Assembly (NCBI RefSeq): GCF_003324675.1
Contig: NZ_CP030918.1
Coordinates: 840,001-872,000, forward strand
Length of the DNA: 32,000 nucleotides
Direction of reading: 5' to 3'
Source: Paracoccus suum
Lineage (GTDB): Bacteria; Pseudomonadota; Alphaproteobacteria; Rhodobacterales; Rhodobacteraceae
Shown piece by piece: positions 1 to 32,000 of the stretch. Both the position numbers and the translations under genes were made by a program. The notes under the pieces were generated by a model, which was not told the DNA's origin, ran no database searches, and was given only the letters and a program-made list of their open reading frames with translations. Every line of letters begins with the position of its first letter. Position 1 is the stretch's first letter.

Positions 1-322
1 CTGCCTGTGGCGCGTAAGCCCTCAGAACGGTGATCAGGGCTTGCATGTAGGACAGGCGTGTCATGGGACGCGTGTGGGCCAGCTCGTCCAGCCATTGACG
101 CAACCGATCCATGCTTGCCCGCTCCGCGGGTGGCAGCTTGAGTGCATCGGCGTCGCGAGCCTCGAGCCAGAGCAGCCACTGGCGATAATGCATCCGGCGA
201 GTGTAGAGGGTCGCATCCCTGAGATGGACGAATGCGCCGGGGCTATCCAAGGGGCCCCCTGGGGCAATGAGCGCGGCCCACATGAGCTTGTCCTGTTCGG
301 GCCAGTTCTCCTGCTGGTGCAT
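1..322 (-). CDS. Hypothetical protein, 5' part only (runs off the window); possibly a second recombinase partnering the upstream integrase
   Basis: Hand translation of the minus strand from the ATG at 322, 5 nt after the integrase stop at 328-330, gives an uninterrupted GC3-rich frame to the window edge: MHQQENWPEQDKLMWAALIAPGGPLDSPGAFVHLRDATLYTRRMHYRQWLLWLEARDADALKLPPAERASMDRLRQWLDELAHTRPMTRLSYMQALITVLRAYAPQA. It is absent from the ORF track because it has no stop inside the window. The function is inferred only from the tight coupling to the integrase. Confidence 0.45.
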   Translation of the reverse strand, partial: MHQQENWPEQDKLMWAALIAPGGPLDSPGAFVHLRDATLYTRRMHYRQWLLWLEARDADALKLPPAERASMDRLRQWLDELAHTRPMTRLSYMQALITVLRAYAPQA

Positions 323-327
323 AGAAC

Positions 328-2031
328 TCACCTGCGCCCCTCCTTATGCGCGTTCACAAGGTCGGAAAAGGCGCGCGTGGCGGCGGTCACCTCGAGGCCT
401 GAATAGAGATTGATCGTGTGGCTGATCTCTGAGTGGCCGAGTAGGCGGCGCGCGGCCTCATAGCTTCCAGGGTGCGCGTTAAGCCAGGTCATGACGGCAA
501 AATGCCGGAACAAGTGGGCATTCATATCGATGCCGATTTCCCTGCGAACCCTCTTCCCGATGCGATGCGCGATCTGGCTCGCAGGGATGGGCCCCGCGCC
601 ATCACGGCGGGGAAACAGCCATGGTGTGCCGGGAGGGCAGAGTTGCGGGCAACGCGTCGTGAGGTGGCCGTCGATCATGCGGATCAGGTCACGCGGAAGT
701 TCGAACTCGAGCGGCCGCTCGTTTTTGGTCTCTGACCCCGTTAGTACGAGGAAAACACGCCCATCTCCCGGGCGTTGCAGGTTGTGCTCGAGATGAATGC
801 CCGCGAGGTTCTTGGCGCGGATGGGACAGAAAAGCAGCAACGCGATGGCAATCGCGTCTTCGCGCGCGAGCGCCTTGGTAAATGCGTTTGCCGTGCCTTT
901 TGGCGGATTTGCAAAGAGTCGTTCCGGAAGCCACAGCAACCTTTGTAAATGCTTGTCATCCTGAAGCACGCGGAGCCGGTCTCGGTTCTTTCGGGTCATC
1001 CCTCGTCGCGGCGGCAACGCCAGCTTTTTTGCAAACTCCGCGAGCTTGTCCTGTTTCTCGGCAGGTTGCTCCGTGTCCCTGCCGATACCACGCAGAAGCG
1101 TAGCCATCTCGCTGATCGCGCTTGTGATGTTCCCGTCTGTACGAGTGAGCATCTGGCGCAGGCCGCGCTCGACCATCGTCGGATCCAGGATCGAGCCCAG
1201 CGTCTTGATCTCAGTGGCAGCAACACCGGAATGCAGGAGTTCGGAGGCGAACCGCAAAAGCCGGTGTCTATACTGCTTGACCGTATCTGGTCGGAGCGCG
1301 CGAAGTCGACCGTGTGAAGCGAACGGATCCGGTTGCCCGAGACGATGCATGAGGGCGTCAATCTCTTCGAGCAAAGTCTTTGGCAAGTTCCGTTCGCTGA
1401 GTGTGATCCGCTTCTGACGGGATTCAAGGGGAAGGGTTATCCGCGGCCAAGCGCCAATCTGTTTGACCGCTAGGTTCCAGCCGTTCACCGCTGCGCGATA
1501 AGAAACCTCTGGCGCTTTGCCGATCTCGTTCCGGATCAGAGCCTCGCGATAGGCTTGCGCGTGTTCCACACCTACCTGAGCAGGTCGGACGTCGCGCCGA
1601 TTGAGGAAGTGGACGAAGCGGCACAGAGATGGCTGAAGGGTGGGGCTTCTCGATGCTAGGACCTCTCGCCATAAGGCCTGCCAGTCGCCTGCGAGATCCG
1701 AAATGCCATGTTGGCGCCGTTCCACGATCTCCGCTTGGACCATGGCAGCACGGGCGTCGCTGGTGACGTTCTGCCAAGCCTTGGTGCTAAGGCCATTGCC
1801 AGCGGGGCTGACCCTCGCGAGCCGCGGCTGAAGCCAGGGCGGGTAGCAGGGCACGTCCTCCGGCGCGCGACCCAGTGCCTTGGCCATTCGCCGCAGTCCC
1901 GAGATCAGATCGCGGCGGCGGGTCTGGTCTAGGGTCTCGTCGGCGATCAGACGCGAGATGACATCGGAGAACATCGGCGTCGCCTTGGGGACAAAATCCA
2001 GATCTGCAGCGGCGGCATCAAACGCGAGCAT
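328..2031 (-). CDS. Large tyrosine-type site-specific recombinase/integrase (567 aa)
   Basis: The C-terminal catalytic region is readable: LLLFCPIRAKNLAGI (Arg box), HLFRHFAVMTWL (H-x-x-R), LLGHSEISHTINLYSG (His plus nucleophile Tyr). The long N-terminal extension is typical of island and ICE integrases. Confidence 0.9.
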   Translation of the reverse strand: MLAFDAAAADLDFVPKATPMFSDVISRLIADETLDQTRRRDLISGLRRMAKALGRAPEDVPCYPPWLQPRLARVSPAGNGLSTKAWQNVTSDARAAMVQAEIVERRQHGISDLAGDWQALWREVLASRSPTLQPSLCRFVHFLNRRDVRPAQVGVEHAQAYREALIRNEIGKAPEVSYRAAVNGWNLAVKQIGAWPRITLPLESRQKRITLSERNLPKTLLEEIDALMHRLGQPDPFASHGRLRALRPDTVKQYRHRLLRFASELLHSGVAATEIKTLGSILDPTMVERGLRQMLTRTDGNITSAISEMATLLRGIGRDTEQPAEKQDKLAEFAKKLALPPRRGMTRKNRDRLRVLQDDKHLQRLLWLPERLFANPPKGTANAFTKALAREDAIAIALLLFCPIRAKNLAGIHLEHNLQRPGDGRVFLVLTGSETKNERPLEFELPRDLIRMIDGHLTTRCPQLCPPGTPWLFPRRDGAGPIPASQIAHRIGKRVRREIGIDMNAHLFRHFAVMTWLNAHPGSYEAARRLLGHSEISHTINLYSGLEVTAATRAFSDLVNAHKEGRR

Positions 2032-2195
2032 CGGGAACCTTTCTGAAAGTCAGGGGAAGTCTCGGGTGGACAGGATGGGACAGAACACCCGATTCGGGAG
2101 AACAATACCATGAAAAATCAGATCGTATTCCGTTGGCCCTCTTCCCGACGATTGGCTAACTAATTGGCATAGATGGACAATAAGCGTCGCAGAGG

Positions 2196-2405
2196 TCACC
2201 TGTCCCACGCCCGACGGTAGGCGCGATGAGCGTCCGGATGAATCCTCAGCAACCGGCCAGAAACACCCACGCGCATAGCATCAAGAAGCCCGGCATCGAT
2301 GGCTCGCCGAACCGTCTTCTCTGAGCAGCTGTCAAGCTCCGCGACTTGCTTCACGGTCAAAAGCTGGCGCTCGAATTTGGGCGTGGTGAGATTCGCGGCC
2401 ATCAT
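2196..2405 (-). CDS. Excisionase/AlpA/MerR-type helix-turn-helix DNA-binding protein (69 aa)
   Basis: LTVKQVAELDSCSEKTVRRAIDAGLLDAMRVG is a classic excisionase-family HTH. The gene lies upstream of the integrase and shares an ATGA start/stop overlap (2402-2405) with the preceding ORF. Confidence 0.75.
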   Translation of the reverse strand: MMAANLTTPKFERQLLTVKQVAELDSCSEKTVRRAIDAGLLDAMRVGVSGRLLRIHPDAHRAYRRAWDR

Positions 2406-2671
2406 ACGGCTCCGAGGTTGGCGAGTTGGTGGGGCATATCCTGCGGGTCACGGACGAGGTGACGGGCCAAGAGGCGCGCGATAATCTGAATCGCTTTGTC
2501 ACAGGTCTGCTCGTACTCGGCAGACTGAGACGAAGTTGCTTCTGCGATCTGCTCACGCGGCAGGTTCACCCGGGTGTGCCCGTCCGGTTCGCGCGGAGCG
2601 GAGCTGGGTCCAGAGAGTTCAAATGTGTCGTCGGGAACTTGCGTTACCGGCTCGCGGGTCGTTTGATCCAT
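2402..2671 (-). CDS. Hypothetical protein (89 aa)
   Basis: The ORF is translationally coupled by ATGA to the excisionase-like gene. I recognise no domain. Confidence 0.5.
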   Translation of the reverse strand: MDQTTREPVTQVPDDTFELSGPSSAPREPDGHTRVNLPREQIAEATSSQSAEYEQTCDKAIQIIARLLARHLVRDPQDMPHQLANLGAV

Positions 2672-2799
2672 GAAAAGTTCATGATCCGGCTCGCGCCGCT
2701 CATGCCCTTGATCGGAGCCCCCGCTTTACGCCGGTGACTGATCGTTTCTGGACGAGAGGGAGCGTCCCCATCGCAGGGATCGCGACGAAAAAAAATCCG

Positions 2800-3027
2800 T
2801 CAGCCGGGCAGGTCGTCGAAGGGGATCGTGAATTTGTAGCTCATGCCGGCTTCGATGACGAGTTCACGGCGTTTGTTGTTGCTCACCTCTCCCACGATCG
2901 AGCAGCGGAAGTGACCATGGCGGAGTCCAGCCACGAGGATCTGTTCGATGCACGAGACTGCTTCGGCGAACTGCAGTCCATTGCTCTTGATCGGTGTGTT
3001 GATCGTGCGCATGTCGCTGTTCCACAA
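2800..3027 (-). CDS. Hypothetical small protein (75 aa; may start at the internal Met at 3012)
   Basis: The ORF is on the same strand as its neighbours and has a non-repetitive, protein-like sequence (MRTINTPIKSNGLQFAEAVSCIEQILVAGLRHGHF...). I recognise no domain. Confidence 0.4.
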   Translation of the reverse strand: MWNSDMRTINTPIKSNGLQFAEAVSCIEQILVAGLRHGHFRCSIVGEVSNNKRRELVIEAGMSYKFTIPFDDLPG

Positions 3028-3085
3028 AGATGAAAGAGGTGCGGATGGGTCTCGGGGTGCGGTGATTCAGTCTGGATCACTACAG

Positions 3086-3787
3086 TCATTGCTCGGGGCC
3101 AAGGCTGCTCGGATCGCCGCGCATTCCTTCTGCGATGAGATAGAACTCGCGCTGCGTGAGTGTGCGCACGACACGCATGCCGCGCGAGGCGACCACGTGA
3201 GAACTAATCTCTGACGAAATGGACCGGCTCTCCAGCTCTGCGATGCGTTGCCATCGTTCGAACTCGAGGGAGCGGTCCGCATAGAGCCGCTCGAGTTCGG
3301 CTTCTCCTGCGATGTCGATGTAATCCGCGCGGACTCCCGGCGTATCGATCGACGCGGTGCGGCGCGACCTGTCCACCGAAATGGTGAACGTGGGTTCTAA
3401 AAGATAACTTCCCAGGGCCACGTCACTGTATCTGATGATCCGGCCCGAATCCTGCGCGGCCACGGCCAGTGCGATCACCGCGTCCTCGAATGTGTGCCCT
3501 TCGTGGAGATCAGCTTGGCTAACAAAGTTGTCTTCTGGATAGGGCACCTTCGTCTGGAGAGCCCTGATGAACTCGAACTCTGCCACAACCTTGCTTGGCG
3601 GCTCCCCGGTAAGCAGTGCGACTGAAAGCCGCCCCATATCGGTCGGCGACATATCAGGTGCGTTCACTCCCCTCGCCCCGCTGCTCAGCCAGCCAGCCTC
3701 GCGCATGGCACGCGCAACAAGCGCCACGCTCCGCTCGGGCAGACCGTAGGTGGCGGCGAGCAAACTGATGAAAGGTCCCAGACGCAT
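3086..3787 (-). CDS. Hypothetical protein (233 aa), possible N-terminal winged-helix
   Basis: Clean 233-aa ORF. The N-terminus (LAATYGLPERSVALVARAMREAGWLSSGARG) looks like a wHTH, but I cannot assign a family. Confidence 0.55.
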   Translation of the reverse strand: MRLGPFISLLAATYGLPERSVALVARAMREAGWLSSGARGVNAPDMSPTDMGRLSVALLTGEPPSKVVAEFEFIRALQTKVPYPEDNFVSQADLHEGHTFEDAVIALAVAAQDSGRIIRYSDVALGSYLLEPTFTISVDRSRRTASIDTPGVRADYIDIAGEAELERLYADRSLEFERWQRIAELESRSISSEISSHVVASRGMRVVRTLTQREFYLIAEGMRGDPSSLGPEQ

Positions 3788-4028
3788 GTCTTCTATATGC
3801 GGCGGACGCAGATAGACGTCAATGCCTAAATGCGTACGACGCAGATGGTCCGCGGGAGCCGCTGCCTTCCGCCCAAGCCGCCACTGCAGCTGTCGAGCGT
3901 CCCGCCCCCTGGGCCGCCCTCATCCGATCGGGGCTAAAGAGGAACCAAGCCATGACGTGGGGACCAAGGTGTCACTGGCGCGGACTGGATGCACTGATGG
4001 TTCGTCATGACAATCTGGATGCCGCCCA

Positions 4029-4705
4029 CGACTGGAAGTCGTCCAGCTTCTCGTAGATGCGGCGGTTGTCGGCTCCGCGCGCGTTGAACGCCTGGATGTG
4101 ATCACCATCACGTTGATACCCGCGTCGGACGAAAAGCTTTCCAGCTCGTGCAGGCGCTTGGAATTGTAGCTGAAGAACCGCGCCTTCTTGCCGTCGTAGC
4201 TTTCGGCGAAATGGTCGGCCGTGATCTGCAGCGACTTGTATACCCCTTCGCGAATGGCGATCGACGGCACCATGATGATGAGCTTCGACCAGCCGTACCG
4301 CTTGTTCATCTCGAAAATCGACTTGATGTAGCAGTAGGTCTTGCCCGTGCCGGTCTCCATCTCGACGTCGAGATGAATGCGGGTCGCGGCCAGCGCGTCG
4401 CGCTTGTAGGTGGCCGCGACGGGCACGCGTTCGCCCCCGGCGTTGAAGGTGGTGAAGTCCGTCAGCGACTTCGAGACGGGCAGGTTTTGGCGCCGCTGGA
4501 CCTTCTGGATGTTCTCCAGGATCTGCACGTCGGTCGGGGCCAGGTCGGCGTTCTTGAAACCCTCCTCGAAGGCGCTGGCCTGTGGCTGGCTGCCGGGGTC
4601 GATACGGTAGGTCAGGCCAGAGGTCATGGGCTGGCCGGCGAAGCAGTCGACGACGTCGTTGACGGCATTGGTCTGATAGGGCTGGACCTTGAACTTCAGC
4701 TTCAT
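4029..4705 (-). pseudogene. res: Type III restriction enzyme Res subunit, N-terminal fragment (frameshifted near 4098, truncated near 4030)
   Basis: [19 protein letters not shown]...[44 protein letters not shown] is the characteristic N-terminus and Walker A of type III Res helicase-nucleases. After ...GINVMVI the track frame turns into low-complexity junk. Shifting one nt restores [23 protein letters not shown]. No DEAH box, helicase-C or nuclease domain follows. Confidence 0.8.
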
Positions 4706-4714
4706 GGCGCGCTC

Positions 4715-4921
4715 TCAGATCGACTTGACGTCGGTGGTGGGCGAGAGCTGGCAGAAGATCTGCGTCACGTTGATCTTCACCTCGTCCGACGCGAAGCCGT
4801 TGTCGCGGAAGACGACGCGCAGGGGCTCGTGGCCCGCCAGCTCTTTCACCAGATCCTCGGTGATGCCGCAGTCGAAGCAGGCCGTCGGGTTTTTGCTTTT
4901 GAAATTCTTGTCAACACTTGG
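4715..4921 (-). pseudogene. mod: Type III DNA methyltransferase (Mod), C-terminal tail fragment only
   Basis: Hand translation of the minus strand gives ...NPTACFDCGITEDLVKELAGHEPLRVVFRDNGFASDEVKINVTQIFCQLSPTTDVKSI followed by a stop at 4715-4717, 9 nt before the res ATG. This is the canonical mod-res order and resembles Mod C-termini as I remember them. An in-frame stop at 4922-4924 closes the frame and no methyltransferase motifs lie upstream. Confidence 0.55.
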
Positions 4922-4926
4922 TCAAC
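4907..4926 (+). repeat. Direct repeat, left copy (cttgtcaacacttggtcaac)
   Basis: It matches 20208-20227 (cttgtcaacgcttggtcaag) at 18 of 20 positions. Both copies are preceded by a cgg(g)ttttt tract. The left copy sits exactly where the mod fragment breaks off. Confidence 0.5.
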
Positions 4927-4977
4927 GTTTACCGAGCCCCCCATCGACGGGCAACATGATCGCGCAGAACGCGGCAA

Positions 4978-5835
4978 TCATGCCGCCGCCCTGCATGCCG
5001 GTTCAAGCCAAGCCCAGATCTCCGCAGTGACCTCCGCGAGCGGCCGTCCCTCGAGAGCCGTGCCATCCGAGTAAGCCCGCCATTGCGTCGTCTTTGTCGG
5101 GTCGGTCGAGAACTCCTCCGACAGACCGACAGGGCAGGCGGCTGGAACAATCGTATCGCGTCGAGCGAAGGTTCCTCTGATCGCAGCCGCGAGGTCGTCC
5201 ATGTCGATGTTGACGGCCTTCGGCAGCGTCCCCAGATCATAGAGATCCTTCATCCGGCTGTTCGCCAAGCCCAGCGCCACCACGGCCTGAAACTTCTCGG
5301 CGATGACCGTTGCCGGTGAATAGGCGCGGATCGATGCGGCTGGAAAGTCGAGCAGGGAGCCGTACTCGATCTCGAATTGCGGATCGGGCAAGGCGTCGCC
5401 GAAGCCGAGGTCCACGGTGATCGGAATGCGCGTGTTACCCAAGCGGGCTTCGGTCCGGAGCCGCATCCCGCCATAGATCTGGTCTTCTCGAATGGCGACG
5501 GCCGTCAGGCTTTCAATGTCATAGACCAGCCCATCCTCGCCATCTATGGCGAGTATCTGGGAGAGGACAGTCTTCAGTTCCGCCTCCTCGTCCGAGCCGA
5601 ACGCCAAGAAGTCGATGTCCCGGGTAAAGCGGCCGGTGTCAGCCGTCCACAAGGTGACGAGCATGCCACCCTTCAAGACGAAGCGGTCGCGATATTCGGA
5701 GACCGACAGCCGGTACACCAGTCGTTCGAGGCCGAAGGCCACCAGCACCACATCGAACAGCTGACCTTCAGCACGGGCAAGGTTCAGCAGACGCTGACGC
5801 ACAGACGCCGCGATATCTTTCGGCTGCTTAGCCAT
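4978..5835 (-). CDS. abiEii: AbiEii/AbiGii-family nucleotidyltransferase toxin (DUF1814 type)
   Basis: 285 aa. The N-terminus SVRQRLLNLARAEGQLFDVVLVAFGLERLVYRLS...FVLKGGMLV...RFTRDIDF is typical of AbiEii toxins. It overlaps the upstream AbiEi gene by 8 nt. Confidence 0.9.
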   Translation of the reverse strand: MAKQPKDIAASVRQRLLNLARAEGQLFDVVLVAFGLERLVYRLSVSEYRDRFVLKGGMLVTLWTADTGRFTRDIDFLAFGSDEEAELKTVLSQILAIDGEDGLVYDIESLTAVAIREDQIYGGMRLRTEARLGNTRIPITVDLGFGDALPDPQFEIEYGSLLDFPAASIRAYSPATVIAEKFQAVVALGLANSRMKDLYDLGTLPKAVNIDMDDLAAAIRGTFARRDTIVPAACPVGLSEEFSTDPTKTTQWRAYSDGTALEGRPLAEVTAEIWAWLEPACRAAA

Positions 5836-6448
5836 TGGATGTCAGCGCCTCCAGATAGGGGCGCATCTGGTTCCACGCGCCGTTCTCGCGAGCGGCTGCA
5901 GCAAGCTGGCCTGCCGTTGCCTTCCTGGCGCTTAGCGCGGCCTTCATCGCTTCAATGGCAACCGACCGGTCTACAAGTTTCGGGTTCCGAAATGCGTCGG
6001 CAATCGTCTTGGCTATGGAGTAGACTCGGACCTCCACGTCCCCGCTGCGATGGATCTCGGTGCCATTGGTCAGGTAGGGCTCACGGAAGCGCACGATGCG
6101 GATGCGTGGATATTCGATCTTCGGTGCCCAGTCCTTGGCGCCGATGGCGATCCACACCCGGCGTGGAAGTTGGTCGGTCAGCTGATGAAAGGATAGCGCC
6201 GAGGTCAGGCAGATGACGGCCTTGGGTGCGAGTTTGGCGATCTCGATGAGCCCAGCATGAAGGTCGGGCTCGCTGTCGGGCAGCTGATACAGTCCCCGCC
6301 CGATCCGCACCACCACGCCATCTGCCACCGCCCTCGCGATGGTGGTTCCGCTCACGCCGATGGACGCCAGATCCCTTGAACGGGCTGGCGCATGAACTTC
6401 CATGTAGTCGATCATGTGGGCGCGCTGGCCCTGATCCGTCGCAAGCAT
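5828..6448 (-). CDS. abiEi: AbiEi-family antitoxin/transcriptional regulator (type IV TA)
   Basis: The N-terminal wHTH ...SRDLASIGVSGTTIARAVADGVVVRIGRGLYQLPD and a C-terminal antitoxin domain are present, immediately upstream of AbiEii. The start is uncertain: the ORF is open to 6556, with ATGs at 6448 and 6415. Confidence 0.85.
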   Translation of the reverse strand: MLATDQGQRAHMIDYMEVHAPARSRDLASIGVSGTTIARAVADGVVVRIGRGLYQLPDSEPDLHAGLIEIAKLAPKAVICLTSALSFHQLTDQLPRRVWIAIGAKDWAPKIEYPRIRIVRFREPYLTNGTEIHRSGDVEVRVYSIAKTIADAFRNPKLVDRSVAIEAMKAALSARKATAGQLAAAARENGAWNQMRPYLEALTSNG

Positions 6449-6449
6449 G

Positions 6450-6496
6450 GTTACAAAACCGCGGACAAAAATGCATCCTGTCCTAGGTTTTGTAAC
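6450..6496. promoter_or_regulatory. Perfect 11-bp inverted repeat (GTTACAAAACC, 25 bp spacer, GGTTTTGTAAC); candidate AbiEi operator
   Basis: The arms at 6450-6460 and 6486-6496 are exact reverse complements. They lie directly at or upstream of the candidate abiEi start. Confidence 0.55.
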
Positions 6497-6678
6497 ATTC
6501 CGCTCGGCTTCAGGCAACCTGCGCTGGTGCGCACCCCGCGGCGTCATCAGATTCAATCACCGCAGATTGTGCGGAGATTAGACCCACTATTCTCCGCCCG
6601 ACTGCTCCATAGGCGGATTTTGCCGTTCGATGACCCTTGGAACGGATGGACTACGGATCACGAGAAGCGGCCGAACCG

Positions 6679-6936
6679 TCAAATGCGGTTGGCCGGGATC
6701 ACCTCCGCGGCCGACGACGAATGGTAGGTGGGTTCTGGGGCGCTGACCCCAGCGACAAGTTCCACCTGCAGCTGCGTAAGGGGCGCGGCCTCTTGGCTTG
6801 CCATGTCGCGCCGGATCAGGTCTTCAACATAGGCGCTGACGGATTGATAGGGCCCTGGGTCGCTCACCATCAACGTCAGGACCTCGTGCAGCTCATCATC
6901 GATTTCCAGCGTCATCGTTCTGGGTTGGGCCGCCAT
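6679..6936 (-). CDS. ParD/CopG-like ribbon-helix-helix antitoxin, no cognate toxin gene adjacent
   Basis: MTLEIDDELHEVLTLMV..GPYQSVSAYVEDLIRRD resembles ParD-family antitoxins (RHH followed by a ...LIRRD helix and a C-terminal tail). The 120 nt downstream hold no intact ParE-like ORF. Confidence 0.5.
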   Translation of the reverse strand: MAAQPRTMTLEIDDELHEVLTLMVSDPGPYQSVSAYVEDLIRRDMASQEAAPLTQLQVELVAGVSAPEPTYHSSSAAEVIPANRI

Positions 6937-6997
6937 CCTTTTCTCCTTCCCGCCTGTCAGCTTGAGCCTCGGCGAGTGCGCGGCCGCCGTCCTGCCA

Positions 6998-7243
6998 TCA
7001 TTGGCATGTTCGGACTTGATCGCGCAACACGGCGTAATCGCTGAGCATCCGGACGATTACCGCGCCTTCCGGCATCGCCTCAACCTCGTCGCCCGCCCGC
7101 GCCTGCTCGGCGGCCGTGTAGTCAACCACGGGTGGGCAGGGAGCGCGGGTCTCAGAACCTGCCATCGCGCAGGCGCTCAGCCAGAGCATCGCGATCAGGA
7201 GGGCGGCGGGCGGCGGCGTCGAGCATCTGGCGGTGGATGGCAT
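6998..7243 (-). CDS. Small lipoprotein, Rz1/o-spanin-like
   Basis: Lipobox LWLSAC after a short signal peptide, then a Pro/Cys-rich mature part (APCPPVVDYTAAEQARAGDEVEAMPEGAVIVRMLSDYAVLRDQVRTC). The start lies inside the preceding gene in another frame. Confidence 0.45.
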   Translation of the reverse strand: MPSTARCSTPPPAALLIAMLWLSACAMAGSETRAPCPPVVDYTAAEQARAGDEVEAMPEGAVIVRMLSDYAVLRDQVRTCQ

Positions 7244-7397
7244 CGTTTCTCTCTAGGGCGTCAAGCCGTTCGGTGGCGCGCCCGGCGCGCTCGCCTGCGG
7301 GGCGTAGGTTTATGAGGAACAGCAGGATCGCTGCGGCGGTGAGGATCAGGCCCAGCGCCTTGCGCGCCGGGCCATGGGGGAGGAGCCAGCCGATCAC
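7152..7397 (-). CDS. Type II membrane protein, Rz/i-spanin-like (81 aa from the GTG at 7397)
   Basis: The N-terminal TM segment ALGLILTAAAILLFLI is followed by a charged helical tail ...ERLDALERNDAIHRQMLDAAARRPPDRDALAERLRDGRF. The GTG start overlaps the upstream stop (GTGA at 7394-7397). The 5' part of the 174-aa track ORF looks non-coding. Confidence 0.4.
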   Translation of the reverse strand: MIGWLLPHGPARKALGLILTAAAILLFLINLRPAGERAGRATERLDALERNDAIHRQMLDAAARRPPDRDALAERLRDGRF

Positions 7398-7603
7398 CGT
7401 TGGCCCCGTTTCCAGTCGTCGAGCCGGGCGTGGATGGTGACGACCGTGCCGATCAGCGCGATAGCGATCAGCACCCAGCGCAGCGTGTCGAGATAGGGTA
7501 CCAGCAGCTGGATCGTGGACTGGGTCTCGGCGAGGACGCCAATCACAGCATCCACCCCGGCCGCGCCGTCGGTGGCCGCCCCAGCCGCGCCGCCACCGCC
7601 CAA
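7394..7603 (-). CDS. Small single-TM protein, holin-like (TTG start)
   Basis: 69 aa with a Gly/Ala-rich N-terminus, one TM segment (LRWVLIAIALIGTVVTI) and a basic C-terminus (HARLDDWKRGQR). It is directly coupled to the two spanin-like genes. Confidence 0.35.
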   Translation of the reverse strand: MGGGGAAGAATDGAAGVDAVIGVLAETQSTIQLLVPYLDTLRWVLIAIALIGTVVTIHARLDDWKRGQR

Positions 7604-8318
7604 GGTGCGGCTTTCCGACAGGACTTCGCGCGCGGGTGGCCAGATCGTGATTCCGCAAGGCGCTGATCTGACTCAAGATTTCCGGCTCCGGGTCGCAAGG
7701 TGGCTTCCGCCTGGCTTCCCCGGTGAAAATGCCTGACGCTAGCGAACCGCCGCGCTACGGCCCCCGCATACGTTCTGGCCCGGGGAGGAACCAGAGGAGG
7801 GGGGAAAGCGTCCATGACGTGTCCGACCTGCCGACTCTTTGGGGGACTTGTGCAAAGCACCACCGAACTGTCACAGCAAAACAATGAAGCGGGCAGAGCC
7901 CGAATCCCTCGCGGCGATCCTGCAAAGCCGATTTTTCCCTACAAGCGGCGTGCGATGCTTGTTTTGCAAGGCCAAAGCTGTCCCGCTGTACCGGGAGCAA
8001 GTTTGCATGTCTGCACAAACAGCCCGGTCGCAGAGCACACAGAGGCCCATTTGATGCAACATGCAACTTGCCAAGGGAGGGGCTTGGAGCCCCGAGAAGC
8101 CTGACGGGTCTTCAATGTCGCCTTCGCTTAATGTCAGCTTGGTTGGAAGGGCGGCCTGCTGCGGGTGTCGGTTGGCAGGACGGTTCTCATGTGCGGCCTT
8201 CTGTCGTGTGGCTTTGGGCTTGGTCAGGCCCTCGTTCGGCACAAACTTAAGGACACATCGCAACGGGGAAACAGCATTGCGTCGGCTTGACCTCCGCGCG
8301 TAGGCTACTGTGGTGCGT

Positions 8319-8340
8319 GGCGGAAGAGCCTCCGCCTTTT
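8319..8340 (+). terminator. Candidate intrinsic terminator (GGCGGA-agagcc-TCCGCC-TTTT)
   Basis: A 6-bp GC stem (8319-8324 with 8331-8336) is followed by TTTT (8337-8340). It lies about 17 nt upstream of the GGAG Shine-Dalgarno of the AIPR gene. Confidence 0.35.
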
Positions 8341-8347
8341 CTGTGCC

Positions 8348-10480
8348 TTGCGCTGCGGAGCCCGTTTGAACCAGCTTGTCGAATTCAACCAAGACCTTGT
8401 TGCCGAGCTGCGGGAAGAGTGTGCGGAAACTGACCTGCCGCTCGAGGACGTCGCATTCGATCGGCTCTGCGAAACTCTGGAAGCCGAAGGCGAGATCGAG
8501 ACGTCCGACAGATGTGCTTATCGAGGGGCTGCATCCGGAAAGTCCCTTCGGATCGATGGTCATGGGGGTGACCCCAGAGAAACCGATGGCATCCTCAGCG
8601 TCATTGTCTGCGAAGTCTTCGACGACGAACAGCCGCCGACTTTGAACGCAGCCGACGCCAAAAAGCACTTTGGCCACTTGATCAATTTCGTCGCAGCCGT
8701 ACGGCGGCGGGAGTTTCGGGACCAACTGCACATCGAGTCACCCGAATTCGGCGTTGCCATGATGATCGCCGAGTCATGGTCATCCGTGACCAAAGTCAAA
8801 TTGATCCTTGTCACGAACGCGATCTACAGCGCCCGGACAGATGCCGTCGTTGCTGGAAGCATTTCCGACATCCCCGTGACCTATAACATCTGGGATTTGA
8901 CCCGTCTGCACAGGGTTGAAACCACGGGCTCCAAGGAAAAGATCGTCGTCAAGTTTGCCGAAGACTTCGGCGGAGGCCTTCCAGCCCTTCGAGCTTCTGG
9001 TCCGGAGTCAGAACTGCCATCCTATCTAGCTGTCATCCGTGGCAAACAGCTGGCTGACATTTATGACAAGTGGGGCGCGCGAATGCTGGAGTCAAACATC
9101 CGCAGTTTCATTCAGGCGCGCCGAAAGTCGGTCAACGAAGGGATCCGGGACACCATCAAGGGCGAACCCGAGATGTTCTTCAGCTACAACAACGGGCTGT
9201 CCGCGACCGCAGACGCCGTCGACATCGAGATGGACGGGGCCGGTGCCCACATCCTTTCGGCGAAAAACCTGCAGATCGTCAACGGTGGCCAGACGACCGC
9301 TTCGCTGCATGCAGCATTGAAGCACAGCCCTGAGAACCTGGACCGCGTCCATGTGCAGATCAAACTGACGGTGGTACCTTCCGAAAGTTCCGAGCAAGTC
9401 GTGCCGAACATCTCGAAGTACGCGAACAGCCAAAACAAGGTCAGTGTCGCCGATTTTTTCTCGAACCACCCATTCCACATGCGGATGGAGGGATACTCGC
9501 GCCGTGTTTCCGCGCCTCCAGCGCCGGGCATGAACAGGCAGACCAAATGGTTCTATGAAAGGGCGCGGGGACAGTACCAAGTGGAGCGGGCGAAGCTGGG
9601 AGGCGCCGATCGGAAGCGTTTCGATTCCGAACATCCGAAGGCCCAGCTCTTCGCCAAGACGGACCTTGCCAAGGTCGAACTTTCTTTCCGGATGAGACCG
9701 GACACCGTGAGCAAGGGGGCGCAGAAGAATTTCGCAGCCTTCGCATCGGAGATAGGAGAAGCGTGGGCGGCCAGTGACAGAAAGTATGACGAGACCTGGT
9801 TCAAACGCCTCATCGCCAAGGTGATCATATTCCGCGCCCTCGAGAAGGCTGTCCCACGACAGGAATGGTACCCGGGCGGATACAGGGCCAACATCGTAAC
9901 CTACGGTATTGCCAAGTTGGCCCATGACGTCGAAAAGGGCGGGAAGGTGCTGGATCTCGATCGGGTCTGGAATGACCAGTCCGTTCCGGAAGCGTTGATG
10001 AAAACTTTCCTCATTGCCTGCGAGGCCGCGGCCGACGTGATCACCACTACGGACAGTGGCATCCGCAATATCTCAGAATGGGCGAAGAAACAGGGATGCT
10101 GGTCTTCTGTCGCACGTGCCGAGGTTGCCTACGATGGCGGACTTGAGGACTTCCTCATAGAGCCTCAGGACGCCAGAGCGGCCGAACGTGACGGTCGCCG
10201 TGAAGAAGCGATGATTTCCGGGATTGAGGCACAGTCAAAGGTGATTGCGCTTGGCAGCGCCTTCTGGGGAAGGTTGCGTGAGTGGACCTCTGCTAGCCCT
10301 TCATTCTCAATGAAGAACGACGGCATCTTGAAGGCCTGCAGCCAGCAGGAGCGCCGCTTGCCGTCCGAGCGCCAATGCATTCTCGCCGTTGAAATCCTCG
10401 GACGTGCCCGCGAAGAGGGCTATGTCGACGATGAGGAGACACCCAGAATCAGGATATCCGGCAAAGTGCGGTCCCATTGA
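8348..10480 (+). CDS. AIPR-family (abortive infection phage resistance) protein
   Basis: About 700 aa. The core ...MLESNIRSFIQARRKSVNEGIRDTIKGEPEMFFSYNNGLSATADAV...LQIVNGGQTTASL is the AIPR signature as I know it. There is no ATG start. TTG at 8348 or, better, TTG at 8366 (GGAG 5 nt upstream) are the candidates. Confidence 0.88.
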   Translation: MRCGARLNQLVEFNQDLVAELREECAETDLPLEDVAFDRLCETLEAEGEIETSDRCAYRGAASGKSLRIDGHGGDPRETDGILSVIVCEVFDDEQPPTLNAADAKKHFGHLINFVAAVRRREFRDQLHIESPEFGVAMMIAESWSSVTKVKLILVTNAIYSARTDAVVAGSISDIPVTYNIWDLTRLHRVETTGSKEKIVVKFAEDFGGGLPALRASGPESELPSYLAVIRGKQLADIYDKWGARMLESNIRSFIQARRKSVNEGIRDTIKGEPEMFFSYNNGLSATADAVDIEMDGAGAHILSAKNLQIVNGGQTTASLHAALKHSPENLDRVHVQIKLTVVPSESSEQVVPNISKYANSQNKVSVADFFSNHPFHMRMEGYSRRVSAPPAPGMNRQTKWFYERARGQYQVERAKLGGADRKRFDSEHPKAQLFAKTDLAKVELSFRMRPDTVSKGAQKNFAAFASEIGEAWAASDRKYDETWFKRLIAKVIIFRALEKAVPRQEWYPGGYRANIVTYGIAKLAHDVEKGGKVLDLDRVWNDQSVPEALMKTFLIACEAAADVITTTDSGIRNISEWAKKQGCWSSVARAEVAYDGGLEDFLIEPQDARAAERDGRREEAMISGIEAQSKVIALGSAFWGRLREWTSASPSFSMKNDGILKACSQQERRLPSERQCILAVEILGRAREEGYVDDEETPRIRISGKVRSH

Positions 10481-10611
10481 GGTCGGGCTGCAGCGGCACC
10501 GTTGTGTGAATCACGCCGTTGCCTTCGCGTGCACAAAGGGCGACGCGCTCACACCCGTCCCCGGCCGCCCTTTGAACCTTCGCTCGACTATTACAGCGGT
10601 GGAAGCTTCAT

Positions 10612-11052
10612 TCAGTGGACCCGCCGCCAACCGGTCGTCAGCCTGATCCTGACGGGGGCGTCATCCTCTGAGGCGTCGGAGCCGCCGCCTATCGGGATCA
10701 CCCTGATTTTGTAACGCGCCGCCCCGTCCGCCTTCGAAATCTCGAAGGTATCGCGCGCGTTGGCCATTTCCTCCCTGAGGAACTTGGTCAGATAGGTGAT
10801 CCGATACTCGTTTCGTGTGCCTTTTGGCGCATGCATTCGGTTGTTGTAGTATACGAAGCGAAGGCGCAGAATCTGACCACTAGGCGTTTCGCAGTCGATC
10901 CATGCCGAAGGGTTCAAGGTTGCCGGATCAAGCTTGGGCAAGAAGGCAAGAAGCTCGCCATCACCTTTCGGCACCAGAATGCCCCCCATGTGGCCACCTG
11001 TCGTTCCGACGTCATTGGCACTGAGTGTCTTGATGAAGGTTTTGATCGTCAT
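10612..11052 (-). CDS. Stand-alone EcoRII N-terminal-like (B3/DNA-binding pseudobarrel) domain protein (146 aa)
   Basis: FIKTLSANDVGTTGGHMGGILVPK...RFVYYNN....GTRNEYRITYL parallels EcoRII YIKRLSANDTGATGGHQVGLYIP...AIYYNS...GKTRNEKRIT. The real start is the ATG at 11052, in an ATGA overlap with the SNF2 stop. The upstream part of the 177-aa track ORF is Arg/Pro junk. Confidence 0.75.
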   Translation of the reverse strand: MTIKTFIKTLSANDVGTTGGHMGGILVPKGDGELLAFLPKLDPATLNPSAWIDCETPSGQILRLRFVYYNNRMHAPKGTRNEYRITYLTKFLREEMANARDTFEISKADGAARYKIRVIPIGGGSDASEDDAPVRIRLTTGWRRVH

Positions 11053-12869
11053 GGCTTTACCGGGCTGATGGCGAGGGCGCGCCTGATGTCCTGTGCGTCC
11101 CGACTGGAAACCGGGACGGTTTCGTTGGCAAGGTCGCTCTTCCAAGCGGAGCGTTCGATCATCACCTCCTCGACCGTGTCCTTATAGAAGAGGCGGTAGA
11201 CCGTGACTGGTTCGGTTTGGCCACGTCGATGCGCCCTCGCGCTCGCCTGAGCTTCGAGGGCAGGGTTCCAGACGGGGGTGAAATGGATCACGACGGTTGC
11301 TGCAGTGATGTTCAGGCCCGCCCCTGCCGCCTTCGGATTCAGGATCAGGCATGCGGCACCATCGTGGGCTGAGAAATCATCGATGATGGTCTGGCGGTCC
11401 TCCTGCGGGGTCGATCCGTTGATCGCTCCCCAATACGTTTCGGCAAAGTCTTTGCAGGCAGTCCGGATCAAGTCACCGATCCGATTGAACAGGGCAAAGA
11501 CGATGACCTTCCGGCCATTCGCAAATGCCTCCCGAAGGAGTTCGACCGTTCGTTCGAGCTTCGGCGTAAGCAGAGGTAGGTCCTCACGGGTAACGATCTT
11601 GGCGTCGTCCCAATCGACCAGCGCCGCATCCGGAGTCCTGAGCCAAGGATGCGCACAGACCAGCTGAAGCTGCAGGGTCGCGACGAGGGGGCCCGCGACC
11701 GGATACTTTTCCAGCGTAGCCTCGCGGACGTTGTCGTAATGCCGGGCCAGACCATCATCGAGTTCCAACGGCAGATCGATGTCGATGCGATCCGGAAGAT
11801 CGGCGGCGACATCACGCACTCGCCTTTTCAGGATGATTGGATCGGTCAAGCCGCCCAGCGCCTGTCCGGCCTCAAGCGTGTCGGGGAACGCGACTTCGAA
11901 GACGGTTTTGTCCCCGAGCATGCCCGGGATTGCGAAATCGGCCAACGACCACAGATCCATCAGGGTATTCTCGACCGGGGTGCCGGTCATCGGTATCGAC
12001 TTGCGGCGAGGGATCGTCACAATTGCCTGCCGACGGTTGGAGTGGGGGTTCTTGATGGCCTGAGCCTCGTCGCAGATCACCCAAGCCCATTCAAAGGACG
12101 AGAAGATCGAGATGTCGTTCACCATCGTCTCGTAGGTGGTGATCACTACAGATGCGACCTGTAGGTCACGATAGATTCCGGCACGATGGGCTCCCCTGTG
12201 AACCATCAGCGAGAGGCTTGGCGCGAACTTGCCGAACTCGCGCACCCAGTTTGCGATGAGGCTGGTCGGACAAACGATCAGGGCCGGTGCGGCGTTCTCC
12301 GGTGGATCCATAAGCAGGAGTGCGATGATCTGAAGCGTCTTGCCGAGACCCATCTCGTCCGCAAGGATCAAACCGCCAGTCCTATTGACCGTTTCCCACA
12401 TCCATCGGACGCCCCGTGCCTGGTAGGGGAAGAGGTCGGCGTGTAGGCCGGGGATGTCGATCTTGGGCGGCAATTCCTCGGCGGTGATCTTGCCCGAGTG
12501 CAAGAGATCGGGTGCGGCCTCGATTTCGAGGCCCTCGGGTGGTGTTCGCAGCAGCCTGATCGCCGTGGCGTACGAAATGTCGTCCGGGGCTTCGTCACCA
12601 AGGCATTTTGCGACCAAGCCCGGAGCGTCCTTGGGTAAGGGGCGTAGGATTGCGCCGTCCGCAATCCAAGCATGCGAAATCGACGGCGCCTCGATCAGTC
12701 GAACTTCCCCACGAACCATTCGCTTGCCGCCCAGCGCCACGGACATCTTCCCGGATACCCGGGAGAGGATCGCAACCGGTTCAACAACCCGCTCAGAGAC
12801 GGAAAATCCTTCAGGAACCTTTGCGAGCAGCGCGTCGAAATCTCGAGGCAGGGCAGCAAGTTTGCTCAT
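11049..12869 (-). CDS. SNF2-family (SF2) helicase/translocase
   Basis: LFPYQARGVRWMW, LADEMGLGKTLQ (motif I), DEAQAIKN (II), MTGTPVEN (III) and LNITAATVVIHFTPVWNPALEAQASARAHRRGQ (V/VI) are all present. Confidence 0.92.
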   Translation of the reverse strand: MSKLAALPRDFDALLAKVPEGFSVSERVVEPVAILSRVSGKMSVALGGKRMVRGEVRLIEAPSISHAWIADGAILRPLPKDAPGLVAKCLGDEAPDDISYATAIRLLRTPPEGLEIEAAPDLLHSGKITAEELPPKIDIPGLHADLFPYQARGVRWMWETVNRTGGLILADEMGLGKTLQIIALLLMDPPENAAPALIVCPTSLIANWVREFGKFAPSLSLMVHRGAHRAGIYRDLQVASVVITTYETMVNDISIFSSFEWAWVICDEAQAIKNPHSNRRQAIVTIPRRKSIPMTGTPVENTLMDLWSLADFAIPGMLGDKTVFEVAFPDTLEAGQALGGLTDPIILKRRVRDVAADLPDRIDIDLPLELDDGLARHYDNVREATLEKYPVAGPLVATLQLQLVCAHPWLRTPDAALVDWDDAKIVTREDLPLLTPKLERTVELLREAFANGRKVIVFALFNRIGDLIRTACKDFAETYWGAINGSTPQEDRQTIIDDFSAHDGAACLILNPKAAGAGLNITAATVVIHFTPVWNPALEAQASARAHRRGQTEPVTVYRLFYKDTVEEVMIERSAWKSDLANETVPVSSRDAQDIRRALAISPVKP

Positions 12870-13702
12870 CGGACGGCCGCCTCGTCCACGTGCGGTGACA
12901 TGAGCGCCCGCAATTCCGAAATGGAGTAGGGTATCGGGCGTCTCGTATGCACGGCGCGGTGGCAGTTGGGACAGAGCGGTGCCAGATCGATCGCCGGATT
13001 GTATGCGCGGGGCACAGCCAGAAGGGACAAGGCCTCGAGATGGTGGACTTCAATGATGCTCCCGGCCTCGCCGTATGCCGACCTCGGCTCGATGCCGCAG
13101 CATGCGCATTTCTCGCCGTGCAGCCGGATACAGAGCAGGCGGTTTCGAGGGTTCCGTTCGCGTCGCCGGATTGTCGAAACTCGAATCGCGCCCTCATGAG
13201 CGTGCGCACCGTCTTTTTCCTCCTCCTCGATAACGTCATAGCCTATAAGTTCCGCCATTGCGGCCATCAACGGCACGATCACGTCCCGGCATACCTTGGC
13301 GACTGCCTCGTCCTGATCGTCTGGCAACCCCCGGGCTGTTGCTGTGATCTTGAAAGCTCCGGAATCCACAGTCCAATCATCCCGGCCTTGGCCAAAAAGT
13401 TGGAGATCCACTGCTGGACTGATCGACGCCACCAAGGCGCGTGCCAACCCGACGTCCTCTGCGTCTGCGGCCTGTATCTGGCGGACGATCGCTCCCGCAA
13501 ACTTCCCGAAGCCGAGCGCTACCCGATATCCCCGGATCCCGTAGGGACGCAGCTCTGCAATCGGGCCGTGGCGCTCGTCCAGATCGGCGAACCAGAGGCG
13601 CAGGCCGGTCCTGGTGCCGCTTTGGTCGACCGCTATACCGATCGCGGCGCCGGTTCCCGCCTCCAGCTCCCTTTGGATGATGTCCTGCCGATCGGAGATC
13701 AT
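12866..13702 (-). CDS. HNH endonuclease with an unassigned ~170-aa N-terminal domain
   Basis: The C-terminus RRRERNPRNRLLCIRLHGEKCACCGIEP...IIEVHHLEAL...NPAIDLAPLCPNCHRAVH is a canonical HNH/zinc-finger nuclease. It has an ATGA overlap with SNF2 and a 1-nt spacer to the GHKL stop. Confidence 0.85.
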   Translation of the reverse strand: MISDRQDIIQRELEAGTGAAIGIAVDQSGTRTGLRLWFADLDERHGPIAELRPYGIRGYRVALGFGKFAGAIVRQIQAADAEDVGLARALVASISPAVDLQLFGQGRDDWTVDSGAFKITATARGLPDDQDEAVAKVCRDVIVPLMAAMAELIGYDVIEEEEKDGAHAHEGAIRVSTIRRRERNPRNRLLCIRLHGEKCACCGIEPRSAYGEAGSIIEVHHLEALSLLAVPRAYNPAIDLAPLCPNCHRAVHTRRPIPYSISELRALMSPHVDEAAVR

Positions 13703-13703
13703 C

Positions 13704-15332
13704 TTATTCGTCGTCGTCCTCGGTCAGTTCCGCGGGTTCAGGATCCGGCATGTACCGCAGCAGCTTGCGGAGGTTGGCCGAAATCTCTTCGCGGATATCC
13801 TCGAAGACGGGTTCGAGCTCGGGATCGGTGTTGTTCTGCTCGGCCATTGCGAAAGCGTAGAGCAGGAGGTCCATCCCCTCGACCGCGTAGCCGTTGGCGG
13901 CGGCACGCTGATAGATCTTCTGATAGAAGTCATGGTGCTTGTTGAGCTGAACGCCCGGCACATGGTCCGCGCTTCCCGCGCTGCGGTAAGCGGGCTCCCA
14001 GAGATGGCCATTTGTGATCGTTGTAACCGCTTCGACGTGAATGCTGTCAGGGCTGACGAAATTCTGGACTGGCGCCTTGATCCTGATCTTCGGGCCGCGG
14101 TTGTTGCTGATTTCGGCAGTTTGGGTGCGTACGTCCGCAGCATTCACTTGGGGTTTCGTTGTGTTTGGCGTGCCCGCGATATTCTTGTTCGCGCTGCTGT
14201 GGTCGACGGTCTTCTTTTGGTTGGCGTCGTCTCGGCTTTCGCGGCGATAGCGAGCACCAGCTTCGCGATAGACCGGTTGAAGCAGTTTGCGCAGGCCGTC
14301 CTCAAGATCCGGATGGAACAGGATCCGTGACTTCTTCACATCGATTCGGAATGCCTCGTCCAACTGGTGGCCGAAGTCGAACTCGATTCTGAGCAGCGAG
14401 GTGTGCGGTTCAGGCGCTCCGAACACATCCATCCAGCCGCCGTCTTGGATCAGGCGGCCCTCGCGATAGACATAGAAGCCTTGCGCCCTGTTCGAGATCT
14501 TCGCGAACTCGGCCTCTTCTTCTTTGCCCATGTCACGGCGGTGCGGAAGGATCCACGCCTTCATTTCGGCAACTTCTTCGCTCCCGTCGAAGAGTTCGAC
14601 GACCACCTTTTGTTTGTTCGGGGCAAGTACTTGCTCGGACCGTCCGGGATAGAACGGGTTCCATGGTTTCACCGGAGTTCCGTTGATCCGGATCACTACG
14701 TTCCGTTCCCGGCTGTCATTTTCATCAAGGAATCTATGGAAGACGAGGGAGAGGTGCTTGCTAAGGGCCTCGGACATCCGCTTGACAGCGGCCTGTTCCT
14801 TTGTGCCTGGCGTGTATTCCTTCGAAAGCAACCGGTCGCAGTTTTCCCAAATGACAAGCGTACCCGTCGGACCGCAGTACTCGTCGAACATCTCGTTCTG
14901 ATCCGCCGTTACCGGCTCAGCCAACATTTCCCACACGTTACGCTGTTCGACGTGCTCTAGGTCCCATGTAAGCTTAGCCAAGGGTTGGTCCTCAGACCGC
15001 CGAGAGATCACGCTGTAGCGCTTGCAAACCGAGCTGGAGGCGGTCTTGAGGCCCAAGCCGAATTTTCCAAGGCTCTTTGCGTCGGGGCGCCTGTCCGCAC
15101 CGTACCGCATGGCGTTCCGGACTTGCTCTTGGTTCATCCCGTGACCATCGTCGCCGAAATAGACGACCTTCCGTCCGTCATGCAGGAGCTGGATTTCGAT
15201 GTTGATGTTCTCTGCTCCTGCCGCGATCGAGTTGTCGATGATGTCCGCAGCTGCGGTCCTGACGTTGTAACCGGTGTCGCGCAGGCCATAAATCAGCCGC
15301 GAGGCGTTCGGGTCGTTGATAAGGTCGCTCAT
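13704..15332 (-). CDS. MORC-like GHKL (HATPase_c_3-type) ATPase
   Basis: Bergerat-fold motifs are readable: AADIIDNSIAAGA (N box), DDGHGM (G1), GKFGLGLK (G2). About 300 aa of uncharacterised C-terminus follow. It has an ATGA overlap with vsr. Confidence 0.88.
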   Translation of the reverse strand: MSDLINDPNASRLIYGLRDTGYNVRTAAADIIDNSIAAGAENINIEIQLLHDGRKVVYFGDDGHGMNQEQVRNAMRYGADRRPDAKSLGKFGLGLKTASSSVCKRYSVISRRSEDQPLAKLTWDLEHVEQRNVWEMLAEPVTADQNEMFDEYCGPTGTLVIWENCDRLLSKEYTPGTKEQAAVKRMSEALSKHLSLVFHRFLDENDSRERNVVIRINGTPVKPWNPFYPGRSEQVLAPNKQKVVVELFDGSEEVAEMKAWILPHRRDMGKEEEAEFAKISNRAQGFYVYREGRLIQDGGWMDVFGAPEPHTSLLRIEFDFGHQLDEAFRIDVKKSRILFHPDLEDGLRKLLQPVYREAGARYRRESRDDANQKKTVDHSSANKNIAGTPNTTKPQVNAADVRTQTAEISNNRGPKIRIKAPVQNFVSPDSIHVEAVTTITNGHLWEPAYRSAGSADHVPGVQLNKHHDFYQKIYQRAAANGYAVEGMDLLLYAFAMAEQNNTDPELEPVFEDIREEISANLRKLLRYMPDPEPAELTEDDDE

Positions 15333-15865
15333 CTTCGTGTTTCCTGCTCGCCGGATGAAATTCCGGACCTCGTGCGCCTGTTGGTCGACAGGCCATCCGA
15401 TGACAATTCTGCATTTGTTTCAATGCCCTGCAGCCATGCGGCGATAATACTGATCAAATTGTCCACCTGAAAGGACCGCGTCGCACATTCCCAGACGACA
15501 AGAACCCGCCAGCCGTAGCCCAGCAGAGCCTCGATTGCGCGTGTGTCCCGCTCCCGGTTGGCTTCGATCTTTGCGGACCAGAATTCTGGCCGGGTCTTGG
15601 GAATACGAAAATGCTTGCAGTCAGCGTGACCATGCCAAAAGCAACCGTTCACGAAGATAGCGCACTTGTGCTTCCGCATGACGATGTCCGGACAGCCCGG
15701 GAGGGAACGGACGTGCAACCTGAACCGGTAGCCGATGGCGTGGAGAGCCTTGCGCAGGACCAGTTCCGGCTTGGTATCCGCCGAACGGACGCGCGCCATC
15801 ATCTGTGATCTGGTAAGGGGCGCCTTCTTCTCAGCCAACACGTTCCCTTCGCGACCGGAGGGCAA
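15329..15865 (-). CDS. vsr: Very-short-patch repair endonuclease
   Basis: [24 protein letters not shown]...[26 protein letters not shown]...[16 protein letters not shown]...[11 protein letters not shown] matches E. coli Vsr almost motif for motif. The start is non-ATG (TTG 15865, GTG 15841 or TTG 15838) and overlaps the end of the methyltransferase gene. Confidence 0.92.
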
Positions 15866-16931
15866 CCATGTTAGTCAACCATGGAGCCATCGCTTCGGCG
15901 ATCGCAACCGAAACAGGCGCCGCGACGGCGTTGCCGAACTGCCGATATGCTTGGGTGTCACTTACCGGGATCTTCCAGGGATCGTTGGAGCCGGGACGGT
16001 CGAAACCCATAAGGCGCGCGCATTCCCGCGGGGTCAGGCGGCGCGGGTTCTCTCCAGGCTGCTTGACCAAGATTTCAGACCCATCCTTATGATACCGAGC
16101 GCTGAGTGTGCGGGCCACGTTTTCGGGGCCGACCAGCCCGAAACCGAAGCCATTGCCTGCCCTGCGATGCTTCTCGGCATACCGCTGGAGGTACGACCAG
16201 AGGCCATCAGTAAGCGTGTAACGGTCGTTGACCTTGCCGAAGCTACCGGTCGTGTAGCGCCCGTCTGCGGCCTCCGACCCGTCCTCGGGGTGGAGGATCG
16301 ATGCGAGGGTAGGGTTGGGCCCCGGCGGAACGAACACATCATCGAAGGAGAAGGTCGTCTTGTAGTCCCTGCGGAACCCAGAAATGAAAATTCGCTCACG
16401 ATGCTGCGGCACCCAAGAACGGGCATCTATCACGCGGTAATCAACCTCGTACCCGAGTTCGTCCAAGGCATGCAGGATGACCCGCATCGTGTTGCCCTTG
16501 TCATGGCTCAACAGATTCTTGACGTTCTCGAGCAAGAAGGCCCGGGGCTGGTGATGGCGCAGGATCCGGACGACGTCGAAGAACAGGGTCCCCTGGGTCT
16601 CGTCCGCGAACCCATGAGCTCGACCGAGCGAGTTCTTCTTGCTGACGCCAGCCAAAGAGAACGGCTGGCAGGGAAATCCGGCCAGAAGCAGATCATGATC
16701 AGGAATGTCTGACGCGGCAACCTGCGTGATGTCACCAGCGATTTCATGGTCGCTTCCAAAGTTAGCGCGATAGGTCTCCTGAGAGTACTTGTTCATCTCG
16801 CAGGTGAAGACGCATTGTCCACCAATTGCGTCGAAGCCACGCCGGAGGCCCCCGATTCCCGCGAACAAATCGATGAACTTGAAGGGTGCTTCGGGGTGTT
16901 CCAAGAATGTTTCCTGCACGCTTGTCGCCAC
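15831..16931 (-). CDS. DNA (cytosine-5)-methyltransferase
   Basis: [10 protein letters not shown] (motif I), [11 protein letters not shown] (IV), FLLENVKNL (VI), QHRERIF (VIII) and [11 protein letters not shown] (X) are present. The GTG start at 16931 has AGGA 4 nt upstream. Target specificity cannot be read from the sequence. Confidence 0.95.
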
Positions 16932-17611
16932 AATATCCTGGGCCGTGGGATCAAGCCCTCTGCTGATGCTATGCTAGGCAGCCTTCGCTGTCGATGGTTT
17001 GAGCGTAGCCGCCGGTCCGCGATGATGATGTCCTATCATTGGTCCATTAACAGATCGGTTTGAAGACAGCCGCGTCGTCGGTTCGGAGTTGCCCGACCCA
17101 CCGAGACAGGCCCGGGTCCGGGTCGAACAACAGATCGTGTGGCAAAGCCGTCATGCCCACGGCCTGATTTTCGGCATTGGAGCCGTCACTTCGACCTCCC
17201 GCAGCATCCCGCCCACGAGCGGCCCCTCGCGGATTCAGCCCAGCGCTTGCCACCAGTCGTCATAGCCGCGCCGGGCCGCTTCGATCTGCTGCGGATGGGG
17301 GGAGAACGTGACTGGGCAGGCCAGGATGTCGAAGATCTTCCACGTGGTACGCGCGCCCACACCGACACAGGCGTAGATCCGCGCCACCATCAAGCCGGGC
17401 CACGAGGCGGGGACTGGAATAAAGGCGGAAGGTGGAACTGGGGCTGGCAGTGGCGTTCCGGGCAGAACAAACGAGTAGTTGGTGCAAGATACACGTCACT
17501 GATCCAATGCCTTTGTGGGAAACGCTGAAACTGAACACGGATAACGGTATGAGCGCACATCAAGCCTGCGGTGGCGCCCTACACTTGTGTTGAGGCTTTG
17601 CACCCCCTCGG

Positions 17612-18949
17612 ATGCGCGCTATGAACAACACCAAGGCATATCTGATCAGGACGCGTCTCTTCATGTTTTCACGACTGCGGCTAGAAAACTTCAAGGCTTG
17701 GTTGGACCCCGAGGACATTACTTTGCGTCCACTTACGATGCTCCTCGGCACCAACTCATCCGGAAAGTCGTCTCTTATCCAGAGCCTGCTATTACTCAAG
17801 CAGACCGCGCGTTCGCCCGACCGGACTGTTCATCTCAATCTTGGTGGAGATGAGCTAAACGATCTTTTCAATTTTGGGTCCTTCGAAGACGTCCTGAACC
17901 ATAGCGCTGAGTCTCCGCGTCTATTTTCGATAGAATTCGACTTCGATAATCGTGGCGCAAGCAGAATTCATAAGGGCAGTTTTGGGTGCTCTTACGGCCA
18001 GACTTCGTCTGGCAGCGTCGCTGTTCAGGCTCTCACTCTCAAAGCTGAGGGACGTCAGTTCAAAGCCATTCGCCGAGAGAAAGGCGCTTTCTCGATCCTC
18101 GTAGATGATGAGCAACTGCCTCGGGCAAAGGGCCGCAATTACGCGCCTGAGCGCTCGATTGCCTTTTCGGCTGATGCGATAGCTGTACTCGATAAAGAAG
18201 GACAACTGCTTGAGGACCTCAGCCTAGCAATCCGGCAGGAACTAGATCGCACCATCTATCTTGGGCCGTTGCGTCGTAAGCCGGAACGCGATTACCCTTG
18301 GAATAAAAGCAAGCCAGGCGACGTGGGCAGCGATGGACGTGGCGCAGTAGACGCCCTCTTGGCAAGTACCCTATTGCGCGGCGATGAACAGAATTACGTT
18401 GTTGATGGCGTCTCTCGCTGGCTGCGTCATATGGGAGTTGCAGACAAGCTTGAGGTCAGACAGCAGGGGCGCTCAAATCGCTATGAATTAATTGTGCATC
18501 GTGAAGGCGTTGCATGCAATCTGCGGGATGTGGGTATCGGCGTATCACAGGTATTGCCGGTTTTGGTTGTGTCCTACTTTGCCCCTAAGGGTAGTACGAT
18601 CTTACTTGAAGAACCCGAGATTCACCTGCATCCGCTTGCTCAATCAGTTTTGGCTGAGCTTTTCGTCGACGTCAGTATGGAGCGCGGGGTTCAGTTTATT
18701 GTTGAAACGCATTCTGAGCATCTCTTCAGACGCATGCAGACACTAATTGCCAAGGAAAACACTTCGGCGACTGATGTGGCAATGTATTTCGTGAAGCGAA
18801 ACGGGCGTTCTGCGAAACTATGTACCCTCGAAATTGATGATTTTGGTCGTGTGAAAAACTGGCCTGACGGCTTTTTTGGCGACGCGCTCGGAGAGACTCG
18901 TGAACAAGCACGACTCATGTTTGAGCGGCAGAAGACACTTCAGCAATGA
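17612..18949 (+). CDS. AAA/ABC-type ATPase (AAA_15/21-like with a DUF3696-like C-terminus)
   Basis: LRLENFKAW...LLGTNSSGKSSL (Walker A), ILLEEPEIHLHP (Walker B), VETHSEHLF (H-loop) and the C-terminal ...DDFGRVKNWPDGFFGD. The true start may be the ATG at 17663 (MFSRLRLENFKAW). Confidence 0.85.
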   Translation: MRAMNNTKAYLIRTRLFMFSRLRLENFKAWLDPEDITLRPLTMLLGTNSSGKSSLIQSLLLLKQTARSPDRTVHLNLGGDELNDLFNFGSFEDVLNHSAESPRLFSIEFDFDNRGASRIHKGSFGCSYGQTSSGSVAVQALTLKAEGRQFKAIRREKGAFSILVDDEQLPRAKGRNYAPERSIAFSADAIAVLDKEGQLLEDLSLAIRQELDRTIYLGPLRRKPERDYPWNKSKPGDVGSDGRGAVDALLASTLLRGDEQNYVVDGVSRWLRHMGVADKLEVRQQGRSNRYELIVHREGVACNLRDVGIGVSQVLPVLVVSYFAPKGSTILLEEPEIHLHPLAQSVLAELFVDVSMERGVQFIVETHSEHLFRRMQTLIAKENTSATDVAMYFVKRNGRSAKLCTLEIDDFGRVKNWPDGFFGDALGETREQARLMFERQKTLQQ

Positions 18950-19476
18950 AAGAGCGCTATGTCGTTGATACCAACGTCTTGATTGCAGCAAGTGCAGCTG
19001 ACCCAGTGCACCCATCTGACATTGCCGCAACGCCGACTGATCCGGTATTGCGCCAGGCTGTTTGGGCTTGGTTGGACGAGTTTGAACGGGGAAACTGTCG
19101 TCTTGTGTTGGACTCAGAAAATCGCATTTGGAATGAGTACAACAATAAGCTGAGACATACTGATTTCGGCATTCAGGTCGTAATATCAAAGTGGAGCAAG
19201 TGCGCGGTCGACAACGTTGCGGTGGATTATGACGAGCACGGACATGGCACTTTGCCGGCAATGCTGGAGCCCGTCATCCATGACCTAGCAGATCGGAAGA
19301 TCGTTGCAGCTGCGCTGGCATCCTATGTAGATTTTGGTGAAGGGTGTATAGCGTTTGCTGGTGACACCGATTGGCATGACTGGGAGGAGGCCCTTCTGGC
19401 ACAGAACGTTGACCTCGAACCGATTATCGAGGCTTGGTCGCGCGCGAAGCATATAGAGAAACAAGAGAGAGTGTAG
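18946..19476 (+). CDS. PIN-like domain nuclease (176 aa)
   Basis: YVVDTNVLIAAS (first acidic residue), LVLDSENRIWNEY, DLADRKIVAAAL and the GDTDW acidic positions fit a PIN fold. It has an ATGA overlap with the ATPase stop. Confidence 0.65.
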   Translation: MKERYVVDTNVLIAASAADPVHPSDIAATPTDPVLRQAVWAWLDEFERGNCRLVLDSENRIWNEYNNKLRHTDFGIQVVISKWSKCAVDNVAVDYDEHGHGTLPAMLEPVIHDLADRKIVAAALASYVDFGEGCIAFAGDTDWHDWEEALLAQNVDLEPIIEAWSRAKHIEKQERV

Positions 19477-19484
19477 GAAGCCTG

Positions 19485-20198
19485 ATGCAAAGCTTCTTTC
19501 GCTTTCCTTCCACGCCTCATCTTGCTTGGCTGAGTCGCCTTGCTGTTCCACGCGAGGATAAAGTGCTTTGTCGCGAAGATGCCGCAAGTCTGCTATCGGG
19601 CGAAGTGGTTGTCGAGGAGAAGCTTGATGGTGCCAACATTGGACTATCTCTAGCCGAAGACGGTTCTCTCCAGGTTCAAAATCGCGGGCAATATTTGATC
19701 GCGCCATTTGTAGGGCAATTCGTAAACGTGCCCGAATGGCTTTCGCAGCATGGTGAGGATATCCGTGATCGTCTTGATGGATCGCTTATAATCTTTGGTG
19801 AGTGGTGTGCTGCACGGCACTCAATTAGTTATGACCGCCTGCCTGATTGGTTTGTAATGTTCGATGTCTATGATCGGGCGATTGCACGTTTCTGGAGTAC
19901 TGATCGACGAAACGCTCTCGCTTCTGCGGCCAACCTAGTGACTGTGCCAACCTTGCTGCGAGGGAAAACAAATTTGGCTCAGTTGGAAGAGATAATGGAT
20001 AAACGGCTTAGCCGATATGCGCTTGAGCCGATGGAAGGTTTAGTTGTTCGTCGAGAGAGCGCTCTGTGGTGTGAGAGGCGCGCCAAGCTTGTACGTCCAG
20101 ACTTCACTCAGGAGATTACGGAGCATTGGAGTCGGCACAGTATCAAGTGGAATCGAGTAGATTGGTCGGTCCGTTCGGACCCTAACTCTGCCACGTAA
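19485..20198 (+). CDS. ATP-dependent RNA ligase family protein (Rnl2/RNA_ligase-type nucleotidyltransferase)
   Basis: FPSTPHLAWLS N-terminus, EEKLDGANIG (motif I KxDG), IIFGEW (III), FVMFDVYD (IV) and EGLVVRRE...AKLVRPDF (V). The ATG at 19485 has AGGAAG 4 nt upstream and lies 8 nt after the PIN stop. The track ORF start at 19434 overlaps the PIN gene. Confidence 0.85.
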   Translation: MQSFFRFPSTPHLAWLSRLAVPREDKVLCREDAASLLSGEVVVEEKLDGANIGLSLAEDGSLQVQNRGQYLIAPFVGQFVNVPEWLSQHGEDIRDRLDGSLIIFGEWCAARHSISYDRLPDWFVMFDVYDRAIARFWSTDRRNALASAANLVTVPTLLRGKTNLAQLEEIMDKRLSRYALEPMEGLVVRRESALWCERRAKLVRPDFTQEITEHWSRHSIKWNRVDWSVRSDPNSAT

Positions 20199-20207
20199 TC
20201 GGTTTTT

Positions 20208-20227
20208 CTTGTCAACGCTTGGTCAAG
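20208..20227 (+). repeat. Direct repeat, right copy (cttgtcaacgcttggtcaag)
   Basis: It matches 4907-4926 at 18 of 20 positions and lies 10 nt after the RNA ligase stop. Confidence 0.5.
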
Positions 20228-20356
20228 CCGCGAATGCGTTTCTGAGCGCACGTCGATCCTTCCAAAGCCAGTGAGAAACGCCGAGCGAACGCAAATGAAT
20301 CTGCCATCTCAAAGGCTTGTCGGCCAAGTTGCTGAAATCAAAATAAAAAAATCAAC

Positions 20357-20469
20357 GGGTTCGGCTCATAACCTGAAGGTTGCAGTCACAGGGGCTCGTT
20401 GACTCGATGGAGGAGCTTTGGACAACTGGCAGGTCGTTCGGTTCAGGTCTAATCCTGTCCCCGCAACCA
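20357..20469 (+). pseudogene. Degenerate tRNA-fMet 3' fragments (probable att remnant), not a functional tRNA
   Basis: 20357-20385 (gggttcggCTCATAAcctgaaggttgcag) resembles the initiator-tRNA anticodon arm and variable loop (E. coli GGGCTCATAACCCGAAGGTCGTCGG). 20431-20469 (aggtcgttcggttcaggtctaatcctgtccccgcaacca) resembles AGGTCGTCGGTTCAAATCCGGCCCCCGCAACCA, with a 1-nt and a 5-nt insertion. No D-arm or 5' acceptor strand is present upstream, where the sequence is AT-rich (aaataaaaaaatc). Confidence 0.55.
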
Positions 20470-20482
20470 GAACGATCACGCA

Positions 20483-20507
20483 AAACGCCGCCCCCAGGGC
20501 GGCGTTT
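20483..20507. terminator. Bidirectional-type intrinsic terminator hairpin (AAACGCCGCCC-cca-GGGCGGCGTTT)
   Basis: An 11-bp perfect stem with an 8-bp GC core has an A-tract on one side and a T-tract on the other. It starts 14 nt after the CCA of the tRNA-like fragment. Confidence 0.55.
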
Positions 20508-20773
20508 GCCGTTCAAGGGGACGGGAACGCAGGCAATAGCCGGGCCGATCGTAAAAGCGCGGGCAAACGCGAGCGGCCAAGCGACCGACGGATGGGCGGC
20601 AGTGCGATAACTGTAAAATTACTCAAAATTTGGGCGCAGACACCCAGAATCAAGACGGGTCCTGCCACGCGGCCCCGTTGGGCCGTCGCCCACCCTTTTC
20701 CGGAATACCCTGAGAAGAGACCCCAGACGCACGTCTCCCTACGACACGCCATCACCTGTCCGAGGCCACCGCC

Positions 20774-21661
20774 TTAGAGTGCGCTGACCTCAGTCCGGCT
20801 AAAATCTATGTGAGCGCGGCTTAGGTCCGGCCCAAGGAATATCCCGACCCCCGCCTCGACGCTACGTGAGGTCAGTTCCAACTCTCCGGACGCGAATTGA
20901 AACAGGAACGTCCCCGGCTCGCCGGCGAAGCGGACAAAACCCTTGGCACGGTGGAGCCGCGTGGGTGCGGCGGCGAACCACGCCCGAAAGGCCGCACGAT
21001 CGACTGGACGATCCAACGTCACCACCACAGATCTGAAGGTCGCGTCATGCGGGGCGCTCCTCAGGACGGCGCGGGGCCGCAGGTGCGTGCCCGCCAGGAC
21101 GGAGCCGGACATTTCGGTCCGTCCCAGGATTTTTGCCTCGGTATTCAGCGCGGCAATAAGCGACCGCACCCCGCCCTCAGCGGCTGTGTCGATCCGGTCC
21201 AGACGCGACAGCAGGACGACATCTGCCCCCGCGACTTGCGCCTCCAGGACGCGGGCGATGCGCGGGTCTGCGAGGCGCGCGGCAAAACTTTCGGCGCAGG
21301 CCACCGTGACGACCCGCTGGCAATCAAGGTCCGGCTCGGCATGGGCGATGCTGGTCAGCCGCTGCGGCTCGGCGACGCCGCTGGCCTCGATCACCAGGCG
21401 GTCGATGCTGTCCCGCATCGCGAATACCCGGTCGAAGGCGCGAAAAAGATCGCCGTCCATGCTGCAGCACACGCAACCGTTGGTTAGTTGCAGCACGCCC
21501 CCGCTAGCCCCGGCGATCAGGCCTGCGTCGATCTGCACCGCGCCGAAGTCATTGACCATTACCGCGATCCGCTGCGTCGCACCGGCTAGCAACTCGTTCA
21601 ACAGTGTCGTCTTGCCGGCTCCCAGATAGCCGCAGATGACGTTGATGGGCAGAGGCGTCAT
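20774..21661 (-). CDS. COG0523/CobW-family G3E GTPase (metallochaperone-type)
   Basis: ICGYLGAGKTTLLN (P-loop), the NGCVCCS (CxCC) metal motif and VIEASGVAEP are present. It has an ATGA overlap with the upstream amidohydrolase gene. Confidence 0.9.
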   Translation of the reverse strand: MTPLPINVICGYLGAGKTTLLNELLAGATQRIAVMVNDFGAVQIDAGLIAGASGGVLQLTNGCVCCSMDGDLFRAFDRVFAMRDSIDRLVIEASGVAEPQRLTSIAHAEPDLDCQRVVTVACAESFAARLADPRIARVLEAQVAGADVVLLSRLDRIDTAAEGGVRSLIAALNTEAKILGRTEMSGSVLAGTHLRPRAVLRSAPHDATFRSVVVTLDRPVDRAAFRAWFAAAPTRLHRAKGFVRFAGEPGTFLFQFASGELELTSRSVEAGVGIFLGPDLSRAHIDFSRTEVSAL

Positions 21662-23286
21662 GCGGCCTGGGCCTGCGTCGGCCTTCCGCCCAGCACCGTG
21701 GCCCGCACGCGCACGTCGCGAAGGCTGGAAATGGTCAGCGGATCGTCCTCGAGCACGGCAAAGTCGGCCCGCTTCCCGACCTCGATCGAGCCAACCTCGC
21801 CGTCCAGTCGCAATGTGTAGGCCGCGCCGAGCGTGACCGCATAGAGGGCCTCCTCCCGCGTCAGCCGCTCGCTTTCGCCGAGGACACGGCCTCCTTCAGT
21901 CTGGCGGGTTTCGGCGCACCAGGCGGTGAACAACGGGGCCAGCGGGGTGATCGGCGCGTCAGAGTGGATCGCGAGCGGAACGCCATGGTTCAGCGCCGTG
22001 CGGCACGCGTTCATGCGGGTCGCGCGATCCGGGCCGACGGTGACTTCGTAATGCTTGTCACCGAAGTAGTAGAGGTGGTTGGCAAAGAGATTGGCGCAGC
22101 AGCCAAGGCGCCCCATGCGTCGGAACTGCGCTGCATCGGCCATCTGGCAATGCTGCAGCGTGTGCCGGTGGTCCGGCCAGTTGCGCGATGGCAGGGCAGC
22201 CTCGATCGCATCCAGCGCGGCGGCGCTCGCGGCATCGCCGTTGACGTGGATGTGCATCTGGACCCCGCCAGCGTGCAGCTTGGCTGCCAGCAGCCCAAGT
22301 GCCTCGGGGCCGATGTTCCAAAAGCCGTTGTCATCGCCCCGGTAATAGCCGGGCCACCGCAGCTGCGCGGTAAACCCCTGGATCGACCCGTCGGTCACGA
22401 TCTTGACCCCGCCGAGGCGCAGGCGGTCGTGGCCCTGCGCGGCCAGCCACAGCGCCCGCTCGACCAGCTCATCGGGGGGCAGGGTGTGGGCCGCCAGCAT
22501 CGGCACGATCCGGACGGGATAGGCAGGATCGGCCGTCACCCGCGACAGAAGCGCAAGCTGATCGTCGCTGAGTTCGGATACGAGGTCGGTCGAGGTCGTG
22601 ACCCCCGCCCGCATCGCCGAGCGGGCAAAGTTCCACAGCCCCCCGTTCGAAATAGAAAGGTCGCGAAAGCTTGCCCCGACGCGGCGCATGACGGGATACA
22701 TGGCACCCATCTCGTGCAGCTCGCCATGCAGGCTGCCGTCCTTGTCCTTCAGAACGCCGGGTACATCGGTTGCATCATCATAGCCCGCCATCGACAACGC
22801 AGCGGTATTTGCCGTCAGCAGGTGCATGTTCGAATGCAGGATCACGACCGGGCGGTCCGACACGGCGGCGTCCAGATCGCGCCGTGTCGGGCGCGGGCCC
22901 TCGATAAACAGCGGATCGAACCCCCAAGCGATTAGTGGTCCCTGGGGATGCGCGAGCGCCCATTCCTTTAGTCGCTCGATCAGCGCCTCGCGTGTCGGCG
23001 CGCCGTGGGCAATGGAGCCGTCCGGCTGAACGCGGTCGTAATGACCGAGGTAGAGGTGCTTCCAGACCGCGCCCTCCATCAGATGCGCATGCCCTTCGAC
23101 AAGGCCCGGCATCAGCACTGCGTCGGCGAAGCTGTCATCGATGTCGTACCGGCCCCAGTCCGCCATCTCGTTCGCATCGCCGACAGCAAGGATCAGCCCC
23201 TCGGGCGAGACGAGCACCCGGTCGGCCGCCGGCCGGGCCGGGTCCATGGTGATGATCTGTCGGGCTGTGAACATCCGGTTGGTCAT
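21658..23286 (-). CDS. Amidohydrolase-family metal-dependent hydrolase (Amidohydro_3/YtcJ-like)
   Basis: MPGLVEGHAHLMEG (HxH), ...VKIVTDGS..., HIHVNGD and AIHSDAP are metal-ligand motifs. The start is taken at the ATG at 23286 (GAGGG 5 nt upstream). The track ORF extends artefactually to 23589. Confidence 0.88.
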   Translation of the reverse strand: MTNRMFTARQIITMDPARPAADRVLVSPEGLILAVGDANEMADWGRYDIDDSFADAVLMPGLVEGHAHLMEGAVWKHLYLGHYDRVQPDGSIAHGAPTREALIERLKEWALAHPQGPLIAWGFDPLFIEGPRPTRRDLDAAVSDRPVVILHSNMHLLTANTAALSMAGYDDATDVPGVLKDKDGSLHGELHEMGAMYPVMRRVGASFRDLSISNGGLWNFARSAMRAGVTTSTDLVSELSDDQLALLSRVTADPAYPVRIVPMLAAHTLPPDELVERALWLAAQGHDRLRLGGVKIVTDGSIQGFTAQLRWPGYYRGDDNGFWNIGPEALGLLAAKLHAGGVQMHIHVNGDAASAAALDAIEAALPSRNWPDHRHTLQHCQMADAAQFRRMGRLGCCANLFANHLYYFGDKHYEVTVGPDRATRMNACRTALNHGVPLAIHSDAPITPLAPLFTAWCAETRQTEGGRVLGESERLTREEALYAVTLGAAYTLRLDGEVGSIEVGKRADFAVLEDDPLTISSLRDVRVRATVLGGRPTQAQAA

Positions 23287-23391
23287 GGTCGCCCTCATTT
23301 TGCGGTGCCTGCCGCATGATAGGCGCGTGACGCTACGCCAATGAAATGTATTGTCTTGATGAACATGCTTGGAAAGTTTGAGGGTCGCCGG

Positions 23392-24318
23392 ATGCACTAC
23401 ACGATCAAGCACCTGCGCTACACCGAGGCGGCGGCCCGGCACGGCTCGATCACCGCGGCGGCCGAGGCACTGGCGGTCTCGCCCTCGTCGATCGCCGCGG
23501 CGATCGACGGGATCGAGGCGCAACTGGGGCAGCCGGTATTCGTTCGCCAGCCCTCGCGTGGGGTGGCCGCCACTCGGTACGGCCGCCAATTCCTGGATGA
23601 ATTGCGAGCTCTCCTCGCGGCTCAGTCACGTTTCGACCGCCGCATCGGCGAGATCGACCGCGGCGTGGACGGGACCGTCCGAATTGCCTGCTTCACCCCG
23701 ATGGCGCCGATCATGCTGCCCACCATCCTGACCGAAGTCCGCAACCGGCACCCGAATCTGGTGACCCATGTGTTCGAGGGTTCGGTCACTGAGATCATCA
23801 CGGCGGTCGAGGATGGCAGCGCCGATCTGGCCATCGGCTACAGCGACCTCATGCCCACGAACGGCCCCTTTATTCCGCTGTTCACCGCCTATCCCCATGC
23901 GGCGCTGCCACGGGCACATCCACTGGCCAGCGGCGATTATGTCACGCTCGAGCAACTCGCCGCAGAGCCCCTGGTCGTCCTAGATCACGAACATTCCCGC
24001 AAGTACCTTATGGGTCTCTTTGCGGCGCGCGATCTGCGGCCAAATGTCGTCTATTCGGCGCGGACAACCGATACCATGCGCTCGCTAATCGCGGCCGGAC
24101 TGGCATATGGCGTGTTCAACATCCGGCCGATCGTCAAACAGAATTACGGCACCGGCGATCTGGTGCGTCTGCCCTTGGCGGGCGACCACGACTCGCCCCG
24201 GGCCGGGATTTTTCATCGCGATGACGCGAGGTTAGGCTCGGTTGCCAGCGCGGTCGTTGCAGCCTGCCGCGAGCAGGCTGCTGCCGGGGCCTTTGAGCCC
24301 GCCATTGTGCGGCCGTAG
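23392..24318 (+). CDS. LysR-family transcriptional regulator
   Basis: The N-terminal HTH IKHLRYTEAAARHGSITAAAEALAVSPSSIAAAIDGIEAQLGQPVFVR precedes a LysR substrate-binding domain. It is divergent from the amidohydrolase operon. The ATG at 23392 has GAGGG upstream. Confidence 0.9.
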   Translation: MHYTIKHLRYTEAAARHGSITAAAEALAVSPSSIAAAIDGIEAQLGQPVFVRQPSRGVAATRYGRQFLDELRALLAAQSRFDRRIGEIDRGVDGTVRIACFTPMAPIMLPTILTEVRNRHPNLVTHVFEGSVTEIITAVEDGSADLAIGYSDLMPTNGPFIPLFTAYPHAALPRAHPLASGDYVTLEQLAAEPLVVLDHEHSRKYLMGLFAARDLRPNVVYSARTTDTMRSLIAAGLAYGVFNIRPIVKQNYGTGDLVRLPLAGDHDSPRAGIFHRDDARLGSVASAVVAACREQAAAGAFEPAIVRP

Positions 24319-24426
24319 CTATCCCCGGATTTCCTGAGGAAGTTCCCCGGACAAAATGGATTTGATGGGTGAATGACCGCGCGTCACGGTGCCTTCACAA
24401 AGCCGATATCCAGCAGGAGAACGCAG

Positions 24427-26046
24427 ATGACGACGCGCAATTGCCTTGGCCGCCGCCCCGTTCTGGGCGCCCTTCTGGGACTTACGATCCTGACCCAAAC
24501 GCCGATGGCGCTCGCTCAGGTCGCGGCGCCGGCAGCCGCCCCGGCCGAGGTCCAGACGGGCGGCACTCTGGTTGTGGCGAGCCTCCAGAAGCCCCGGCAC
24601 CTCAATCCGGCCGTGCAATCGGGCATCGCCACCGCCGTGCCCGGCGCTCAGATTTTCGCAACTCCGCTGCGTTTCGGCGCGGACTTCACCCCCCAGCCCT
24701 ATCTGGCCGAAAGCTGGTCCTTCAGCGAGGATCAGAAGGTATTGACGCTGAAGCTGCGCCAGGGCGCGGTTTTCCATGATGGACAGCCGATCACCGCAGA
24801 AGACGTCAAATATTCGATGGACGTCGTGAAGGCCAACCATCCCTTCAACAGCATGCTCGCCCCAGTGAGCTCGGTCGAGGCGACCGACCCGCAGACCGTC
24901 ACCATCACCATGTCCCAACCCCACCCGGCGATCCTGCTGGCGCTGTCTTCGGCCCTCATGCCGGTGCTGCCGAAGCACGTCTTTGACGACGGCACCGACA
25001 TCAAGGCCAGCAGCCACAACAACCTGCCCGTAGGCTCTGGCCCGTTCCGCGTCACTGAGTTCGAGCCAGGCCAGCACATCATGCTGGAGAAGTTCGACAA
25101 GTTCTTCCTGCCGGGCAAGCCCTACCTCGACCGGATTGTCATCAAGCAATACAAGGACGCGAACTCGGCCGGCCTCGCGCTCGAGGCGGGCGAGGTTCAG
25201 CTTTACCCCTATCTTGACTCGACCCGGCTCGTGCAGCGGCTGGAAAAGAAGTCCAACATGACCGTAACCGATCAAGGCTATGCCGGCATCGGCGCGATGA
25301 ACTGGCTGGCCTTCAACACCAAGCATCCCGCGTTGTCGGACGTGCGTGTGCGCCAGGCGATCAGCTACGCGCTGGACCGCAATTTCGTCACCAAGGCGCT
25401 GCATGGCGGGCTGTCCAAACCGGCCTACGAGCCGGTCGTCTCATCCAGCCCGTTCTACACTGACGCGGTCGAGAAATACGATTTCGACCTCGACAAGGCC
25501 AAGGCGTTGCTGGCCGAGGCGGGCTATGGCGAGGGGGGCAAGCCACTTGCGCTCAGCATCGATTATCTGCCCGAGAACGAAGAGCAGCAGCACGCGGTGG
25601 CCGAATACGTCAAAGCCCAGCTGGCCAAGGTGGGGATCAAGGTCTCCGTCCGGGCCTCGCCCGACTTCCCGACCTGGGCGCAGCGGGTGTCGAACCATGA
25701 TTTCGACATGACAATGGACCAAGTGTTCAACTGGGGCGATCCGGTTATCGGCGTGAATCGCACCTATGTGTGCGACAATATCAAGCCGGGCGTCGTGTGG
25801 TCGAACACCCAGAGCTATTGCAACCCCGAAGTCGACAAGCTGCTGGCTTCTGCCGCGGTCGAGCCGGACCTCGCCAAGCGCAAGGAGCAGTACGCCCAGG
25901 CCTTTGCGCAGATCACCCGCGTCGCCCCGATCTACTTCGTAAACGAGGCGCCCTATTTCACGGCCTACTCCGATGTGGTGCAGAATCCGCCGGTGTCGAT
26001 CTGGGGTCCCATGGGTCCGATGGATGAGGTCTGGCTGAAAAAATAA
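24427..26046 (+). CDS. ABC transporter substrate-binding protein, family 5 (peptide/nickel, DppA/OppA-like)
   Basis: Signal peptide MTTRNCLGRRPVLGALLGLTILTQTPMALAQ. The size and sequence are typical of SBP_bac_5, and two permease and two ATPase genes follow. The ATG at 24427 has AGGAGA upstream. Confidence 0.9.
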   Translation: MTTRNCLGRRPVLGALLGLTILTQTPMALAQVAAPAAAPAEVQTGGTLVVASLQKPRHLNPAVQSGIATAVPGAQIFATPLRFGADFTPQPYLAESWSFSEDQKVLTLKLRQGAVFHDGQPITAEDVKYSMDVVKANHPFNSMLAPVSSVEATDPQTVTITMSQPHPAILLALSSALMPVLPKHVFDDGTDIKASSHNNLPVGSGPFRVTEFEPGQHIMLEKFDKFFLPGKPYLDRIVIKQYKDANSAGLALEAGEVQLYPYLDSTRLVQRLEKKSNMTVTDQGYAGIGAMNWLAFNTKHPALSDVRVRQAISYALDRNFVTKALHGGLSKPAYEPVVSSSPFYTDAVEKYDFDLDKAKALLAEAGYGEGGKPLALSIDYLPENEEQQHAVAEYVKAQLAKVGIKVSVRASPDFPTWAQRVSNHDFDMTMDQVFNWGDPVIGVNRTYVCDNIKPGVVWSNTQSYCNPEVDKLLASAAVEPDLAKRKEQYAQAFAQITRVAPIYFVNEAPYFTAYSDVVQNPPVSIWGPMGPMDEVWLKK

Positions 26047-26080
26047 GCCGCCGCTCCGACCGTCGAAACGAACAAGGGGG

Positions 26081-27055
26081 ATGGCCATGCGAGGCATCGT
26101 CAAAAGGCTTATCTGGGCAGCGGGGCTCATACTGGCGGTGCTGGTACTCAACTTCCTGCTGATCCAGTTGGCACCGGGCGACCCGGCAGAGGTCATCGCT
26201 GGTGAAATGGGCGGCGCCAGCGCCGATGTGATGGCCGGGATCCGGGCGCAGTATGGGCTCGACAAGCCGCTGCCGGTGCAGCTGGGCCTCTATTTGGGCA
26301 AGGCCCTGCAGGGCGATCTGGGCGTTTCCTACTACTATAACCGGGCTGTGGCGGGGCTGATCCTGTCTCGAGTCGGGCCGACCCTCTTGCTGGTCGGCTC
26401 GGCACTGGCCTTTGCTCTGATTGTCGGCACCCGGCTGGGGCTTCTGGCCTCGCGCAATCCGCGGGGCCCTGCCTCGGCGCTGGTCACAGTGCTGTCGCTT
26501 ATCGGCTATGCCGCGCCTGTCTTCTGGACCGGGTTGATGCTGGTGATCCTGTTTGCCGCCCGCATCCCCCTGTTTCCAGTCTCGGGCATGCGTGACGTGA
26601 CGGGCGCGACGGATCTGGTGTCGCGGACGCTGGATGTCGCCCATCATTTGGTGCTGCCCGCCCTGACGCTGGGAATTGTCTACCTGGCGCAATACAGCCG
26701 TCTGACCCGGGCCGCGATGCTCGAGGTGCTGGGGTCGGACTATATCCGCACCGCCCGCGCCAAGGGTGTGCGCGAGCGGCGGGTCTTTACCCACCACGCC
26801 TTTCGCAACGCGCTGCTGCCGGTCGTGACAGTCGCCGGGATGCAATTCGGCACGATCCTTTCCGGCGCGGTGCTGGTCGAGACAGTGTTCAGCTGGCCCG
26901 GTCTTGGCACGCTGGCCTTCGATTCCATCCTCGCGCGCGATTATCCCACGATCCTGGGCATCCTGTTCTTTTCGACCCTCATCGTCATCTGCGCAAACCT
27001 GTTGACCGACGCGGTCGCGCGCCGGCTTGACCCGCGCCTGCAGCAGAGGGGCTGA
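26081..27055 (+). CDS. ABC transporter permease (DppB/OppB-like)
   Basis: Multi-TM protein with the N-terminal IVKRLIWAAGLILAVLVLNFLLIQLAPGDP typical of DppB-type permeases and an EAA-loop region (YIRTARAKGV). Confidence 0.9.
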   Translation: MAMRGIVKRLIWAAGLILAVLVLNFLLIQLAPGDPAEVIAGEMGGASADVMAGIRAQYGLDKPLPVQLGLYLGKALQGDLGVSYYYNRAVAGLILSRVGPTLLLVGSALAFALIVGTRLGLLASRNPRGPASALVTVLSLIGYAAPVFWTGLMLVILFAARIPLFPVSGMRDVTGATDLVSRTLDVAHHLVLPALTLGIVYLAQYSRLTRAAMLEVLGSDYIRTARAKGVRERRVFTHHAFRNALLPVVTVAGMQFGTILSGAVLVETVFSWPGLGTLAFDSILARDYPTILGILFFSTLIVICANLLTDAVARRLDPRLQQRG

Positions 27056-27058
27056 CGC

Positions 27059-27979
27059 ATGACTGATCTGTCCACCAATCCGGCGATGCCCGGCGCTCCA
27101 GTCCCCGGACCTGTCCCGGCAGCCGTGACGCGCCCTCAAAGCCCCTCGGCCGAGGCCTGGGCCATGTTCCGCCGCAGCCCGGCGGCGCTGCTGGGCCTCG
27201 TGCTGGTCGCAGTGGTCGTCGTGGCCGCACTGGCCGGGCCGCTGATCTACACCGTCGATCCATTCGAGATCGTCTGGGGCCCGCTGACCGCCCCGGGCAC
27301 CGAGCCGACCGTGCCGCTGGGCACTGACAATCTGGGCCGTGACATCCTGGCGGGGCTGCTTTCCGGCGGCCGGGCAACACTCGCCGTGGGCGTCTCGGCC
27401 GCCATCATCACCGTGGTGATCGGCGTGCTGGTCGGTGCGGCCGCCGGCTACTATGGCGGCACCACCGACGAGGTTCTGATGCGCGTGACCGAGTTCTTTC
27501 AGGTCCTGCCGCCCCTGCTGTTCGCAATGGTCGTCGTCACCCTGTTCACGCCGACGCTGACCACCGTTGCACTGGCGATCGGCGTCGTCAGTTGGCCCCA
27601 GACCGCGCGACTGGTCCGGGCCGAGTTCATGCGCATCCGCGCGCTGGAGTATGTCCGGGCCATGCGCTCGATCGGGGCGTCGGACCGTTTCATCATCTGG
27701 CGCACCATCCTGCCGAACGCACTGCCCCCCTTGATCGTGTCTGCCACCCTGACGATCGGCGGCGCTATCCTGTTCGAGGCCGGCCTCAGTTTTCTGGGCC
27801 TGTCCGATCCCAACACCATGTCGTGGGGCCTTATGATTGGCACCGGGCGTGAGTATTTCCTCGACGCCTGGTGGGTGGTGACGCTGCCCGGGGCACTGAT
27901 CTTCCTGACGGTTCTGGGTGTCAGCCTGCTGGGCGACGGCCTGAACGATGCCTTCAATCCCCGCCTGAGGGAGCGCTGA
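27059..27979 (+). CDS. ABC transporter permease (DppC/OppC-like)
   Basis: PLGTDNLGRDILAGLL and EYVRAMRSIGASD motifs with multiple TM segments. It starts 3 nt after the preceding permease gene. Confidence 0.9.
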   Translation: MTDLSTNPAMPGAPVPGPVPAAVTRPQSPSAEAWAMFRRSPAALLGLVLVAVVVVAALAGPLIYTVDPFEIVWGPLTAPGTEPTVPLGTDNLGRDILAGLLSGGRATLAVGVSAAIITVVIGVLVGAAAGYYGGTTDEVLMRVTEFFQVLPPLLFAMVVVTLFTPTLTTVALAIGVVSWPQTARLVRAEFMRIRALEYVRAMRSIGASDRFIIWRTILPNALPPLIVSATLTIGGAILFEAGLSFLGLSDPNTMSWGLMIGTGREYFLDAWWVVTLPGALIFLTVLGVSLLGDGLNDAFNPRLRER

Positions 27980-27981
27980 TC

Positions 27982-28968
27982 ATGGCCCCATTGCTGGACG
28001 TTCAGAACCTGCGGGTCGAGTTCAAGACCCGCGCCGGCACCGCCCGCGTGCTCGACAATGTCAGCTTCGCGGTCGAGTCGGGGCGCATCCTCGGGATCGT
28101 CGGCGAATCCGGTTGCGGCAAGAGCATGTCGGCGCTCTCGATCCTCGGGCTGGTGCCCAGCCCCCCGGGGCAGGTCAAGGGCGGCCGTATCATGTTCGAC
28201 GGGCGCGATCTGCTGAGCATCGCTCCGGAGGAGATGCGCCGGCTGCGCGGCGGCGAGATCGCGATGATTTTTCAGGAGCCGATGACCTCGCTGAACCCGG
28301 TATTCACCTGCGGGGACCAGATCGCCGAAGCGGTGCGCCTGCACCAGCCGGTCAGCGCGGCCGAGGCCCGCAAGCGTGCCGTCGAGATGCTGCGCGCCGT
28401 TGCCATTCCCGAGCCGGAGGCGCGGGCCGACACCTACCCGCACCAGATGTCGGGCGGGATGCGCCAGCGGGTGATGATCGCCATGGCGCTGTCCTGCCGC
28501 CCGCGCCTGCTGATCGCCGATGAGCCGACGACCGCGCTGGATGTGACCGTCCAGGCGCAGATATTCGCCCTGCTGCGCGATCTGCGTGACCAGACCGGCA
28601 CTGCTATCGTCATGATCACGCATGACATGGGCGCGATCGCGGAAATGGCCGATGACGTGGCGGTCATGTACGCGGGCCGGGTGATCGAGAAGGGACCAGC
28701 CGACGCCATCCTTGACCAGCCGGCGCACCCCTACACCCAGGGGTTGCTGAACTCGATCCCGCGGCTCGATCTGGACCCCTCGGGCGATCTGCCCGAGATT
28801 CCGGGGGTCGTCCCGCCGCTGACAGAGCTGGGCCACGGCTGTGCCTTCGCAGACCGCTGCCCGCACGCCTTCGCCCCCTGCCGCACGATAGAGCCGCGCC
28901 ACGTCACCGTCTCGGCCGAGCATTCGGCCGCCTGTCACCTGTTGTCCGGGATGGAGGACGCGGCATGA
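27982..28968 (+). CDS. ABC transporter ATP-binding protein (DppD/OppD-like)
   Basis: GESGCGKS (Walker A), MSGGMRQR (signature), [12 protein letters not shown] (Walker B) and the C-terminal oligopeptide-type extension HPYTQGLL. The start is at the ATG at 27982. Confidence 0.92.
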
Positions 28969-29961
28969 ACGCACAGCCCGTAAAAGCCGAACCGCAGCAG
29001 GCCGCCGCTGCGCCCTCGCCTGATCTGCTCGCCGTGGATGACATTCGGGTGCATTTTCCCGCCCCCGGCGGACGCACTGTCCATGCCGTCGATGGCGTCT
29101 CGCTGGCCGTCCAGCGGGGCCGGACCTTTGGCGTCGTCGGCGAATCCGGCTCGGGCAAGACGACGCTGGCGCTTGCGGTGATGCGCCTCGTTCCGATCAC
29201 CGGCGGCCGGCTGACGCTGCACGAGCGCGACATCACCACGCTCGACGGCAACGCGTTGCGCGAGGTGCGCCGTGATTTCCAGATGGTCTTCCAGGACCCC
29301 TATTCTTCGCTGAACCCGCGACCGGGTCGGCATGCTGATCCGCCAGCCGATGGACTTGTTGGACGTCGGCGTGCCCGCCGAGCGTGACGCCCGCGTGGAC
29401 GAGTTGATGCGCCAGGTGGGTCTGCGTCCTGAAATGAAATGGCTGTATCCGCATCAATTCTCGGGCGGGCAGCGGCAGCGGATCGGTCTGGCGCGGGCGC
29501 TGGCGACCAATCCCGCGCTGGTGGTGTTCGACGAGCCGGTCTCGGCGCTCGATGTCGCCGTGCAGGCGCAGGTCCTGAACCTCATCCGCCGCCTGCAACG
29601 CGAGCGTGGGCTGACATACCTTTTCATCTCGCATGATCTGGGAGTAGTCCGTCAGGTCTGCGACGACGTCGGTGTGATGTATCTTGGCCAGATGGTCGAG
29701 GCAGCGCCGGCAGCCGCCCTCTATGCCGAGCCGCTGCATCCCTACACGCAGGCGCTGATCGCTGCGGCGCCGTCGATGTCGCAACGGCGCGTGGCGCGGC
29801 CAGCTCCCATCCAGGGCGACCCGCCCAGCCCCATCAACCTGCCCCCCGGCTGCCGGTTCGCCGCGCGCTGCCCCCTCGCCCAGCCGATATGCCGCGAAGC
29901 CCCACCGGCCTTGCGCGAACTGCGCCCGCAGCACCGCGTCGCTTGCCATTTGGCAGCCTGA
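28965..29961 (+). pseudogene. ABC transporter ATP-binding protein (DppF/OppF-like) with an apparent +1 frameshift near 29319-29325
   Basis: ORF 28965-29387 carries Walker A (GESGSGKTT) and ...FQDPYSSLNPR, then turns into junk. ORF 29332-29961, in the next frame, continues MLIRQPMDLL...FSGGQRQR...VVFDEPVSALD...HPYTQALI. The two halves join if one nt is removed around 29319-29325. Confidence 0.8.
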
Positions 29962-30213
29962 CTACGCTCGCATCCTAAGGGGTGGAACCCGACAAGACGG
30001 TTAGCGCCTGTTTCCGGGCGAGTGGTTTTCCTCTGGCTGGAGAACAGCCTGGCCGCGCTCGTCGGCCTCTCCCAAACCCCCTCATCCTTAAGTCTTAGAC
30101 CACCCCCAGACGCCCAGCACCGCCCCCAAACACCGCTTGACCCCGCCGCGAAGCGGGTGCCAATTTTGCGCGCTGACGTCTCGGCACTGCGCGCACTGGG
30201 GAGGGCGCCCTGA

Positions 30214-31257
30214 ATGAAACACGTTCTTATTGCTGCATTTTTTGGTATCGCGGCCGGCACAGCTGCCCTTGCTGACGGTCCGGTCGACATCAGCAAAGTG
30301 AACAAGGACCTGATCACCACGGCCGATGACAAGAAATACTCCATCGCGACGGTGGTGAAGGTCGACGGCATCGCCTGGTTTGACCGGATGCGCGAGGGTG
30401 TGGACCAGTTCAAGGCAGACACGGGCAACGATACTTGGATGGTCGGGCCGTCGCAGGCCGATGCCGCGGCCCAGGTCCAGATGATCGAGAACCTGATCGC
30501 CCAGGGCGTCGATGCGATCTGCGTCGTGCCCTTCAGCGTCGAGGCGGTCGAGCCGGTGCTGAAAAAGGCCCGCGACCGCGGCATCGTCGTGATCACGCAC
30601 GAGGCTTCGAACATTCAGAACGCCGACTATGATATCGAGGCGTTCGACAACAAGGCCTACGGCGCCAACCTGATGAAAGTGCTGGGCGAGGCGATGGGCG
30701 GCAAGGGCAAGTATGTCGCGACCGTCGGCAGCCTGACCTCGAAATCGCAGATGGAATGGATCGACGGCGCGGTCGAATACCAGAAGGCCAATTTCCCCGA
30801 GATGTCGCAGGCCGTCGACCGGCTCGAGACTTATGACGACGCCAACCAGGATTACACCAAGCTGAAGGAGGCGATGACCGCCCATCCCGATATCACCGGG
30901 ATCGTCGGCGGGCCGATGCCGACCTCGGCCGGGGCGGGCCGCCTGATCCAGGAAGGCGGCCTGCAGGGCAAGGTCCATTTCGCCGGCACCGGCCTTGTCT
31001 CGGTCGCGGGCGAGTACCTGACCAATGGCGATATCAGCTACATCCAGTTCTGGGACCCGGCGGTTGCCGGCTATGCGATGAACATGCTGGCCGTCGCCGC
31101 GCTGGAGAAGAAGAACGACATGCTGAAGCCTGGACTCGATCTGGGGCTGGCCGGCTATACCTCGCTGGTCGCGCCCGATCCGACAAAGCCGAACCTGATG
31201 TATGGCGCCGGCTGGGTCGGCGTCACCAAGGACAACATGGCGGATTACGACTTCTGA
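30214..31257 (+). CDS. Sugar ABC transporter periplasmic substrate-binding protein (PBP1, RbsB/LsrB-like)
   Basis: Signal peptide MKHVLIAAFFGIAAGTAALA, then ...ENLIAQGVDAICVVP...ARDRGIVVITHE..., typical of Peripla_BP sugar binders. An ABC ATPase gene follows. Confidence 0.85.
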   Translation: MKHVLIAAFFGIAAGTAALADGPVDISKVNKDLITTADDKKYSIATVVKVDGIAWFDRMREGVDQFKADTGNDTWMVGPSQADAAAQVQMIENLIAQGVDAICVVPFSVEAVEPVLKKARDRGIVVITHEASNIQNADYDIEAFDNKAYGANLMKVLGEAMGGKGKYVATVGSLTSKSQMEWIDGAVEYQKANFPEMSQAVDRLETYDDANQDYTKLKEAMTAHPDITGIVGGPMPTSAGAGRLIQEGGLQGKVHFAGTGLVSVAGEYLTNGDISYIQFWDPAVAGYAMNMLAVAALEKKNDMLKPGLDLGLAGYTSLVAPDPTKPNLMYGAGWVGVTKDNMADYDF

Positions 31258-31322
31258 TCTGACATACCAAAGGTGCGGGCCGCTGGACGGCCCTCGCCAT
31301 TCCGCCTGGTGGAAAGCCGATC

Positions 31323-32000
31323 ATGACCGACACCCCGGACGTCGCCCGCACGCCCTTGATCGACCTGCTCGGGGTGACAAAACGGTTCGGCGGCGTGACC
31401 GCCCTGCGCGATGTCTCGATGTCGATCTACCCCGGCGAGATCCTGTGCCTCGCGGGCGAGAACGGGTCGGGCAAGTCCACCATCATCAAGGTCATCTCGG
31501 GCGTCTACCGGGCCGACGAAGGCGCGGTCCTGATCGATGGCCAGCCTGTCGGGGCCTATGATCCGGTAAAATCCACCTCGGCCGGGATCGAGGTGATCTA
31601 TCAGGATTTCGCTTTGTTCCCGACGCTGTCGGTGGTCGAGAACCTGACCCTGAACGGTTTTCTGCGCGAGGGGCGGCAACTGATCGACCGGCAGCGCGCC
31701 CGCGCGCTGGCCGCAGACGTGCTCGCCCGCCTCGGGGTGAGCCTGCCGCTGGACGCGGCGGTCGAGACGCTGCCGACCTCGGGCAAGCAACTGGTCGCCA
31801 TCGCCCGCGCGGTGCTGGCCAACGCCCGGCTGATCATCATGGACGAGCCGACCACCGCCCTGACCGGGCTGGAGGTCGAGCGGCTGTTCCGCATTGCCCG
31901 CGATCTGCGCGCGCACGGCATCGCCATCCTCTTTGTCAGCCACAAGATGCGCGAGATGCTGGAGATTTCTGACCGGCTGGTGGTGTTCCGCAACGGCCGC
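31323..32000 (+). CDS. Sugar ABC transporter ATP-binding protein (RbsA/MglA-like), 5' part, runs off the window
   Basis: Hand translation from the ATG at 31323 gives MTDTPDVARTPLIDLLGVTKRFGGVTALRDVSMSIYPGEILCLAGENGSGKSTIIKVISGVY...LPTSGKQLVAIARAVLANARLIIMDEPTTAL...FVSHKMREMLEISDRLVVFRNGR. It is absent from the track because it has no stop in the window. Confidence 0.9.
   Translation, partial: MTDTPDVARTPLIDLLGVTKRFGGVTALRDVSMSIYPGEILCLAGENGSGKSTIIKVISGVYRADEGAVLIDGQPVGAYDPVKSTSAGIEVIYQDFALFPTLSVVENLTLNGFLREGRQLIDRQRARALAADVLARLGVSLPLDAAVETLPTSGKQLVAIARAVLANARLIIMDEPTTALTGLEVERLFRIARDLRAHGIAILFVSHKMREMLEISDRLVVFRNGR

Follow-up and report, generated by a model that had tools for sequence, protein, structure and literature searches.

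The window analysed here, 32,000 nucleotides of the Paracoccus suum genome (contig NZ_CP030918.1, positions 840,001 to 872,000), carries on its minus strand, between positions 10612 and 16931, six tightly packed genes whose open reading frames were all verified, in the order dcm, vsr, MORC-type GHKL ATPase, HNH nuclease, SNF2 ATPase and stand-alone EcoRII-N/B3 domain. The packing and the junctions described in the initial annotation were confirmed by direct reading: the dcm stop codon (TGA, 15833-15831) falls within vsr, an ATGA joins vsr to the GHKL gene (15332-15329), HNH to SNF2 (12869-12866) and SNF2 to the EcoRII-N-like gene (11052-11049), and the GHKL and HNH genes meet at TAA-g-ATG (13706-13700). 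The only sigma-70-like match between 10300 and 17700, where 1.9 are expected by chance, is a promoter-like site (TCGACA, 17 nt, TAGCAT; 16966..16994, minus strand) about 35 nt upstream of the dcm start, which by position alone is suggestive of a promoter. Close to it, at 16997, ends a block of sequence shared with a second genome, described below.

The product of dcm (15831..16931, minus strand) is a C5 cytosine DNA methyltransferase of the Dcm/M.EcoRII type (PF00145, DNA_methylase, 3.5e-82; 430 bits against NCBIfam PRK10458) that shares 51% identity with E. coli K-12 Dcm across residues 12-366, the variable region included, and whose PCQ and ENV motifs are invariant across 74 related loci. 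By this likeness, and with full EcoRII enzymes next to dcm-vsr in six related loci, its target is probably CCWGG. The overlapping vsr (15329..15865, minus strand) encodes a very-short-patch repair T:G mismatch endonuclease (PF03852, Vsr, 4.2e-29; 151.8 bits against TIGR00632, above the cut-off) with 41% identity to E. coli Vsr; it has Asn at the position aligned with His64 of the E. coli enzyme. Its open reading frame opens with TTG, and an in-frame GTG at 15841, which agrees better with the homologue in the second genome, is probably the true start.

The last gene of the operon (10612..11052, minus strand) encodes a stand-alone EcoRII-N/B3-like DNA-binding protein of 146 aa (PF09217, EcoRII-N, 1.1e-15), which matches the structure of EcoRII-N bound to DNA (PDB 3hqf) at 1.5e-9. 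Its homologues are all stand-alone and 141-148 aa long and we therefore place the start at the ATG at 11052; a longer open reading frame from a TTG at 11145 is unlikely, as only the shorter product fits these lengths. Of the seven EcoRII-N residues that contact the bases of CCWGG, six (N28, H36, Y85, R94, E96 and R98) show no variation in the family, as counted over the 77-78 loci with an aligned position. The seventh, Gln37, reads the central A of the site in EcoRII (PMC2770665); 65 loci have Q at this position and 12, the window among them, have M, and central-base specificity may be different in these 12. EcoRII-N no longer binds once the inner C is methylated at C5 on either strand, and Y85 has been modelled to clash with 5mC (PMC2770665); the B3 protein probably reads CCWGG in its unmethylated form. 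The sites themselves are depleted, with an observed/expected ratio of 0.66 over 81 sequences (80 host loci and the window) and below 1 in 98% of them, against 0.97 for the control CCSGG and 1.10 for the deamination products CTWGG/CCWAG. The window alone holds 60 CCWGG sites where 80.5 +/- 8.1 are expected, against 140 CCSGG sites where 134 are expected. This depletion is measured in loci that bear the system, and deamination of 5mC alone could be its source. In sequence the B3 protein is homologous to the N-terminal effector domain of EcoRII (PDB 3hqf, 1na6), with the same base-contact residues apart from the Gln37 position, and the accompanying methylase is of the E. coli Dcm type, as in EcoRII with M.EcoRII/Dcm and Vsr. 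The B3 protein lacks, however, the EcoRII-C catalytic domain, and whereas EcoRII is ATP-free, cutting here would fall to a separate predicted HNH protein and two ATPases.

The first of these ATPases (13704..15332, minus strand; HATPase_c_3, 8.6e-27) consists of a GHKL and S5 module followed by a C-terminal region that is poorly modelled. The protein's GFYVYREGRLI, conserved across loci, fits the S5 motif specific to MORC proteins (GhXhhpXXRhl), a profile search of the PDB returns human MORC2 as the best match (4.8e-8; MutL, 3.9e-5), and a fold search with the modelled GHKL and S5 module returns MORC3, MORC2, MORC4 and SMCHD1 as its nearest structural neighbours (E 1e-14 to 1e-12). On motif, profile and fold matches together, we assign the protein as a bacterial relative of animal and plant MORC proteins. 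It shares the S5 motif with the eukaryotic proteins but only 12-18% sequence identity, lacks their CW, coiled-coil and chromo-like domains, and its gene shares an operon with that of a nuclease. In motif I (ADIIDNS) the catalytic Glu of MutL and MORC2 is replaced throughout the family by Asp, a substitution that may make ATP turnover slow or regulatory. The second ATPase (11049..12869, minus strand; SNF2-rel_dom, 6.4e-56; Helicase_C, 1.4e-16) is of the SNF2 family and a predicted dsDNA translocase, with an N-terminal region of about 140 aa that has no domain assignment and with the motifs DEMGLGKT, DEAQ, TGTPVEN and QASARAHRRGQ kept in 76-78 loci.

Between them lies the gene of an HNH (beta-beta-alpha-Me) nuclease (12866..13702, minus strand; PF01844, 1e-3), whose score of 19.6 bits is under Pfam's cut-off of 21.4 but whose CxxC...HH...CxxCH...H motif is clear, with C199, C202, H220, H221, C244, C247, H248 and H252 invariant. 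Residues 1-155 form a family-specific N-terminal domain, modelled at pLDDT of about 90, for which a fold search of the model gave no significant match in the PDB; it is confined to the N-terminus of proteins of 260-285 aa, in 62 representative clusters among 1.84 billion proteins. The domain assignments of the initial annotation are thus borne out by profile searches, that of the HNH protein by its invariant motif despite the sub-cut-off score. Its statement that all motifs are intact stands insofar as the catalytic motifs of all the enzymes are conserved across loci, but has to be qualified for the Asp in GHKL motif I and for the Asn at the His64 position of Vsr.

Convergent with the operon is a gene that the initial annotation missed, encoding an AIPR-family protein (8348..10480, plus strand; PF10592, 2.2e-98; AIPR_N, 1.4e-33) homologous to MzaE (2.9e-75 in PADLOC; 321.6 bits in NCBIfam, below the 1050-bit cut-off). 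Together with the six genes it falls in an 8.6-kb block (8365..16997) common to the window and a Rhodobacter sp. MAG (JAYRKT010000004.1; locus L001): blastn gives a single alignment of 8647 bp at 92% identity with nothing matching on either side, and the flanks in the MAG are unrelated to those in the window. AIPR is encoded in 17 of 80 loci, in 13 of them convergent and directly past the B3 gene, and a HhH/sigma-region-4 protein in 33, such that the accessory genes vary by clade. These sequence comparisons make AIPR a putative accessory component of the unit in this clade, and its association points to phage resistance. Around the operon lies a lower-GC island that bears an integrase, AbiE, a HEC-03-like candidate system and a fragment of a type III res gene. 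A 19-kb P. putida plasmid record carries this gene set too.

Co-conservation was assessed in 80 genomes/loci found with the HNH protein, a census that shows the companions of HNH rather than the frequency of MORC or B3 elsewhere. In these, SNF2 is present in all 80, MORC in 79, B3 in 78 and Vsr in 69, and the order MORC-HNH-SNF2-B3 is preserved in 78-80, on constant strand and with spacers of 0-30 nt. An arrangement of this order and tightness, repeated in about 80 species, is far beyond what chance would give. The four core genes are probably translationally coupled. A Dcm homologue lies no more than 3.9 kb from the core in 75 of the 80 loci, in four different combinations of position and strand; such variety points to linkage being selected, not simply inherited from a common ancestor. 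Each of the five loci that lack Dcm is cut on the upstream side or degraded, and all 75 loci with both flanks open to examination have it within 4 kb. The conserved core is the four genes MORC-HNH-SNF2-B3, with dcm-vsr a movable module. The co-occurrence outside this genome on which the initial annotation had staked its claim is found in about 80 loci, and its six genes are all present, but the unit it drew around them has to be redrawn, as the convergent AIPR gene travels along. Hosts include Alpha-, Beta- and Gammaproteobacteria, Verrucomicrobiota, an actinomycete and a Marinimicrobia MAG, with about 85 matches among 185,579 species genomes, and such sporadic, cross-phylum spread is typical of defence genes, not repair genes. 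By cluster counts the MORC family is the largest (more than 6,600), ahead of HNH (about 1,050) and B3 (about 520).

From comparative genomics, Iyer, Abhiman and Aravind (2008; Biol Direct 3:8, PMC2292703) predicted a restriction-modification role for MORC operons, among whose members they listed SWI2/SNF2 helicases, HNH or EcoRII-like nucleases, a VP1/RAV (B3) DNA-binding protein, Vsr and cytosine methylases; AIPR appears in a figure legend. The gene content of their SWI2/SNF2 group is that of the window, whose ATPase bears the MORC-specific motif defined there, and to call the system undescribed, as the initial annotation did while citing that very paper, was an overstatement. Erythrobacter and Roseovarius, abbreviated in the legend, also occur among our loci (L050 and L031, respectively). 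That prediction came without a name, a defined core, a specificity or an experiment, and the present analysis extends it with a fixed four-gene core and movable dcm-vsr module, invariant CCWGG-reading residues and CCWGG depletion, alternative accessory genes (AIPR or HhH/sigma-region-4) and a private N-terminal domain of the HNH protein. No named system of this composition was found in PADLOC-DB v2, NCBIfam or the literature searched, nor in that literature a report of an experimental test of this gene set, and the mismatch with type I-IV R-M, BREX, DISARM and Dnd holds. The methylase matches DrmMII of DISARM (1.4e-130), and the closest defence models of the SNF2 protein in PADLOC are ZorD (1.2e-107), DpdE (4.1e-84) and DrmD (1e-40), with matches confined to the helicase core; a scan of the six operon proteins and eight flanking ORFs detected no DrmA/DrmB/DrmC, ZorA/ZorB/ZorC or Dpd genes, and the likeness to DISARM, Zorya and Dpd is limited to generic SNF2 and C5-methylase cores.

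Two further relatives were overlooked in the initial annotation. By analogy, the closest biochemically characterised counterpart of the mechanism proposed below is CglI/NgoAVII, whose methyltransferase is of the C5 type. Like the window, CglI/NgoAVII combine a DNA methyltransferase, a B3-like reader, a separate SF2-family ATPase and a non-PD-(D/E)XK nuclease, but their R-protein unites reader and PLD nuclease in a single chain, their motor is a DEAD-family ATPase rather than SNF2, their target is GCCGC, and they have none of the GHKL/MORC subunit, Vsr and AIPR present in the window; homology of their R- and N-proteins to the window proteins was seen no further than the B3 fold. They are ATP-dependent restriction enzymes in which cleavage requires extensive ATP hydrolysis triggered by the site-bound reader (Zaremba et al. 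2014, PMC4267653; Tamulaitiene et al. 2014, PMC4267654). The other relative is Mza (MzaABCDE), which protects against phage (Gao et al. 2020; retested in bioRxiv 10.1101/2022.06.16.496414). The window ATPase is a homologue of MzaB over the GHKL and S5 module (2.2e-46 in PADLOC; 195.7 bits in NCBIfam) and AIPR a full-length homologue of MzaE, the logic of GHKL ATPase, SF2 motor, nuclease and AIPR runs parallel, and related loci encode a protein with a sigma-70 region-4-like segment, MzaA being a sigma-70 family protein. Both scores are nevertheless far under the NCBIfam equivalog cut-offs (850 and 1050 bits), a scan of the six operon proteins and eight flanking ORFs gave no homologue of the Z1-domain protein MzaC or of MzaD, the SNF2 motor, HNH nuclease and B3 reader stand in their place, and the tight linkage to dcm-vsr sets the window apart.

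We propose, as the reading that on balance we hold to be probable, that the cassette is an ATP-dependent, methylation-sensitive restriction-like defence system of two modules. In the dcm-vsr module the Dcm/M.EcoRII-type methylase would mark host CCWGG sites, and Vsr would mend the T:G mismatches that arise from 5mC deamination. The products of the second module, MORC-HNH-SNF2-B3, likely form one complex, in which the B3 protein would bind CCWGG only if unmethylated and thereby recruit or license the SNF2 dsDNA translocase. The MORC GHKL ATPase would act as an ATP-driven dimer that clamps or loops DNA and couples recognition to the HNH nuclease, which would do the cutting and whose private N-terminal domain is probably an adaptor docking onto the ATPases. 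AIPR, being MzaE-like, would be a seventh, accessory component in this clade and possibly a back-up effector. Much of this scheme, with an m5C self mark, a Vsr that limits its cost, a B3 reader and ATPases with an HNH effector, had been sketched in the initial annotation, and we infer it still; it is strengthened by the invariant B3 contacts, the whole-length likeness to Dcm, the CCWGG depletion and the co-occurrence across phyla.

A different reading, which we consider unlikely although it deserves serious attention, takes the modules as independent neighbours: an orphan or type II (EcoRII-type) dcm-vsr next to a methylation-independent, Mza-like MORC-SNF2-HNH-B3-AIPR system. The B3 protein would then provide only general or sequence-preferring DNA binding, the trigger would be something other than missing methylation, such as a phage protein, DNA ends or replication intermediates, and AIPR could bring about an abortive-infection outcome. 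MORC-type systems need not be methylation-gated, because Mza, to whose MzaB and MzaE the MORC and AIPR proteins are homologous, is reported to be active in E. coli without an obvious cognate methylase and to protect it from phages that include hydroxymethylated and glucosylated T4 (bioRxiv 10.1101/2022.06.16.496414). Independence would also suit the clade-dependent accessory genes, the varying position and strand of dcm-vsr, whose co-transcription with the core is not constant, and the full EcoRII enzymes adjoining dcm-vsr in six related loci, where dcm-vsr has its own EcoRII-C nuclease, the methylase could be part of that type II system and the cassette could be a mere neighbour. Against it stand four observations: Dcm stays within 4 kb in every examinable locus despite repeated rearrangement, dcm, vsr and the MORC gene overlap or share an ATGA in the window, the methylase is of the matching CCWGG type, and six of seven CCWGG-reading residues, Y85 included, are invariant in B3.

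The two-module defence system must also be weighed against roles outside defence, which we regard as improbable: a machine for DNA repair or epigenetic maintenance, or an addiction module that mainly stabilises a mobile element. The MORC ATPase would serve Vsr in the role of MutL, and SNF2, HNH and B3 would process deamination damage or unmethylated host sites. The parallel between MORC and MutL-Vsr was drawn by Iyer et al. 2008 (PMC2292703), an interaction of MutL with Vsr, in which MutL stimulates Vsr, is established in E. coli (PMC2715241), and vsr and the MORC gene share their ATGA in the window; the mobility of the block, seen in its different flanks in L001 and in the plasmid record, would suit a repair or an addiction module. 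Yet Vsr is absent in 11 loci, in at least six of which Dcm and the core are intact, and is often encoded on the opposite strand or beyond the core, while the location in a defence island, the rarity and scatter of the matches across phyla and the AIPR association all argue for defence. We disfavour most strongly, and give very little credence to, a type IV-like, modification-dependent nuclease that attacks 5mC-containing foreign DNA. The automatic JGI name of the HNH homologues, '5-methylcytosine-specific restriction protein A' (McrA), and a weak PADLOC match to mREase_IV (E 0.0088) hint at such an activity, but the similarity is restricted to the generic HNH motif and the fold search of the HNH N-terminal domain gave no McrA or SRA-like structure. 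Moreover, tight linkage and co-transcription with a 5mC methylase would turn a 5mC-dependent nuclease against its own host, and 5mC blocks rather than promotes binding by EcoRII-N (PMC2770665).

We propose that the four-gene core of the operon, made up of the MORC-type ATPase, HNH, SNF2 and stand-alone EcoRII-N-like (B3) genes, is probably an ATP-dependent, methylation-sensitive restriction-like system. Under this model Dcm would mark CCWGG, with Vsr limiting the mutational cost, and the free B3 subunit would bind those CCWGG sites that are unmethylated. SNF2 would then translocate, MORC would clamp or loop the DNA and the HNH protein would cut it, while the product of the convergent AIPR gene would act as an accessory, perhaps back-up, component. 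We infer the specificity, the formation of a complex, the order of these events and the phenotype. The initial annotation had presented a six-gene operon as a candidate undescribed ATP-dependent restriction system; its observation is confirmed and its interpretation only partly supported.

All six reading frames are present on the minus strand, encoding Dcm (15831-16931), Vsr (15329-15865), the GHKL ATPase (13704-15332), HNH (12866-13702), SNF2 (11049-12869) and the EcoRII-N-like B3 protein (10612-11052). Every junction was read directly, and the tight packing reported earlier is real, with ATGA overlaps at 15332-15329, 12869-12866 and 11052-11049, a TAA-g-ATG junction at 13706-13700 and the dcm stop codon inside vsr. 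The ATG at 11052 is the correct start of the B3 gene because its homologues span 141-148 aa. Five of the operon domains are strongly supported by Pfam; the HNH domain scores slightly under threshold, despite which its zinc-finger HNH motif is invariant among homologues. Terminator and promoter scans returned nothing above chance except one promoter-like site about 35 nt 5′ of dcm, which is well placed but not significant by count alone.

Conservation of this arrangement was followed by scanning an alignment of HNH homologues against one genome per species, which yielded 80 loci, and by seeking the neighbouring genes in these loci with the window proteins as tblastn queries. As this census starts from the HNH gene, its counts apply to HNH-bearing loci only; the MORC family as a whole is much larger (>6,600 clusters). 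The loci span Alpha-, Beta- and Gammaproteobacteria, Verrucomicrobiota, a Gordonia and a Marinimicrobia MAG, and near the HNH gene they carry SNF2 (80/80), the MORC-type ATPase (79/80) and B3 (78/80). Cultured carriers include Rhodobacter capsulatus DSM 1710 (L010) and Roseinatronobacter bogoriensis DSM 18756 (L003). The co-conservation asked for in the initial annotation is borne out, as the core recurs across the 80 loci always in the order MORC-HNH-SNF2-B3, on a single strand and 0-30 nt apart. In 75 of the 80 loci a Dcm homologue lies at most 3.9 kb from the core, placed upstream on the same strand in 45, downstream on the opposite strand in 19, upstream on the opposite strand in 6 and downstream on the same strand in 5; the five loci lacking it are all either degraded or cut short upstream. 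Vsr occurs in 69 of the 80. The constant core order and the varying placement of Dcm thus define the conserved unit as a core of four genes with a movable dcm-vsr module, rather than the fixed six-gene operon first described.

The window ATPase is a true prokaryotic MORC in the sense of Iyer et al. 2008, agreeing with the family in every feature tested. It has all four GHKL motifs, I (DNS, N34), II (DDGHGM), III (GKFGLGLKT) and IV (GTLV), and 76-79 loci conserve them; the S5 motif GhXhhpXXRhl (G285-FYVYREGRLI-295), which Iyer et al. 2008 (PMC2292703) defined as MORC-specific, is likewise conserved across loci. A profile search against the PDB placed human MORC2 (4.8e-8) ahead of MutL (3.9e-5). 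Foldseek, run with a model of only moderate quality (mean pLDDT 60), likewise placed MORC3, MORC2, MORC4 and SMCHD1 first (1.6e-14 to 1e-12), with MutL (6e-11), Hsp90 and GyrB behind; the C-terminal residues 364-542 are poorly modelled (pLDDT <50). The ATPase is also homologous to MzaB. Motif I reads ADIIDNS, so that the catalytic-base position, which is Glu in MutL and MORC2, is occupied by Asp30, and Asp is found in all of the approximately 77 members examined. Such a residue may make ATP hydrolysis slow or regulated.

The putative reader carries an EcoRII-N effector domain (PF09217, 1.1e-15; PDB 3hqf, 1.5e-9). EcoRII-N contacts bases through N28, H36, Q37, Y85, R94, E96 and R98, and its binding is abolished by 5mC on either strand (Golovenko et al. 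2009, PMC2770665). Six of these residues, N28, H36, Y85, R94, E96 and R98, are invariant in the B3 family among the 77-78 loci in which each position could be aligned; the last three correspond to R80, E82 and R84 of the window protein. Q37 of EcoRII recognises the central A of CCWGG; at the equivalent position, residue 22 of the window protein, 65 loci have Gln and 12, the window among them, have Met, and the Gln and Met groups may differ in central-base preference. No Rosetta-stone fusion joining B3 to SNF2, HNH or MORC was seen in the list of its 120 best homologues. Over its whole length, variable region included, the methylase shares 51% identity with E. coli Dcm, and Vsr shares 41% with its E. 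coli counterpart. At the position of E. coli His64 the window Vsr has Asn (FVNGCFWH) in place of the FVHGCFWH found in E. coli and the majority of the family; a few other loci share the variant. The earlier statement that all catalytic motifs are intact largely stands, the exceptions being this residue and the Asp in place of Glu in GHKL motif I.

The same site is depleted in the sequences that carry the cassette. Against a maximal-order Markov expectation, CCWGG has an observed/expected ratio of 0.66 over the 80 carrier loci and the window and falls below 1 in 98% of these sequences; the control CCSGG stands at 0.97, three other controls at 0.84-0.97, and the deamination products CTWGG/CCWAG are slightly enriched at 1.10. 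The window itself holds 60 CCWGG sites against 80.5 +/- 8.1 expected from dinucleotide shuffles, with the CCSGG control normal. This depletion fits CCWGG being the methylated and restricted site, and deamination of 5mC alone could also be its source.

What the analysis shows directly is homology, linkage, conserved motifs and depletion of the site, and several readings have to be weighed over these. The most novel holds that the cassette represents a distinct, widespread class of ATP-dependent restriction, in which a free EcoRII-N/B3 protein reads unmethylated CCWGG and licenses SNF2 and MORC, and the HNH nuclease is delivered; we advance it tentatively, as a serious possibility. It would be unlikely, in our estimate, that dcm-vsr and a methylation-independent Mza-like system are simply two independent neighbours. 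The movable position of dcm-vsr and the homology of the ATPase to MzaB have to be set here beside indirect evidence, namely the linkage in 75/80 loci, the homology of the reader to a methylation-sensitive protein and the depletion of CCWGG, which would fit a methylase that shields host DNA from a cognate nuclease. A role in repair, epigenetic control or addiction appears improbable. For a possible anti-phage role the evidence is contextual: the genes lie in a defence island, the block is mobile, and some of its proteins are homologous to components of Mza.

The HNH protein bears on one further reading, that of a 5mC-dependent type IV enzyme, which would draw on the JGI name of its homologues, "5-methylcytosine-specific restriction protein A". 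We regard this as very improbable, and reject the HNH protein as an McrA-like type IV enzyme, because the similarity is limited to the HNH motif and the fold search matched the N-terminal domain to neither McrA nor an SRA-like structure. The N-terminal 155 residues give a confident fold model with no match among solved structures (best PDB E-value 9.5e-3), and an exhaustive sequence search found this domain confined to the present architecture; we take it to be a system-specific adaptor, predicted to dock on MORC or SNF2, with B3 predicted to contact the N-terminal region of SNF2. Its weak resemblance to the C-terminal DNA-binding domain of T4 MotA (TM 0.48, normalised to target) serves as a lead only.

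The gene set is not undescribed, as the initial annotation had it, since Iyer, Abhiman and Aravind (2008, PMC2292703) already reported MORC operons that encode a SWI2/SNF2 helicase together with HNH or EcoRII-like nucleases, a VP1/RAV (B3) DNA-binding protein, cytosine methylases and Vsr, included AIPR in a figure legend and proposed DNA looping between recognition and cleavage sites. In the literature covered, which included few subscription journals, a search for a system name or an experimental test returned only this 2008 prediction and related systems, and this negative is not proof of absence. Likewise neither PADLOC-DB v2 nor NCBIfam models the HNH or B3 protein as a component of any named system, both recognising only generic pieces, and RefSeq names the products "ATP-binding protein", "HNH endonuclease", "DEAD/DEAH box helicase" and [quoted passage not shown]. 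The cassette is therefore one predicted in 2008, now with a well-defined core and a probable target site.

Mza, EcoRII, CglI/NgoAVII and DISARM each depart from the operon in at least one defining feature, and the prokaryotic MORC family does not. Mza, which protects against phage (bioRxiv 10.1101/2022.06.16.496414), has the MORC-type ATPase and AIPR in common with this region but differs in motor and nuclease, SNF2, HNH and B3 here occupying the corresponding positions. Membership in Mza was rejected, as the NCBIfam equivalog scores lie 4-fold and 3-fold under their cut-offs (MzaB 195.7 against 850 bits, MzaE 321.6 against 1050 bits) and MzaA (the sigma-like protein), MzaC (the DEAD-Z1 motor) and MzaD (the nuclease) have no match in the six operon proteins (PADLOC, NCBIfam) or the eight flanking ORFs (PADLOC). 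EcoRII shares the reader domain and the methylase type but works without ATPases. The window B3 protein, at 146 aa, has the EcoRII-N effector domain (with Met for Q37) and lacks the PD-(D/E)XK domain EcoRII-C (PF09019), which in the census occurs only in separate full-length enzymes at six other loci. In CglI/NgoAVII (PMC4267653, PMC4267654) a methylase and a B3 reader are combined with a nuclease and with an SF2 ATPase that is a separate protein, and cleavage requires ATP; the reader and a PLD nuclease there form one fused protein and MORC is absent, whereas here B3 stands alone, the nuclease is HNH and the motor is SNF2. With neither a PLD domain nor a Z1-type helicase matched in the operon proteins, the likeness to CglI/NgoAVII is functional and architectural, not one of membership. 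For DISARM, only DrmD-like and DrmMII-like matches were found in the six operon proteins and eight flanking ORFs, with no sign of DrmA (the DUF1998-associated helicase), DrmB, DrmC (PLD) or DrmE. DISARM, Zorya and Dpd were all rejected, the strong SNF2 and methylase matches reflecting generic cores whose partner genes are absent from the scanned ORFs.

If the proposed model is correct, it would add a class of restriction systems that current defence catalogues leave unnamed. It would also give a bacterial MORC that is tractable, its partners and DNA signal both defined, and so the first bacterial system for the biochemistry of a true MORC, in which MORC mechanics on DNA (clamping, looping or coupling to remodellers) could be examined in vitro using just four small proteins. 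Since CCWGG is the target of E. coli Dcm, the model predicts that dcm-plus E. coli K-12 tolerates the core, but that in dcm-minus strains, and against phage propagated on these, it is toxic or restrictive. The operon would further be a living prototype of the eukaryotic toolkit in which 5mC methylase, SNF2 remodeller, MORC and B3 domain come together, and an experimental model would become available for the connection suggested in 2008 between R-M operons and eukaryotic silencing by MORC, SNF2 and 5mC.

Accessory genes accompany the core in several clades. The gene at 8348-10480 on the plus strand, convergent with the operon and absent from the initial annotation, encodes an AIPR protein (PF10592, 2.2e-98) that is a full-length MzaE homologue. 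AIPR occurs in 17 loci and lies convergently straight after the B3 gene in 13 of them, as in the window. One locus (L001, a Rhodobacter MAG, JAYRKT010000004.1) shares exactly window positions 8365-16997 at 92% nucleotide identity and nothing in the flanks; because this identity stops at both ends, AIPR and the six genes move as one 8.6-kb block. In 33 loci of other clades, which lack AIPR, a protein of 545-740 aa follows B3 as a fifth gene on the core strand (L031:13057-15276, L032:13068-14705, L065:13063-15225 and 30 other loci). It contains helix-hairpin-helix (RNA polymerase alpha-CTD-like) and sigma-70 region-4-like segments, matches the sigma region of MzaA weakly (15-17 bits) and may be a regulatory or DNA-binding accessory subunit. 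Complete EcoRII-type enzymes (EcoRII-C, PF09019, E-values 1e-61 to 1e-66) adjoin dcm-vsr beside the cassette in six loci (L016:13220-14419, minus strand; L007:6033-7235; L080:16510-17757; also L022, L059 and L066), where a classical type IIE system has its methylase neighbourhood in common with the ATP-dependent cassette.

The left-end tyrosine integrase (328-2031, minus strand; PF00589, 2.3e-9) and the GC step towards housekeeping genes place the defence genes on an integrated island. GC content is about 0.51-0.62 up to approximately 20.5 kb (0.66 at 7-8 kb) and 0.61-0.69 beyond, where CobW, amidohydrolase and ABC permease genes begin; a tRNA scan of the window found no tRNA gene as integration site. 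Within the island lie a type III restriction fragment (3920-4705, minus strand), which matches only the N-terminal part (about 180 of 989 positions) of the PADLOC REase_III model (1.4e-58), in keeping with the remnant described earlier, and an AbiEi antitoxin and AbiEii nucleotidyltransferase toxin pair (4978-6556, minus strand; PF13338, 3.5e-9; PF08843, 4.4e-45). Directly upstream of the operon and divergent from it, a second candidate defence unit (17612-20198, plus strand) falls in the lowest-GC part of the window (0.51-0.52). Its overlapping ORFs encode an AAA_15/AAA_21 ATPase with DUF3696 (PADLOC HEC-03B, 4.3e-93), a 176-aa protein (HEC-03A, a weak 3.9e-6) and an RNA ligase family protein (PF09414, 1e-35). 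All six operon genes also occur, under generic RefSeq names, on a 19-kb circular plasmid record of P. putida (L082, NZ_CP043577.1), laid out as a divergent dcm followed by vsr, MORC, HNH, SNF2 and B3 and adjoined by an integrase-domain gene; this small, non-mobilizable plasmid record may be an excised island.

Follow-up and report, generated by a model that had tools for sequence, protein, structure and literature searches.

A three-gene ATPase, PIN-like nuclease and RNA ligase cassette of Paracoccus suum with a core homologous to the anti-phage system HEC-03

A cassette of three coupled genes in the window (a 32,000-nucleotide stretch of the Paracoccus suum chromosome) can be read, with about an even chance of being right, as an anti-phage core of ABC ATPase and PIN nuclease equipped with a built-in RNA ligase that reseals the PIN cuts as an antidote or reset. 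On sequence comparison, ATPase and PIN are homologues of the two components of HEC-03 (Hma-embedded candidate 03; Payne et al., bioRxiv 10.1101/2024.01.29.577857; included in PADLOC-DB v2), an experimentally validated two-gene anti-phage system, and anti-phage activity of the window cassette is predicted by homology to its representative from P. cichorii. Cleavage of tRNA or other RNA is how many defences described in recent years stop phages, and the host operon described here pairs a putative cutter of this kind with an RNA ligase. Should the ligase repair the damage done by its own system, the cassette would represent a natural reversible (dormancy-type) immune module with an enzymatic-antidote design, for which about 80 natural variants are at hand, including ligase-less, ATPase-less, HNH-added and ligase-swapped loci.

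The cassette lies on the + strand, and the products of its three open reading frames are, in gene order, an ABC ATPase carrying a DUF3696 tail, a PIN-like protein of 176 aa and an RNA ligase of the PF09414 family (237 aa). Features of the locus, in window coordinates, were as follows:

17500..20500, no strand: low-GC islet holding the cassette (GC 51-53% versus 60-68% in the flanks, composition profile)
17550..17567, no strand: left member of a pair of imperfect direct repeats of 18 nt (83% identity) on either side of the cassette, the partner being at 20243-20260 (repeat search, family D3)
17663..18949, + strand: ABC-type (OLD-ABC/AAA_15-AAA_21) ATPase with a C-terminal DUF3696 helix, proposed sensor and regulator, ORF open from ATG 17612, conserved start ATG 17663
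18946..18949, + strand: ATGA overlap of ATPase stop and PIN start, suggestive of translational coupling (sequence read; similarly tight junction in related loci)
18946..19476, + strand: standalone PIN-like nuclease, 176 aa, proposed effector
19475..19480, + strand: AGGAAG Shine-Dalgarno-like motif, 4 nt upstream of the ligase ATG 19485 and overlapping the PIN stop TAG 19474-19476
19485..20198, + strand: minimal ATP-dependent RNA ligase, 237 aa, nucleotidyltransferase domain only, proposed resealing/antidote enzyme

Re-reading of the sequence bore out the original prediction of three tightly coupled genes on one strand, including the ATGA at 18946-18949 and the AGGAAG motif preceding the ligase ATG at 19485. 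The ATPase start, which had been placed at 17612, was relocated: since DNA homology with the most closely related loci sets in at 17659-17663, and alignments of homologous proteins start with the methionine at 17663, the true start is most likely ATG 17663, 51 nt inside the ORF, giving a protein of 428 aa. The ligase ORF is open from TTG 19434, and the starts of its homologues (all M-x-x-FFRFP) match ATG 19485. Scanning of the window returned no tRNA genes and no Rfam family matches, and the result of a promoter and terminator scan of the window was not above that obtained with shuffles.

Across 80 species-level loci carrying the PIN gene, adjacent ATPase, PIN and ligase genes were found in 65. 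The other loci included three with a ligase paralogue (26-29% identical), four without a ligase anywhere within the flank, four without an ATPase and four cut by a contig end; a ligase was present in 68 of the 76 loci judgeable for one (65 triads plus the three with a paralogue). Among five more distant relatives of the PIN protein, at about 30-36% identity, four retained the triad, and in one distant branch a metallo-beta-lactamase-fold gene takes the third position. The PIN-ligase pairing extends over Proteobacteria, Cyanobacteria, Acidobacteria, Verrucomicrobia and others, with best homologue E-values of 1e-109 for the PIN protein and 1e-140 for the ligase. Chance adjacency of the three genes was ruled out because 65 of the 80 loci are syntenic across phyla, and this survey upholds the earlier view of the triad as a conserved functional unit. 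Two ATPase-PIN fusion proteins (P0124 and P0172) appear to be truncated or chimeric calls and were set aside as evidence.

Within the triad, the correlation of pairwise identities was 0.69 for PIN and ligase, compared with 0.33 and 0.29 for their correlations with the ATPase. In addition, two ATPase classes (48% identity) occur on a single PIN-ligase backbone, and PIN-ligase pairs without an ATPase persist in one lineage. By these comparisons, PIN and ligase co-evolve. The three ligase paralogues occupy other positions or the opposite strand, and such swapping suggests that ligase activity in trans is under selection, rather than a fixed structural contact.

The ATPase aligned to the Pfam families AAA_15 (8.8e-25), AAA_21 (2.8e-22) and DUF3696 (1.5e-13), and to the PADLOC models HEC-03 ATPase PDLC04148 (4.3e-93), NsnB (8.6e-65) and PDC-M55A (1.3e-63). 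BLASTP against the tested P. cichorii HEC-03 ATPase WP_025259138 gave 36% identity (E 2e-69). Of the systems with ATPases of this type, the closest relatives are HEC-03 and Menshen NsnB and not Septu, Gabija or PARIS, which had been named as examples at the outset. The motifs GTNSSGKS (Walker A), EEPExHLHP and ETHSEH (H-loop) were invariant or nearly so across 70 ATPase orthologues; in the same set the DUF3696 region was highly conserved and a segment at about residues 81-160 was variable.

The middle protein matched a single Pfam family, PIN_3, at 1.8e-3 and 19.5 bits, under the 27-bit cut-off. The HEC-03 PIN-partner model PDLC04147 of PADLOC matched it at 3.9e-6 and matched all 75 family members, the best at 1.3e-26, while hhalign, comparing the family profile with WP_025259137, the PIN of the tested HEC-03, returned a probability of 99.5% (E 3.4e-22). 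A search of the profile against PDB sequences gave noise only. An AF2 model built from 75 diverse sequences reached a pLDDT of 97.7 with a strand/helix order of PIN type, and replaced a poor earlier model from 13 close sequences (one of five models at pLDDT 80, weak fold search). Its top Foldseek matches were HARP, VapC20, VapC, SMG6 and NYN, at non-significant values (E of at least 0.011, TM 0.35-0.5). Acidic residues D8, D56, E64, D113, D116 and D142 were conserved in at least 90% of the 75 PIN sequences (25-70% identity). Taken with the model, these sequence data give moderate confidence in a PIN fold with four conserved acidic residues (D8/E64/D116/D142), in line with the PIN acidic residues of the original prediction. 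The ATPase and ligase genes are the sole adjoining genes, with no VapB-type antitoxin adjacent.

The third protein aligned to Pfam PF09414 RNA_ligase (8.6e-36). Neither its motifs EEKLDGAN (K46), FGEW, EG..R and K.V(R), compared across 70 orthologues and the divergent paralogues, nor the individual residues K46, D48, G49, G105-E106, E184-G185 and K201, the paralogues included, showed any variation. A single-sequence search against the PDB gave no match, and the profile reached Rnl3/Rnl2 marginally, aligning to the Rnl3-family structures MthRnl 5d1o (4.3e-4) and Pab1020 2vug and, at the margin, to T4 Rnl2. By the conserved PIN acidics and ligase motifs I, III, IV and V, both proteins are predicted to be active enzymes; that the motifs are intact in all three genes, as was first noticed in this one sequence, applies to the ATPase and ligase across 70 orthologues each and to the PIN acidics across 75 sequences. 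Some ligase orthologues are annotated as 'DNA ligase', a name given by NCBI annotators, or as 'DNA ligase III-like', and JGI annotates the Rnl3 family (MthRnl, Pab1020) as 'ATP-dependent RNA circularization protein'.

About 15 of the 80 loci have an HNH_2 nuclease gene, matching restriction-type HNH models, immediately behind the ligase or in its vicinity; tblastn of the window found no HNH gene. This DNA-cutting gene and the 'DNA ligase' annotations of some orthologues count against RNA as the substrate and, together with neighbouring DNA-targeting restriction systems, would suit a scheme in which DNA is the target of the PIN-like nuclease, joined by HNH where the operon has four genes, and the ligase closes nicks in host DNA or RNA:DNA hybrids, limiting self-damage. 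We consider a DNA substrate unlikely, however, given the strong RNA_ligase match, the RNA ligases among the solved structures matched, the RNA-directed activity of the top fold matches of the PIN protein (HARP RNase P, VapC20, SMG6), the VapC-like designation of the HEC-03 PIN by Payne et al., and the window cassette being without an HNH gene.

HEC-03 of P. cichorii protects E. coli from phages and lowers plaquing, with both genes required; toxicity was seen upon induction, and its PIN was called VapC-like (bioRxiv 10.1101/2024.01.29.577857). Similarly to the window cassette, it is a coupled operon of a DUF3696 ABC ATPase followed by a small VapC-like PIN, found in defence islands. Unlike the window cassette, it has two genes and was tested without a ligase, a word absent from the text of Payne et al., and the window PIN forms a distinct, strongly conserved subfamily relative to it (model score 3.9e-6; DTN versus ETN in the tested HEC-03 PIN). 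The PADLOC run proposed alongside the original prediction covered the cassette in part: the ATPase and PIN protein were matched by HEC-03 models, and the ligase matched none of the PADLOC models.

According to the mechanism that we propose, ATPase and PIN would constitute a sensor-effector core homologous to HEC-03, in which the DUF3696 tail of the ATPase would hold the PIN protein, by analogy with Menshen NsnB, and the fast-evolving ATPase insert (about residues 81-160) would serve to detect a signal of infection. The activated, metal-dependent PIN would then cut RNA, likely tRNA or rRNA, as VapC toxins and other ABC-ATPase-coupled nucleases do, leaving 5'-phosphate and 3'-OH ends. An Rnl-type ligase could seal such ends without a kinase or phosphatase, and the cassette has neither. 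As the PIN ends would be directly sealable, the ligase is proposed to act in trans as an enzymatic antidote, mending leaky PIN cuts when there is no infection and/or permitting translation to restart after the trigger has disappeared. What the data show is homology, a conserved unit, conserved catalytic residues and a setting in defence islands; we infer that ATPase and PIN form a complex, that RNA is cut, which ends result, and when and in which direction the ligase works. That the PIN cuts and the co-encoded ligase reseals, as originally predicted, is still the best available reading, with the conserved ligase probably mending the breaks made by its partner PIN. Ends of the 5'-P/3'-OH type are what the metal-dependent P2-OLD nuclease produces, and T4 Rnl1 and Rnl2 join them again with no prior healing (PMC12445682); AriB cuts likewise give 5'-P/3'-OH ends. 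Products of metal-independent RNases, by contrast, require kinase/phosphatase healing ahead of Rnl-type ligation (PMC7824862).

Several observations weigh against resealing. The ligase is dispensable, in that HEC-03 works as two genes and four related loci have no ligase in the flank; one distant branch has the metallo-beta-lactamase-fold gene as its third gene; and the PIN fold rests on a sub-threshold Pfam match, non-significant Foldseek matches and profile homology. Moreover, a ligase undoing effector damage should weaken immunity (compare T4 Pnk/Rnl1 versus PrrC), so that the resealing model depends on a hypothetical asymmetry, whether in kinetics or in regulation.

The paradox of a defence reversing its own effect would be escaped if the PIN cut a target RNA twice nearby (e.g. 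in the tRNA anticodon arm, or in phage RNA) and the ligase joined the outer ends, the product being a shortened or circularised RNA beyond restoration by any phage repair system. PIN and ligase would in that case be an ATPase-gated, programmed RNA cut-and-rejoin device rewriting a specific RNA, with a repair-proof lesion or a signalling RNA as the outcome, and, if true, would amount to a host-encoded protein-only RNA 'splicing' step in immunity. In vitro, double cuts by P2-OLD that T4 Rnl1 or Rnl2 then joined did yield a shortened tRNA together with a 12-mer circle (PMC12445682). In addition, the Rnl3 proteins, closest to the ligase among solved structures, carry the JGI circularization name, and PIN and ligase are tightly coupled and co-evolving. 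Set against this, HEC-03 is protective without a ligase, the free swapping of ligase paralogues is easier to square with generic sealing of nicks than with a specialised joint reaction, and ATPase-less PIN-ligase pairs, hazardous if jointly toxic, persist in a lineage, and we regard such a device as improbable.

The classic answer to an anticodon nuclease is a ligase of the Rnl type, as in T4 Pnk/Rnl1 versus PrrC. The original prediction had allowed for a repair cassette against incoming tRNases; in such a cassette the ligase would mend host tRNAs damaged by toxins of phages or competitors, and PIN and ATPase would merely process or deliver substrates. This option found no support and appears very unlikely: most toxin RNases are metal-independent and their cyclic-phosphate/5'-OH ends need healing enzymes, of which the cassette has none; ligase and PIN co-evolve; and the ATPase-PIN partner of the ligase is a homologue of a validated defence effector pair. 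A tblastn search with the PIN protein against plasmid and phage collections gave no match, and a viral-contig scan no relative.

The combination of an ABC ATPase with an RNA-cutting effector, and RNA ligation as the counter-reaction, is also seen in PrrC/RloC, P2-OLD and PARIS AriB. In these, however, nuclease and ligase come from opposing genomes, whereas the window has both in one host operon, and the effector folds are HEPN or Toprim rather than PIN. VapBC resembles the window in having a small VapC-like PIN nuclease as the toxic component, but relies on a VapB-like DNA-binding antitoxin, in place of which the window has ABC ATPase control and a putative antidote ligase. The notion of an antidote enzyme undoing what the toxin has made has a parallel in DarG of DarTG, a damage-reversing antitoxin. 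Menshen shares the NsnB-type ABC ATPase with DUF3696, and its effector NsnC is predicted to dock, through a PIN-like N-domain, onto the DUF3696 tail of NsnB (PMC12065111). It differs in having the sensor gene NsnA (ParB/DUF262 + ParBDB), with no DUF262 match among the scanned cassette neighbours. The PIN-like domain of NsnC has lost its catalytic residues and is fused to a separate C-terminal nuclease, whereas the window PIN is standalone and retains the acidics, and the third gene of the window cassette is a ligase.

A conflict system composed of PIN, 'ATP-grasp' RNA ligase, ATPase and HNH was proposed by Burroughs and Aravind in 2016 (NAR 44:8525) as a prediction from gene neighbourhoods and genome comparison. 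In the one-sentence secondary description used for our comparison (PMC5499597), the "RNA ligase would neutralize" nucleases, and the PIN is filed under PIN_3.COG1569; the 'ATP-grasp' ligases of the Aravind group include Rnl1 and Rnl2 types. As so described, the system is like the window in bringing together PIN, Rnl-type ligase and ATPase, with the window PIN matching PIN_3 weakly (sub-threshold), and unlike it in having an HNH, the window being a three-gene form without HNH and about 15 relatives possessing one. Going by this description, the window cassette may belong to the same family. The ligase-bearing clade beside HEC-03 would represent a variant form, and the antidote idea itself, on the wording quoted, dates from 2016, which places the value of the cassette in testability and not in surprise. 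The initial statement that no named defence system was known to combine the three genes is thereby weakened, the ATPase-PIN core being a HEC-03 homologue and the PIN/ligase/ATPase/HNH system having been proposed, as that sentence reports it, in 2016. Full-text literature searches found no paper, experimental or other, on the ATPase-PIN-RNA-ligase combination.

Most related loci are within defence islands. Defence neighbours were Mza-like genes, Dcm/Vsr and an SNF2 helicase in the window, and MmeI-type R-M, McrBC and Wadjet at related loci, in line with the defence role considered at the outset. In some genomes the cassette was found near resolvases, transposases and plasmid genes. The low-GC islet is a sign of horizontal acquisition, and on such sequence evidence the cassette is seen as a chromosomally carried, host-side mobile module spread horizontally. 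A mobile low-GC islet with transposition-related and plasmid genes nearby in some genomes, the existence of PIN-ligase pairs without an ATPase, and the toxicity of induced HEC-03 would also befit an addiction module, in which PIN toxin and damage-reversing ligase antidote stabilise a genomic island, the ATPase is a regulator and phage defence is absent or secondary. We judge this quite unlikely, as the homologous ATPase-PIN pair is anti-phage with both genes required, defence islands hold most loci, and an enzyme antidote offers no obvious post-segregational killing unless it is far less stable than the toxin.

In the window, the cassette is flanked by a divergently transcribed dcm upstream and by cobW downstream. 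Nucleotide homology to other loci was restricted to 17659-20175, that is, to the three ORFs only, and the 18-nt direct repeat bracketing them could be the scar of an insertion or could have arisen by chance.

The cassette comprises three genes on the plus strand, with the following features read from the sequence (window positions).

17612–18949, plus strand, ATPase open reading frame (ORF), longest form
18946–18949, plus strand, ATGA stop/start overlap between the ATPase and PIN-like genes
18946–19476, plus strand, PIN-like gene, stop codon TAG at 19474–19476
19475–19480, plus strand, AGGAAG ahead of the ligase ATG
19434/19485–20198, plus strand, RNA ligase gene, ATG at 19485

The originally predicted three-gene operon was confirmed, including the ATGA overlap, except that the ATPase start was shifted by 51 nt, from 17612 to 17663. 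No homologue had a counterpart of codons 1–17 of the longest-form ATPase ORF (17612–17662), orthologous ATPases aligned from the Met at 17663 onward, and nucleotide comparison with the closest related loci showed similarity beginning at 17659–17663 and stopping near 20175. Because DNA and protein homology both set in at this point, ATG 17663 is most likely the true ATPase start. The span of nucleotide homology likewise argues, on sequence comparison, that conservation covers the three ORFs and nothing more. The GC content of the cassette was 51–53%, versus 60–68% in the surrounding DNA. A direct repeat of 18 nt, imperfect at 83% identity (17550–17567 and 20243–20260), flanks the low-GC cassette 45–95 nt beyond the coding block; it may be the scar of an insertion or have arisen by chance. 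A GC-rich hairpin at 20478–20512 (16-nt arms, 88% complementary), followed by TTTTG on the minus strand, probably terminates the convergent cobW gene (20774–21661, minus strand) and possibly the ligase operon as well.

A total of 572 close homologues of the window PIN (65–95% identity) were found in very different bacteria. A survey of one genome per species yielded 80 loci, in which tblastn searches with the three proteins of the window gave the following arrangements.

65 loci: ATPase, PIN and ligase adjacent on the same strand, median of 15 nt between PIN and ligase alignments
3 loci (L017, L041, L042): ATPase–PIN pair with a 26–29% identical PF09414-type ligase elsewhere
4 loci (L019, L062, L078, L083): ATPase–PIN pair, no ligase within the flank
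4 loci (L069, L071, L072, L074): PIN–ligase pair, no ATPase, one gammaproteobacterial lineage with common neighbours
4 loci: interrupted by contig ends

The triad is thus a recurring unit, and chance adjacency of the three genes is excluded. Its hosts include Alpha-, Beta- and Gammaproteobacteria, Cyanobacteria, Acidobacteriota, Verrucomicrobiota, Rhodothermales and Desulfobulbales, while no relatives of the PIN gene were found in phage, plasmid and viral-contig collections. The triad was also kept in four of five distant PIN relatives (~30–36% identity) examined. In the fifth, L094 (PIN ~29% identical), the ligase is replaced by a metallo-beta-lactamase-fold hydrolase gene (L094:5527–6891, Lactamase_B_2 match 1.3e-13); an LSDAT_prok (SLOG-like) gene comes next. 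Two database proteins of a rare kind, P0124 (494 aa) and P0172 (315 aa), contain ATPase fragments and a PIN domain in a single ORF, and probably reflect deletions or chimeric assembly rather than genuine ATPase–PIN fusions.

The four loci missing the ATPase gene, from Pseudohongiella and related Gammaproteobacteria, retain intact PIN and ligase catalytic motifs. Housekeeping-like genes lie upstream on the opposite strand and, since this neighbourhood is common to all four, a single event followed by vertical inheritance is probable. In the three alphaproteobacterial loci where the usual ligase is gone, sequence comparison identifies a non-orthologous displacement: the substitute, with the N-terminus MKKYGRTFHLP, adjoins the ATPase–PIN pair at the following positions.

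L017:5873–6601, minus strand, upstream of the pair on the other strand
L041:635–1258, minus strand, upstream of the pair on the other strand
L042:8678–9379, plus strand, downstream of the pair

An HNH_2 nuclease gene (250 aa) forms a fourth operon member in ~15 of the 80 loci, downstream of the ligase either directly or within ~3 kb. It also follows the ligase in P. kulmbachensis, and is missing from the window cassette.

HNH_2 gene adjacent: L008, L010, L018, L020, L022, L045
HNH_2 gene nearby: L013, L027, L029, L030, L037, L039, L075, L086
HNH_2 remnants only: L015, L016

The first protein was assigned by Pfam to AAA_15/AAA_21 with a C-terminal DUF3696. Across 70 orthologues, GTNSSGKS (Walker A), ETHSEH (H-loop) and the DUF3696 segment were kept, and the Walker B region showed an invariant EEPE, then HLHP, with E-E in place of D-E. 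Variability was highest at residues ~81–160, which probably correspond to 'Insert 1' in the ABC fold, and was also seen at 241–260 and 361–400. Two ATPase classes with a mutual identity of 48% occur across the related loci; ten loci carry the divergent (class-2) form, and the HNH_2 gene is present in eight of them. Between classes, the accompanying PIN and ligase were 67% and 62% identical, the same as within classes. Pairwise identities correlated at 0.69 between PIN and ligase and at only 0.33 and 0.29 with the ATPase, which suggests that the ATPase diversifies or is swapped on a PIN–ligase backbone, as expected of a sensor.

The middle protein gave a weak PIN_3 match in Pfam (1.8e-3, below cut-off). 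An alignment of 75 sequences at 25–70% identity revealed conservation of D8-T9-N10, D56, E64-Y65, D113, D116 (invariant), R117-K118 and D142-W143. The AlphaFold2 model built from this alignment (pLDDT 97.7) has the alternating strand–helix order of PIN domains, with the acidic residues at strand ends and helix starts. Foldseek against the PDB put PIN-like nucleases at the top, the HARP RNase P 7e8o leading (E 0.011, probability 0.91), with VapC20, VapC, SMG6, PAE2754 and NYN domains also ranking high, at TM values of 0.35–0.5 and with no match reaching 1e-3. The protein is a divergent PIN.

The third protein is a PF09414 RNA_ligase (8.6e-36) consisting of the nucleotidyltransferase domain alone, with nothing appended. 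Motifs I (K46 in EEKLDGAN), III (FGEW), IV (EG..R) and V (K.V(R)), reported earlier as intact together with the KxDG lysine, proved invariant among orthologues and in the three divergent paralogues alike. Among solved structures, its profile matched the Rnl3-type archaeal RNA ligases MthRnl (4.3e-4) and Pab1020, and T4 Rnl2 marginally.

Against PADLOC-DB models, the ATPase matched that of HEC-03 best (4.3e-93), followed by NsnB (8.6e-65) and PDC-M55A; the middle protein matched the HEC-03 partner model (3.9e-6), as did all 75 PIN family members (best 1.3e-26), and the ligase matched none of the models. In PADLOC-DB, 'HEC-03A' denotes the PIN model and 'HEC-03B' the ATPase model, whereas the preprint uses the two names the other way round. 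HEC-03 is a two-gene anti-phage system of an ABC ATPase and a VapC-like PIN, both required, which cuts plaquing by orders of magnitude and was assayed without IPTG owing to toxicity (Payne et al., bioRxiv 10.1101/2024.01.29.577857). When compared with the tested Pseudomonas cichorii sequences from the supplement of that preprint, the window ATPase was 36% identical (2e-69) and the PIN family profile matched at 99.5% probability (3.4e-22). The first acidic position reads ETN in the tested PIN and near-invariant DTN in the window family. Unlike two-gene HEC-03, whose description nowhere mentions a ligase (10.1101/2024.01.29.577857), the window cassette has an RNA ligase as its third gene. We are confident that the cassette contains a HEC-03-family defence core, and it is classified here within the HEC-03 family of ABC-ATPase/PIN defences, as a clade that carries a ligase; an addiction module instead of defence has less support. 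The window ATPase is also closely related to NsnB of Menshen (NsnABC) defence, an ABC ATPase whose DUF3696 helix is predicted by AlphaFold 3 to dock the PIN-like N-domain of NsnC, the effector (PMC12065111).

The original statement that no named system is known to combine the three parts was therefore not upheld: the ATPase and PIN fall in the HEC-03 family and, going by the citing paper, the full combination probably corresponds to a PIN/ligase/ATPase/HNH conflict system predicted from gene neighbourhoods (Burroughs and Aravind 2016, cited in PMC5499597). The HNH_2 genes of related loci agree with this, whereas the window cassette is without HNH. 'ATP-grasp' in the usage of the Aravind group covers Rnl1- and Rnl2-type ligases (PMC7824862). 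Full-text literature searches on the ATPase–PIN–RNA ligase combination yielded no experimental study of a ligase-containing member.

We propose that the ATPase, probably an oligomer, would hold the PIN via its DUF3696 tail and use its variable insert to detect infection. On release or activation, the PIN would cut RNA; DNA as the substrate, hinted at by the HNH partner and by 'DNA ligase' annotations, has less support than RNA. The RNA cuts would presumably leave 5′-phosphate and 3′-OH ends, on which the ligase may act in trans, as an antidote to leaky cutting, a reset switch or both. Metal-dependent nucleases leave such ends. They have been demonstrated experimentally for AriB and P2-OLD, both ABC-ATPase-coupled Toprim nucleases (P2-OLD: PMC12445682), and T4 Rnl1 and Rnl2 closed single OLD nicks 'seamlessly', with no end healing (PMC12445682). 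The same OLD and T4 ligases provide an in vitro precedent for joint cutting and rejoining, by which PIN and ligase would make shortened or circular RNAs, a less supported reading than repair. Products of metal-independent RNases require kinase and phosphatase (PMC7824862); the cassette encodes neither enzyme, in keeping with a ligase that serves PIN-type breaks specifically, and a repair kit against foreign RNases is less well supported. Action of the ligase in trans on PIN products is suggested by the co-evolution of the two, by persistence of the pair without ATPase, by replacement of the ligase with a distant, separately transcribed paralogue and by the toxicity of ligase-less HEC-03 on induction. 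Against repair, HEC-03 and four related loci do without the ligase, and a self-repairing defence needs an asymmetry of rate or timing. We regard as evenly balanced whether the ligase repairs the PIN's own cuts. With the repair idea published and the ATPase–PIN core validated, the cassette is real and biologically coherent yet classifiable, and makes a clean test case for immunity that carries its own RNA repair.

Triad neighbours are often defence genes, including MmeI-type R-M with SNF2, McrBC and Wadjet in Pseudomonas; in Sphingomonas and Xanthobacter they are mobile-element genes. A second defence region lies directly upstream of the window cassette (8348–16931) and looks like a Mza-type or MORC-type modification-dependent system.

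8348–10480, plus strand, MzaE-like AIPR protein
10612–11145, minus strand, EcoRII-N domain ORF
11049–12869, minus strand, ZorD/DpdE-like SNF2 helicase ORF
within 8348–16931, minus strand, 278-aa protein with a weak HNH match
within 8348–16931, minus strand, MzaB-like MutL/MORC-type HATPase
within 8348–16931, minus strand, Vsr
within 8348–16931, minus strand, Dcm methylase

The EcoRII-N ORF shares ~97 nt with the 3′ end of the helicase gene in a different frame. It may be a small gene in its own right, the helicase's C-terminal DNA-binding domain displaced by a frameshift, or the product of a sequencing error.

Follow-up and report, generated by a model that had tools for sequence, protein, structure and literature searches.

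The stretch of DNA analysed here, referred to as the window, comprises 32,000 nucleotides of Paracoccus suum and corresponds to positions 840001–872000 of the genome, within a single 3.25-Mb contig. Sequence comparison identifies window positions 20206–20575 as the right-hand junction of an island. On the plus strand, the junction is composed of one arm (P arm) of a tyrosine-integrase element that we refer to as B-type (20206–20362), a first tRNA-like segment (piece 1, 20363–20392), a spacer (20393–20427), a second tRNA-like segment (piece 2, 20428–20469) and 106 nt of displaced native flank of an rRNA operon (20470–20575). To the left lies defence cargo comprising AbiEi/AbiEii, AIPR, a Dcm-Vsr-GHKL-HNH-SNF2 operon and an ATPase/PIN/RNA-ligase cassette, and to the right of the terminator contained in the flank are genes for a CobW-type GTPase and an amidohydrolase. 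The G+C content climbs at the junction from 0.51–0.58 on the left to 0.65–0.68 on the right, and the island as a whole has values of 0.51–0.62 compared with 0.65–0.68 outside. The ATPase/PIN/RNA-ligase cassette (18000–20000) has a G+C content of 0.51–0.52, below that of the rest of the island, and a positive GC skew. The original prediction, which was made from the sequence of the window alone, had placed a switch from defence to housekeeping genes at this position, and the switch is evident in both gene content and base composition.

The two pieces were compared with the initiator tRNA gene of the same genome rather than that of E. coli (the genome under study is designated G000 and the compared genomes have other G numbers). 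In piece 1, positions 20363–20380 match positions 31–48 of the tRNA-fMet gene without a mismatch, including CTCATAA of the anticodon loop at 20365–20371. A 6-nt insert follows (20379–20384), after which the match resumes at 20385–20392 with the 5′ strand of the T-stem. Piece 2 ends in 19 nt (20451–20469) that have the same letters as the 3′ end of the intact tRNA-fMet gene, forming a 19-nt direct repeat. The hairpin at 20483–20507 is the operon terminator, with a folding energy of −27.4 kcal/mol (z=−3.9) and none of 200 shuffled sequences as stable. ARAGORN detected no tRNA anywhere in the window, and Rfam detected none in the window at the gathering score and none on 20250–20560 at E≤10. Sub-threshold Rfam matches on the terminator (rnk leader and P9) were dismissed as hairpin look-alikes. 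Within the island region, the core and 3′-end motifs are present only at the intact tRNA gene and at the far junction, and chance is excluded as the origin of the tRNA-like pieces. The original prediction had quoted the letters correctly, with piece 2 (given as 20431–20469) reading as described, and it was also right in finding no 5′ half of a tRNA and in recognizing a genuine terminator.

The genome contains two rRNA operons, both with the alphaproteobacterial order 16S, tRNA-Ile, tRNA-Ala, 23S, 5S and tRNA-fMet, as well as a permuted tmRNA. The intact tRNA-fMet gene that closes rRNA operon 2 is located at genome positions 837603–837679, 2.3 kb to the left of the window. That such a gene and attL would be found there, beyond the recombinase genes, had been set beforehand as a test, and this expectation was borne out. 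Among the 40 nearest species genomes, the flanking genes are only ∼70% identical and there is no synteny at operon 2, and operon 1 of the same genome was therefore taken as a proxy for the empty site. The match between the two operons runs to the CCA end of the tRNA gene (837679) and restarts at 860444–860595 (from window position 20444), so that the native flank of operon 2 now lies 22,790 bp away, beginning at window position 20470. Since these 106 nt match the sequence beyond the operon-1 tRNA-fMet gene without a difference, operon 1 serves as a paralogous empty site, and the insertion in operon 2 amounts to 22,790 bp. The locus is a composite defence island of 22,790 bp (genome 837670–860459) in the tRNA-fMet gene of rRNA operon 2, and it displays the features of a tDNA island: an intact tRNA gene with a 3′ repeat, a displaced flank, a recombinase gene by the att site, cargo and a deviant G+C content. 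The repeat and the displaced flank confirm that the junction is both a distal att site and the boundary between island and core genome, as had been proposed, with the native downstream sequence following the scar.

The left end of the island carries three recombinase genes on the minus strand, in which neighbouring genes overlap by 4 nt and which form one operon (genome 837639–842031). The first gene (window 328–2031) encodes a 567-aa tyrosine recombinase with a Pfam Phage_integrase domain at residues 386–544, and the middle gene encodes a 347-aa tyrosine recombinase, also with a Phage_integrase domain, of which the 3′ part is in the window (1–331) and the whole is at L001:8289–9332. Both retain HxxR and the C-terminal tyrosine. 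The last gene encodes a 551-aa large serine recombinase (LSR; genome 837639–839291, L001:6637–8292), lies wholly to the left of the window and adjoins the intact tRNA gene. The LSR contains Resolvase (PF00239), Recombinase (PF07508) and Zn-ribbon (PF13408) domains, matches the phrog_95 integrase family over residues 1–500 and has the N-terminal catalytic motif YARYSTDLQ. Its open reading frame (ORF) is open and its full-length identity to homologues is 60–77%, and it looks functional. A phage collection contained no close relative of the LSR, the best matches being 31–39% identical.

The LSR reading frame continues past the junction onto the strand complementary to the tRNA gene, where its stop codon is the TCA of the anticodon loop. 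The frame spans its own attachment site (L001:6637–6680), with the last 10 codons and the stop contributed by the tRNA complement. In the integrated state the protein has 551 residues compared with 571 in the predicted excised circle, in which the stop would be at 20366–20368, within the CTCATAA of piece 1, and the predicted excision also alters the tail of the LSR in three other elements of the family. The possibility that piece 1 has been kept as the supplier of an LSR stop codon was considered and rejected, as the excised-form reading frames of other family elements stop at unrelated sites.

To examine the attachment site, attP was rebuilt by joining the left side of attR (20428–20459) to the right side of attL (L001:6671–6700), which gave a dyad of ∼54 bp centred on TC, a dinucleotide at 20458–20459 that corresponds to positions 66–67 of the tRNA gene and is the putative crossover site. 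The element-side half-site (P, 20428–20457) is the reverse complement of the sequence to the right of the intact tRNA gene. Its conserved outer motif (20436–20447) has as its reverse complement the 12 nt to the right of CCA at attL. At positions 10–24 outward from the centre, the two halves of attP agree at 14 of 15 positions, and this pair is the sole best among 3.9 million inverted 15-mer pairs drawn from the 2 kb inside each island end, and is exactly in register. The consensus half-sites, derived from 14 P and 68 P′ sequences, have ACCGAAC in common at positions 16–22. The 8 nt after CCA at attL were considered as a further copy of the tandem motif of the B-type arms but this was rejected because the spacing differs.

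The same att architecture and register are found in elements from Mesorhizobium (97 kb), Albidovulum (26 kb) and Roseovarius, where the far junctions were located by pattern. In these and in the relative G006, the identity between attL and attR begins exactly at the central dinucleotide and runs to CCA, and its length is 12–19 nt. In two of the three elements from other genera the inner half-site is not tRNA-like, and the outer motif is the same. Of 148 genomes of the genus, nine carried the signature of the P half-site, compared with one match for a reversed control pattern. An LSR was present in four of five genomes with the signature, but LSRs are common in the genus anyway and their co-occurrence with the signature does not discriminate. 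Piece 1 adjoins the P half-site only in the genome under study and in G006, and seven other LSR junctions of the genus are without it. The spacer between the pieces is partly alignable with the shorter spacer of G006; the remaining LSR junctions in the genus lack it.

Serine integrases have a zinc-ribbon motif that is 5 bp nearer the centre in attB than in attP (PMC3783163). Here, TGAACC is found at positions 13–18 in both halves of attP and at positions 8–13 in the tRNA side of attB, a 5-bp shift in the tRNA-side half that fits this rule and would account for the ‘5-nt insertion’ in piece 2 that had previously been taken as a difference from the tRNA. No such motif is present in the tRNA-distal half of attB (B′), which differs between genomes, and the att model is therefore incomplete for the right half of attB. 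Taken with the dyad, piece 2 is predicted to be the attR of the LSR, consisting of the P half-site, TC and the tRNA 3′ end, and not a decayed tRNA copy.

The position of the LSR gene end was scored in 80 related loci from the Rhodobacterales, Mesorhizobium and others (45–77% identity). The LSR gene ends at an intact tRNA-fMet gene in 46 of the 80, at the 3′-half scar of another island in ∼17–19 and at an attP-like junction in ∼11. In all of these settings the tail of the LSR is specified by sequence that straddles the site, and it would differ after excision. A pair of tyrosine recombinase genes is located upstream of the LSR gene in fixed order and spacing in most of these loci. A sizeable minority (including L085–L092 and L109–L115) contain an LSR without the tyrosine pair at the same tRNA position and with the same P′ motif, and since these LSR-only elements use the same site, we assign integration to the LSR, which would be the catalyst of the present junction. 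A fragment encoding the C-terminal region of an LSR (residues 443–551, 74% identical) is located by another tRNA-fMet gene in G006 (G006:C1:108769–109095) and marks an LSR element that has decayed at a second rRNA operon. In Nioella, Mameliella and Ruegeria marina (L118, L119 and L060), a second copy of the last 10 nt is found ∼96 nt after the intact tRNA-fMet gene, joined to an LSR P′ site and an LSR gene. This arrangement looks like a miniature element with a terminator between the two att halves.

Piece 1 has a different affiliation. In the B-type elements, a tandem motif is located ∼150 nt to the left of the core, followed by a CAAAGGCTT box and a core in the anticodon loop, and the other arm contains a comparable box, a terminator and a further copy of the tandem motif. 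The P arm at 20206–20362 contains the tandem motif at 20206–20226 and the CAAAGGCTT box at 20310–20318, and extends as far as the anticodon-stem position. The P-arm region (20208–20385, 178 nt) is 82, 75 and 69% identical to sequences in G214, G014 and G253, respectively, each of which is directly to the left of a clean 45–48-nt tRNA-fMet 3′-half scar. Clean full-length counterparts of piece 1 with the same placement relative to the P arm are present in seven other genomes. A remnant of the opposite (P′) arm was found at 4903–4948 on the plus strand, where the tandem arm-type motif (4905–4925) and a conserved 3′ extension are preceded by half a terminator. This remnant is identical at 43 of 46 positions to a sequence in G014 (L016:424–470) that lies ∼62 nt downstream of an intact tRNA-fMet gene; the tRNA 3′ copy expected to the left of the remnant has been deleted. 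The 21-nt tandem motif occurs only twice in the genome, at these two positions.

The B-type integrase (∼420 aa, Arm-DNA-bind_3) is located 1–9 kb inside the scar in G014, G016, G088, G253 and G286. It is absent from the island studied here, and the best match elsewhere in the same genome is only 25–39% identical. What can be recognized of the B-type element in the island are its two arms, by homology, and the core at 20363–20380, with the scar cut off after tRNA position ∼56 and the left core deleted. Some 15.5 kb of the element (4903–20392) persist within the LSR-bounded island. Since the integrase, the left core and the scar's 3′ part have been lost, the remnant is no longer mobile through a system of its own. 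In the arms of the tyrosine-integrase elements (L030–L036, L014 and L016, as well as window 4905–4925 and 20206–20226), variants of a tandem 8-mer ending in TCAAC are found 11 nt apart on both arms, as is a CAAAGGCTT-like box, and the half-site sequence differs between element lineages. The tandem 8-mers probably serve as arm-type sites for the integrase, and the box as a site for an accessory protein. Fragments of a type III restriction system (an N-terminal ResIII/DEAD piece) at 3920–4902 end exactly where the P′ remnant begins, and an inner junction between the two elements in this region has probably been lost by deletion.

The tRNA-fMet genes at the ends of rRNA operons are island hotspots in the genus (G012, G014 and G016; L016–L029). 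Clean 3′-half scars are found 43–82 kb from the intact gene in these three genomes, with two tandem scars in G012 and G016, and the tRNA gene and its scar carry different T-stem variants. The left-end recombinases described above were not found in the tRNA-fMet islands of G006, G012, G014 and G016, where the genes by the intact tRNA are cargo; the scar-side ends in G014 and G006 contain metal-efflux and insertion sequence genes.

It is likely that the present junction is the attR of the LSR and that piece 1 is left over from an older tyrosine-integrase element nested in the island. Of the alternatives, the one closest to the original prediction takes both pieces to be degenerate 3′ copies of tRNA-fMet from one or two tyrosine-integrase integrations, their differences having arisen by decay in unselected DNA. 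Tyrosine-element scars in the form of clean 3′ halves are indeed frequent in relatives, piece 1 truly is such a remnant and two tyrosine recombinase genes are located at the left end of the island. Decay, however, does not explain why the non-tRNA letters of piece 2 are kept in nine genomes of the genus and form an inverted repeat of the sequence past CCA at attL, or why other genera hold non-tRNA-like sequence at this place with the same outer motif, and the adjoining 106-nt flank is without any decay. We regard this explanation as unlikely. The attribution to a tyrosine integrase made in the original prediction consequently holds for piece 1, but not for piece 2 or for the enzyme of the present junction, and the suggestion that two events are recorded was correct in spirit, in that two element systems are represented, but not in that both left tRNA 3′ pieces.

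A related proposal would have the junction made by the tyrosine pair (567 and 347 aa), with the serine recombinase serving another role such as resolution or inversion. The pair is kept with the LSR in most loci, its genes have the 4-nt overlap and both proteins have the catalytic residues noted above. The LSR-only elements at the same tRNA position argue against this, as do the short dyad, the 2-nt centre and the 12–19 nt of identity, which constitute the serine-integrase pattern (PMC3783163), and the vicinity of the junction yielded no arm-type repeats for the pair; we consider it very unlikely that the pair was responsible. Finally, since the two pieces jointly span tRNA positions 31–77 and an AGGT(C) segment is present in each, they could be halves of one 48-nt 3′-half scar that was split in place by an insertion of ∼60 nt, in which case the island would be a simple one-integrase element. 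This is extremely improbable given that G006 has the same split at an unrelated flank, that the LSR half-site stands without piece 1 in seven other genomes of the genus and that the P′ remnant at 4903–4948 reveals a second element inside the island.

We therefore return to an LSR-mediated junction that encloses the remains of a B-type element. The LSR would join its ∼54-bp dyad attP with an attB composed of the T arm and acceptor 3′ strand of the tRNA gene, with strand exchange predicted at the TC of tRNA gene positions 66–67. Integration would restore the tRNA at attL with the last 10 nt supplied from the element's copy, and leave behind, as piece 2, an attR in which the P half-site and TC are followed by the 3′ end of the native tRNA gene and then by the operon's original terminator. 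Piece 1, together with the adjoining 157 nt on its left, represents the P arm and anticodon-loop core of the Arm-DNA-bind_3 tyrosine-integrase family, which also targets tRNA-fMet. The island may still be capable of excision, to judge from two LSR hybrid sites that look intact and an LSR reading frame that is open and retains the catalytic serine motif; no directionality factor was identified.

How the two elements came to be adjacent is suggested by G006, where the same arrangement of piece 1, spacer and piece 2 adjoins another flank, a B-type P′ arm in its own right, that has no match in the genome under study. The structure is therefore carried along with an element end and did not arise at this site. 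That a B-type end is found 35 nt away from the LSR half-site requires the assumption of at least one deletion. An LSR element located within a B-type scar could have been deleted except for its P end, or alternatively a B-type element could have inserted close to the right-hand terminus of an LSR element, with a later deletion at the left junction. The order of events may have been either, as both routes fit the history.

On a more speculative note, LSR elements may capture the remains of stacked tyrosine-integrase islands as cargo, and the Tyr-Tyr-Ser operon may be an undescribed three-recombinase module in which the tyrosine pair serves in cargo capture, exchange or resolution and not in chromosomal integration. 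We put this forward tentatively, as a possibility that has the balance of probability against it. If the capture idea were correct, the occurrence of piece 1, spacer and piece 2 in two species at unrelated flanks would be a trace of re-mobilization. A literature search on the Tyr-Tyr-Ser trio found no description of it, which does not prove that there is none.

The analysis sets exact bounds for a defence island with several candidate anti-phage systems. It also indicates that an island edge can bear a ‘degenerate tRNA fragment’ that is in fact a recombinase half-site and not the product of decay, which alters how island edges are read and how att sites are predicted. The attP/attB architecture documented here in silico is that of a widespread alphaproteobacterial serine-integrase family directed to a universally conserved tRNA 3′ end, and such integrases are of practical interest as tools for genome engineering. 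Moreover, two unrelated recombinase systems compete and stack at the tRNA-fMet genes that end rRNA operons.

LSR islands at tRNA-Met and at the ssrA gene of Dehalococcoides have already been published and nothing here is conceptually new, the only parts that we did not find described being the in silico dissection of the att sites and the Tyr-Tyr-Ser operon. In the classification of Williams (2002), tDNA islands of P4-like tyrosine integrases reportedly include tandem arrays. The B-type remnant resembles such islands in the crossover of piece 1 at the anticodon loop with an identity block that extends to the CCA end, as well as in its long arms, repeated arm-type sites and an integrase family with an Arm-DNA-binding domain. 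It differs from them in that the arms and part of the core are all that is left here, the integrase and the left core being gone.

A close parallel for the LSR is provided by the ssrA islands of Dehalococcoides, in which the serine recombinase DsiB is associated with insertion at the T-loop/3′ region, a repeat of ∼20 bp and tandem arrays (PMC3146451). Common to both are an LSR that inserts in the T-loop/3′ region of a tRNA or tRNA-like gene with a short direct repeat, a conserved non-target motif directly upstream of each repeat, a recombinase gene that overlaps attL at its 3′ end with its stop inside the target gene, and remnants that lack an integrase. In contrast to the DsiB islands, the target here is tRNA-fMet at the ends of rRNA operons in Alphaproteobacteria, the partners of the LSR are two tyrosine recombinases and not the small serine recombinase DsiA, and the cargo is anti-phage defence and not reductive dehalogenases. 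The nickel islands of Mesorhizobium of the C089B type are described as having a serine recombinase, the tRNA-Met 3′ end as target and a 14-bp repeat (PMC10990125). They share the use of a serine recombinase with the island studied here, and the LSR at Mesorhizobium locus L085, which has no tyrosine pair, is 62% identical and occupies the same tRNA position. The C089B-type islands differ from the present one in their size of 53–172 kb and their metal-tolerance and mobilization genes (PMC10990125).

Within Paracoccus itself, phage vB_PamS_Pami6 (phiPam-6) has a serine recombinase module and tRNA-Met(CAT) as its site, and tRNA-Met(CAT) is also the commonest target of Paracoccus tyrosine-integrase prophages (PMC3925955, PMC6536676). 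This two-system hotspot is matched at the present locus, although phiPam-6 is a functional siphovirus and what is found here is a defence island. The LSR has the same set of domains as the A118/LI, phiC31 and Bxb1 integrases (PMC3783163), and its predicted sites resemble theirs in an attP that is an imperfect inverted repeat of ∼50 bp with a non-palindromic central dinucleotide and in a zinc-ribbon motif that is displaced by 5 bp when attP is compared with the left half of attB. Those integrases, however, have mostly protein-coding or intergenic targets and genes that do not span attP, whereas the target here is the 3′ end of a tRNA gene, which would be rebuilt upon integration.
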